From: a virus
Lineage: Duplodnaviria; Caudoviricetes
Virus record (IMG/VR): IMGVR_UViG_3300038829_000181
Span: 1 to 41,508 of that record
Length of the DNA: 41,508 nt
Strand: one strand, 5' to 3'
Part shown: piece by piece, positions 1 to 41,508 of the stretch
How the letters are laid out: each line of letters opens with the position of its first letter
Numbering within the stretch: the first letter of the stretch is position 1
Notes under the pieces: model-generated
Databases searched by the model: none
Told to the model about the DNA's origin: nothing
Seen by the model: the letters and a program-made list of their open reading frames with translations, nothing else
Position numbers and translations under genes: made by a program

Positions 1-2
1 CC

Positions 3-129
3 GTTGGGCGGTTCCTGAAAATGGCTCAAATTTTATTCGGACAAATCTAATTAATGGAGAATAATGAAACCATCATTCAAAATAACTACAAGTTTTCCTC
101 TTAATCTGTCGTTGATATTAGTTATTGCA
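3..129. repeat. 127-bp terminal direct repeat (copy at 41382-41508), probably an assembly overlap indicating a circular genome
   Basis: GTTGGGCGGTTCCTG...GTTATTGCA is identical at 3-129 and 41382-41508. Bases 1-2 (CC) differ from 41380-41381 (GA). Confidence 0.95.
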
Positions 130-681
130 AGTGGGCTTGTTTCCTGTTCTCAACAACCAGTAGCTGCGAGTTCAGCCCAAAACGATTATTTGCCCGTTGC
201 CACTCAAACGGCAGAGAGTAAACCAACTGAAAAAGTTGAAAATTTTGAAACTACATATGGCATCACAGTCACAGCAAAAGCATTATGCACAGATGGTACA
301 AATACTACGCTCTATTTAGAGACTAATCTTGATTCGAATCTCTGGCAATTAAACGAGAAAGACTTTCACCCTCTTGGGAAGACTTACTTTGAGACAGGCA
401 TTTTATTCTTGGAAAATGGCGAAATGTTTTCGATGTATTCAAGTGGACACCGCGATGAGCCAATTTTCAATTCACAAAATAACATAGCCAGCACAATACA
501 AACCTTTGTTTTTCCAAAGACACCCTCGGAAAACTCCACATTTACTATCAAGGCAAAAGTGTCTTTGCTTGATTTACCCACTACCTATGCTCCCCCAGTT
601 AAGATGGATTTCTTAGAACCTGGAATTATCGAAATCCCAATGGAATATGTTGCATCTGCAACCATGGGAGTATGTCCGTAA
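64..681 (+). CDS. Integron cassette 1: putative lipoprotein
   Basis: GGAG RBS, hydrophobic signal with lipobox LVSC, AT-rich. Lies between core site GTTGGGC (3-9) and attC1. Confidence 0.85.
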   Translation: MKPSFKITTSFPLNLSLILVIASGLVSCSQQPVAASSAQNDYLPVATQTAESKPTEKVENFETTYGITVTAKALCTDGTNTTLYLETNLDSNLWQLNEKDFHPLGKTYFETGILFLENGEMFSMYSSGHRDEPIFNSQNNIASTIQTFVFPKTPSENSTFTIKAKVSLLDLPTTYAPPVKMDFLEPGIIEIPMEYVASATMGVCP

Positions 682-690
682 AAAAAAACC

Positions 691-820
691 GCCCAACAAA
701 GCGTGCACCTGACGCTGGGGATTCTGCGCAAATCCCAAGCAGTTTTCTACGCCTTATCATTTTTCCAGTTGGACGGCTTCGCCGTCCCCGCCCCAGCGCT
801 GGTAACGCAAACCGTTGGGC
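691..820 (+). other. attC site 1 (130 bp)
   Basis: R'' GCCCAAC at 691-697, internal imperfect palindrome (CGCTGGGG/CCCCAGCG), R' GTTGGGC at 814-820. Confidence 0.92.
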
Positions 821-842
821 GCTTACTTGCAAAAGGAGAGTT

Positions 843-1184
843 ATGTGTAATTCGGTAATTACCGTTGGCGCTGTGGCGTGCCTAGTCTGTGAGAAAGACA
901 TCACAGAAGCCATTCACGAGAATTTTTATCGTGACCCAGTTCAAACATACAAACAATATACTTGCCCGCATTGTCAAACGTTGCTTGATGTTGAAGTGAT
1001 TCCCGTTCCATATTTTCAATTGTCAATGCCTATTGGTCGTCTGGCTTCAACGCGCAAAGGTGTACCTTGTAAATACTGTGAAATTTTGGTTGAGTATGGC
1101 GATATGAAACCCTGGCGCAAAGATGACGATACCGTTGATATGCTTTGCCCTGGCTGTGATTGCGTTCTCGTCGAAGGCGAATAA
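843..1184 (+). CDS. Integron cassette 2: small protein with four CxxC motifs (putative double zinc ribbon)
   Basis: AAAGGAG RBS before ATG 843. Motifs CLVC, CPHC, CKYC, CPGC. The longer track ORF from 672 merely reads through attC1. Confidence 0.8.
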   Translation: MCNSVITVGAVACLVCEKDITEAIHENFYRDPVQTYKQYTCPHCQTLLDVEVIPVPYFQLSMPIGRLASTRKGVPCKYCEILVEYGDMKPWRKDDDTVDMLCPGCDCVLVEGE

Positions 1185-1187
1185 CGC

Positions 1188-1295
1188 GCCCAACAAAGCG
1201 TGCAGCCGACGTGTGCAAGGCTGTGGCGTAAAGATGTATCATTCCAAAAATAAGGTTATGGTTGGTCGCACACGCCGCTAAAGCACACGTTCTAC
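1188..1295 (+). other. attC site 2 (108 bp)
   Basis: R'' GCCCAAC at 1188-1194 followed by AAAGCGTGCA as in attC1. Stem CGTGTGC/GCACACG. R' GTTCTAC at 1289-1295. Confidence 0.85.
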
Positions 1296-1328
1296 CGCCA
1301 CTTGGCAAAAATAAAAGGAGTTGTAAAG

Positions 1329-1682
1329 ATGGAATTTACTAGAGAAGATACCCCAACAATCATGGATGGTGCTGTAGTTAGATATAGGTGTGGAGATTTT
1401 GAAATCAACGCTAGCAGGAATGGTGTATCTACCAATGGCTTTATGCCAATGATCCGTCAGCAGGAAGATTTAGATACTGTCTGTGAATACATGCGGCGGG
1501 CATTCAGGCAGTACGTAGCTTTATCACCAAATCGTTGGTTAACGCGTAGTTACGCAAGCCCGCTTCCTGAATCCGTCTTTGAGGCGGTAGAACACAGCTT
1601 GCACCCGACAAGTGAGACTCTGCCCGATCTACAAGCATCATCCACGCCTGAGCATTCGGCGACATCTCAAAGTGAATCCTAG
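1329..1682 (+). CDS. Integron cassette 3: hypothetical protein whose C-terminus is encoded within attC3
   Basis: AAAAGGAG RBS, ATG 1329, stop at 1680-1682 inside attC3. Confidence 0.75.
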   Translation: MEFTREDTPTIMDGAVVRYRCGDFEINASRNGVSTNGFMPMIRQQEDLDTVCEYMRRAFRQYVALSPNRWLTRSYASPLPESVFEAVEHSLHPTSETLPDLQASSTPEHSATSQSES

Positions 1683-1715
1683 CCCGCTCACTTGCGGGTA
1701 AAGCAAACGTTATGC
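1587..1715 (+). other. attC site 3 (129 bp)
   Basis: R'' GTAGAAC at 1587-1593, stem ACCCGACAAGTGAG/CTCACTTGCGGGT, R' GTTATGC at 1709-1715. Confidence 0.85.
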
Positions 1716-1759
1716 GGGCTGTCTTGCTCGCAATCTCAATAATAAAAAGGAGTAATAAA

Positions 1760-2002
1760 ATGCAAAGTCGAAATGAATTGGATCAGGTTGTCAACACAGA
1801 AGTTTTTGAAAACAATGATGAACTCAAAGCCAAGTTTGCCGAAGTGATTGAGAAGTCCGAAAGCCTGGGCGCTGTGTCTCATGCAATTGGTGAATTACCC
1901 AGCAAGGGAAGCACCGTTGATATTCTTGGCTTGCGCTACGAAGTCAAGTTTGTTGATGGTAAGCATGGCGAATTGCGCCTTAAGTTGGTGTCGCCCGCAT
2001 AA
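1760..2002 (+). CDS. Integron cassette 4: small hypothetical protein (80 aa)
   Basis: AAAAGGAG RBS, ATG 1760. The stop TAA lies in the R'' box GCATAAC, as is typical for cassettes. Confidence 0.8.
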   Translation: MQSRNELDQVVNTEVFENNDELKAKFAEVIEKSESLGAVSHAIGELPSKGSTVDILGLRYEVKFVDGKHGELRLKLVSPA

Positions 2003-2126
2003 CATCGCGTGCACCCGACGCTGGGGATTCTGGCGCGATTCCAAGCCTTTTTCTACGCCTCAGCATTTTCCCAGTCGGACGGCGTTCCGCCGCCCGCCCC
2101 AGCGCGGGTAACGCAAACCGTTGGGC
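1997..2126 (+). other. attC site 4 (130 bp), same family as attC1
   Basis: R'' GCATAAC at 1997-2003, R' GTTGGGC at 2120-2126. Shares GACGCTGGGGATTCTG, TTTTCTACGCCT, CCCAGCGC and GGTAACGCAAACCGTTGGGC with attC1. Confidence 0.92.
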
Positions 2127-2177
2127 GGCTTGTTGCGCGGTCAAAAACTCGTGGTAAATTGGTCTCTCATTAAACTC

Positions 2178-2206
2178 TTGACAATTGATTCGTGTAATGT
2201 TAAAAA
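2178..2206 (+). promoter_or_regulatory. Candidate late-operon promoter
   Basis: TTGACA at 2178-2183, 17-bp spacer ending in TGt, imperfect -10 TAAAAA at 2201-2206. Confidence 0.45.
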
Positions 2207-2333
2207 TATGCATACATAGCGCATTTGTGCTATCTTGAATTGATACCCTATAAGTGGGGAGTTGCCACCTGTAGATGGCAACTCCCCCGAGACAAAGCAA
2301 AGCCCGTTTTCATAAGGGGCAACTCTCGGAGAT

Positions 2334-2370
2334 AAGCGCCCGATGACTGAATAAGTCATCGGGCGCTTTT
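2334..2370 (+). terminator. Intrinsic terminator-like hairpin upstream of the late operon
   Basis: AAGCGCCCGATGACT-gaata-AGTCATCGGGCGCTT followed by TT. Confidence 0.7.
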
Positions 2371-2403
2371 GCGTTAATTCATATTTTCAAAAGGAGATTT
2401 GAC

Positions 2404-2835
2404 ATGAAAAAGTTTTTCAATATTTCGCTGGTCGGTGTTCTTTTGGCCGTGATGCTTTCGGCTTGCGCGCTTGCGCCATTGACAGGCGCAAATGATCCAT
2501 TGAGCGTGACCGAGGTGCAGATGTATGTGATCGGCGTGATCGCATCCGCATTGCTATATGGACTGAAATTGCTTGCGAAGCGTTTTCCGAAGATCGTCAT
2601 CAAGCGCGAATGGCTGATTGTCTTACTGTATGTCGTGGCGTTGGGACTGTCTTTATTTTGGGGCGGCGCGGTTCTGCCTCCACTTTCCCCATTTAGCGAC
2701 CCTGTGACGTTTGTGTCTGCGGTCTTTGGCTGGATTACTGCGCTGTTGATTGCCCTGGCTCCGTCTGTTTCTTTTGCCACGTTGATCTACAACATTTTGC
2801 TCAAGCGCATCTTTGATAACTGGGCAGGGAAATAA
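2404..2835 (+). CDS. Multi-pass membrane protein (holin-like candidate)
   Basis: AAAGGAG RBS, about four hydrophobic segments, lipobox-like LSAC. Confidence 0.6.
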   Translation: MKKFFNISLVGVLLAVMLSACALAPLTGANDPLSVTEVQMYVIGVIASALLYGLKLLAKRFPKIVIKREWLIVLLYVVALGLSLFWGGAVLPPLSPFSDPVTFVSAVFGWITALLIALAPSVSFATLIYNILLKRIFDNWAGK

Positions 2836-2840
2836 GGTTT

Positions 2841-3197
2841 ATGCCAACAGTACCCGTCAGTGTTTGGGATCAACTCCCCGTTGTTGTCATTTTCTCGTTT
2901 TTGTTGGCGGGTATTGCCTGGCTTATGGTCAAAGCGTTTTCAAAAGCCATTGCCGATATCAACGCTCATTATGCGTCGATCATCCAGACGAATAATGAAC
3001 AATGGCAAAAATATTTTGATGCGCGGTCTGAGAACTATCAACTGGTGAACGAAAAAGTTTTGAAACAGTTGGAAAACCTGACAATTGCCATTGGTAAATT
3101 CCATACTGATTTTATGGCGCATGATCTGATGGAACGCCAGGCGCTGGATGAGATGGCTGAAAAGCGCAAATTGGCGAAGAAAAATAGGAACGCGTAG
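2841..3197 (+). CDS. Membrane-anchored coiled-coil protein (holin/lysis accessory candidate)
   Basis: One N-terminal TM segment, helical body, basic C-terminus. Confidence 0.55.
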   Translation: MPTVPVSVWDQLPVVVIFSFLLAGIAWLMVKAFSKAIADINAHYASIIQTNNEQWQKYFDARSENYQLVNEKVLKQLENLTIAIGKFHTDFMAHDLMERQALDEMAEKRKLAKKNRNA

Positions 3198-3203
3198 GTC
3201 AGA

Positions 3204-3827
3204 ATGCCCATTCAAAAGCCCGATTATCAATTGTCGTTCAACCTCGATCTGCCAGAAGAAACTGGCGATTCGACGATTCAGCGACTCAGCGCGGATGAGA
3301 TCCGCCTGCGCTCCGAGACGGCGCGGCAGGTTTTTGAGGGACGCGATGATTTGAAGTGGATGGAGGAATATGCCCGCCTGCGCGACGGAGGCTGGGATTG
3401 GCGCGTGGCGGCTTATATTGCCTGGGCGAGTTCGCCGCGCTCGAGCCGCATTCCGAAAACGCAGGATGAGCTGGCAATAAATCATTTGGGTTTGACCTCA
3501 GACCGAGCGATTGCCACCTGGCGCAAGAAAAACCCCGCCATTGATGAGATGATCGCAATGTTACAGGCAAGCCCGCTCTGGGATTATCGCGCTGAGGTGT
3601 TTTCGGCGTTGACTGAGAACGCGGTCAAGCCCGATTACAAGACCCATAACGACCGCAAACTTTTCCTTGAATTGACTGGCGACTATGTCCCCAGCTCGAA
3701 ACTTGCGGCAATGATTACGAAGAATGGATTTAGCAAGAACGATCTGGCAGATATGAGCGATGATGAATTGCTGAAACTCGCCAAAAATTTTCGTGATGAA
3801 GTGACGAAAGACGAAGAGGAAGAATAA
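3204..3827 (+). CDS. terS: Terminase small subunit (putative)
   Basis: HTH-like segment PKTQDELA..LGLTSDRAIATWRK. Directly upstream of and coupled to TerL. Confidence 0.7.
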   Translation: MPIQKPDYQLSFNLDLPEETGDSTIQRLSADEIRLRSETARQVFEGRDDLKWMEEYARLRDGGWDWRVAAYIAWASSPRSSRIPKTQDELAINHLGLTSDRAIATWRKKNPAIDEMIAMLQASPLWDYRAEVFSALTENAVKPDYKTHNDRKLFLELTGDYVPSSKLAAMITKNGFSKNDLADMSDDELLKLAKNFRDEVTKDEEEE

Positions 3828-5416
3828 TGCTTGCGTCTTCAAATGTTGCCCAGAAAGCTCAACACGATCCGCGCAAGGCGGCTCTTGTTGCTTTGCAACG
3901 GGAGCAGGCACGCAGGCATTTGCTGGATTTTGCAACGATGATGCAGCCAAATTATCAGCGGACGGCGGCGCATGAATTGATCGCTTCCAAGTTGGAACAG
4001 GTGGAGAAGTACATCGTCAGCGGCGGCAAGGAAGGCATCGGACGCTTGATGATCTTCATGCCTCCGCGACATGGCAAAACGGAATTATCGAAATTATTTC
4101 AGGCTTGGTTTTTGGGACGCAACCCAGATATGCGGGTGATCACCACCTCTTATTCTGCGGACCTTGCGAACGATAACAGCCGCGCGGTGCGTGACCTGGT
4201 TGCAGGCAAACCATACGCGGGAGTATTTGGCAATTTGACATCGAGCGCGTCGCCTGTGGAGCTTTCGGATGATGCGCGTTCTGTTTCGGCGTGGTCACTC
4301 AAAGAGCCGCATAAGGGCGGAATGCTGGCGGCAGGCGTGGGCGGCGGTATTACGGGACGCGGGGCGCATCTGCTCAATATCGATGATCCATTCAAAAATC
4401 GCGATGAGGCTTCGTCGGAGAGTCATAGAAAGCGCGTTCTAAGCTGGTATCGCTCAGTGGCTTACACCCGTTTGGAGTACGGCGGCGCGGTGGTGTTGAT
4501 CAATACGCGCTGGGATCAGGAAGATTTGAGCGGCGAACTGCTGAGGCACATGGTCAGCGACGAATTGGGCGATGATTGGGAGATCGTTTTCCTGCCCGCG
4601 TTTGCGCTTGAAGAAAAAGATTACCCAAAGAACGATGCCGAATTCAAAGAGAATTTATTGCGCGGTATTTACATCCCCCAGGGCGGGGATCAGATCGGGC
4701 GCAAGCCTGGCGACCCGCTTTGGGCGGCGAAGTATGACCGCGAGCGTTTGGAGATCATCCGCTCGAATACATTGGACTTCGAGTTTACGGCGCAATATCA
4801 ACAGATGCCGCGTCTGGCTGAAGGTAATTTTTTCGATGACCGAGATTTTCCAATTGTGGAGCGCGCTCCCGAAGGTTTGCAGTGGTTCCGTTATGTGGAC
4901 CTTGCGAAGGGTCAGAACACGGGCAACGATTTCAACTGCACGTATGCGGTGGCGTTCGATAAAGATGGCGATCTGTTTATCCGCGACCCGTTGAAGGAGA
5001 GAAACATCGATGAGTTTTTGCCGCAGTGCAAGATGCTGATGTTGAGCGATACGGAATTGGGCGTGGCATGGGGCATCGAGGATGTTGCGTTTCAGTTTTT
5101 GGTGGTGCGCGATTTTCTGTCTGATGCGCGGCTGGCAAATGTCTCCATTATCGGTTTGCCCGTGAAAGGCTCGAAGGAAGATCGGGCGCGGGCGTGGCGT
5201 TTGCGGGCGAAGCAGGGCAGGGTGAAACTGGTGCGCGGTTTATGGAATTTGGATTTCATCCGCATTGCTTCGGCTTTTCCGAATGGACGGCACGATGATG
5301 ACGTGGATTCGGTCAGCGGCGGTGTGGCGATGATCGCGGGCGATGGAATGAATTTGCGGACCGCAAGCAGTGAGGCGATTGTGGTGAGCGCGGAATTGTT
5401 GTTTAGTGATCAGTGA
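3827..5416 (+). CDS. terL: Terminase large subunit
   Basis: Walker A MPPRHGKT, GITGRGAHLLNIDDP (Walker B), TRW motif, nuclease motifs YVDLA and FPNGRHDDDVDS. Confidence 0.95.
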   Translation: MLASSNVAQKAQHDPRKAALVALQREQARRHLLDFATMMQPNYQRTAAHELIASKLEQVEKYIVSGGKEGIGRLMIFMPPRHGKTELSKLFQAWFLGRNPDMRVITTSYSADLANDNSRAVRDLVAGKPYAGVFGNLTSSASPVELSDDARSVSAWSLKEPHKGGMLAAGVGGGITGRGAHLLNIDDPFKNRDEASSESHRKRVLSWYRSVAYTRLEYGGAVVLINTRWDQEDLSGELLRHMVSDELGDDWEIVFLPAFALEEKDYPKNDAEFKENLLRGIYIPQGGDQIGRKPGDPLWAAKYDRERLEIIRSNTLDFEFTAQYQQMPRLAEGNFFDDRDFPIVERAPEGLQWFRYVDLAKGQNTGNDFNCTYAVAFDKDGDLFIRDPLKERNIDEFLPQCKMLMLSDTELGVAWGIEDVAFQFLVVRDFLSDARLANVSIIGLPVKGSKEDRARAWRLRAKQGRVKLVRGLWNLDFIRIASAFPNGRHDDDVDSVSGGVAMIAGDGMNLRTASSEAIVVSAELLFSDQ

Positions 5417-5447
5417 TCAGTTTTCAGTAATCAGTAAGGAGAACAAC

Positions 5448-8066
5448 ATGACTAAAAAAATCGGTAAAGGCAATTTGATTACAGAGTTGGTGAAGGGGAG
5501 CATGGATTACACAATTCAAATGCTGCGCGATGCGTTTTGGAAACAATTCCCTGATGCGAGCGGAAGTTATTACATCGCTGAAATCTTTGCGGATTATGTA
5601 ATCGTCTCTGGCTGGGGTGAAGCGTGGTCTTTAAAAGCCGATGAATATTACAAGGCGGCTTATTCAAAAGACGGCGATACCCCTACCTTTATGGCAAAGG
5701 ATCAATGGGAAATCGTTGAACTTACTTACCAGCCGCAAAGCGTGATCACGGAAAGCAAGAAGAAAGGCGGTAAGCGTTTTGAGGAAGCCATCGAGCCTGG
5801 GCGGATCGAATTGCTTGAAGCAAAAAATGAAGCAAAGGGGACGCGGCGCATACGGATCAACGAGTTGATCGTGGCGAATGTTGTGAATGGAAATAAACGT
5901 CTTTATGAACCTGAGATCGTTGAGGCGATGATTGACGATTGGCAATCGCATCTTCACGAATCGGCGGGGCAGGGACGTTTGAAAGTACTGACTGGCGAGG
6001 CTGATCATCCAACCGACAAAGGCAAGAAACGCACAGAGTACCTTGAGACAGTTGTCCGTTGGGACAAACTGGATTGGGACGGTAAGCGGCTCGATATTGA
6101 GGGCGATCTTATCCTGACCAGCAAGGGACGCGACGTTGAGATCCTGATGGAGGCTGGCGTTAGACCAGGCGGCAGTATTCGTGGTATTGGCGAAAGCAAA
6201 GTTGAAAAGGTCAACGGGCAGAAGGTCGAGAAAGTTTTGTGGCTCTCGATGAACGGCGTTGACCTGGTTGGCGACCCGTCATTCAAGAATGTGGCGGAGT
6301 TACAAGAATCTATCAATCTACAAGGAGATGTTGAAATGTTAGAAGAACTCAAAAAATTACTCGCTGAACATCCTGAATTGTTCAGCAAAGGCATGACCGA
6401 ATCGGAACTCGAAAAGATGGGCGAGAAACAGTTGAAGAAACTGGAAGAATCGCTGCGCAATACGTTGGGACTGGGCGCGGATGCGAACATCATCGAAGCC
6501 GTGAAAAGCAATGCCGATAAAGCCAAGAAGTTCGATGCACTTCAGGAGAAGGCTGGCATCGATGCCGCTATCACTGAGGCGACGAAGGAACTTCTGTTCG
6601 GAAAGGAACTCAACGAAGCGTTCACCGAATCGATCACGGATGGAAAGTTCAACAGCGCGGATGAGGTGAAGACCTTTGCCGAGAGTCAGCGCAAGGTATT
6701 TGGAAAACTTGCGGCAAGCAGCAAGCTGAAAGGCAGGGGCTTCCAATTTGACGGAAAGATACAGCCGATGGGCAGCGTGCTGGAGAATGAGACTGGCACG
6801 CCTGAATTTGCGCGGGTTGCGTTTGAACTGACCGAATCGGTGCGCAAGCATGAAATGCGCGCGAAACGCACTTTGGATTTACGCGCTGGAAGCCCCGCCG
6901 CTGTTTTGACCGAGATGCTCCTCGAAAAATACGATAAACAAAACATGCGCCACTTGATAGCTGAGGCGAAAGCCTTTGAAGAGGCGGAAAGTACCAGCGA
7001 CCTCAACCTGCCTTACAGCGTGAGCCGCGCTGTGATCGCCGAGGCATACCCGAATTTGGTAGCCGCCAATATCTTTGACTTCGGCATCATGGATCAAAGC
7101 CCGATGAATATCTTTTACGAAGCATTTACGGGCGAGACAGGTTTCAGCGCGACAATCACGGATGAGGTGGAAGCGCTGGGCGCGGAGGATACCTGGTATG
7201 CCCTGGCTCATCCCAATATTGTGCCTGGCACTGTTGTTGTGACCGAGAATCCTTTCGTGACTATCACCTATGTGGAAGGCACCGATTACGTAATTGACTA
7301 CGAACTCGGAAAAATCCGCGCGATTGCTGCGGGAGCCATCAACGCGAATGACGTGCTGGTAGATTACACCTATCACGCCACTCGCCAGGGCGAGAACACG
7401 GAAATCGAACGCGCGAAGACCACGCTCAGTTTCCAGACTATCACCGCAGCCGCTGACCGCCTGGCTGATTACATCACCCATGAGGCGATTGTGTTCAGCC
7501 GCTCGCAGATCGGTTGGGATGCTGTCGGTCGCACGATGGCAAACTTGATCCGCGAACTGCGCCGCGATAAGGACCGCCGTTTGATCGAGAAGGCTTTGGC
7601 GGTTGCCCTTTCAGTGGCAAGCAATAAGACCGCCGCCTGGGACATCAGCGATGCGGTTTATCTCGATTTCGTGAAGCGCATCGGCGAAGCCAAGGTGAAG
7701 GTTGTGAACCGTTTCTACACCCCGACCTCGCTGGTGATGAGCGCGACCAACTCGGATTACCTGAGCAATTGGGACGGCTTTACCCGTGATGGTTTCACCA
7801 ATGCCGAATTGAATGCGGCTGGTTTCGTTGGCAGAGTGAAGGGACTCAATGTTTGGGAGACCCCTGAAATGCGCGACAGCTTCAACCTGGTGCTGGATCG
7901 CGGCATCCTGATGCATCGCATCTTCCAGCCCATGCTGATCAAGGGACCGTTCCCGACCTACAGCAATGGCAAACTGGTTGCGGCAGAGCAATATTATGCC
8001 GAAGAATACAACGCATCCCTCGCGCCAATTGGCGGCAAGGGCAGTGTTGTCCCGACACAGGCGTAA
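5448..8066 (+). CDS. Fused prohead protease / scaffold / major capsid protein
   Basis: Protease motifs NGNKRLY, GEADHP, GSIRGIG and DLVGDPS, then a helical scaffold-like region, then a capsid-like C-terminal half. AAGGAG RBS before ATG 5448. Confidence 0.85.
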   Translation: MTKKIGKGNLITELVKGSMDYTIQMLRDAFWKQFPDASGSYYIAEIFADYVIVSGWGEAWSLKADEYYKAAYSKDGDTPTFMAKDQWEIVELTYQPQSVITESKKKGGKRFEEAIEPGRIELLEAKNEAKGTRRIRINELIVANVVNGNKRLYEPEIVEAMIDDWQSHLHESAGQGRLKVLTGEADHPTDKGKKRTEYLETVVRWDKLDWDGKRLDIEGDLILTSKGRDVEILMEAGVRPGGSIRGIGESKVEKVNGQKVEKVLWLSMNGVDLVGDPSFKNVAELQESINLQGDVEMLEELKKLLAEHPELFSKGMTESELEKMGEKQLKKLEESLRNTLGLGADANIIEAVKSNADKAKKFDALQEKAGIDAAITEATKELLFGKELNEAFTESITDGKFNSADEVKTFAESQRKVFGKLAASSKLKGRGFQFDGKIQPMGSVLENETGTPEFARVAFELTESVRKHEMRAKRTLDLRAGSPAAVLTEMLLEKYDKQNMRHLIAEAKAFEEAESTSDLNLPYSVSRAVIAEAYPNLVAANIFDFGIMDQSPMNIFYEAFTGETGFSATITDEVEALGAEDTWYALAHPNIVPGTVVVTENPFVTITYVEGTDYVIDYELGKIRAIAAGAINANDVLVDYTYHATRQGENTEIERAKTTLSFQTITAAADRLADYITHEAIVFSRSQIGWDAVGRTMANLIRELRRDKDRRLIEKALAVALSVASNKTAAWDISDAVYLDFVKRIGEAKVKVVNRFYTPTSLVMSATNSDYLSNWDGFTRDGFTNAELNAAGFVGRVKGLNVWETPEMRDSFNLVLDRGILMHRIFQPMLIKGPFPTYSNGKLVAAEQYYAEEYNASLAPIGGKGSVVPTQA

Positions 8067-8129
8067 AAGTTCAAAGATGAAATATGAAGGATGAAGGATG
8101 AAAGTCCTTCATCCTTCAGGAGTTTTTTG

Positions 8130-8774
8130 ATGGGTACAACTCTTGCGGCGTTGATCGCTGAATTACAAAGTGAAGTTCCTGCGGTGAATTCCGTGCCTAC
8201 GGTGGCGCAATATACGCAGGCGATCAAGGATGCGGTGGCTGAGTTTTCGCGGCGCTGTGGGTTGATGAAGATTGCGGAGTTGTCCATTATCTCTGGCACT
8301 GCGGCATATAACCTGCCCGCTGATTTTTTGAAGTTGATCATGCTGGAAAGCCCGTCGGGAGCGGATGGAGTGATTATCTCGAATACGGGAATCATTCCAC
8401 TTTCGGCGGAATGGGAAGAGACACACCAGATCATAAATAAGATTATTACTTTTTTCCCGACGCCAGGCTATAGCATGACGCGCGAGTATCGTTATAAATC
8501 CGCGTGGGCGTTGACTGGCTCCAGCGGAAGCGAGACATACGCCGATATGGGCGACGATGAGGCGCAGATCGTGATGATCAAAGCGAAGGGATTTGCCAAA
8601 GAAAAACTGGCAAATGCACTGGCTTCAGGCGGTGGTATGAAATACAGCCTGGGCGCGGTGAGCGTGGATAAAGGCTCTGGCGCGGAAACCTTGACTTCTG
8701 ATATGTACGCTTTGCATGGTCAATTTGTGGATGCGTGCGAGCGCTATAACGGCGCGGTGTTGGGAATTAGTTAG
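8130..8774 (+). CDS. Putative head-tail adaptor
   Basis: Position after the capsid gene, YNLPADFL motif, AGGAG RBS. Confidence 0.6.
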   Translation: MGTTLAALIAELQSEVPAVNSVPTVAQYTQAIKDAVAEFSRRCGLMKIAELSIISGTAAYNLPADFLKLIMLESPSGADGVIISNTGIIPLSAEWEETHQIINKIITFFPTPGYSMTREYRYKSAWALTGSSGSETYADMGDDEAQIVMIKAKGFAKEKLANALASGGGMKYSLGAVSVDKGSGAETLTSDMYALHGQFVDACERYNGAVLGIS

Positions 8775-8807
8775 CCCTCACCCTAGCCCTCTCCCGTTGG
8801 AGAGGGG
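8775..8807. repeat. REP-like palindrome
   Basis: CCCTCACCCTAGCCCTCTCC-cgtt-GGAGAGGG, intergenic. Confidence 0.55.
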
Positions 8808-8818
8808 ATGGAGATGGA

Positions 8819-9136
8819 ATGGCATTTGATTGGACGCAGGCTCAAAAGGATATGCGGGCGATCCGCGCGGATAACGAGGTTTCGGTTGCGCTGAGGCGCG
8901 ATGCGACCACGTTAACGGCTCAACTCATGCGGATCGAATATGCAGGCGTGCGCGGGTTCCGTTTGCAATCTGATGCGGCTCGACAGGCAAACCAGGCTGT
9001 ATTTATTTTGGGCGAGCCTGATATGAATGTGGCGCTCGATGACCGCTTGACATACGGCGGTATTTTGTTCAAGGTCATTTTTATCCAGCCGAATAGACTG
9101 GCTTGCACGATTGCCGAGGCGGTGGCAATTGAATAG
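8819..9136 (+). CDS. Putative head closure protein
   Basis: Size (105 aa), beta-rich DDRLTYGG.LFKV pattern, synteny. Confidence 0.55.
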   Translation: MAFDWTQAQKDMRAIRADNEVSVALRRDATTLTAQLMRIEYAGVRGFRLQSDAARQANQAVFILGEPDMNVALDDRLTYGGILFKVIFIQPNRLACTIAEAVAIE

Positions 9137-9563
9137 TGGTTTTCAATGGGTAGTTGCTCCAAGCCAGCAGTTGATGCCTGCGATTGAGAAATACGGGCGC
9201 GATGTGCTGGTGGCTGTTCAGGCGGTGGCGAATTATTGGGGGCAGTCCATTCAGGATGAGGCGCGGCAGGAGGCGGTTTGGGAAGACCGCACAGGCAATG
9301 CGCGCGGCGGCATCTTCTTCGCGGTGGATGGATTTGGAATGAGTCCGCTGATGGGCGAGGTAACTCCCGAAGCCAAAAGTGAGATGAGCGATGTGGCAAT
9401 CGAAAGCGGCGATAAGGATACGTTGATCATCACTTTGGCGCATACGGTTTTTTATGGAAAGTTTTTGGAAACATCGAACGGTGAAACATACGCAATTATT
9501 ATGACAACTATTGAACAAAATCTGCCCGCGTTGGAACGAATGATACAGGATACGTTGAAGTGA
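9129..9563 (+). CDS. HK97 gp10-like neck/tail completion protein
   Basis: WEDRTGNAR and YGKFLE motifs. TTG start overlapping the previous stop is assumed. Confidence 0.7.
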   Translation: MNSGFQWVVAPSQQLMPAIEKYGRDVLVAVQAVANYWGQSIQDEARQEAVWEDRTGNARGGIFFAVDGFGMSPLMGEVTPEAKSEMSDVAIESGDKDTLIITLAHTVFYGKFLETSNGETYAIIMTTIEQNLPALERMIQDTLK

Positions 9564-9600
9564 TAGTCGAAGATCAAAGGTCAAAGGTCGAAGGTCAATT

Positions 9601-10887
9601 ATGCCAACATTATTAGATCGAATCAATGCGTTTATGAAGCCGCCTGTGCCTTCGGCAAGCGCCACAACTGCCGAGGGATCTGTCACCAGTTCGGCGGACG
9701 CGAGCATTGCGTTCTACGAGAAAATGAAATCAGACCGCGACCGCGCGGCGATCATCAAGACATGCCGAAAAATGTATGAGGGAGATCCGCGTGTGAAAAA
9801 GGCTTTGCGGACGTATGCCACAGATGTGGTGCGTTCTGGTTACTTCGTGAAGACCAAAGACGCGCAGGCATTGGAAGTGGCGCAGGCGTTGCAGAAGCGG
9901 CTTGGGCTGAATAAAAAGTTGCAGGATGCCACCCGCCTGACTGGGCGCGATGGTGATTCGTTCTACGAGGTGGTGGTGGATGAAAACTTAGACATCGTAA
10001 AACTGTCACGCAAACCCACCTTGCAGATGCGCCGCAACAGCAATTCGTATGATGAGTTCGATAATCCGCAAAAAGCGTTTTGGATGACGAGTGAAAATTA
10101 TATGATGGCAGAACCGCCCAGGGATGCAATCTGGTTTTCAAGCTGGCAGATCATTCATATCCGTTTCGAGCACGACGAAGAAAAACGATATGGCTCGCCG
10201 ATGTGGGCTTCGGCTACGGGCGCATTCAAACGTGTGACCGAGGGCGAGATTGATATTTCTGTGCGGCGCAAGGTGCGCGCTGGAATGATCCTGCATCACG
10301 TAGTTGAAGGTTCGCCTTCTGACGTTGAAACATACAAAGAAAAAAACAAAGCCGCAGAAGACAATCCATTTGCGGCGATCCGCAATTATTACACCAATAA
10401 GCCTGGCTCGATCTCTGCCATTCAAGGCGACGCGCACCTGAGCGAGATTGCGGATATTACCCACCACATTGAAACCATGTTTACAGCAAGCGACATCCCG
10501 ATGGAATTGGTTGCCTATGGCGGGGACCTCAACCGTGATGTGCTCGGCGAGAAAAAAGAGGAGTACGACGAAACGCTCAATGATGGGCGTGAGTGGCTGA
10601 GCGAGGAATTTTTGAAACCGTTGCTTGAATTGCAATGGCTCTTGAAAGGCATTCTGCCCGAGAACATCAAGTATGAAATTGTGTGGCGCAAGGCAAAGAA
10701 TTTGACTCCGATCATGCTGCGCGATCTGGCGGATGGACTGATGCGTTTGCGGGTGCTGGGCGTGAAGGAAGAATTGATCCAATCCCTGCTGGCTACGTTT
10801 GTGCCTGGCATTGATATTGACATCCTTGGCGGCGACGGCATGGACAGCACGGCGTTTGCAAATAACCTCAAAGGTTTGAGCATCTAA
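9601..10887 (+). CDS. Portal protein
   Basis: 428 aa with RDGDSFYEVV, QIIHIRF and YGSPM portal-like motifs. Followed by a head morphogenesis gene. Confidence 0.8.
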   Translation: MPTLLDRINAFMKPPVPSASATTAEGSVTSSADASIAFYEKMKSDRDRAAIIKTCRKMYEGDPRVKKALRTYATDVVRSGYFVKTKDAQALEVAQALQKRLGLNKKLQDATRLTGRDGDSFYEVVVDENLDIVKLSRKPTLQMRRNSNSYDEFDNPQKAFWMTSENYMMAEPPRDAIWFSSWQIIHIRFEHDEEKRYGSPMWASATGAFKRVTEGEIDISVRRKVRAGMILHHVVEGSPSDVETYKEKNKAAEDNPFAAIRNYYTNKPGSISAIQGDAHLSEIADITHHIETMFTASDIPMELVAYGGDLNRDVLGEKKEEYDETLNDGREWLSEEFLKPLLELQWLLKGILPENIKYEIVWRKAKNLTPIMLRDLADGLMRLRVLGVKEELIQSLLATFVPGIDIDILGGDGMDSTAFANNLKGLSI

Positions 10888-12035
10888 TGAAAAAGAATAA
10901 ATTGATTTCTCGTTTGGATGAAGTGGCTTTGGGCAGTTTGGACAAGGCGGCTTTCAAGGCGCTTTTGCGTTTGCAGGTTTATTTCACAGGCAGAACGCAT
11001 GAACTAATGATCGAATTCGGCAAACAGGCCCAGGCTGTGTTGTTGAGGCACGGCGATGAGGACGGTAAATTGGATGGTCTGCGCGGTTTCAAGGCGCAAA
11101 GCGATTTGCTCAAATTATGGGGCGATATGTTCAAGACCTGGCAGGATGAGTTTTTGCAGGCGCGGCGTGAGGCGGCGAGTTTGCCGTTTGGAGTGATGGC
11201 GGTGAGGCATGAGAGGCTCTTGCTTTCAGTGGTCAGCGGTCAGCAATTAGCTAAAAGCCGAACGCTGATGGCTGAATCTATTGAGGATGGGGTGTTCAAG
11301 CCGCAGATTGAAATCCTGTTGAATCAGGCGGCGGAGTGGTTGTTCGGGGATGGGATCAATCTTTCGGCGCGAATTTGGAATATCGAGAATGGGGGGCGGG
11401 ATGCGATCAATAATGTGATCATGCAGGGGATTGCAGACGGTGACAGCGCGTGGAACATTGCGAAGAAACTGGAAGAATTTTTAGGCGCGGGACAGAATTG
11501 TCCGCGCTGGACTTCGACGAGGTTATATGGACGAACGGCATCTGATAAATCCGCTGGGGATACGACTGGCTTGCTCAGTGGCAATGATTGCGATGGGAGC
11601 GGCGTTAGTTATAACGCTTTACGACTGGCACGCACGGAAATACAAAAGGCTCACGCTCTCGCTACCGATAAGCTCCTGGCGGCGCAGCCCTGGGTTGAGA
11701 AGGAACAGTGTCATCTTTCAGCGGCGCATCCTGAGACGGATGAATGTGATGACGTGATTTCCAATGGAGAGGATGGCCAGGGCATTTATCCCGTGGGGAC
11801 AATTGAGTACCCCCTGCACCCGCACTGTTTTTGCTACAAGACGGCTGTGCTGATGGATGAAAAACTTTTCACGAGTCAGTTGAATGGCTGGCTGAACGGC
11901 GAGAGTTTCCCTGAGATGGATGAATATAAATCCATGATCGGCGGGGATGTGAATATATCCCTGATGAGCGATGCGTTCAGCTTGGCGGTCTGGTTGTTTG
12001 GCGATGAAGCCGAGTTGAAAGGATTGTTGCAATGA
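10887..12035 (+). CDS. Head morphogenesis protein (SPP1 gp7/MuF-like)
   Basis: NLSARIW, YNALRLARTE and PLHPHCFC motifs. Confidence 0.85.
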   Translation: MKKNKLISRLDEVALGSLDKAAFKALLRLQVYFTGRTHELMIEFGKQAQAVLLRHGDEDGKLDGLRGFKAQSDLLKLWGDMFKTWQDEFLQARREAASLPFGVMAVRHERLLLSVVSGQQLAKSRTLMAESIEDGVFKPQIEILLNQAAEWLFGDGINLSARIWNIENGGRDAINNVIMQGIADGDSAWNIAKKLEEFLGAGQNCPRWTSTRLYGRTASDKSAGDTTGLLSGNDCDGSGVSYNALRLARTEIQKAHALATDKLLAAQPWVEKEQCHLSAAHPETDECDDVISNGEDGQGIYPVGTIEYPLHPHCFCYKTAVLMDEKLFTSQLNGWLNGESFPEMDEYKSMIGGDVNISLMSDAFSLAVWLFGDEAELKGLLQ

Positions 12036-12445
12036 CATTATCCAGCGACCTAAAAGCGGTTTTGCAGGCAGATACGGCATTGATGGCTTTGTTGACAGGC
12101 GGGGTATTCATCGATGTGGAAGAAATATCTTTGCAGAAGACGGCGGCGGCATTTGACAGCAATAAAGAGATCAAGCCCTGCGCGTTGATCAAAATCCCGA
12201 ATGAGGTTCCCACTGGACCGTACCTGACAAGTGTGAGGAGCGCGTTTGTGATCTATGTGTACCAGCGTTCGGGGTATGACGTGATCTCGGCGGCAATCGT
12301 AAAAATATTCGCTGACTTGAACGAGCAGAGAATTGGAACAAATGTTTGGAATATCGAGTTCGTTTCGACAGTGCATCAACAGCGTGACCAGGCTTTGGAT
12401 TGTCCGCTTGGCTCGCTGCGATTTTCAGCAGTCCGCAAATTATAG
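12032..12445 (+). CDS. Putative tail terminator
   Basis: LQADTALMALL..GVF N-terminus, located directly before the tail tube gene. Confidence 0.65.
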   Translation: MTLSSDLKAVLQADTALMALLTGGVFIDVEEISLQKTAAAFDSNKEIKPCALIKIPNEVPTGPYLTSVRSAFVIYVYQRSGYDVISAAIVKIFADLNEQRIGTNVWNIEFVSTVHQQRDQALDCPLGSLRFSAVRKL

Positions 12446-12459
12446 ACAAGGAGAAAAAT

Positions 12460-13293
12460 ATGACAACTGGTATAGATGGCAAGCCGTTTGGTCTCAAAGA
12501 GATCGTGGTGGTTTCCTACGACGGCGTGACTGCAATTTCATTGCCCGCAGCTTTGGAATTGGAGTTTGAGGAAACCGTGGTGAGCGGTGAGTTTTTCGGC
12601 AATGATGAATTGCAGGGACTCGTCACCCAGCCTCTGGGCGTGAAGGGCAAGTTCAAGAGCGGCGGTATTCCGCTGAACGCCTATGCCCTGATGACGGGTC
12701 ACACGTATGGCGTTTCTGGTTCCACGCCAAACGAAGTGGCGACATTGCAGGGCAATTCACCCACCTTCCCGTATTTCAAGGTGTACGGCAAGAGCCTGGG
12801 CGATGTGGGTGATGACATTCATGTCAAACTTATGAAGATCAAATTGACTGGCTCCCCGAAGGGATCATTCAAGCGCGGCGAGTTCTTCATGCTTGAAGCC
12901 GAATTCCAGGGCGTGAAAGTTTCTGGCAAGGCGTATGACCTGGTGGCCAACGAAACCACAACCGCTCTGCCTGGTGCGACCGCTTCAGCTCCCGCGTTCA
13001 CACTTTCCAGCAGCCCCGCAGATGCGGCGGTTGGTGTGGTGATCTCTGCCAATGTGGTACTCACCTTCAGCAATGCGCTTCGCGTTGGCGCTGAGGATGC
13101 AATCATGTTGACGACCGCGGCGGGCGTGCCCGTGGCGGTTGCCCGCACGATCGATGCGGCCCGCAAGGTGGTGACGCTTGACCCAACCAGCAATATGAGC
13201 GCGTTGACAGCGCACTTGATCATCGTGCCTGGTGTGGTGGATGTATTCGGCCAGGCTTTGGCTAATACGGTAAGAGATTTTACAACTGCATAA
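12460..13293 (+). CDS. Major tail tube protein with C-terminal Ig-like domain
   Basis: FGLK N-terminal motif, C-terminal SSPAD..V...V.LTFS...DFTT (Big_5-like), AAGGAG RBS. Confidence 0.8.
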   Translation: MTTGIDGKPFGLKEIVVVSYDGVTAISLPAALELEFEETVVSGEFFGNDELQGLVTQPLGVKGKFKSGGIPLNAYALMTGHTYGVSGSTPNEVATLQGNSPTFPYFKVYGKSLGDVGDDIHVKLMKIKLTGSPKGSFKRGEFFMLEAEFQGVKVSGKAYDLVANETTTALPGATASAPAFTLSSSPADAAVGVVISANVVLTFSNALRVGAEDAIMLTTAAGVPVAVARTIDAARKVVTLDPTSNMSALTAHLIIVPGVVDVFGQALANTVRDFTTA

Positions 13294-13354
13294 GAAAGGA
13301 TGAATGATGAAGGATGAAGGATGAATTCCTTTGTCCTTCATCATGGTTACGATT

Positions 13355-13804
13355 ATGGAAAATAAAAATCAGAATTTGATTGATTCGAATGATGCAAAGC
13401 GGATGAACCTGGCGCAATGGCGGGCTTCGCGTTTGCATGAGTTGACCCTGCCCAGCGGACTTTCCGCCACGGTGCGCGATGTGACCATGACCGATTTGCT
13501 GTTGACTGGCAAACTGCCCGCTTCGTTCGTGGAGATGGCTGATGAGGCGGCGAAGAGCGGCGCGGCTGGACTGGACCTGAAACAGCTTGCCCAGAACGGC
13601 GCGGAGTTCAAAACGATGCTGGATGCGCTGGTAACTCTGGCGCTGGTTTCGCCAGAACTCGCTACAGCGGCAGATGATGAGCATATTACGCTGGATGAAT
13701 TTCCCAACGATGACAAGATGGCGATCTTCAATTTTGTCAATCGGGAGGTGACGGCTTTGCAGTCCTTTCGTGATGGACAAAACAAACCTGTGGCGGTTGT
13801 ATAA
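13355..13804 (+). CDS. Tail assembly chaperone (G-like)
   Basis: LPSG motif, located between tail tube and TMP. Confidence 0.7.
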   Translation: MENKNQNLIDSNDAKRMNLAQWRASRLHELTLPSGLSATVRDVTMTDLLLTGKLPASFVEMADEAAKSGAAGLDLKQLAQNGAEFKTMLDALVTLALVSPELATAADDEHITLDEFPNDDKMAIFNFVNREVTALQSFRDGQNKPVAVV

Positions 13805-14039
13805 CTCTGCGACTGCCTATGGAAAACGCCCGAGCGATTATTTTCATTTCGAGACCGAGATCGCGGCATGGGCTTTGGATGAAGCCTGTTTGATGACTGG
13901 CAGGAAGTTCGAGAATTTGTTGAATGAAGGGAAAAATCCTTTCAGTGATCAGTTATCAGTGAGCAGTAAACAGGGTTATGCGCCTGTGGCAAAGGGCAAT
14001 ATCAAGAAGGTCAAGATCAATGCAAATGGAACATGGTGA
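13770..14039 (+). CDS. Tail chaperone T-like ORF, probably reached by frameshift
   Basis: Overlaps the end of G in the +1 frame and ends just before the TMP. Confidence 0.6.
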   Translation: MMDKTNLWRLYNSATAYGKRPSDYFHFETEIAAWALDEACLMTGRKFENLLNEGKNPFSDQLSVSSKQGYAPVAKGNIKKVKINANGTW

Positions 14040-14046
14040 GTAAACT

Positions 14047-15789
14047 ATGGCAATCAATTTAGGAAGCGCGTATGGAAAGGTGACCATTGATTCCAGCGGG
14101 GTATCTTCTGGCGTTGATAATGCCAAGAAGAGCATGGGATCGCTGGAGAGTTCCGCTCAGAAATTGGGGGCTACACTGCAATCTGTAGGCAGGGCAATGA
14201 CCGCCGCCGTTACGATACCGATGGCTTTGATGGCAAAACAAGCGGTGATGACAGCATCAGCCTATGAAGAAAGCCTGAATAAAATGAATGTAGTGTTTGG
14301 GGAAAATTCGGATGTCATCAAAAAATGGTCGTTCGATGCCGCGAGAAATTTGGGTATGTCGCAACAGCAGGCGCTTGAGGCGGCGGCGACATTTGGAAAC
14401 CTGTTTACATCGATGGGGCTTGGCAGATCGGCTTCAGCGGATATGTCCACAGGTTTGGTGCAATTGGCGGCTGACTTGGCTTCGTTCAATAATCTTGATC
14501 CCGCTTTGGTATTGGAAAAATTACGCTCTGGTTTGGTGGGCGAGGTTGAACCTCTGCGGACATTGGGCATCAATCTCACGATGGCCGCCACAAAAGAAAA
14601 AGCGTTTGAAATGGGGCTGGCAGATGCGAACGGTGAATTATCACAATCTGCATTATTGCAGGCGCGCTATGCCTTGATGCTCGAGCAATCCACCAATGCG
14701 CAGGGAGATTTTGCACGGACATCTGAAGGACTGGCAAATCAGTTGAGAATATTGAAAGGCAACTGGGGCGATACCTTGAAGATATTAGGTGAAAATCTTT
14801 TGCCGATTGTGAATAAAGTTCTAATTAAATTGAATGAATGGCTGGAATGGTTCAATAAGGCTGATCCAAAAACTCAAAAATTCATTTCAACGCTTTTATT
14901 GATCGCATTTGTGGCTGGCCCGTTGTTGATCATCTTCGGAAAACTTTTGCCTTTGGCATTCAGCGGAGCAACACAAAGCCTCAATCCGTTTTCAGGCGGC
15001 ATCTTTGGGTTGATCGGAACATTTGTGAAATGGTTTGGTGTGGCGGCAATGATCGTAAAAGTTTTGACCGCACTGGGAATTGCAACTGGGCCTATTGGCG
15101 CGGGTATTCTCGCAGTACAGGCGGCCATTGCAGGCGTTGGGGCTTCCATTGCGGCGGTGGCTCTGCCTATTTTGTTGATCATTGGCACGCTTGTTCTACT
15201 TTACCTGGCCTTCAAAAATAATTTTATGGGCATTACTGATACCGCGAAACAATTGTGGTTCATCATCAAGTTCTATTTCTCAGAGGGGTGGAAGTGGCTC
15301 TCTCAATCTGCACAACGCGGGTTGACTGAATTGATGGATTGGTTCCAGAGAACTGCCGAAATAATCATGGAGACATTTAAAAACATTGACTGGAGTCAGG
15401 TTGGTATGTACATCATGAGCGGCCTGGCAAACGGTATCCTCAGCGGTATATCCATGCTGGTAGAGGCCGCCCGCCGAGCGGCGGAAGCGGCGCTGGATGC
15501 CATCAAGGACGCTCTTGGTATTGCCTCCGATAGCAAGGAGGCGATCAAGTTAGGTAAATTTACTTATGGCGGGTTTGCAAGCGGAATCGAGCAAATGGCG
15601 CGGACGAAAAACCAGAATATGATCGCCTCCGCATTTACAAAACCATTGACGAATGCCACGCCCAGCCAACAGCAAAACATAACCATGCAGTTTGCCAGCG
15701 GCCTCACGCTGCGCCAGGTGGAACAGACGCTGGCGGCCAATAACGAAATGCTCATGAAGCGGCTCAACCGCGCTCTGGGAGGCGCATAA
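14047..15789 (+). CDS. Tape measure protein
   Basis: Ala/Gly-rich helical protein with LAADLASF, GEVEPLRTLG and ALGIAS.S motifs and hydrophobic segments. Confidence 0.9.
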   Translation: MAINLGSAYGKVTIDSSGVSSGVDNAKKSMGSLESSAQKLGATLQSVGRAMTAAVTIPMALMAKQAVMTASAYEESLNKMNVVFGENSDVIKKWSFDAARNLGMSQQQALEAAATFGNLFTSMGLGRSASADMSTGLVQLAADLASFNNLDPALVLEKLRSGLVGEVEPLRTLGINLTMAATKEKAFEMGLADANGELSQSALLQARYALMLEQSTNAQGDFARTSEGLANQLRILKGNWGDTLKILGENLLPIVNKVLIKLNEWLEWFNKADPKTQKFISTLLLIAFVAGPLLIIFGKLLPLAFSGATQSLNPFSGGIFGLIGTFVKWFGVAAMIVKVLTALGIATGPIGAGILAVQAAIAGVGASIAAVALPILLIIGTLVLLYLAFKNNFMGITDTAKQLWFIIKFYFSEGWKWLSQSAQRGLTELMDWFQRTAEIIMETFKNIDWSQVGMYIMSGLANGILSGISMLVEAARRAAEAALDAIKDALGIASDSKEAIKLGKFTYGGFASGIEQMARTKNQNMIASAFTKPLTNATPSQQQNITMQFASGLTLRQVEQTLAANNEMLMKRLNRALGGA

Positions 15790-16175
15790 TGGCCAGTAAT
15801 TTCAAGATCGGCGTCACCTCAGGCGGCATCACCAGCCTGGATGCTCTGACGACTGCCTGCCCTGACCCTCAGCAATCATTCAATCAATTCAGGCGCAAGG
15901 ATCGGCTGGGCGATATGACCATGAAGGGTAGGGGACCGCAAACCATTGTATGGATATTCCCCCTGCTGGAAGTGGAACAGATCGCGCAACTGGAAACTTT
16001 CCAGAGCGATTACCTCCTCTATATTCAATCGCCAAAGCGGGATGATTCGTTGGGCGTGTTTGAAGTCCTTATGGTTTGGAATGATCCCCGCGAAGACGGC
16101 GAACACATGAACGGTTTTCGCGGGCATCGCGGAAATTTATCCATTGAATTTATCGTGATCAGCGAGGTGGTTTAA
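15789..16175 (+). CDS. Putative distal tail protein
   Basis: Immediately after the TMP and translationally coupled to it. Confidence 0.55.
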   Translation: MASNFKIGVTSGGITSLDALTTACPDPQQSFNQFRRKDRLGDMTMKGRGPQTIVWIFPLLEVEQIAQLETFQSDYLLYIQSPKRDDSLGVFEVLMVWNDPREDGEHMNGFRGHRGNLSIEFIVISEVV

Positions 16176-19135
16176 TGTCGCAGGCGGCGAGAGCGGCAAC
16201 CTCTGGCGAATTGGCGTTGCTCCGCGCGCCTGGCGATTGGAGCCGCGCATATTTTGGCATCTATAAGCCGAATGTGATTTACACCGCATTGTTGAATGGC
16301 GCGCCTGCCTCGACCGATATGGTGGGGCAGATTTCTTTTGACGGTGGTACAGGAACGTTGGCTGATGTAAAAGCCGAGATGACGCTGTGGGTGGGGTCCA
16401 CGGCGGGGGGGCATGATTTGGGCGTGTGCCGCATCCGCAAGGCTCCGATCAGCGGAACCATTTATATTGGTTACACCAGCGAGATTGACTGGGCGGATAA
16501 CTGTCACCTGACCATTGTAGACCACGCCATGCTCAATAAGCGGCCTGTAGTGATCGAAGATAATGTGATCAAAATGGATGGGGAAACCGCATATACCAAC
16601 CAGCATACGGTTTTCAATCCTGTGCCTGTGTTGGGATGTCACGCGGCCGCGTGGTTGACTGGCGCGAGCGTGAATATCCTTTTCGATGCGGGCGATTCGT
16701 GGGTCTATGAATCAACCATCAGCGCATATTCCTGGAGCGCGCCTGGCTCAAGCGCATCGAGCGGCATGGCCACGGCAACGCCAACCATCACATACAATGC
16801 CGCAGGGTATTACCGAGTCTCTTGCACGGTAACGGCGGCAAACGGCAAAACGTCCACGGGGGTGAGGTTCGTAATGGTCTTCGATGCGGACAATAAACCA
16901 TATCGCGGCGAAGTGCGTTCTCCCAACGCCGATTATGAAACAGGCGGATGGTCCTTTGGGGCGCGTATGTTTGCAGACGCTGACCCCACAGAAATCATCG
17001 AAGGGGCGTTGTGCATTCTTTTCAGCGAGGACTGGTACGGTTCGACGAAGCAATCCATCGGTCAGGTGGCGAACCGCGAGAATATCATTTGCTGGGGATA
17101 TATCGCAGGGGAATCCATCGAATGGGATGCGGAAGTGTCATCCGTCGAATTCTCGGTACAGGGTCCGCAGGATTGGCTGAAGAAGATATCCAGCAACCCC
17201 TTGACGTTGAATTTCGCAAAATCTTCCCCGACAACCTGGGAGATGATGCCTGAGTTAACCGTAGACCGCGCGCTTTGGCATGTGTTGTATTGGCGCAGTA
17301 ATGCCGCCGTCCTGCTCAATATCACGCTGACGGGCGACGCTCGTTATGCCCCAAAGATCGAATCTATGGAGGGGTCTCTCTGGGCGCAAATGAAAGATTT
17401 CGCCTGGCAGAAAATATTTGGGCACATCGGCTGTGACCGTTATGGCAGATTCTATGCGGTGATCGATCCACAGCTTGTGCCAGAGGCAAGCCGCACCTGG
17501 GCCACTGTGATGACGCTCACAAAAAAAGACTGGCGCGACCGTATCGATATCAAACGCATCAAACAGCGCAAGCTGGCTTTGCTCAGCATGTCTGGCTGGG
17601 TGACGGATGACAGCGGGGCCGTGCATACCTTGTATTCGCTGGCTATGGGGCATCTGCGCGCGCAGTACGGCGAAAGCGAAATCAAAGATAAATTGCTGGC
17701 AACCAGTCAGTCGCAATTCAACACCCTCACAGGCTTGTACATGGGATGGAAGAACAAGGAATTTGATTTCGATATTTCCCTGTCTCAAAACAACCGCCTG
17801 ATTGATCTATGGCCGAACCAGTTTTTGGATATTTCGCTTGCGGCAGGCGATACCCCGCGCGGCATTGCCTACGCTGGTAATCTGGTCCCGCGCTCGATCA
17901 CGCTTCAGCACGACCCCGAAACGGGTTGCTGGTCTACTGAAATATCCTGCGAAGCCGAGACATTCGCGGAGTTGGCTATAAAAGGCGATATCCCAAACGT
18001 CGAGCCTGCGCCAACCTATCCGCCGCCGCCTACGTTCCCACCCCCTACCATCCCTCCTGTTACCAATCCACCGCCCACCACGCCGCCTGAAAACCAACCT
18101 GAAAAAGTAATCGGGTTGATGTATCCCTTTGGCGTGGCATGGACGGAAACCTTCGATGAATATGAAGTGGGCGTAAAACCTGAATGGAAATTTATGAATG
18201 CGGGCCTTGAAACGGCCACCTGGAAGACCGATATAAGTCAAATAGTTATCACGCCAGGCGGCGCGATCTATATCATGACCGATGGCAGCAGTGCGGGGGG
18301 GTGGTCGCGGATTATGCGCGCATCCTCCCTCGGCGCTAGCTGGGAGACTGTTTTTTTGGCGACCGAATATTCAGCCGCCGCGCGAATCACTGGCCTGGGC
18401 GTCAATAAAAATGTCAGCGATCAGGTTGCGATTGTTGTCGGGGATGCTTATGTAAATTTTGGCACGCTTGATACGCATAAGATTTATGTGGGTTCGGGAT
18501 CAACTTTCAGCGCGGGCGGATATATTCGACTCAAATATTCCAACTACCAAAAGGGCGTTGTATTTTGGAAAAACAATTGGATCGTTGCAGGGCATCGTCC
18601 CACGGGTATTGGCGGTTCGCTGGCATCGCCGCGTTATTGGCAATATAGCGCCGATGGCAGTTTGGCTGGCGCCGTAGATGGCGTTGATTGGAGCAGCGGC
18701 TCAGGGGCAACGGTGGGAGACTGCCATGCCATTGCAAACGTAAATCTCATTTTATGGGGCGGCAATGTGACTGACGATTATGTTGTGGTCGCCGACCTGG
18801 CAGGCGCTTCGATGACGCGCGTCACCACGGGCATCCATTTGCAGTATCTCCAGCAAATGGCAGTTTCGCCCACGGGCGTCAACGGCATGGGTAATGACGG
18901 AAGTACGCCTTACAAATCCACAGATTCATTCGCCACGTGGCAGACGGTTTCAGGGACCATCCCTGTCGGGTCAGACGTATGGGATAACTGCAACGATGAT
19001 TACCGCTGGATTTTTGGCGGCGGGGTGGTCCTCAGGTTGACGATGGATCAGGGCGCAACTTACATTGACAAAATGGGCAACCTCACCTGGGTTGCCCCCT
19101 TGATGGACATATCCATGCTGAGGTATATCGAATGA
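16175..19135 (+). CDS. Tail tip/baseplate hub protein with PKD-like domain, Pro-rich linker and beta-propeller-like C-terminus
   Basis: 986 aa with ISAYSWS..TITY...G.Y.V..TVT (PKD-like), PPPPTFPPPT linker and SxDxGxTW-like repeats. Confidence 0.7.
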   Translation: MSQAARAATSGELALLRAPGDWSRAYFGIYKPNVIYTALLNGAPASTDMVGQISFDGGTGTLADVKAEMTLWVGSTAGGHDLGVCRIRKAPISGTIYIGYTSEIDWADNCHLTIVDHAMLNKRPVVIEDNVIKMDGETAYTNQHTVFNPVPVLGCHAAAWLTGASVNILFDAGDSWVYESTISAYSWSAPGSSASSGMATATPTITYNAAGYYRVSCTVTAANGKTSTGVRFVMVFDADNKPYRGEVRSPNADYETGGWSFGARMFADADPTEIIEGALCILFSEDWYGSTKQSIGQVANRENIICWGYIAGESIEWDAEVSSVEFSVQGPQDWLKKISSNPLTLNFAKSSPTTWEMMPELTVDRALWHVLYWRSNAAVLLNITLTGDARYAPKIESMEGSLWAQMKDFAWQKIFGHIGCDRYGRFYAVIDPQLVPEASRTWATVMTLTKKDWRDRIDIKRIKQRKLALLSMSGWVTDDSGAVHTLYSLAMGHLRAQYGESEIKDKLLATSQSQFNTLTGLYMGWKNKEFDFDISLSQNNRLIDLWPNQFLDISLAAGDTPRGIAYAGNLVPRSITLQHDPETGCWSTEISCEAETFAELAIKGDIPNVEPAPTYPPPPTFPPPTIPPVTNPPPTTPPENQPEKVIGLMYPFGVAWTETFDEYEVGVKPEWKFMNAGLETATWKTDISQIVITPGGAIYIMTDGSSAGGWSRIMRASSLGASWETVFLATEYSAAARITGLGVNKNVSDQVAIVVGDAYVNFGTLDTHKIYVGSGSTFSAGGYIRLKYSNYQKGVVFWKNNWIVAGHRPTGIGGSLASPRYWQYSADGSLAGAVDGVDWSSGSGATVGDCHAIANVNLILWGGNVTDDYVVVADLAGASMTRVTTGIHLQYLQQMAVSPTGVNGMGNDGSTPYKSTDSFATWQTVSGTIPVGSDVWDNCNDDYRWIFGGGVVLRLTMDQGATYIDKMGNLTWVAPLMDISMLRYIE

Positions 19136-20421
19136 CGAGCGCTGGCAGAAAACTGGATGTAACCATTGGTAAATTATTTTCCGCACGCAAAGACCTGGAA
19201 ATCCCCGCCTGGTTGGGCGATAGAAGCGGAAACATCAAAGCCGATGACAACGGCAATGTATACGTCACGTTTTGGAATGGGGAGACGATCATCGTCCGCA
19301 ACCATAGCGTGCCAAACCAGCAGCGGTGGGTGATTGTTGGATATCGAAATAATGTTTTGCAGGTTCTTAAATCGTGGGATACATTCTTTGACGCTTCCTC
19401 CCCCGATGTGCCTGAGCATGATCATACCTGGGGCATATCCACGAACCCGAGTTGGATCCGCAAGCAGCAGATTTTAGACGGCCTGGCCGCGCCTGGCACG
19501 GGATTAACCATTGATTTTTTGGGCTTGGAATATTATTTGAATGGAGCCTATCACGTAATTGGTTATAAAAACATAGACCTCACGGCGCAGATCCCAACCA
19601 GTGACGCCAGGTGGTGCAACGTCGAGGCGGACGAAGACGGCGTGATCTCATTCAATACGGGCGGAACGGTCAAATCTTCTCGGGAACTTTTGTTGCTTGA
19701 GGATATTCCCGCAACGGCAGCCGCCAAGAAATTATTGTTTTCCGTCCGAACACGGGTGGGGCAGGTCTCTTTCAAAAAAGAGCCAAGCGATTCAGATATA
19801 TTTGTCCCTCTGTTTTCAGGGGTCGCATCAGGCGGCAGTGCATCGTCAATCGCATGGGGAGGGATTATTGGCACGCTGGCTGATCAACCCGATTTGCAAT
19901 CGGAACTGGATGTAAAACAAAACCTTGTTTTATCCCCTGTCGATAATGATATTGCCACAGTGGATAATTTGGGTCAGACCAAGGATTCTGGAAAATCTTT
20001 TGACACGGATACAACTTTTGCCGCAAACTCGGACAATAAAATCCCGACACAGAAAGCGGTCAAGACCTTTGTTGAAACGCTTGTTGCTGGCTTGGGGGTA
20101 ACTTGGGAAATAATCACTTCTGACCAGTCCGCTAGCAATGACCATGGGTACATTGCCAACAAGGCTACCCTGCTTGTAATTACCCTACCCACCATTGCTA
20201 GCGTAACCCAGATTATACGCATCGCGGGCATGAATGCGGGTCTTTGGAAAATTGCCCAAAATGCAGGTCAGCTGATTCATCTAGGGAACCTGGACACTAC
20301 CACAGGAGTGGGGGGTTCTCTTGCCAGCGTTCATGCAAGGGATGCTGTGGAGCTGATTTGTGTAGTGGCGAATACGGAGTGGAACGTGATCTCTTCCACA
20401 GGAAACATTATGGTGGTGTGA
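19132..20421 (+). CDS. Minor tail/fibre protein
   Basis: WGGIIGTLADQPDLQ and IPTQKAVKTFV fibre-like motifs. Confidence 0.65.
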   Translation: MTSAGRKLDVTIGKLFSARKDLEIPAWLGDRSGNIKADDNGNVYVTFWNGETIIVRNHSVPNQQRWVIVGYRNNVLQVLKSWDTFFDASSPDVPEHDHTWGISTNPSWIRKQQILDGLAAPGTGLTIDFLGLEYYLNGAYHVIGYKNIDLTAQIPTSDARWCNVEADEDGVISFNTGGTVKSSRELLLLEDIPATAAAKKLLFSVRTRVGQVSFKKEPSDSDIFVPLFSGVASGGSASSIAWGGIIGTLADQPDLQSELDVKQNLVLSPVDNDIATVDNLGQTKDSGKSFDTDTTFAANSDNKIPTQKAVKTFVETLVAGLGVTWEIITSDQSASNDHGYIANKATLLVITLPTIASVTQIIRIAGMNAGLWKIAQNAGQLIHLGNLDTTTGVGGSLASVHARDAVELICVVANTEWNVISSTGNIMVV

Positions 20422-20422
20422 C

Positions 20423-20977
20423 ATGAGTGTGCTTTTGGCATCAAATAATAACGATCACGGCAGTCCCACTCTGCTGAACCTAGTGACTATCACCAAGTAT
20501 GCAGTGGCATTTTCATTGCCTAATCGTGCCACTATTGATCGAGTAGATTACACGCTTAGCAAGGTGGGCAGTCCCACAGGCAATGCTTATGCTCGAATTT
20601 ATAATCTGACAGACACGTATGGAGTAAATGCAGTGCCTCTGGGAAATCCCATTGCAGAATCAGATCCTTTCGATGTGACCACTATTGGAGCAGAGGGGTG
20701 GTATTCGTTTCTGTTCTCCACCCCTGCGGCTCTCCCCTCTGCTACTCCCTACTTTATTTCAGTAGAGCATGTAGGCACAGCCAGCAATCGTGTGACCGTA
20801 CAACTGGACACAGACGAGACCATCTATGCAGGCAATACTGCAGGGTACACAGGTACATGGAGCTATCTCATTGGAGGCAGTGAGTATGACTTATATTTTT
20901 TCCTCTATGGCAATTTGATATTGCCCTCCATTCAAGGTGTCCAGTCGATCACAGGCGTTCAATCTATTCGATTCTAG
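20423..20977 (+). CDS. Hypothetical beta-rich virion protein
   Basis: Position in the tail module, LSKVGSPTG beta-sandwich pattern. Confidence 0.55.
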   Translation: MSVLLASNNNDHGSPTLLNLVTITKYAVAFSLPNRATIDRVDYTLSKVGSPTGNAYARIYNLTDTYGVNAVPLGNPIAESDPFDVTTIGAEGWYSFLFSTPAALPSATPYFISVEHVGTASNRVTVQLDTDETIYAGNTAGYTGTWSYLIGGSEYDLYFFLYGNLILPSIQGVQSITGVQSIRF

Positions 20978-20984
20978 GAGAAAA

Positions 20985-21623
20985 ATGGCTACTAATAATT
21001 CAGTAAATATGGGTATTCAGGAAAATGCAGATGGTGGGGAGATCCAGCTAGGTGTTATCAAGAGGATCTTACGATGGCTTGGATCCACAATTATCCTGAC
21101 AGGATCAGGGAGCAACGTGTATACCTTTCCCAACCAGTCTGGCACAGTGGCACTGATGGAGCTGGTTTATCCCATTGGCTCCGTGGTGACACTGGGGGTA
21201 AGTACCAACCCTGCTACACTATTTGGCATCGGCACGTGGGCGGCCATTGCTGGCAGGGTAATTGTTGGTATTGACGCGACTCAAACAGAATTTGACACAT
21301 TGAGCGAGACGGGTGGAGCAAAAACTCATACTCTAATAACATCAGAAATGCCTGTTCATACCCACATACAAGATGCCCACAATCACACTCAAAACTCCCA
21401 CCCCCATACTATACTAGCACGTCAAAACTCAACTGCAGGCACAGAGGCCAGGGTTATGAATTCCACTGCGGGGGTAGGAGGTGCCAACAGCACCCCAGAC
21501 ACCTCAGCAGCAACTGCCACTAACATTGCCGCAACTGCTACCAACCAAAATGCAGGTAGTGGTGGAACTCACAATAATCTACAACCATACATTGTCAAAT
21601 ATGTATGGCAACGCACTGCCTAA
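20985..21623 (+). CDS. Baseplate wedge/tail collar-like protein (T4 gp10 C-terminal-like)
   Basis: YPIGS, GRVIVG, GGAKTHTL...EMP.H.H and HNNLQPY...W.RTA motifs. Confidence 0.75.
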   Translation: MATNNSVNMGIQENADGGEIQLGVIKRILRWLGSTIILTGSGSNVYTFPNQSGTVALMELVYPIGSVVTLGVSTNPATLFGIGTWAAIAGRVIVGIDATQTEFDTLSETGGAKTHTLITSEMPVHTHIQDAHNHTQNSHPHTILARQNSTAGTEARVMNSTAGVGGANSTPDTSAATATNIAATATNQNAGSGGTHNNLQPYIVKYVWQRTA

Positions 21624-21683
21624 ACTGGCGTGGGGCTTGGATTGGCGGATTTTGAGTATGTCTATTTTGGAAAAGGAGACACG

Positions 21684-22913
21684 ATGAAACTGGAACTGAA
21701 GTGGAGAAGGATTATTGGAGGAGTGGTTACGGCGGCGCTGGCGGTGGGCGGGGTACATGCTGTTGCGGGTCCTGACCGTGTGCTGGTTGGGAATATTGAT
21801 CATACGATCACCGAGAGTGGGACGCCGATTGATTATTTTGAAGTGACCTGCGTGGGCGCGGTAAGAAGCATCCGCGTCCGCGGGTCATACGTTCGGTTAC
21901 ATGATTGCGAGGTGACGGGGAGCGTCACCCATGCAATCCGCATCGGCACATATCCCACTGCGACGGACGTGCATGATGTCATCATTGAAAAGGTGACTGT
22001 ACGCAATTCTGTCACCGAAAATGGAGTCTATCCCGCTTGTGGAACAATTGGCAGTGGGGGATGGGGGAGTGGTATCAAAGCTGAAAAGGGGTCGCATGAT
22101 TTGTATATCCACGATAATGATGTGCATGAAAACTGCGGGGAGGGAATCGCTGCCACGATGGCGGATCATGTTCGCATCGAGAACAATCTTACCTGGAATA
22201 ATTGGGCTGGCAACATCTATGCCGATGCCAGCAGTCATGTATCGATTGTCGGCAACATTGTGATCTGCGATTCGAATACCAGTAATGGGTATATCAGCGG
22301 GAGACAGACTTTTGGGATCATGGATGGGCATGAATATTATTCTGGATGGACGGGGGGGCGTTCCGATCTGGAAATCCTCAATAATGTGGTGCAAGGATGT
22401 TATGACGGCATCTCGATTTTCAAGCCAGAGGCTGGCGCGGTGAATCACCTGCTTGCCAATGCGGTGATTTCAGGCAATACCGTAACCCTGGGCTGGCGCT
22501 GGTCGATCATTGTATCGAGCGGTGCGGTTGTTCAAAATGTGACGATTACAAATAACCGCCTGCACCGCACCGCATTTTCGGCAGTCCCTGGAGTGGCGAT
22601 TTCAAATAATACGATCTTCAACCAGCCCGCGATTACCCCGACGGGAATTGCGCCGATTGTTTCTGTTACGCTGTCACTGACGGGACTGCCCGTGACTTCG
22701 ACATTTACATTCACGCCTCCCATTCCCACAGCGACTCGGACGCTGACAATCTCCCCGACCGCAGGCACGCCCCCAACGACTACCGTGACCCGAACACCCC
22801 TATCGGCCACGCCGACACAAACCCCCACGAGGACGCCGATGCCAATGACGCCAACGCCCACCTTCGAGTGTTATCTTTTCCCTGCCCATGGCCAGCGGGT
22901 ATGTTTGCCGTAA
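21684..22913 (+). CDS. Secreted right-handed beta-helix (pectin-lyase-like) protein with Pro/Thr-rich tail
   Basis: Signal peptide (basic, hydrophobic, VHA), parallel beta-helix repeats (I.NN.V, GI), TPT repeats, AAAGGAG RBS. Confidence 0.75.
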   Translation: MKLELKWRRIIGGVVTAALAVGGVHAVAGPDRVLVGNIDHTITESGTPIDYFEVTCVGAVRSIRVRGSYVRLHDCEVTGSVTHAIRIGTYPTATDVHDVIIEKVTVRNSVTENGVYPACGTIGSGGWGSGIKAEKGSHDLYIHDNDVHENCGEGIAATMADHVRIENNLTWNNWAGNIYADASSHVSIVGNIVICDSNTSNGYISGRQTFGIMDGHEYYSGWTGGRSDLEILNNVVQGCYDGISIFKPEAGAVNHLLANAVISGNTVTLGWRWSIIVSSGAVVQNVTITNNRLHRTAFSAVPGVAISNNTIFNQPAITPTGIAPIVSVTLSLTGLPVTSTFTFTPPIPTATRTLTISPTAGTPPTTTVTRTPLSATPTQTPTRTPMPMTPTPTFECYLFPAHGQRVCLP

Positions 22914-22925
22914 AGGAGATGTGAA

Positions 22926-23390
22926 ATGGCTAGAAAAATTTCAGCAAATAAACATGAGGTTGTTTGGGAGTATACAGGCGGTGGAAGGGTGATCGGTTCC
23001 ATTACGAAGCTGCCGAGGAATCAATATAGATTCGCCATTGCTACGCAAAAACTCGACGAGGTTGATCGCTTTGTATTGCAGGATTTCTCGGAGGCTTTGA
23101 AGCAGGTCTGTGCTTATGTCGGGACAGTGATTGGGAAGAAGATCAATGTGCGCGGGGCGAATGTGGATCCAGATGAACCTGCTTGGGACGCGAAGAAGGA
23201 TTTGGTGGTGACATATCAGATTTTCAAGAATGATCCTGAGATCAAGTTAACTTTCACGCGCTATGCGGAGGACGGCAGGGTGAAAGCCGATTTGCAGGCG
23301 TTTCAATTTTCAGACATCCCTTCTGGAATTCAGGTGAAGCATATAGCGATGAAAGCGGCGACGTTGATGTTGGCGTATGTGAGAGAGTGA
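22926..23390 (+). CDS. Hypothetical protein
   Basis: AAGGAG RBS, last gene of the late operon. Confidence 0.7.
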   Translation: MARKISANKHEVVWEYTGGGRVIGSITKLPRNQYRFAIATQKLDEVDRFVLQDFSEALKQVCAYVGTVIGKKINVRGANVDPDEPAWDAKKDLVVTYQIFKNDPEIKLTFTRYAEDGRVKADLQAFQFSDIPSGIQVKHIAMKAATLMLAYVRE

Positions 23391-23404
23391 TTTTCCGTTG
23401 GAAT

Positions 23405-23448
23405 AAAACCAAGCATCCTTCTCAGTGATGAGAAGGATGCTTGGTTTT
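23405..23448. terminator. Bidirectional terminator between convergent late operon and integrase
   Basis: Perfect 20-bp stem AAAACCAAGCATCCTTCTCA-gtga-TGAGAAGGATGCTTGGTTTT. Confidence 0.85.
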
Positions 23449-25059
23449 TACGTGGAATGCTGTTTTGAGAATGTGTCTATATAGAGGCGGTCCCGACGGG
23501 GGTTGGAATGTAGACACATTCTCAGGCGCCGCGGGACCGTGGGCTTTTGGGAGGTTGGGCGGGGGGTAGTAGTAATAGATTGTGCCGTGGAGCATTTTGT
23601 CTTCGCGGCGGACTTCTACGCGGTCTACGATGAGGCGGAGGAGGAGGCGTTGGGTGTCGAGGTTGGCGGCGGCGAAGGCTTGGGCGTAATTGACGGCGAT
23701 GTAGGCGAGCACGTCTGGGGGGATTGCGGAAACGGGTTCGATGGCGGAGGCTTCGAGATCGGCGAGTTGGCTTTCGAGATCGGTTTCGTCCATCTCCAGT
23801 TCTTTGAGACGTTTGGCGGGGGCTTTGGCTTGCTTACCAAGTTCTTCGAGGATATCCATCACGTTGGTAATTTTCTTTCGGACGGAAGCAAGCCTGGTCT
23901 TGAAGTCGAGGCGTTTTTCTGTCTGTTTGACCAACTGCTTGGCGGAATCAGACTTCAGTTGTTCGTAGGCGGCGAGGAGATTTTCTGGCTTGAGGATGAC
24001 GCTTGTAATGGTATCCCTGACGGCGTTCTCGACCGTCTCGCGTGGGATGCGGCTCTTGGTGCAGTCGCGTTTTCGATAGGCGCGGGTGCAGAAGTAGCTG
24101 TCGTAGGTCTTGCCGCTTTTTTGCGGAGAGGAACGACCGAAGAGAGGCGAGCCACAATGAGCGCAGCGACCGATGCCGCTGAGAAGGAAGCGGGATTTGG
24201 CACGGCGCGGATGATCCATTGAATCAGTGGCGACGTGCTTTCGGCGGGCGTAATGATTTTGGACGATCTGCACCTGGTTCCATAATTCGGGGCTGACCAT
24301 CGGTTCGCAATAATTTTCGATGACGAGATCTGCGAATTCAAGCGTGCCTTTGTAGATTTTATTGGCGAAGAAGGTGGAATAGGAGTTGATGCCGCTGTAG
24401 AGTTTGGTCTCTTTGTGGATCTCGCCCAGCGATATGCGACGCACGCGCATTTCGTAGGCTCGCCTGACGCGGGGGATAAAGTCTGGGTCTGGAATCCACT
24501 TGTGGGCGGTATGAGGCGTTCCGTCGCGCCGCAAACCGATGGTGACAGGCTCACGCATAAACCCGCGCGGACATCCGCCAGGGACGCATCCATAGCGTTC
24601 GACAAGATTTCGCAGGCCGCGTTTGACATCGAGGGAGAGGTCTTCGAGATATTGTTCGTCCTTGAAGTCTATGGCGGCTTCAAAGAGGCGGCCCATGGGA
24701 CCATCGGGCACTTTGTCGTTCATGCTGTAGAAGATGTAGCCCAGAGTGCGAATCTCAGCGCGAAAGAATTGAGCATTATCCACCGAGCGGGCGAAGCGGT
24801 TATATTTCCAAACGACTACACCGCGTTCGCTGCATTCGTGACGGAAGGCATACATCATGGCTTGCAGTTCATCACGTTTGACAACGCTGGAGCCGCGCCG
24901 CGCTTCATCCTTGAAGATGCGAGTGACAACCAGGTTATTTTCTGCCGCCCATTTGCGCAGTGCGGCTTCTTGTTGTTCTATGGAAAGTTCCTGGTCTTCG
25001 TGACCGCTATCGCGCAGGTAGCAGAAGATTCGGTCGGCAGGGGAGAAGGGGAGGGTCAT
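23422..25059 (-). CDS. Large serine recombinase (phage integrase)
   Basis: Catalytic YLRDS, SIEQQ, NRFAR, recombinase domain, zinc ribbon LLSGIGRCAHCG...YFC...C, coiled coil. Start at MTLPF is assumed. Confidence 0.92.
   Translation of the reverse strand: MTLPFSPADRIFCYLRDSGHEDQELSIEQQEAALRKWAAENNLVVTRIFKDEARRGSSVVKRDELQAMMYAFRHECSERGVVVWKYNRFARSVDNAQFFRAEIRTLGYIFYSMNDKVPDGPMGRLFEAAIDFKDEQYLEDLSLDVKRGLRNLVERYGCVPGGCPRGFMREPVTIGLRRDGTPHTAHKWIPDPDFIPRVRRAYEMRVRRISLGEIHKETKLYSGINSYSTFFANKIYKGTLEFADLVIENYCEPMVSPELWNQVQIVQNHYARRKHVATDSMDHPRRAKSRFLLSGIGRCAHCGSPLFGRSSPQKSGKTYDSYFCTRAYRKRDCTKSRIPRETVENAVRDTITSVILKPENLLAAYEQLKSDSAKQLVKQTEKRLDFKTRLASVRKKITNVMDILEELGKQAKAPAKRLKELEMDETDLESQLADLEASAIEPVSAIPPDVLAYIAVNYAQAFAAANLDTQRLLLRLIVDRVEVRREDKMLHGTIYYYYPPPNLPKAHGPAAPENVSTFQPPSGPPLYRHILKTAFHVKTKHPSHH
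23466..23524. other. Candidate attP within the 3' end of the serine integrase gene
   Basis: Perfect 14-bp inverted repeats TGAGAATGTGTCTA/TAGACACATTCTCA around a 31-bp centre containing a sequence like a tRNA 3' end. Confidence 0.6.
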
Positions 25060-25105
25060 AAGCGTTACACGTCGAAAGTCGAACTTCGGAGGGGGGGGAT
25101 TTCGG

Positions 25106-25660
25106 TCATGGCAGATTCTCGCAAGCAAGTCCGTCATTTTCACGGTCAAGGCCATAAATATCCCCATAGCCCAAAGATTTACAGTATTCATAACATGCTT
25201 GTGCTATAGAGTGTGTTGGAAAATCTTCCACTTTGCAATCAAGGTCAATGCCTGTACATGAGCATAATTTCCCGCCTGATGACGGTGGTTGTGTTTGCTG
25301 TATTTGTTGCGTCGCTAAAGAAAAAGGCGTGTTGGTTGAATAAATATATTCGGTCAGTTGTACTACATTGGTTTGAAGTTGGAAAATAAATATTGTGGCT
25401 GTTGGGGCAATTTCAATCGTTGACGCAAGTGTTGTAGTGGAAAATGGCATTGGATTGGATATCGCAGTTTGAGTTTGAGCAGATGAGGAAGTAAGCGCGA
25501 TGATGCTGGAAAGGGGAAGTGGCGTATCTTGAATTGGCGCAGATGTTGAAAGAGTTGAATCGCTGGAAGCAACCGCAAGCACGAGAACCAGACAAACACA
25601 ACATAAACTTACGATGACAGCAATCGAATAATTCAATATTTTGCGGGTTGTTTTTTTCAT
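25106..25660 (-). CDS. Membrane-anchored protein with Ser/Thr linker and excalibur-like Ca-binding C-terminus
   Basis: N-terminal TM, DLDC..F...AQ and LDRENDGLACE motifs. Confidence 0.75.
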   Translation of the reverse strand: MKKTTRKILNYSIAVIVSLCCVCLVLVLAVASSDSTLSTSAPIQDTPLPLSSIIALTSSSAQTQTAISNPMPFSTTTLASTIEIAPTATIFIFQLQTNVVQLTEYIYSTNTPFSLATQQIQQTQPPSSGGKLCSCTGIDLDCKVEDFPTHSIAQACYEYCKSLGYGDIYGLDRENDGLACENLP

Positions 25661-25816
25661 TTCACCCAATGCGCTGGATAGAGACGAATTTCCAGCCAGC
25701 GCAGATAAAAGTATTTGATGTGTTCGATGACTTGGTAAAGAGTGGGGAATGAGTGCCAGAGAATAAGCAAAGTGAAGCGCAGTTGTTGAAGCGGAGGAAG
25801 GTATTTCCAATCCCGC

Positions 25817-26203
25817 TCAATCGCCGCGCGTCTTTCCTCGCTTTGATGTTGTTTGAATCCGTTCAGTGATTTTCTTCGCTTCATATTTTGCGGCTTCCTC
25901 CGCGATCTGTCTGGCAATTTGTTCCTGTTTTTCTTCGCTCATGAATTCCCAATTGTTGATCGCAACTTGTAAATATGGATTAGGGTGGGGAAGACCCATT
26001 ACATCGTAAATATCATTTCCAAATGTTTCAGCAAGTAGTTTGATATTTTCTCTGCCAGGCTTTTTATTGCCATTCATCCACATATTGAGAAGTGGACGAC
26101 TTACACCCAAATAAATAGCAAATTCTTCGACGGTTTTTCTTTTCCCCAGACTCGCCTGCCATTCAACAAATTTTCGGTTTACCCATTGAGGAAATGTATC
26201 CAT
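25817..26203 (-). CDS. CI-like repressor (XRE HTH)
   Basis: EEFAIYLGVSRPLLNMWMNGNKKPG helix-turn-helix, divergent from the cro-like gene. Confidence 0.85.
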   Translation of the reverse strand: MDTFPQWVNRKFVEWQASLGKRKTVEEFAIYLGVSRPLLNMWMNGNKKPGRENIKLLAETFGNDIYDVMGLPHPNPYLQVAINNWEFMSEEKQEQIARQIAEEAAKYEAKKITERIQTTSKRGKTRGD

Positions 26204-26304
26204 TGATATTGATATTGTAGTGGTAATAAGTGGCATATGTAAGACCCTTGACATAATTTGAATAAGTGGTTACTATGTAACCTAAGTTACATATCGAAAC
26301 CGCC
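26204..26304. promoter_or_regulatory. Lysis/lysogeny switch: divergent promoters and two operators
   Basis: Rightward TTGACA(26248)-17-TACTAT(26271). Leftward TTACAT-17-TACAAT, 10 nt before the repressor ATG. Operators TATGTAA-N6-TKACATA at 26236-26255 and 26274-26293. Confidence 0.8.
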
Positions 26305-26619
26305 ATGGAGATAAAAATGGATTTTACGATTAGCGATCTTATGAAACAGACGTTCCAAAAAACAGGATTGAATCACGAAACCTTTGCGAACGCTCTCAAT
26401 GAAAAATTGATCAACACTAACATCAACCGTGTATCTGTTACGAATTGGAGTAATTCCAAGTCGTTTCCGAACACGGATTTTTTATTGCTATGCGCGGTCA
26501 TCTACCATGATTATCGTTCCGAGTGGGCAAAAGCCGCCCTGCGTATCAAATTGCCAGAAGTCTTTGATAGCGGAATGGTCATCTTCCATCTTCCCAAACA
26601 ATCGACGATCACAGAATAG
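26305..26619 (+). CDS. Cro-like HTH regulator
   Basis: GLNHETFANAL...NRVSVTNW....FP pattern, first early gene. Confidence 0.75.
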   Translation: MEIKMDFTISDLMKQTFQKTGLNHETFANALNEKLINTNINRVSVTNWSNSKSFPNTDFLLLCAVIYHDYRSEWAKAALRIKLPEVFDSGMVIFHLPKQSTITE

Positions 26620-26635
26620 CACAGGGGATTCAGCG

Positions 26636-27127
26636 ATGGTGAATCTGGGCGATTTTCTCAACCAATATGCGGCGAAATTGCAGGTCTTATTGCCTGTGAT
26701 CGTAGCGCTGATCATCCTTCTGCCAGTGTTTGGTTACTTCTACAACCGCCTGATGGACAGACTCAAAGGAAAAGAGCATACGTCCATGTATGTGGCGGGC
26801 GGCGTGTTGGTCACGCTGGGGGCGGGGGCTTCGATTTCGTGGAAATCTGCTTTGTTATTTTTGGTCTTGTTTGGTTTGGATGGCATCTTCATGATGGTGG
26901 GCGAATATAAACGCACCGAGAAGCAAGCCAAGGTGAGAGTGAAGCGCCTGCCTTATAAAGCCAACGCCATGATCGATGCCGCGAAGATGTCAGCCACCAC
27001 GATGCACATGTTGATCGGAAAGATGCTCGAAGCCTATGATGAGAAATTACTGAACCGCGTCCAGCATGAACTTACGACGGTTTTGGTCACACTGGAAGAA
27101 TTGAAAAATGTTCAACGCGATCATTAA
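26636..27127 (+). CDS. Hypothetical membrane protein
   Basis: About three hydrophobic segments, start at MVNLG. Confidence 0.7.
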   Translation: MVNLGDFLNQYAAKLQVLLPVIVALIILLPVFGYFYNRLMDRLKGKEHTSMYVAGGVLVTLGAGASISWKSALLFLVLFGLDGIFMMVGEYKRTEKQAKVRVKRLPYKANAMIDAAKMSATTMHMLIGKMLEAYDEKLLNRVQHELTTVLVTLEELKNVQRDH

Positions 27128-27436
27128 ATGCAAACCGACTTCCAAGTGGAATTTGTCCCGCTCCCCGCAGAACGAGAAGGCGAGTGGCGGCAAGCCATCG
27201 AGTTGATCGCCGAGATCATGAAAGGATATTTTATGAACATGCAGATTGCAGAAACCAATCAATATCGCTTTGCGTGGATATTCCCTGGCGATGCTGAAAC
27301 ACACTATGGAACTTTTTTGTTCGATGATCCCGCCGATGCGCGGGGCACGCAAAACACGATGCAGATGATGTTTCGCAATGCGGTGATCTGGCTGGAAGAT
27401 CGGGAACATAACCGAGTGGAGATACCACGATATTAG
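27128..27436 (+). CDS. Hypothetical protein
   Basis: ATG directly follows the previous stop. Confidence 0.6.
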   Translation: MQTDFQVEFVPLPAEREGEWRQAIELIAEIMKGYFMNMQIAETNQYRFAWIFPGDAETHYGTFLFDDPADARGTQNTMQMMFRNAVIWLEDREHNRVEIPRY

Positions 27437-27473
27437 CCCGCTCTGGCTGTTCAAATGGCAAAAGGAAAAAATC

Positions 27474-27641
27474 ATGAAAAACTTTTTTTATCGCCAACCG
27501 CGCACGGCGGCAATGCTGGCAATCGTAGCATTTGTGCTTATTTGCCTGACTGTGTTTGTTATAGCTAACCCGCAAGTATTGGGCGGCTTGCACTTCGGCG
27601 GCGCGTGTGTTTGGCAAGACAGCGTCCGCTATTGTAGATAG
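27474..27641 (+). CDS. Small membrane protein (55 aa, not in ORF track)
   Basis: AAAGGA RBS, MKNFFYRQPRTAAMLAIVAFVLICLTVFVIA...YCR*. Confidence 0.55.
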   Translation: MKNFFYRQPRTAAMLAIVAFVLICLTVFVIANPQVLGGLHFGGACVWQDSVRYCR

Positions 27642-27664
27642 ACGGGCTAACAATATATCGAGTT

Positions 27665-27708
27665 GGACTGCCAGGCGTTAAACAACGGTTCGATTCCGTT
27701 GCAGTCCA
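27665..27708 (+). ncRNA. tRNA-like minihelix (acceptor stem plus T-arm only)
   Basis: GGACTGC/GCAGTCC 7-bp stem plus A, T-arm AACGG-TTCGATT-CCGTT, 12-nt linker in place of the D and anticodon arms. Confidence 0.6.
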
Positions 27709-27880
27709 TTAGGCGGCCTGGTAAACCGCCGAAAGAGAGCAAGTGCTTTCGTTCTCTCCTCCTTTGGTAATGGTGACATCCTGGTTAGCTTGGCTTGATC
27801 AGGATGTTACCAGAGCCGAGGAAGACCAGTAAACAGTAATCAGTGAGCAGTAATCAGTCAAACCAAAAGGAGAAAATACC

Positions 27881-28126
27881 ATGATTGCAAAAGGAACAAT
27901 TGTCGAAATTTTTGAAGACCCCTTTACCAGGACGCGCAAAGAGGGAAATGCGAAAGTGGTTGTGCATATACAAGAACTCCAGCCAGGGGTAGATCAATAC
28001 AAGGTTCATTTCATAGGGGACGATGATGGACTGGCGGTGACACGCACAATTGTAGAGCCGCCGAGGTGTTGCTGTTATGAGCGCCAGGACGACAACATCA
28101 ACTGCCCGATACATGGGAGGGTTTGA
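27881..28126 (+). CDS. Small hypothetical protein
   Basis: AAAAGGAG RBS, Cys/His-containing tail. Confidence 0.7.
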   Translation: MIAKGTIVEIFEDPFTRTRKEGNAKVVVHIQELQPGVDQYKVHFIGDDDGLAVTRTIVEPPRCCCYERQDDNINCPIHGRV

Positions 28127-28129
28127 ATC

Positions 28130-28306
28130 ATGTTTTCAATAGGCGATCCATTCACAGGCAAGCGCACCGATATGCGCTATGAGACGCAGGAACTCGCTGA
28201 CATTGCCGCAATCGAAGCCAGCATAGACGATCATATCTGGGCGGTGTGGGACGAGGACAATGGGGAATTGGTCTCGCTGGCGTTTCAAGAACGAATTTTT
28301 GATTAG
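28130..28306 (+). CDS. Small acidic protein (58 aa, not in ORF track)
   Basis: GGAGG RBS, MFSIGDPFTG...QERIFD*, fills the gap between neighbouring genes. Confidence 0.6.
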   Translation: MFSIGDPFTGKRTDMRYETQELADIAAIEASIDDHIWAVWDEDNGELVSLAFQERIFD

Positions 28307-28316
28307 GAGAGAAACC

Positions 28317-28844
28317 ATGAGCAAAAAACATTACGAATCCATCACTGTCTACGAAACCGTGAAAGGCAAACAAATTGCCAAAGTCCGTATGATTGGAATG
28401 CGGCAGGAAACGGCGAACTTTATCAAATGGATTCGCAACCAAAAGAATGAATTCTTCTATATTCGCCCTGACCAGATAAAGATATTTGATGCTTTTTTTG
28501 CCTTGGGGATAGGAGAAGGTAAAACCGAACTATCCCAATATTTGAATGAATATGATGCGATTACAAGCGGCAGGTCATATTCTTCCAAGTCAGATGGAAA
28601 ATCGGAACAATTCAAGGTTTTTCAATGCGCATACACTCTGCATAAATACTTTCTCAAAGGTAACATGCGCCCCATTGAGAATTTCATCTCCATGCTGGTA
28701 GATATTGCCAAAGAGAGCGATTACGAAAAGCCAGCGATGGAAGTGAAAGCCTTATTATCCAGCATCAAAACCGAACTTGATAAACAGATCGAAATATTCG
28801 ATCTTGCCGATGTACTCAATCGTGGCGCGGAAAAGGGCGAATGA
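28317..28844 (+). CDS. Hypothetical protein
   Basis: AGGAG RBS before MSKKHY. Confidence 0.7.
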   Translation: MSKKHYESITVYETVKGKQIAKVRMIGMRQETANFIKWIRNQKNEFFYIRPDQIKIFDAFFALGIGEGKTELSQYLNEYDAITSGRSYSSKSDGKSEQFKVFQCAYTLHKYFLKGNMRPIENFISMLVDIAKESDYEKPAMEVKALLSSIKTELDKQIEIFDLADVLNRGAEKGE

Positions 28845-28845
28845 T

Positions 28846-29769
28846 ATGCAAACCAATTACCAATTACCAACTACCCTCACCCTCCACTGGCTCGATCAAT
28901 TCAAATCTTACCTCGAAACCGATCATCGCAAAGTCACACATCGCCAGTTGAGCGATAAATCAATCAGGCTTGCAGTACAGCATGTCCGCGTGTTTGGTCT
29001 CTGGCATGAAGCGCAATTCAAAGAAACCTTCGAGCCTGGCACGCTCACCAACTATGCGTTGCACCTTTATCGAAAGGTATCGCTTGAGCAGGAAAAGGTC
29101 AAAGCTGCAACGTGGAACAGCCGTCATTGGGCGCTCGGCATCCTTTGTACATGGATTGCTCTTCCCGATCTCATGGATGGCATCGAGCAAAAACAAAAGG
29201 GACGCGCATCTACCAAGCACCGCAGTCTCACCGATGATGAATATCACTGCATCGTCCGCCAAATCGAAAAAGACACCCGCGATGAAGTTCTTGAATTCCA
29301 CTATCACACTCGCCTGCGCAATCGCGCCGCAGTTGCGTTCATGCTCCATGCTGGTTTGCGCGTTGAGGAAGTTTCCCTGCTTGCTGCTACTGATGTGGAG
29401 ATATGGGAGCGCAGTGGCGAAGTTTTAGTCCGCGACGGGAAAGGAGATAAAGAGAGATCAGTCAGATTGAACCTGGTCGCACGCAATTCAATCGCTCCCT
29501 ATCTCAATCTGACAGTTGATACTGCGTCCCTGTTAAGTCTCACCACCCGAACATTAGAGCGCATCGTCAAGGAGATTGGTCAACGCATCGGCATCCCTGA
29601 TCTAACTCCGCACTGGCTGCGCTACACAGCCGCCAAACGCCTCGAGCAAACAGGTTCTACGCTCGAAGAGATCCGCGATTTTCTTGGACACAACTCAATC
29701 GAGACCACCCGCCGCTATCTCCGCTCCTCAATGGAGCAAATGCAAGCGGCAGTTGATAGGGCGATGTGA
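28846..29769 (+). CDS. XerC/D-like tyrosine recombinase
   Basis: AGLRVEE, GKGDKER, PHWLRYT and LGHNSIETT.RY catalytic motifs. Lacks the IntI insertion. Confidence 0.9.
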   Translation: MQTNYQLPTTLTLHWLDQFKSYLETDHRKVTHRQLSDKSIRLAVQHVRVFGLWHEAQFKETFEPGTLTNYALHLYRKVSLEQEKVKAATWNSRHWALGILCTWIALPDLMDGIEQKQKGRASTKHRSLTDDEYHCIVRQIEKDTRDEVLEFHYHTRLRNRAAVAFMLHAGLRVEEVSLLAATDVEIWERSGEVLVRDGKGDKERSVRLNLVARNSIAPYLNLTVDTASLLSLTTRTLERIVKEIGQRIGIPDLTPHWLRYTAAKRLEQTGSTLEEIRDFLGHNSIETTRRYLRSSMEQMQAAVDRAM

Positions 29770-31385
29770 TGTCAAAAAAGAAATCGTATATCACTGTTAC
29801 AGATCAATTCTGTGGCGCTGGCGGAAGCTCGATTGGCGCAACGAAAGCAGGCGCTGAATTACGCCTGGCGATGAACCATTGGCAATTGGCTATCGATACC
29901 CACAATACCAACTTTCCACAAGCGGATCATGACTGCGCAGACATCTCAGCTTCCAATCCGCGTAAATATCCATCGACCGATATTCTAATCACCAGCCCCG
30001 AATGCACAAACCATTCATTAGCAAAAGGGAAACCACGGCGCTTTTATGAGAAGAACCTTTGGGGCGATGTGCTGATGGATCCCGCCGAAGAACGCAGCCG
30101 TGCAACGATGTGGGATGTCCCCCGCTTTGCTGAATATCATAATTACAGACTGATCTTTGTTGAGAATGTTGTGGATGCTGCCAAGTGGTGCATGTGGGAT
30201 GCCTGGCTTATGGCAATGCACGCGCTCGGATATGAACATGAGGTAATTTATTTCAACTCCATGTTTGCGCATCCCACTCCACAGAGCAGGGACAGGCTTT
30301 ACACGGTCTTCTGGAAGAAAGGCAATAAAAGGCCAGACCTTGAGTTCTGTCCGCGCGCGCATTGTGCCAAATGTGGAACGGATGTCAATGCCATTCAAAC
30401 ATGGAAGAAGCAAGGCAGGCATTGGGGCAAATACAAGGCGCAGTATTTCTATCGCTGTCCGAATTGCCATCGTGATGTCACGCCCTATTACTACGCCGCC
30501 TTCAACGCCATCGATTGGTCGATCCCATCCACGCGCATCGGCGACCGCAAAAAGCCTCTCAGACCCAAGACCATTGAACGCATCAAATATGGTCTCGATG
30601 CCTACGGACGCCAGATGATGATCGTCACTGGTCGCTATACCAGCGGGATCGAATGCCGTGTGAAGGATGCGACCAGAGAGCCGCTTCCCACCCAGCCAGG
30701 AGATGCCAGCCATGCCATAGCGTTACCCTGGCTGATAGATAGCGCTCACACATCTAGCGGAGGCAAGCGATCAAAGTCCGCTCATGATGCACTCCCTACA
30801 CAGACCTCAGCCCAAACGCTTGGCGTTATTCAAGGCTTCCTCACCAAGCATTACGGCGGCGGAGCCAAGCCCGAATATATGTCCTCTGGCATGGATTCAC
30901 CCACTGGCACCATGACTACTTCAGGCAATCAATCGCTTGTCATCATCCCCGCAGAATTCAAAAAGCAGTTTGGACTTGTTGATCCAGCGTTCATCGCAAA
31001 TATGCGCGGAGAACCAACAAGAGCAAGCGGCATCAACGATCCTCTGATGTGCGTTACTTCAACTGGCAGCCACCATGCGCTTGTCTCAGCTGGTGCATTC
31101 CTATCCTATTACTACGGCACTTCGCAGGCTTCGGGCATGGCAGACCCAATCCATACCATGACGGGTGTTGATCGTGCCGCCCTGGTCCAGGTATTGGATA
31201 GTCTGCGGGTCGAAGATATGTACTTTCGCATGTTGCAACACAACGAGATCGGCAGGGCAATGGCATTCCCTGAAACCTACGTGGTGCTCGGCACCATCCG
31301 CGAGAAGACCAAGCAATACGGCAACGCCGTCACACCGCCAGCAATGGAGATATTGATCGAGCGATGTAAGGCGAGCTTGCAGTAG
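29769..31385 (+). CDS. DNA (cytosine-5) methyltransferase, phage orphan type
   Basis: DQFCGAGG (motif I), SPEC (IV), ENV (VI), QSRDR (VIII), YGNAV (X), long variable region. Confidence 0.9.
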   Translation: MSKKKSYITVTDQFCGAGGSSIGATKAGAELRLAMNHWQLAIDTHNTNFPQADHDCADISASNPRKYPSTDILITSPECTNHSLAKGKPRRFYEKNLWGDVLMDPAEERSRATMWDVPRFAEYHNYRLIFVENVVDAAKWCMWDAWLMAMHALGYEHEVIYFNSMFAHPTPQSRDRLYTVFWKKGNKRPDLEFCPRAHCAKCGTDVNAIQTWKKQGRHWGKYKAQYFYRCPNCHRDVTPYYYAAFNAIDWSIPSTRIGDRKKPLRPKTIERIKYGLDAYGRQMMIVTGRYTSGIECRVKDATREPLPTQPGDASHAIALPWLIDSAHTSSGGKRSKSAHDALPTQTSAQTLGVIQGFLTKHYGGGAKPEYMSSGMDSPTGTMTTSGNQSLVIIPAEFKKQFGLVDPAFIANMRGEPTRASGINDPLMCVTSTGSHHALVSAGAFLSYYYGTSQASGMADPIHTMTGVDRAALVQVLDSLRVEDMYFRMLQHNEIGRAMAFPETYVVLGTIREKTKQYGNAVTPPAMEILIERCKASLQ

Positions 31386-31406
31386 TCAAACTAAAAGGAG
31401 AATGAA

Positions 31407-31853
31407 ATGGCAAACCAAATCCGCACATCTGAAGAAATTGAGAAATTGAAAGCATCATACAAACACGATCCCTGCTGGGATATTGAAGATAGCGAAGGCT
31501 TTGAAGATTATCACGATGAACTGCTAGCTTGGCGCAAAGAATACGAAGCCGAGTGTGAGGCGAAAAATCAAGAGCTAGATAACCAGCGCATCGAAAAGGT
31601 TATGAACGTAACTGGAATTGGGAAAGCAGATAAGGATTTGCTTTTATCTCTTTTCACATGGAAGGAAATTGAAAACAATATTCATGGTACTGAAAGAAAT
31701 ACAGATGACCCTCAGGTATCCATGATCGGTTCTCTTGTCCGCGCAACCCTTCTCCAAGCTGCCCAACTCAAACGCATCGCCGATGCTCTCGAAAGTATGG
31801 CAGATGGCGACAGCTTGAGCAACTCCGTCAAGTTATGGGGAAGCAAACCATAA
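31407..31853 (+). CDS. Hypothetical protein
   Basis: AAAAGGAG RBS. Confidence 0.7.
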   Translation: MANQIRTSEEIEKLKASYKHDPCWDIEDSEGFEDYHDELLAWRKEYEAECEAKNQELDNQRIEKVMNVTGIGKADKDLLLSLFTWKEIENNIHGTERNTDDPQVSMIGSLVRATLLQAAQLKRIADALESMADGDSLSNSVKLWGSKP

Positions 31854-32010
31854 CCCTCCGCAAGATTTCAACCGCCAATTATCGAGCCACTCTGCCCCTG
31901 CCCGCCCGCCGCGCATCCACTTTGAAGCAGTAGAAGAAAGAATCCCAATGTTCACTAAATACATGGGCGCAACGGTCTACAGGCAAGGTCACTACCAGAA
32001 AAGCGCAGCT

Positions 32011-32038
32011 GTGTCAGGTAATGGGCATTATGCGACAT
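32011..32038. other. dif-like 11-6-11 tyrosine recombinase site (candidate)
   Basis: GTGTCAGGTAA-TGGGCA-TTATGCGACAT, with inner TAA/TTA as in Xer sites. Confidence 0.5.
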
Positions 32039-32227
32039 AAACAGGCGGTTGGCAGGCATTACTGGCGGTTAGATTGGGCTGTAAGGCATAAATTATTTGT
32101 CGCATAAGGTGAGCGGGGAGGGGGGGTGGGGGTGTTCGGCGAATTGTTTTGTTTGTGCGGATAGGCTTGTGGCGGCACGGCTCGGATAGTTATAAAAATT
32201 CTGGAAAAACGCTGGAGAAAAGGTCTC

Positions 32228-35200
32228 GTGGATAATTTCAAAGATTTCATCGAAAACGTAAGAGATGCAAACCCAATTGAGGATGTGATCCAGAGCGCGG
32301 AGTTTGGAGGCGTGAAGTTGACGCGCGGGGCGCATTCGTTGAAAGGCGTTGATCATAACAGTTTGAATGTGAGCGTGGATTTTCAAAACTATACATGGTA
32401 TTCGATGGAAAATACCAAGTTCTGGCAGGGTGATGTTTATTCGTGGGTCCAGATGCAACGCGGATGTGATTTCATGGAGGCGTTGAGGATTTTAGCTGAT
32501 CGGGCGCGGTTGGATATGCCGAAGTTCAGCGATGAAGATAAAACGCATATTGCCGCAGTGCGAATTACACAGGATGCGTATGACATTGCGGCTGGGATAT
32601 TTGCGGACTGGCTGTGGAAGGATGCGCAGGCTCTGGCTTATGCGCGTTCGCGTGGTTGGACTGATGAGACGATCAAGGCGGCGCGATTGGGGTTTACGGG
32701 ACGGGGGACTCCAGCGGAATATGAACAGATGAAGAACGTACTTGCTACTGCTATTGATATTCATTCACCAGCGGCGGTTGCCTTGCTTGGGCTACACGGC
32801 GGGGTGAAGGCTTGGGGCGAAGCGCGAAATATCGAGTTGAAAAGCAATTGGATCGAGGATAATCGTATTCCTTCAATGCTGGGGTGGGGAAAAATCTTCG
32901 GGTTGATCTATCCATTCTATACGCGCGGAAGATGCGTTTATTTCACGCGTCGGCATTTGTCTTTGAACGATCAGGGCGAGATGGTGGGGCATGACAATCC
33001 AAAGAGTTACAACCTGCCGAAGGAATTGGTGGGTGAGCGACATCTATATCGAAATGCGGTGTGGTCGCGCGGGACAGAGCGGGGAATATTTGTGGAAGGT
33101 CCAGCCTGCGCGGTGACGTTTTTACAGTGGGAATTGCAAAGGCGGGCATTGGTAAAACAATATCGAGATGAAAAAAAGGATATTCCAATCTGGTTGGAGA
33201 CCATGCCAGATATGTCTGCGACTGCCATCAATGGCAAAGAATGGTATAGCCTGGCGGATGAGATCGCCAAAGATACAAATAGTGAAAATGCCCATGATGC
33301 AAGTTTCATCGGGCAGGATAACGATGCGGCGGGGAAAAAATCCATCAAGGGTGAGAAGGGTGCGGAGTTTGCGATCACGGAGAAGATCGGGGCATTGACG
33401 CGGCTTTTGGAATTTCCAGAAAAAGATGCGAATGATTGGTTGAAGTGGATGGTGAAGAGCGGGGTATCGGTTGGGGATCAATTGGAACTGGTGAATCAGC
33501 AATTGGGAAATGCAAAGCCAATTGCGATCCATGCGGCTCGGTGGATGGGAAGTTTGCGGAGCGAAGACCAAGTGAAAAAGGCTTCGGAACGAGTGGCGCG
33601 GATTTTGAATTCTCTATCTACTACTACTTTGCAATTTTATGCCAAGGACTTATTGAAGGCGCTGGCTCCGCTGGCGAGCGATGACGGGCAGAAACTTTAC
33701 GCGACCAAACGCGACCTTGACCAGTGGTTGGGAAAGGTAAAGAAGGAAGATAAGGGGAGCGGCAAGGATGATGACAACGTGGTTTGGAGTTTCGGCGGTA
33801 AGGTGGGGAAGTGGCTGCTACTGTATTGCTACAACGAAGAGACCAAGAAAGCGCATTGGGCATACCGTGACCCAGACGGTAAGGTGGATGAAGCGGATGA
33901 GGTTTTGATCGATGGGATGAAGCACCGCCCGAATACCCCACTACATAACAAGATGATCTCAAAGGGCGCGGTCTTGTTTCCGTCTGGTCTGGCGCGAAAT
34001 CCTGATGGAACTATTGAAAGAAAATCAACGAAGCAATTGGTAATTCTATTGTCCACAGAATATCGAAAAGATTATCTATTTTCCGATGCGAAGTGGGCAA
34101 TGCTTTCGGCATATTGGGTGATGGGAACTTGGGTATTCGATAATTTTCATGAATTGGTGTATTTGCGGATGGTGGGTGATGCGGGGGCGGGGAAATCGGC
34201 GCTGCTGAATTTGCTGATGTACACCTCGTATATGGCAATCAAAATGTCGGGCGCGGACAGCGACGCGACTTTTTTCCGCATTACGGATGAATATAACGGT
34301 TCGATGTTTTTTGAAGAGGCTGATTTCGATGAGAAGACGGGACCTGAGAACCCGAAGGTGAAATACATCAACCTGGGGGCGTTCGATGGAAATTTCATCT
34401 ATCGCCTGGAGGAAGTAATCAAGCCAGATGGGACGAAGGGCTGGGCTTCGGCACCTCATGCGACTTTCTGCCCAAAGGCTTTTGCTATGCGCGGGGATTT
34501 TATGGATAACGCAGTGGCGCAAAGGTCAATCACCATCGAGTTGACGGCGGCTGAAACTTCGGCGATGAAAGACAGCGGAATCCCATGGAGAATGACCGAG
34601 GATATGAAGCGGAGGCTTTTGCACCTGCGGAATTTATGCGCGACCTGGCGAATGTTCGAGTATTCGTTCGAGGAGCGGGAGTTGGGTTGGGATTTGATCG
34701 ATATTGAAATCCCGATGCGGCTGAACCAGGTTTCAGCGCCGTTGAAGTCTTTGGCGCGGAATATAGACGGGTCAATGGATACAGATTTTCTGAATCAGAT
34801 GCAAGTTTTGTTGCGGGAACATTATCAGGATTTGATTGGGGATGCGGCGATCTCGTTGCAGGCGCGCGTGGCTGAAGCAATGTGGAAGATATACACCTAT
34901 TCAGACCTACAGGAACGAATCGATATTGCAGATGACGGATCGCTGCTGATCAAGGTGGGGGAGATCACGGCGATTGCCAACAACATCATGAACGAGATGA
35001 ACGACGAAGGAAGCGACTTGCGCGAGGAAAAGCCGCAATTCAAGACGGTCAAGAAAGAGGACGGTACGGAAGAGCAGGTTGAGATTACGAAGTTCAAGAA
35101 GAATACGGAGGTGGGGGCGCAGAAAATTGGTCATATTTTGCGGAAGGATTTCCAGTTGGAGTTCCCGCCCAGGACTGGGAAGGGGTATCGGGTGACTTGG

Positions 35201-35419
35201 AACGAGGCGAAAATGCTGTCTCTTGGAAAAAAGTACGGGTGTTTGCCATCCGTTGAGGCGTTGGAGGATGCGCGGCAGAGGATGGAGGGGAGGCTGGCTG
35301 GCAAGAAAAAGGTCATCGAGGCTCCGAAAAATCCCGATCTGGTGCAGTCCACGTTCGAGGAAGCCGAGGAAAGCGAGTTTTACGTGGATAAAGACGGTGT
35401 GGCGTGGAGGAAGGAGTGA
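32228..35419 (+). CDS. Primase-helicase replication protein
   Basis: DnaG-like GDVYSWV...DFMEALRILA and Toprim VEG, QDND.AG, KDAND. C-terminal Walker A GDAGAGKS. Confidence 0.85.
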   Translation: MDNFKDFIENVRDANPIEDVIQSAEFGGVKLTRGAHSLKGVDHNSLNVSVDFQNYTWYSMENTKFWQGDVYSWVQMQRGCDFMEALRILADRARLDMPKFSDEDKTHIAAVRITQDAYDIAAGIFADWLWKDAQALAYARSRGWTDETIKAARLGFTGRGTPAEYEQMKNVLATAIDIHSPAAVALLGLHGGVKAWGEARNIELKSNWIEDNRIPSMLGWGKIFGLIYPFYTRGRCVYFTRRHLSLNDQGEMVGHDNPKSYNLPKELVGERHLYRNAVWSRGTERGIFVEGPACAVTFLQWELQRRALVKQYRDEKKDIPIWLETMPDMSATAINGKEWYSLADEIAKDTNSENAHDASFIGQDNDAAGKKSIKGEKGAEFAITEKIGALTRLLEFPEKDANDWLKWMVKSGVSVGDQLELVNQQLGNAKPIAIHAARWMGSLRSEDQVKKASERVARILNSLSTTTLQFYAKDLLKALAPLASDDGQKLYATKRDLDQWLGKVKKEDKGSGKDDDNVVWSFGGKVGKWLLLYCYNEETKKAHWAYRDPDGKVDEADEVLIDGMKHRPNTPLHNKMISKGAVLFPSGLARNPDGTIERKSTKQLVILLSTEYRKDYLFSDAKWAMLSAYWVMGTWVFDNFHELVYLRMVGDAGAGKSALLNLLMYTSYMAIKMSGADSDATFFRITDEYNGSMFFEEADFDEKTGPENPKVKYINLGAFDGNFIYRLEEVIKPDGTKGWASAPHATFCPKAFAMRGDFMDNAVAQRSITIELTAAETSAMKDSGIPWRMTEDMKRRLLHLRNLCATWRMFEYSFEERELGWDLIDIEIPMRLNQVSAPLKSLARNIDGSMDTDFLNQMQVLLREHYQDLIGDAAISLQARVAEAMWKIYTYSDLQERIDIADDGSLLIKVGEITAIANNIMNEMNDEGSDLREEKPQFKTVKKEDGTEEQVEITKFKKNTEVGAQKIGHILRKDFQLEFPPRTGKGYRVTWNEAKMLSLGKKYGCLPSVEALEDARQRMEGRLAGKKKVIEAPKNPDLVQSTFEEAEESEFYVDKDGVAWRKE

Positions 35420-35700
35420 ACAAGTGAACAGTTATAGCCCGCTGGCGACAAAACATAATTATTTTTGTCGCGGGACGGGAAAAGTGTTCACTTGTTCATT
35501 TTGGCAGGTTTTGAGCGGTTTTTGTTCGTTTTTTGGTTATTTCGAAGTAAAAGTACGGTTTAGTTAGTTAGTTAGTTAGTGAAGAAGTGAATATATATGA
35601 ATGAATATAAGGTAGTATGCGCGATTTTGCAATGCATCAAGTGAACAAGTGAACAGTTGATTTATGAGATGTTCACTTCAACTACTAAAGTGTTCATTGT
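35415..35700. other. Putative replication origin with iterons
   Basis: AGTGAACAAGTGAACAGTT at 35415-35433 and 35640-35658, inverted TGTTCACTTGTTCA at 35485-35498, (TAGT)5 at 35561-35580, AT-rich. Confidence 0.65.
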
Positions 35701-35719
35701 CAGACAAATGGAGCGAAAT

Positions 35720-35992
35720 ATGGATAGTCATTTTGTTGGTCAAGGTCGAAATTTGGACGGGACTTCTTCCGCTCGTGGTTCGTCGCTGGCGGTGCGGCAG
35801 TTCGTGGATTTGGCTTCTCATTGGGTGGCTGTACATTCACCTGTGGCTCCGTTCGCTGTGCTTTCGGTGACTGTGGATGAGATGTATTGCCTGGGCTGTT
35901 TTGATGTGCGGAATTTTGATGTGATTACTGGTAAGGCTGGTGAAAAAGCGGAATTTTGCCGTTGTTGTGGAAAGGAGCATAGGCATGAATAG
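35720..35992 (+). CDS. Small zinc-ribbon protein
   Basis: CLGC and CRCC motifs, GGAG RBS. Confidence 0.5.
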   Translation: MDSHFVGQGRNLDGTSSARGSSLAVRQFVDLASHWVAVHSPVAPFAVLSVTVDEMYCLGCFDVRNFDVITGKAGEKAEFCRCCGKEHRHE

Positions 35993-36662
35993 GATGGTGG
36001 TGTTGGTGGTGTTGGGTATTGGGTTGTTGATCTCTGGCTGTGGGGCTGATCCTCGGGATGGGGCGGATGCTCGGCGGACGGATGCGATCACTGCGCAGGA
36101 TGTGGCAGACCGTGAATTAGCCAGGGAAATCCAATTGGCGCAGGAACAGGCAGCGGCGGAGAGAAGGAACCGCGTCGGCGATGCGCTGACGGCTGGTATT
36201 GTCTTCGGCGGCAGTTTCGCGGCTGCTTGTTTGGTCATCTCTGCTGGCATTGGCGGAGGAATCGCCCTGGTTGGGATGGGGCAGGCAGCGCGTGAGTTTT
36301 TCATATTCCGAGCGAACTGGGTACCACTGGATAAGACAACAAGGCAATATCCGCAGCTTCGCCAGTGGGTAGCTGATGATGGGCGGAAGCTGTTGAATTT
36401 TGGCAAGGGTGTTTATATGCTTGCCAACCCGAACGATCAGAGTGTGCAAGGGCTTGACGAACGCCGTAATGGTGACAGGCAGAAAATCGCGGCGATGACT
36501 GCGGCATGGAGTTTGGGAATTGTTTCAGAGGCTTCAAAGGGCACGGCTGATTCAAGCTCTGAAGGCGTTTCGGTAATTGCTCCAACTGCGGCAAGCATTC
36601 TTACTGCAAGCACGAAATTCATTGATATTGATAAGGAGGTTGGTGATGGAAAACAGCAATAG
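35985..36662 (+). CDS. Lipoprotein/membrane protein
   Basis: Lipobox ISGC, second hydrophobic segment, AAGGAG RBS. Confidence 0.65.
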   Translation: MNRMVVLVVLGIGLLISGCGADPRDGADARRTDAITAQDVADRELAREIQLAQEQAAAERRNRVGDALTAGIVFGGSFAAACLVISAGIGGGIALVGMGQAAREFFIFRANWVPLDKTTRQYPQLRQWVADDGRKLLNFGKGVYMLANPNDQSVQGLDERRNGDRQKIAAMTAAWSLGIVSEASKGTADSSSEGVSVIAPTAASILTASTKFIDIDKEVGDGKQQ

Positions 36663-37269
36663 TAAGGCGTTTTTGCATACGTTGGGGGCGGCAGCGTGGG
36701 TTCCGTTGGCACAGGCATTGATCACTGGAGCACTGGTGACTCTGGTGTTGATCTTATTCACTGCATCTTTGAATGTGCGCGGTTGGTTTACCTGGTCTGC
36801 TGGCGGTGGGTTGGTGACTGTTGTAGGTGTTTGGATATATTCGATGCGCCATTGGTTCAACCTTACGAAGCTGGAGATGTGGACTGGCTTGGATCTGAAT
36901 CAGGATGGAAATATTGGCGATGCACCGCCAGTTCCATCTTCCGAACCGCAGTTTGTGAAGGTGACATTGAACCGTATTTCTACGGATGGTCATTTCTCTG
37001 GTGAGTATTTTGATTTGCCTGGCACGATGGCTCAATTGAAAATGTTGGCAGATGGTCTTTTGAACGGCGTGCCATTTACTACCCGCGAATGGACTGGTGA
37101 TAAAAAGCCATATTCGTCCGATGGCTTTCAAAAGTTGCGTAAGGAAATGCTTCGCCGTGGTTTGGTTGAATTGGCAAGCGAGAAAGATTCGAGGCAGGGG
37201 TATGTGTTGACGGATGAAGGAAGCCAATTCATGGCGAATATTTTGGAAAACAATAAAAAAGGAGAATAG
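36646..37269 (+). CDS. Membrane protein with possible C-terminal winged helix
   Basis: Two TM segments, DLNQDG motif, LRRGLVE...GYVLTDEG. Confidence 0.65.
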   Translation: MENSNSKAFLHTLGAAAWVPLAQALITGALVTLVLILFTASLNVRGWFTWSAGGGLVTVVGVWIYSMRHWFNLTKLEMWTGLDLNQDGNIGDAPPVPSSEPQFVKVTLNRISTDGHFSGEYFDLPGTMAQLKMLADGLLNGVPFTTREWTGDKKPYSSDGFQKLRKEMLRRGLVELASEKDSRQGYVLTDEGSQFMANILENNKKGE

Positions 37270-37272
37270 GAA

Positions 37273-38250
37273 ATGGAAACAAAAACTGAAACAATTTCGA
37301 TGGGTCTGGATGCAGGGTTTGGCGCGATCAAGATGTTTTCACAGGGACACGGGCTTGAACTTTTGAGCCAGGTAGCTTTGAACAACGGTCAGCATTTGGA
37401 AGGAATGATTGGTTTGAAGCAGTCGGATCGACCGTTGACGGTGAAGACCGATGATGGTGATTTCTATGTTGGCGCTGGGACGCACCAGTATGGAAAGCTG
37501 ATGCAGAATTTAGGATTTGATCGTCTGAACAATTCTCCAGAGATCCGTGCTTTGGTCTATGGCGCATGGACGAAGTATATGCAAGCGCATGGAGTGTTTC
37601 AGGCTCCGCTTTCGGTTTTTGTTGGTTTGCCGATTCAGACTATGGGGGAGGATATGAAGGCGTATCGCGCCAGTATCCGCGAGTGGGTGAAGGGCGAACA
37701 CAAATGGCAGGCAGACGGGGTCGAATATAAGGTGAGGGTGGATCGGGCGCGTGTGAACTCGCAGCCTGTGGGCGCGTTGTTTGACTTCATTCTGTCCGAC
37801 GAAGGAAAGCGTATCAAGGAACATACATTTGCGCTGACCTCCGAAATCGGGATTATTTCTGTGGGTTTCAACACGGTCGAATTGATGGTCGTTGAAAACC
37901 AGCGAGTTACCGAGGGCGCGACGCGGGGCGAGAAATTGGGCGTGCGCCGCTTGCTTGATTTATTGAACCCAGGACGAAAGTATAGCCTTGGTCATTTGGA
38001 TTTGAAATTGCGAAACGGGTCCCTGAATTACTCTGGGAAGATTCCGACCTGGGCGAATGAGGTCAATGATGCAATTGAAAACATTTGGGGAGATGAGGCT
38101 CTTTCACGTTTTGAGGCTGTGCTGGTAGTGGGCGGCGGAGCGATCTTACTGGGTCAGCATTTGAAGCTGCAAGGGAAAGGGATTGTTTTGGACAACCCAG
38201 TGATGGCGATTTCGAGGGGCTTGGATAAGCTGGATCGGGCGCAGAGGTAA
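37273..38250 (+). CDS. parM: ParM/StbA-like actin ATPase
   Basis: Phosphate-1 GLDAGFGAIK, VGLP, QPVGA, phosphate-2 variant ISVGFNT, adenosine VVGGGA, NPVMAISRGL. Confidence 0.85.
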   Translation: METKTETISMGLDAGFGAIKMFSQGHGLELLSQVALNNGQHLEGMIGLKQSDRPLTVKTDDGDFYVGAGTHQYGKLMQNLGFDRLNNSPEIRALVYGAWTKYMQAHGVFQAPLSVFVGLPIQTMGEDMKAYRASIREWVKGEHKWQADGVEYKVRVDRARVNSQPVGALFDFILSDEGKRIKEHTFALTSEIGIISVGFNTVELMVVENQRVTEGATRGEKLGVRRLLDLLNPGRKYSLGHLDLKLRNGSLNYSGKIPTWANEVNDAIENIWGDEALSRFEAVLVVGGGAILLGQHLKLQGKGIVLDNPVMAISRGLDKLDRAQR

Positions 38251-38254
38251 TTCG

Positions 38255-38563
38255 ATGGCTCCTCCGAAAAAGCCAGGCGTGCGCCGCCATTTACATATCG
38301 ACCCATATATTCGCGTTAAGCCTGAGAACCATTCAGCATCCATCGATGACAACAAGCGCATGGATAAGTTTTTGGAGTTTTGGGATTCTTTGCCTCCGCG
38401 TAAGGCGACAAAGATGGTGATGGATTTATTGATTGCGGCTTGTAATGGTGAGTTGGGCGTGGCGCATTCAGTACCGACATCGATGAGCGATGAGCAGGAG
38501 AAAATTGCAGAATCGAAGTTGGATGCGTTGTTGAAGAATATGTCGATGGATGAAGAAGAGTAG
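38255..38563 (+). CDS. Putative ParR-like adaptor
   Basis: Small gene directly after parM, basic N-terminus and acidic tail ending ...LLKNMSMDEEE. Confidence 0.55.
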   Translation: MAPPKKPGVRRHLHIDPYIRVKPENHSASIDDNKRMDKFLEFWDSLPPRKATKMVMDLLIAACNGELGVAHSVPTSMSDEQEKIAESKLDALLKNMSMDEEE

Positions 38564-38566
38564 GTA

Positions 38567-38601
38567 ATTAACCGTCAATATCATATTAACCGTCAATATC
38601 A
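38567..38601. repeat. Two tandem 17-bp direct repeats (parC candidate)
   Basis: ATTAACCGTCAATATCA at 38567-38583 and 38585-38601. Confidence 0.6.
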
Positions 38602-38771
38602 AACCTCCCCATCGTGCGTGCGTGCGTGAGTGCTCCGAGTACATGCACAACATTGGACATGTGCGCATGATGGGGGAGGGGAGGACGGAATGTGAAGGAT
38701 GGATGTGCATGGTTGTATTTTACAGGTAGCCGAATGGATGCCTGCCCAATGTGTTGCAGTTGGAGGTCGTG

Positions 38772-39212
38772 ATGGCTGATAAAAAAATGAAACCGTTTTG
38801 CTGTAAAGATGGACATATCCTCGGGTTTATCCGTTGGAATGGAAATGATCTAGCGCAGTTGATGGTGCTACGGGAGGCGTTGGATATGGATGTTGAGCAT
38901 CCACGTGAGGTGGATCTGTTGGGGCCGCTGGATGGGCGGATGCCGATCAGATGTTCGATTTGCGATGATGTGAAAGTGTGGGAGATCAGCATCGAGACGC
39001 AGTTGGCGCTATTTTCACGTATGAGTGATCAGCAGGTATTTGAATTTTCACAACGCCTGTTGGAGATGAGCAGGAAGGTGCTGGATTTGGATGATCCTGC
39101 TTCGACCCCCATCGGCTTCCCGAGAGAACATCGGGACAATGTCGCCACTTCCCCTATTTCGAGATCAGAAATGGGGGAAGAAAAAACGGAGGTGCATGAT
39201 GCCAGCGTATAA
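38772..39212 (+). CDS. Hypothetical zinc-binding protein
   Basis: CKDGH and CSIC motifs, GGAGG RBS. Confidence 0.65.
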   Translation: MADKKMKPFCCKDGHILGFIRWNGNDLAQLMVLREALDMDVEHPREVDLLGPLDGRMPIRCSICDDVKVWEISIETQLALFSRMSDQQVFEFSQRLLEMSRKVLDLDDPASTPIGFPREHRDNVATSPISRSEMGEEKTEVHDASV

Positions 39213-39558
39213 CTTTCAAAAGCAGTTTGCGCCGATGATACCAGAACGTAAATGGCACACGGTTCGACGCAAACGCAAGCATCCAACGAAAGTTGGGGAT
39301 GCGCTTTATCTTTACACGGGGATGCGGACAAAACAATGCAGATTGATCGTTGAGTTGCCCTGCCTGTTTATAAAGCCCATCGAAATTTACCCTGATGAAA
39401 TGCAAGTTATGCTTGATGACGTTCAATTGAGTGTGGATGAAGTCAATTCATTTTTTTATCATGATGGTTTCGATGACGCATATGATTTCTTTGATTTCTT
39501 TCGACGGTATCCGCCAGATGTGCGTGAGAATGAGTTGGAAGCCATTTATTGGAGGTAG
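39196..39558 (+). CDS. ASCH/PUA-like phage protein
   Basis: NFQKQFAP.I...K.HTVR...VGD.LYLYTGMRTK and DGF pattern. Confidence 0.7.
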   Translation: MMPAYNFQKQFAPMIPERKWHTVRRKRKHPTKVGDALYLYTGMRTKQCRLIVELPCLFIKPIEIYPDEMQVMLDDVQLSVDEVNSFFYHDGFDDAYDFFDFFRRYPPDVRENELEAIYWR

Positions 39559-39560
39559 AG

Positions 39561-40394
39561 ATGAGCAAAACAAAAATTGAATATGGTGATCGGACTTGGA
39601 ATCCTTTGACTGGATGCACGATCAAGAGCGAGGGGTGCGTGAATTGCTGGGCTGCGACCATGGCAAAGCGGCTGCGGGCGATGGGGCGGCCTGAATATCA
39701 GGATGTGGTGGATGATCGCGGGCATTGGACTGGCTTGATTACGATTGTGCCTGAGCGTTTGATCGAGCCGTTGACCTGGCGCAAACCACAGCATGTATTG
39801 GTTGAATTTATGGGCGATCTATTCCATGAAAAAGTTAACCTGCCGTTTTTGAAAAATATTTTTGACGTGATGAAAGAGACTCGGCAGCATGTATATCAGA
39901 CCCTGACAAAGCGTCCTGAAAACATGAAGGCGGCTTTGCATTTTTCCGTTTACGCGCCGTTGCCGAATGTGATTCTTGGCGTGAGTATTGAAAATCAAAA
40001 ACGGGCGGATGAACGGCGCGAGTTTATGCGTGAACTTTCGCAGGCTGGCTGGCGGACGTGGGTGAGTTATGAACCTGCTTTGGGAAATGTGGATTGGGAG
40101 GGATGGGAATTTTTGAATCAGTTGGTTTGCGGCGGGGAGAGTGGTCCGCGGGCGAGAGCGATGCACCCTGATTGGGCGAGGTCTGCTCGTGATTTTTGTC
40201 AGAAGCATCACATCCAGTTTTTCTTCAAACAGTGGGGGGAATATGCTCCGTTGGATCATTTGGTTTGGGTGACGGACAAGACTACTTTTAGCCATAAGCC
40301 TGTTGATCTTGATGGCGTGACGATGTGTCGGGTGGGGAAGGGACTGGCGGGGCATATGTTGGATGGTCGTGAGTGGAATGAGATGCCGAGGTGA
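39561..40394 (+). CDS. Phage Gp37/Gp68 (DUF5131) radical-SAM-like protein
   Basis: TWNPLTGC...GCVNCWA, MGDLFHE, LTKRPE, GGESG and FFFKQWGE motifs. Confidence 0.9.
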   Translation: MSKTKIEYGDRTWNPLTGCTIKSEGCVNCWAATMAKRLRAMGRPEYQDVVDDRGHWTGLITIVPERLIEPLTWRKPQHVLVEFMGDLFHEKVNLPFLKNIFDVMKETRQHVYQTLTKRPENMKAALHFSVYAPLPNVILGVSIENQKRADERREFMRELSQAGWRTWVSYEPALGNVDWEGWEFLNQLVCGGESGPRARAMHPDWARSARDFCQKHHIQFFFKQWGEYAPLDHLVWVTDKTTFSHKPVDLDGVTMCRVGKGLAGHMLDGREWNEMPR

Positions 40395-40397
40395 AGA

Positions 40398-41375
40398 ATG
40401 GCTGAGAAAAAATTCCTCGAAAAATTAGTGGATAAAATCCGCGTGAAGCAATATTCATATAAGACAGAAAAAACTTATGTGGATTGGGCTGAGAGATATA
40501 TTCGTTTTCATAAACTTCGTCATCCTAAAGAAATGGGGAAGCCAGAAATTGAATCGTTTTTGACCTATCTTGCCAATTCAAATGTGAGCGCATCCACGCA
40601 AAATCAGGCATTGGCGGCGATTCTATTTATGTATCGAGAAATGTTTGGAGTTAAGTTTGAAAATATTCAGGCGGTTCGCGCGAAGCGATCTGTGCATATC
40701 CCAACTGTTTTGACGGTTGATGAGGTAAGACGTGTACTTTGTCGTTTGCACGGTATTTATCACACAATTGGCTATTTGCTTTATGGCGGCGGTTTGCGAT
40801 TAATGGAATGTCTTCGCTTGCGGGTGAAGGATATTGATTTTGAATTGAAGACCATCACGCTTCGAGATACGAAAAGTAATCGTGATCGTGTCACCTTTTT
40901 GCCTGACGCTGTGATTGAGCCATTGCGTTTACATCTGGCAAAAGGGAAAGCGCAACATGATGAAGATTTATCCAAAGGTTTTGGAAGCGTTGAATTACCA
41001 GGCGCGCTTGCAAGAAAATATAAAAATGCTGAATACGAATGGGGTTGGCAATATGTTTTTCCTGCCAGCCAATTTTCGCGCGATCCAAGAAGTGGGATTG
41101 TGAGGCGGCATCATTTATATGAAACCTCTGTTCAAAAGGCGGTTCGTAAAGCGGCGCGAGAAGCTGGAATTATCAAGCCAGTTGGTCCGCATACTTTCCG
41201 TCATTCATTTGCTACACATTTATCGAGAGGAGGAACAAACATTCGAGATATACAAGAATTGCTTGGGCATAAAGACCTAAAGACCACGATGATCTATATT
41301 CACGTGGCTGGTATGGATGAGGGGTTGAAATCACCCCTGGATAGTATGGTTATTAGTGACCCTGTGGGTCTCTAA
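40398..41375 (+). CDS. intI: Integron integrase
   Basis: [37 protein letters not shown]. IntI-specific insertion [13 protein letters not shown]...WGWQYVFPA....[21 protein letters not shown] and LLGHKD..TTMIY. Confidence 0.96.
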
Positions 41376-41388
41376 TAACGAGTTGGGC
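41370..41388 (+). other. attI site overlapping the intI stop codon
   Basis: CTCTAAT-AACGA-GTTGGGC parallels the attI1 simple site CCCTAAA-ACAAA-GTTRRRY. Cassette 1 begins at this GTT. Confidence 0.8.
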
Positions 41389-41508
41389 GGTTCCTGAAAA
41401 TGGCTCAAATTTTATTCGGACAAATCTAATTAATGGAGAATAATGAAACCATCATTCAAAATAACTACAAGTTTTCCTCTTAATCTGTCGTTGATATTAG
41501 TTATTGCA

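Follow-up and report, generated by a model that had tools for sequence, protein, structure and literature searches.

What is an array of gene cassettes doing at the start of a phage genome, and which enzyme would move them? The window, as we call the whole analysed stretch of 41,508 nucleotides, is the contig of a circularly permuted temperate phage of 41.4 kb (Table 1), with terminase, portal, capsid protease, tail, tape measure, integrase and repressor genes matched in Pfam and PHROG. Its ends share a repeat of 127 nt at 100% identity, and closing the circle on this repeat gives 41,379 bp. The parts of an integron are split over the contig, with the array at the start and intI and a predicted attI at the far end, and they adjoin across the circular join.

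Table 1. Coordinates of the integron and phage features of the window.
Feature	Position	Strand	Remarks
Cassette 1	4..814	+	ORF 64-681, predicted lipoprotein of 205 aa; attC1 691-820, host-type
Cassette 2	815..1289	+	ORF 843-1184, 113 aa, CxxC pairs, predicted zinc ribbons; attC2 1188-1295
Cassette 3	1290..1709	+	ORF 1329-1682, 117 aa; attC3 1587-1715
Cassette 4	1710..2120	+	ORF 1760-2002, 80 aa; attC4 1997-2126
Post-array segment	2121..2260	+	promoter-like site 2178-2207
Late gene block	2404..23390	+	Pfam and PHROG matches
Late block, content		+	terminase 3827-5416, protease-capsid fusion, portal, tail, tape measure
Late block, holin-like pair		+	by reading of the sequence; no family match
Lysogeny module	23422..26254	-	large serine integrase 23422-25191, HTH repressor 25817-26254
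Rightward early/replication genes	26305..40394	+	last gene of the run is intI
Early/replication content		+	second tyrosine recombinase, DNA methylase, primase, ParM-like actin, DUF5131
IntI	40398..41375	+	325 aa, frame intact; same strand as cassettes; starts 3 nt past stop of DUF5131 gene
Predicted attI	41349..41388	+	inverted repeat 41349-41379, 5-nt spacer, R box from 41382
Terminal repeat	41382..41508	+	identical to 3-129, i.e. the start of cassette 1

Cassette ends and attC sites

Each cassette holds a single ORF that has a ribosome site of its own; the ORFs all run in the same direction, and the two ends of a cassette are complementary to each other. Counted from the G of GTT, the cassettes start at 3, 814, 1289 and 1709, followed by a post-array GTT at 2120, and the R'' boxes end at 697, 1194, 1593 and 2003; the spans in Table 1, which an earlier note had already proposed, are the correct ones for a cut between G and TT. 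The same note had claimed that each cassette matches itself and not its neighbour, and this holds: own start and own R'' are exactly complementary over 11, 9, 11 and 11 nt, with all eight end words as implied, while R'' and the next R' agree over 8, 3, 3 and 3 nt, so that attC2-4 all share only three. Since three bases (GTT/AAC) are fixed by definition, the informative complementarity is 8, 6, 8 and 8 nt. Moreover, the commonest core is found in cassette 1, cassette 2 and the post-array site alike; these therefore cross-match over 8–9 nt and are less telling than cassettes 3 and 4. In a pooled chance control on strong sites only (the four cassettes here and 16 from relatives), the own pair matched over at least 9 nt in 18/20 cassettes versus 3.7% of 380 mismatched pairs.

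When the circular form of each site is reconstituted, the bottom strand folds at -36.0, -26.1, -30.6 and -45.9 kcal/mol (z -4.6, -3.3, -5.2 and -5.9); the array form gives -34.0, -18.1, -19.2 and -38.0 kcal/mol (z -3.5, -0.3, -0.3 and -2.8). The R and L boxes are paired, and the same two extrahelical bases (bottom-strand G and T) are found near L'' in 4/4 sites. A covariance model trained solely on 27 host chromosomal attC sites recovers all four on the bottom strand, at 104.8, 44.5, 81.3 and 97.4 bits; the remaining two of its six matches (15.2 and 11.5 bits) lie on the attC1 top strand and at attC4, and the rest of the 41.5 kb holds no further match. An Rfam search returned 0 matches, and no attC family is listed there. 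Our first attC regular expression matched the window only. A relaxed detector, run at low threshold on two control stretches of 12 kb, called 6 and 7 false sites, so counts use strong sites or the covariance model.

The G/TT-type ends, the folding and the host-trained model agree that these are true integron cassettes, as the earlier note maintained. That the hairpins are instead generic terminators or repeats with ends that match by chance is hardly credible: two of the four starts do have the commonest core in common, but model scores of 44–105 bits, the conserved extrahelical bases, an adjacent IntI and the pooled control speak against it. The further claim of four independently circularised cassettes stands as far as it concerns units joined at G/TT; the signature does not show separate single circles or a recent entry. 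IntI cuts the folded attC bottom strand at the AAC of R', and a circle carries its own R''/R' pair, so that matching ends follow from entry at G/TT (PMC5027507). The end-matching signature is a standard, textbook criterion and not surprising in itself, with fully complementary core sites in 51/58 cassettes in PMC4909258. The interest lies not in this ordinary end-matching but in the carrier, a phage in which the array is linked to intI and attI across the circle, a connection that the earlier note had not drawn.

An integrase and a predicted attI at the circular join

The IntI protein scores 405 bits against TIGR02249 (cut-off 265), aligns over its full length with VchIntIA (2a3v, E 2e-79), IntI-specific insertion included, and has the catalytic residues R134, K159, H265, R268, H291 and Y300, which are invariant in eight aligned proteins. 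With dN of 0.13–0.25 against dS of at least 1.6 in 7/7 intI pairs, the gene has been under long-term purifying selection. The array is not a CALIN, as IntI adjoins the attC cluster across the join; nor is it a class 1 integron, the protein being 46.5% identical to the class 1 integrase and scoring 313 against NF011946 (cut-off 435). The layout also departs from the classical divergent one, since intI and cassettes are both on the plus strand and attI sits at the intI 3' end.

The right repeat arm of the predicted attI carries an L-like box together with the intI stop codon (41373-41375), and the crossover G/TT falls at 41382/41383, 6 nt beyond that codon, so that insertions would spare the integrase. 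In 10/10 aligned loci the site is conserved up to GTT and variable after it, and first cassettes match their own R'' from the attI GTT onwards. The palindrome has a z of -5.3, with 83% of cells paired; we do not claim a single-strand structure for it, because covariation was not above that of shuffles (85/500). The region 38200-41508 contains no candidate for a Pc-like promoter upstream of attI, with 2 sites versus 6.2 expected by chance. As intI is last in the rightward early/replication run, integrase and promoterless cassettes would be co-transcribed from a phage promoter on induction, without a separate Pc.

Sequence establishes that IntI is intact, that the four attC sites are canonical and the cassette ends self-matching, that the setting is a phage, and that a branch of related integrases has this layout with different cassettes. 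On this basis we consider it probable, at about 0.78, that the array serves as cassette store for a complete integron in a temperate phage, with intI directed towards the cassettes, and that the phage's own IntI inserts and shuffles circles at the predicted attI. No direct sign of activity was seen, be it excision circles, reordered variants of this array or transcripts. If the system is active, phages are more than passive carriers and possess a platform of their own with which accessory genes can be sampled.

The join itself needs care. The contig breaks within cassette 1 and its first two bases have an attC-type context, not that of attI; it is therefore the assembly that places attI, cassette 1 and cassette 2 in this order on a single molecule. 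One could suppose that the assembly was joined at the repeat, with cassette 1 coming from other arrays, from several tandem copies or from a circle, and that the array order of the contig is untrue. The contig does both start and end in cassette 1 with those two foreign bases, and in sequencing run X1 a cassette-1 contig starts exactly at base 3, separate from the contig over 789-2036. Yet the latter spans attC2 and attC3 in one piece without differences (X1 may be the source run), attI is joined directly to 127 nt of cassette 1 at the contig end, and the order intI-array-late genes recurs in three related phages (L003, L029 and G402). We regard such a misjoin as very improbable, and at most it would alter the place or copy number of cassette 1. 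The contig depth of cassette 1 (23.8 versus 7.6 in run X1, 6.6 versus 2.4–3.8 in run X3) was left out as evidence, because contig depth is not copy number. In runs X4 and X7 the phage genes have no cover, a gap that we do not read as absence.

Related phages, host integrons and cassette sources

The IntI branch of the window has 16 members (SH-aLRT 99), namely 15 viral records together with one chromosomal contig of Anaerolineales (L096). It was recovered in two quick trees, built without bootstrap, as 15/146 and 16/76 rows, all viral except L096; 19 rows, partial or with a stop in the matched stretch, were left out of the first. The genes around L096 (75%) are chromosomal, which means that the branch extends beyond phages. 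Downstream of intI and on the matching strand, the host-trained model finds attC sites in 14/16 other viral records (in one of them, L030, via the contig start L227), with no match in L035. Model-defined cassette intervals repeat the signature, with an own-end match of at least 8 nt in 26/35 and a next-start match in 2/35, after 8/43 were dropped because the model ends lay off AAC/GTT; of the nine misses, six are long and probably hide an undetected attC, and three have mismatches near the core. In the window, as in 11/14 viral relatives, at most 20 nt separate the intI start from the stop of the gene upstream. The carriers have terminases of different PHROG families, and among cassettes from different phages only one pair is homologous and none is homologous to the four described here. 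The closest phage (G402, terL 73%) has the same gene order and a different array at the same place. It is likely, as far as sequence comparison goes, that such phages, in which the same integrase is kept alongside other cassettes, operate a gene-swapping device of their own.

The phage host is likely an Anaerolineae bacterium. Terminase matches were too weak for naming it (10/401 genomes of the class, at 34–52%). Anaerolineae are common in groundwater and wastewater. The sequencing runs that we examined come from groundwater and wastewater samples. In the host class, 110/401 genomes carry IntI, of which a single one (G001) is close at 75% and all other full-length matches are at or below 62%; 0/24 host loci fall in the window's branch or have the downstream attI motif. 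Host integrases were sampled from this one class (401 genomes) and from the best 80 genome hits. Genome integrases have a classical upstream array on the opposite strand in 29/71 rows, a downstream site in one and none in 41.

These data bear on the idea that a host chromosome supplied the integron as a single block, which the phage now carries as inert cargo, like the Vibrio and Shewanella phages described by Qi et al. 2023. The host-type attC1 and attC4, the presence of the cassette 1 family in other arrays, the chromosomal branch member and a decayed relative (L001) are in keeping with such a capture. However, the distance to nearly all host integrases, the lack of host loci with this branch or motif, the differing arrays at the same site and the selection on intI speak against it, and we consider it improbable. 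Alternatively, the phage site may be live while a host classical IntI recombines in trans, the phage integrase being dispensable or kept for another job. IntI is present in 110/401 genomes of the likely host class, host and phage attI have a common box geometry, and in L001 the integrase is cut short just after the catalytic tyrosine and attI is missing while the cassettes are kept. Against it, attI is built into the 3' end of the phage gene itself, the two attI types track two sub-branches of the integrase tree, and lysogeny is already served by a separate phage serine integrase, which makes action solely in trans quite improbable. The long type-B attI pattern occurred in 0/180 loci, and a shorter one only in five records already in the set. 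L021/L030 was considered as an example of an empty attI, because the sequence after its GTT matches the window's post-array segment. This was rejected, since both the R'' that matches and three attC sites are found where that contig starts: the first cassette is split by the contig break.

If the phage integron is active as we propose, it would draw its cargo from two pools: cassette 1, attC1 and attC4 from chromosomal arrays of the host, and cassettes 3 and 4 from small genes of phages. Phages would also be a cassette route between Anaerolineae. For the first pool, the cassette 1 protein, with a signal peptide and lipobox read from the sequence, has four relatives at 81–83% and one at 64%, with cassette-type ends, and attC1 is up to 96% identical to chromosomal sites, with matches in 32/401 genomes. 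The proteins of cassettes 1 and 2 have no family match in Pfam, PHROG, NCBIfam or PADLOC, and PADLOC matches none of the four cassettes. An atlas match of the cassette 1 protein, below 0.9, is a lead only. Cassette 2 encodes a protein with 14 homologues, itself included.

For the second pool, the cassette 3 ORF ends 89 nt beyond R'', its last ~30 residues being read through attC3. The gene has a 61% relative in phage L029 that is a phage gene outside any cassette, and three relatives at 89–92% with unrelated tails, which diverge abruptly where attC3 begins. The stop codon of cassette 4 lies within R'', and its gene has a 37% relative outside any cassette in L033; the protein scores 0.92 in the atlas to PF03471 clusters, and source names point the same way, but it has no Pfam match, so a CorC/HlyC transporter-associated domain is a lead. 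A search for both genes in viral contigs confirmed nothing. Unrelated genes can have common cassette ends (cassette 3 here and L029 cassette 2; L003 cassette 2 and L227 cassette 2). The plain phage-gene relatives, the divergence at attC3 and these shared ends hint that phage integrons could be cassette factories, in which small phage genes gain an attC at or near their stop, swap attC bodies at R'' and are traded with host arrays; we consider this rather doubtful. To our knowledge the origin of integron cassettes is an open question. Gene families found both as cassettes and as plain phage genes offer a concrete handle on it, and phages would be a source of new cassettes if this reading were true. 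The post-array segment, 86% identical over 64 nt to the first-cassette start of G402, is likely what remains of the 5' part of a fifth cassette that carried a promoter. Its promoter-like site matches at 10/12 positions, with a promoter count for the region at chance level, and no R'' that matches its start exists anywhere downstream.

Comparison with known integrons

The only survey of complete phage integrons that we found in the literature, Qi et al. 2023 (PMC9892861), reports three in 10,705 phage genomes, all host-type, in Vibrio phage Va_90-11-286_p16, P1 L-II and Shewanella prophage M16-3. They resemble the window in having intI, attI and attC cassettes in a temperate phage genome, and the Shewanella attI has, compared by eye, the same box spacing before GTT. 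However, these integrons are a host chromosomal subset, class 1 integrons or have an integrase 95% identical to a chromosomal one, while ours is of a mainly viral branch, faces the array and is found again in phages whose terminases are unrelated. A host-captured type does not describe it, as the nearest genome match is at 75% (L096) and the others are at or below 62% over full length among the genomes searched. In INPHARED, the best IntI match is 46.5%, among nine records.

By layout, the window can be likened to the inverted-integrase integrons of Treponema, in which intI is also transcribed towards attI; the trees contain no Treponema IntI, and the inverted-integrase group is given as paraphyletic in PMC4889954. 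In contrast to the window, those integrons are chromosomal with a reported Pc (PMC4909258), and the R box of T. brennaborense is about 215 bp past intI according to PMC3607928, whereas here attI overlaps the intI stop and intI abuts an upstream phage gene. With VchIntIA/VCR and the general attC mechanism (PMC5027507) the window shares full-length integrase homology, including the IntI-specific insertion, and attC sites with R and L boxes, extrahelical G and T, an unpaired spacer and a variable end; it differs in having two extrahelical bases versus three, a short mixed array and a phage carrier. Anaerolineae chromosomal integrons have the attC type (up to 96%), the attI box geometry and the cassette 1 family in common with the phage, but are nearly all of the classical divergent form where an array is seen, with integrases in other branches. 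What is out of the ordinary in the carrier is the combination of a mainly phage-borne integrase branch, a compact reverse layout and an attI in the intI end with an attC type and cassette families shared with the host.

The phage, its integron integrase and the predicted attI

The window is a temperate tailed phage: it encodes terminase, portal, protease-capsid, tail and tape measure genes together with a large serine integrase and an HTH repressor, and since bases 3-129 are repeated at 41382-41508 the contig represents a circularly permuted 41,379-bp molecule. Carrying a ParM-like actin, the serine integrase and a second tyrosine recombinase, the phage may be maintained both by integration and in plasmid form. 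The head protease and major capsid protein seem to be fused in a single 886-aa frame. An inverted repeat where the serine integrase gene ends is a candidate terminator or attP, and a hairpin directly before the first late gene, which recurs in the closest phage (G402) and in L032, L001 and L048, might act as a leader for the late operon.

The integron integrase matches VchIntIA over its full length and has R134, K159, H265, R268, H291 and Y300. Its gene begins 3 nt past the stop of the upstream gene, and its own stop codon ends 6 nt before the GTT of cassette 1. Ten attI loci align unchanged up to this GTT and then differ. What is conserved forms an inverted repeat (z -5.3); the stop codon and an L-like box lie in its right arm, and the R box comes after a further 5 nt. 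In the alignment 83% of cells retain pairing, but covariation does not exceed that of shuffles, and we therefore read the repeat as no more than a predicted binding site with symmetry. The other sub-branch of integrases (L005, L031-L035, L083) has an attI of a second type.

Coordinates of features in the window and in related records
Feature	Record	Position	Strand	Remark
Integron integrase (intI)	window	40398-41375	+ (cassette strand)	last gene; TIGR02249 405 bits, cut-off 265
Cassettes 1-4	window	4-814, 815-1289, 1290-1709, 1710-2120	+	each with own attC
attI inverted repeat	window	41349-41379
5' end similar to promoter-bearing cassettes	window	2121-2183		all that is retained
Inverted repeat	window	about 2258-2289
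Hairpin before first late gene	window; G402	2337-2365; 2424-2468
Protease-capsid frame	window	5406-8066
Inverted repeat, serine integrase gene end	window	23405-23448		perfect, 20 nt
Large serine integrase	window	23422-25191
Second tyrosine recombinase	window	28777-29769
ParM-like actin	window	37273-38563		with small downstream gene
Promoter-bearing two-gene cassettes	L028; L022; G402	8974-9741; third interval; 38277 onward		palindrome across promoter
Methyltransferase (DNA), radical SAM and queuine tRNA-ribosyltransferase-like genes in arrays	L002	8651-9526, 9561-10625, 11262-11840
	L004	9951-10514, 11112-12023
	L032	9971-10723
	L048	10400-11203
Truncated integrase	L001	2048-3075		ends directly after catalytic tyrosine, runs into attC; attI missing
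Separate phage integrase lineage	L048; L075; L076	8001-13000; 2230-5200;

Cassette ends, folding and cargo

In the established mechanism, an integron integrase joins attI to the folded bottom strand of a circular cassette by recombination at G/TT. The R' box of the circle is split in the process, so that the half matching R'' stays at the cassette start. All four cassette starts and their R'' boxes lie where the earlier note placed them and, as it had stated, each start is exactly complementary to its own R'' (11, 9, 11 and 11 nt in cassettes 1-4); with the R'' immediately upstream in the array the exact match is 8, 3, 3 and 3 nt. In a pool of 20 cassettes, 4 from the window and 16 strong sites from its relatives, own pairs reach at least 9 nt in 18/20, against 3.7% of 380 mismatched pairs. 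Cassettes 3 and 4 weigh most, because the definition of the site already sets 3 of the matched bases and the core of cassettes 1 and 2 is the commonest one.

After circularisation in silico, as the note had proposed, the bottom strands of all four cassettes fold better (z -4.6, -3.3, -5.2 and -5.9) than in the array (-3.5, -0.3, -0.3 and -2.8). An unpaired G and an unpaired T stand at the same places in all four folded sites, and such bases are described for attC sites in the available text of PMC5027507. A covariance model built only from 27 host chromosomal attC sites, chosen with our in-house detector, found the four sites at 44-105 bits and no match elsewhere in the window. The cassettes were thus rightly taken for true integron cassettes, which is an ordinary result, the end signature being textbook; the available text of PMC4909258 gives fully complementary core sites in 51/58 cassettes.

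The contig breaks within cassette 1, and its first two bases (window 1-2) have attC-type context, unlike the attI context at 41380-41381. In sequencing run X1, perhaps the source run, one contig begins at base 3 and another covers 789-2036, and in runs X3 and X4 there are contigs whose first base is exactly base 1 of the window. These starts suggest that cassette 1 has had various attC sites upstream of it, and the break and the X1 contigs indicate that it stands in more than one setting, be it other arrays, tandem copies or circles. Near-identical copies occur in wastewater runs X4 and X7 from two other studies, with two attC-type bases before GTT.

No Pfam, PHROG, NCBIfam or PADLOC family was found for cassette proteins 1-4. 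The product of cassette 1 is a predicted lipoprotein with relatives in metagenome contigs, four at 81-83% and one at 64%; L176, flanked by other cassettes, has the same 11-nt ends, L177 shares both ends, L180 shares the start but runs off the contig before its end, and the ends of L178 and L179 are related. Since attC1 matches 32/401 genomes of the class of genome G001 (up to 96%), the one class searched, and resembles sites in named Anaerolineae loci (L154, L166, L172), the host is likely an Anaerolineae bacterium. Genes 3 and 4 have relatives in ordinary phage gene runs without attC (61% in L029 and 37% in L033). The gene 3 frame extends 89 nt into attC3, where three relatives (89-92%) diverge, each with another tail; judging from these protein tails, they would carry different attC bodies. 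In the cassette 2 protein, the C-terminal half (zinc ribbon) shares 64-93% identity with the ends of proteins P0025-P0031, whose N-termini are unrelated, a pattern that we interpret as module swapping among small genes. The methyltransferase, radical SAM and queuine-type cargo of related phages could modify phage DNA.

Integrase branch and expression

Integrases for two quick trees were taken from scans of viral contigs and genomes. The window IntI branch (SH-aLRT 99) comprises 15/146 rows in the first tree, from which 19 partial or stop-holding rows had been dropped, and 16/76 in the second. We read the system as a complete reverse integron resident in phages, likely active. Three points count against this: the integrase of L001 is truncated; no sign of activity was observed; and one branch member, L096, is chromosomal, an Anaerolineales contig where intI neighbours desaturase, HAD hydrolase and tryptophan dioxygenase genes. 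All other members are viral. The attC model matches 14 of the 16 other viral records, which include L015 and L022 (partial integrases, attI same as the window's), always downstream of intI on the matching strand; it has no match in L035, and L005 ends 126 nt past attI. After 8 of 43 model-defined intervals were dropped, own ends match over at least 8 nt in 26/35 and next starts in 2/35. Integrase dN is 0.13-0.25 against dS of at least 1.6 in 7/7 pairs.

Carriers vary in terminase family (phrog_38 in the window, L003 and L029; phrog_9 in L001 and L032; phrog_2/5909 in L022; phrog_979 in L083), and only one pair of homologous cassettes is found between different phages. The array precedes lysis or packaging genes in 9/16 and primase in L004, L031 and L034. 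At the corresponding position, G402 (terL 73%, terS 74%, same gene order) carries another array. A separate phage lineage (L048, L075, L076; ~48% to the window's integrase, tree position unsure owing to long branches) likewise places its arrays downstream of the integrase on the same strand and has a distinct attI motif; the reverse layout may therefore have two origins in phages.

The gene intI lies at most 20 nt from the upstream stop in the window and in 11/14 viral relatives (113 nt in L096), and would close the rightward early/replication run of the phage. A search for a cassette promoter upstream of attI found no Pc-like site. Integrase and cassettes would therefore share a transcript made on induction, at a time when replication would supply single strands; every cassette gene comes with a ribosome site. 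Beyond attC4 lies a segment similar to the start of the promoter-bearing cassette standing first in G402. It lacks an R'' and is likely a shortened fifth cassette. The promoter-bearing two-gene family is probably self-regulated.

Comparison with known integrons

Genome integrase rows have a classical upstream array in 29/71, a downstream site in 1/71 and none detected in 41/71. IntI is present in 110/401 genomes of G001's class, only G001 being close to phage IntI. Among 24 host loci of this class, 0/24 fall inside the branch and 0/24 have the downstream attI motif; two identical loci have one downstream attC-like site. In one host integron (L226, G220:C31), attI is followed by a series of short, near-identical cassettes that apparently hold no gene.

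The available text of PMC9892861 counts 3 complete integrons, 1 In0 and 17 CALINs in 10,705 genomes, and its supplements list further CALIN phages that may bear on novelty. A tblastn search of INPHARED with the phage IntI gave 9 records (best 46.5%), including phages of that study. Our literature search, with most subscription papers outside its scope, turned up no account of an IntI branch adapted to phages and lying in the same orientation as its cassettes. The cassette-end signature was already known; the complete reverse integron resident in phages would be a new form of an already known type of system. Compared by eye, host Anaerolineae attI regions have the same box-to-GTT distance as the phage attI, and the reverse layout is shared with Treponema chromosomal integrons, as far as the available texts of PMC3607928 and PMC4889954 describe them.

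Follow-up and report, generated by a model that had tools for sequence, protein, structure and literature searches.

By sequence comparison, a groundwater virus record (IMGVR_UViG_3300038829_000181; the window below is this entire record of 41,508 nt) holds a complete integron of the inverted type, and a lineage of temperate phages carries such an integron in the same slot; we consider it likely that it serves them as a cassette-swapping platform of their own. The sequence-only reading of this DNA had proposed a complete integron made of IntI, attI and four ORF plus attC units, and this was confirmed by the match of the integrase to TIGR02249, by the conserved attI block and by the self-complementary attC ends.

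Profile scans found head, tail, lysogeny and replication modules all in the window, with matches for the terminase, portal, protease-capsid fusion, tail tube, tape measure, serine integrase and repressor. This combination of packaging, head and tail genes with an integrase and a repressor is that of a temperate tailed phage, and a relative with the integron in the same slot (L376; L-numbers label the fetched comparison loci) is integrated between host genes. No endolysin family was matched among the scanned window proteins, and no attP was located. The lysogeny module (23422..26254, minus strand), with the serine integrase, a lipoprotein-like gene and the repressor, lies apart from the integron. 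The slot of the integron is found between the actin-like/DUF5131 block and the terminase, with the DUF5131 gene (39549..40394, plus strand; PF07505) on its left, and two membrane-protein genes, a likely small terminase and the large terminase on its right (2404..5416, plus strand; profile matches). Elsewhere in the window, an 886-aa prohead protease is fused to a likely capsid protein and an Ig-like stretch (5406-8066). A perfect 20-bp inverted repeat, likely a two-way terminator, lies over the stop of the serine integrase gene (23405-23448; the gene is 23422-25191), and a second tyrosine recombinase besides IntI, conserved in relatives, is encoded in the early region (28777-29769). The interval between repressor and integrase harbors a membrane or secreted protein gene (25106-25810) whose Cys-rich end shares 40% identity with a gene that L383 carries amid genes of the host. 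Short intergenic repeats with units of 6-7 bases form two families (5397-5441, 13943-13973 and 27827-27857; 8073-8102 and 13282-13325).

The intI gene (40398..41375, plus strand) encodes a protein of 325 aa and is transcribed towards the array. The protein scored 405 bits against TIGR02249 (cut-off 265), and its best solved relative was V. cholerae IntI4 (2a3v, E 2e-79), in an alignment that covers the IntI-specific insertion; the integrase with this insertion, first proposed from the letters alone, therefore passed the IntI-specific HMM. Residues R134, K159, H265, R268, H291 and Y300, which we take to be the catalytic positions of IntI, are all present and are invariant across 14 aligned IntIs. 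The protein is 46% identical to IntI1 and reached 313 bits against PRK15417, below the cut-off of 435. A class 1 identity was rejected on this identity and on the absence of a transposase among the 47 window proteins scanned; no resistance family was found among them either, and the earlier statement that neither was recognised was borne out. The intI start is located 3 nt past the DUF5131 stop, and it lies within 10 nt of the preceding stop in the window and in 12 of 29 relatives. A consensus scan found no sigma-70-like site on the plus strand between 36841 and 41417, where host promoters may differ from the consensus, and the counts of the promoter and terminator scans were not above those of shuffles. 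An SOS-box motif gave six loose matches, none of them upstream of intI, an uninformative outcome.

The attI (41352..41384, plus strand) sits at the 3' end of intI, overlapping its last seven codons and stop, with the G/TT crossover at 41382/41383. Nine aligned sites share 29 invariant columns; conservation stops at the GTT, and the crossover point is where sister phages start to differ. The last 16 bases match attI1, taken from the P1 record, at 10 of 16 positions (counted by eye). The site had been called attI1-like, which holds for this core but not for its location, at the opposite end of intI. An attI with a G/TT crossover thus adjoins the integrase gene, as in an integron, and intI is co-directional with the cassettes with attI on its 3' side, which is the arrangement of the inverted type. 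This orientation, with intI pointing to the array, had been missed by the sequence-only reading. We compared 87 viral IntI loci, some of them near-duplicates, collected by searches with IntI, the terminase, the first late gene, the attC motif and the IntI alignment. The attC sites lay downstream on the same strand in 27 of them and upstream on the other strand in none; the other 60 had no attC under a covariance model trained on 19 Anaerolineales-type sites (the window's four and 15 others), some being cut by contig ends and many probably belonging to other hosts. One further viral contig (L165), with a truncated IntI, has the divergent layout. Chloroflexota chromosomal loci of the usual type carried attC in 11 of 22 cases, all upstream and opposite (divergent). 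In the roughly 60 viral loci that are attC-less under the model (L006-L014, L262, L264, L266, L268, L270-L281 and others; L007 scores 410 bits), the next phage gene often follows directly on the stop of intI, and these may have other attC types or be cassette-less integrases. Separately, 147 IMG/VR stretches contain the Anaerolineales attC end motif (L105-L250), and many of these carry 3-8 sites in an array but lack an IntI within the locus fetched.

Four attC sites, all on the plus strand, were found downstream by a regex search and by the covariance model, whose match is by construction since the same sites are in its training set. Each of the four cassettes opens, counted from the crossover G, with 10 bases that are reverse-complementary to its own R'' end (10/10, 9/10, 10/10 and 10/10), and the two odd cassette starts, GTTCTACCGC and GTTATGCGGG, are also complementary to their own R'' ends. 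This self-complementarity is the strongest proof that the cassette units are inserted circles. In the excised-circle form the sites fold more stably than every one of 200 shuffles (z -3.8 to -6.2). Folded within the array, attC1 and attC4 beat shuffles (z -2.9) and attC2 and attC3 gave no signal (z -0.4), which is expected because their R' comes from the next cassette. The sites combine complementary R'' and R' ends with a hairpin fold and bound single-gene cassettes, and the genes lie relative to attC as in bacterial arrays.

Cassette 1 (ORF 64..681, plus strand, 205 aa) encodes a predicted lipoprotein of host type with a beta-sandwich domain, and its 33 homologues, with an invariant C28, include Anaerolineales. 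Its predicted structure (pLDDT 79) matched only immunoglobulin-like chains, at low TM-scores of 0.22-0.32. The cassette is 86% identical, end to end over 728 nt, to one in a bacterial-type array of five attC sites, and its attC1 (691..820, 130 nt, crossover G at 814) shares 93% identity with an attC from an Anaerolineae chromosome (L101). It was present in 0 of 5 and in 1 of 301 host-family genomes, the single copy being without attC, and two of five metagenome loci with it were placed inside arrays by the covariance model, strongly for L322 and weakly for L324. Cassette 2 (843..1184, plus strand) encodes a Cys-rich, likely zinc-binding protein of 113 aa with sub-threshold Pfam matches only and 45% identity over 51 aa to a cassette of phage locus L001; its attC2 (1188..1295, crossover G at 1289) is 92% identical over 97 nt to a phage attC (L021). 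Cassette 3 (1329..1682, plus strand, 117 aa) has the only gene of the window that reads into its attC, with the final ~32 codons read from attC3 (1587..1715, crossover G at 1709; found by regex, covariance model and circle fold), and it is 61% identical to an attC-less gene of phage L252 whose stop is where attC3 begins. Cassette 4 (1760..2002, plus strand, 80 aa) is 38% identical to an attC-less gene of phage L259 and ends in attC4 (1997..2126, crossover G at 2120; regex, covariance model and both folds). Cassettes 2 to 4 thus have phage homologues, attC-less for 3 and 4. PHROGs, Pfam and PADLOC gave no name for any of the four proteins. Behind attC4 we found the 5' remnant of a fifth, promoter-bearing cassette (2120..2207, plus strand), fused at TTGACA to a likely late promoter (-35 at 2178); over 64 nt it shares 86% identity with the beginnings of cassettes in L253 and L106, and its downstream part is 73% identical to L138. 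A promoter-bearing cassette of this kind is whole in L106 and is also seen at cassette starts in L147 and L253.

The linkage of the integron to the phage was followed in contigs of four runs (X1-X4) from two samples of one study, of which X1 and X2 may come from the source sample; 16 of the 20 listed runs contained just 5-6% of the window's words. The DUF5131-intI junction is spanned by contigs at 39778-41050 (X1), 40057-40715 (X2) and 40354-40575 (X3), intI, attI and cassette 1 stand on a single 774-nt contig of X3 (41327 to 721), and the attC4 end is joined to the late genes by a contig of X1 (2099-3285). The check that had been set for intI and the end of the array, contigs linking them to phage genes, was thus passed. 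It had been proposed that the array runs across the circular junction. The array does continue over the contig ends, where a terminal overlap of 127 nt (41382..41508 = 3-129, plus strand), bridged from 41327 by the 774-nt contig, repeats the first 127 nt of cassette 1. The ends are not a clean circle, however: bases 1..2 (plus strand) are two bases of an attC 3' end and differ from 41380-41381. Loose ends before 41382 in X1, X2 and X4 are attC ends as well, so that cassette 1 is preceded both by attI and by attC ends, and it has about 2.5-3 times the phage depth. The mismatch at bases 1-2 arises because cassette 1 follows both attI and attC ends in the sample. Given the two upstream contexts and the excess depth, there are at least four cassettes, and the simplest circle would measure 41,379 bp. 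No other cassette followed attI in the contigs of the four runs, and contigs drop rare variants.

These irregularities speak for a chimeric assembly, in which all or part of the array would come from a host chromosome and have been fused with phage sequence at attC repeats. The window's attC family is very abundant in the sample, with attC bins at a depth of more than 1,000, and none of the contigs of the four runs spans attC1 or attC4. We nevertheless regard a chimera as highly improbable, since DUF5131 and intI are bridged in two samples, intI, attI and cassette 1 share one contig in the second sample, cassettes 2-4 share one contig at phage depth (7.5-7.6, against 6.5-7.9 for long phage contigs) and nine independent relatives have the same slot, several on one unbroken contig. 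With no contig over attC1, the order of cassettes 1 and 2 rests on the window's assembly. An unsettled cassette order, or extra cassettes hidden between 1 and 2, is a rather unlikely complication and one that leaves the main claim unaffected.

The nine relatives (L003, L020, L252, L253/L018, L263, L265, L284, the prophage L376 and the GenBank phage Rctr41k) share the DUF5131-intI-array-late gene order, as the sequence-only reading had asked to see, with cassettes that differ from those of the window. In L020, the region from primase to portal (96% identical) is on one 40-kb contig, and L376 has host genes on either side of it on a 330-kb contig; the genome with this contig belongs to the same family as an Anaerolineales MAG. 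The slot of L021 has a deleted intI and ten attC sites, and that of L251 is seen up to the contig end. In L254, L261, L004 and L379 the integron is at an earlier position, and in L024 the slot holds two other small genes, one weakly HicA-like, and no integron; the slot can thus be integron-free (L024, L254). IntI was found in none of seven prophage regions fetched by terminase likeness, one of which ends at a contig edge within an attC array. L251 and L376 agree at 93.5% over the 1,938 nt that lead up to the GTT, are unrelated in the array until the last attC and are then again 93% identical. Whole cassettes recur elsewhere (cassette 2 of L284 is cassette 2 of Rctr41k, at 93%, and cassette 3 of L020 is cassette 1 of Rctr41k), and among 108 cassette units compared, recurring cassettes also cross IntI clades. 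In L021 (438-3918) the first cassette is repeated as the seventh (90%), downstream of the internally deleted intI. The commonest recognisable cargo in relatives was a DNA methyltransferase, in 11 of 98 cassette proteins scanned (chosen by us from 136 ORFs); among 42 cassette proteins scanned for defence families, none was found beyond methyltransferases and one weak HTH match. Genes read into the attC in 74 of 96 cassettes of phage arrays, most stopping 15 nt before the attC end, and in 2 of 24 chromosomal ones, a pattern that by sequence marks a phage-type cassette pool mixing with host cassettes. The hosts are likely Anaerolineales, to which the context of L376, attC1 and cassette 1 point, and the slot would likely be used for accessory-gene exchange among the phages and with these hosts. 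The earlier proposal of a domesticated accessory-gene slot able to take host cassettes is supported by the HMM, the linkage, the synteny and the cassette 1 match; it needs amending in that the slot is a trait of a phage lineage and not of the window phage alone.

Trees were built from 155 rows and then, more carefully, from 58 rows; Treponema IntI was not among the rows. The window IntI falls in a clade of 28 members (support 100/100) made of the window, 19 viral contigs, three prophage loci, four chromosomal loci and one other mobile element. The idea that this clade is confined to phages was rejected, five of the 28 members not being in phages. The usual IntIs of Chloroflexota group elsewhere in the tree, as does a second phage clade (L020, Rctr41k) whose members occupy the same slot. 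A further 120 metagenome IntI proteins, 71-95% identical to that of the window, are known without genomic context. The chromosomal members were the best matches among 401 host-family genomes, of which 188 have some IntI; they stand at four different loci and do not form a single clade (p-AU 8e-42), which implies several transfers. Their nesting suggests a direction from phage to chromosome, in a tree where viral sampling is heavier. These inverted integrons of the phage-type clade (L375:9487-13895, L377:9870-12406, L381:9488-11922, L025:3157-4282) each have a lipoprotein-like first cassette after attI, and three of the genomes have another IntI too. Another mobile element has an 80%-identical IntI beside E2/ThiF-type genes, truncated where the contig stops (L378:10062-10857).

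The chromosomal copies bear on the possibility that a piece of a chromosomal integron was captured once at prophage excision, as in Vibrio phages, and is now passive cargo. Close copies with the same attI do exist in chromosomes (L025 75%, L375 81% and L377 70%), and cassette 1 and attC1 are of host type. Such a capture is very unlikely: the integron is ~15 kb from the serine integrase, inside an operon and with no host genes adjoining, the four chromosomal copies at four loci are not a clade, the same slot is filled by two distinct IntI clades, the arrays of sister phages differ, and the synteny already largely refutes it.

A different question is whether the phage-borne integron is real but the IntI of the window is dead or marginal, with attI and the array a docking site for a host integrase. 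The protein departs from 10 of 188 columns conserved among 120 relatives (median departure 4), and five of the departures (L276S, Q277R, D281N, K284D and T301I) are close to the active site; the relative L251 is without these unusual substitutions. The intI gene is broken in L020 (internal stop), L021 (deletion) and L001 (cut 3' end), the IntIs present in the host family could do the shuffling, and many viral attC arrays have no IntI in the fetched locus. We judge this reading unlikely, although less so than a single capture. The frame is intact with the six catalytic positions all kept, a 95%-identical relative has the same unusual substitutions, which are therefore not sequencing errors, and the attI is specific to the window's IntI clade and overlaps its gene. 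Moreover, dN/dS was 0.05-0.12 in five of seven window pairs, with dS saturated in the other two and near saturation otherwise, which indicates an intI lineage long selected for its protein. In L001 (2042-3075), intI ends just past the catalytic tyrosine and runs directly into an attC, and the attI appears deleted.

Under our preferred reading, in which the phages use an active integrase of their own, IntI would integrate excised cassettes at the attI that lies over the end of its gene. By analogy with IntI1 and IntI4, for which this is established, it would act on the bottom strand of attC in folded form and recombine it with attI; such chemistry of other IntIs is described in PMC9892861. The gene, presumably without a promoter of its own, would be made with the rightward early/middle transcript in lytic growth, and this transcript would also read the cassettes up to the late promoter. 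The inverted layout would suit a phage because no separate cassette promoter is needed and the integrase would be present during phage DNA replication. As the first position is where new cassettes enter, cassette 1 would be the latest capture, presumably from a host array. The benefit would be a quick exchange of small accessory genes, among which methyltransferases are the commonest recognisable in relatives.

A further proposal, that phages convert ordinary genes to cassettes by adding a 3' attC, trade them with host arrays and seed inverted integrons into chromosomes, is possible but doubtful. Points that may speak for it are the attC-less homologues of cassettes 3 and 4, the difference in read-through (74/96 vs 2/24), the four scattered chromosomal copies, and the best attC-less homologues of read-through genes, which stop within 10 codons of the attC start in 10 of 18 cases (a regex-based and filter-biased count). 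Loss of attC, or transfer from chromosome to phage, fits the same data too.

Integrons are usually treated as bacterial devices that phages take up rarely and accidentally. If our reading is true, phage genomes would have a second route to mosaicism: a lineage that keeps an integrase under selection, together with a fixed slot and a cassette pool of its own, would swap accessory genes such as methyltransferases in a site-specific way. Such a lineage would also be a plasmid-free vehicle for cassettes and whole integrons between cells. If the conversion of ordinary genes to cassettes were true, phages would be a workshop for new cassettes and a source of chromosomal integrons. The paired free and cassette forms of the same genes make cassette origin testable, both comparatively and by assay. 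Anaerolineae are common in wastewater plants. No resistance gene was found in the window array, but a literature listing ties Chloroflexota integrons to sul4, and together with the presence of Anaerolineae in such plants this route deserves watching.

In the open full-text literature searched, the sole study of integrons in phage genomes was that of Qi et al. 2023 (PMC9892861), and no account of a lineage-wide phage integron was met; the supplementary CALIN table of that paper could hold a relative. They found three complete integrons in 10,705 phage genomes: that of Vibrio phage Va_90-11-286_p16 is a host chromosomal piece captured at excision, that of E. coli P1 L-II is class 1 cargo accompanied by Tn402/IS26, and that of Shewanella M16-3 is in a cryptic prophage. 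The earlier view took phage integrons to be rare and mostly class 1 cargo; complete ones outside class 1 had already been published. No such lineage appears in the consulted sections of PMC13676570, PMC13323075, PMC8618304 and two 2026 preprints; one of these preprints reports a resistance integron within a prophage. Like the integrons of Qi et al., that of the window has intI, attI and attC cassettes inside a tailed phage, with methyltransferase cargo in the group; unlike them, it has a slot conserved lineage-wide, its own IntI clade, the inverted layout and phage-type cassettes.

The inverted intI layout is shared with the Treponema integrons, as described by Wu et al. 2013 (PMC3607928) and Cury et al. 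2016 (PMC4889954), but those are chromosomal, and in the window attI overlaps the coding end of intI and intI is wired into a phage operon. With the Anaerolineae chromosomal integrons (L035, L056, L083, L095, L101) the window shares the attC family (93% for attC1) and the orientation of gene to attC. Unlike the window, they have IntIs only 53-59% identical, in a separate clade, and a divergent layout, and their genes stop before the attC in 22 of 24 cassettes whereas those of phage cassettes mostly read into it. From class 1 integrons, whose attI1 is matched by the window's attI core at 10 of 16 positions, the window element differs by its distance from IntI1 and the PRK15417 cut-off, its opposite layout and the lack of any transposase or resistance gene found. 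Another close known case is Rctr41k (KX853513.1, L327), a related 41-kb phage with an IntI of 383 bits and six attC in the same slot, unlike the window in that its IntI is in the second phage clade. The accession is listed in Gambelli et al. 2016 (PMC5099504), whose main text does not use the word integron. It was deposited as a "partial genome" with IntI annotated as xerD, and partial genomes were excluded by Qi et al. Positions 4680-10101 of KX853513.1 form an unrecognised complete inverted integron with cassettes common to L020 and L284. By every sequence test run the window element is an integron, and it is the phage-lineage-wide form that appears to be new.
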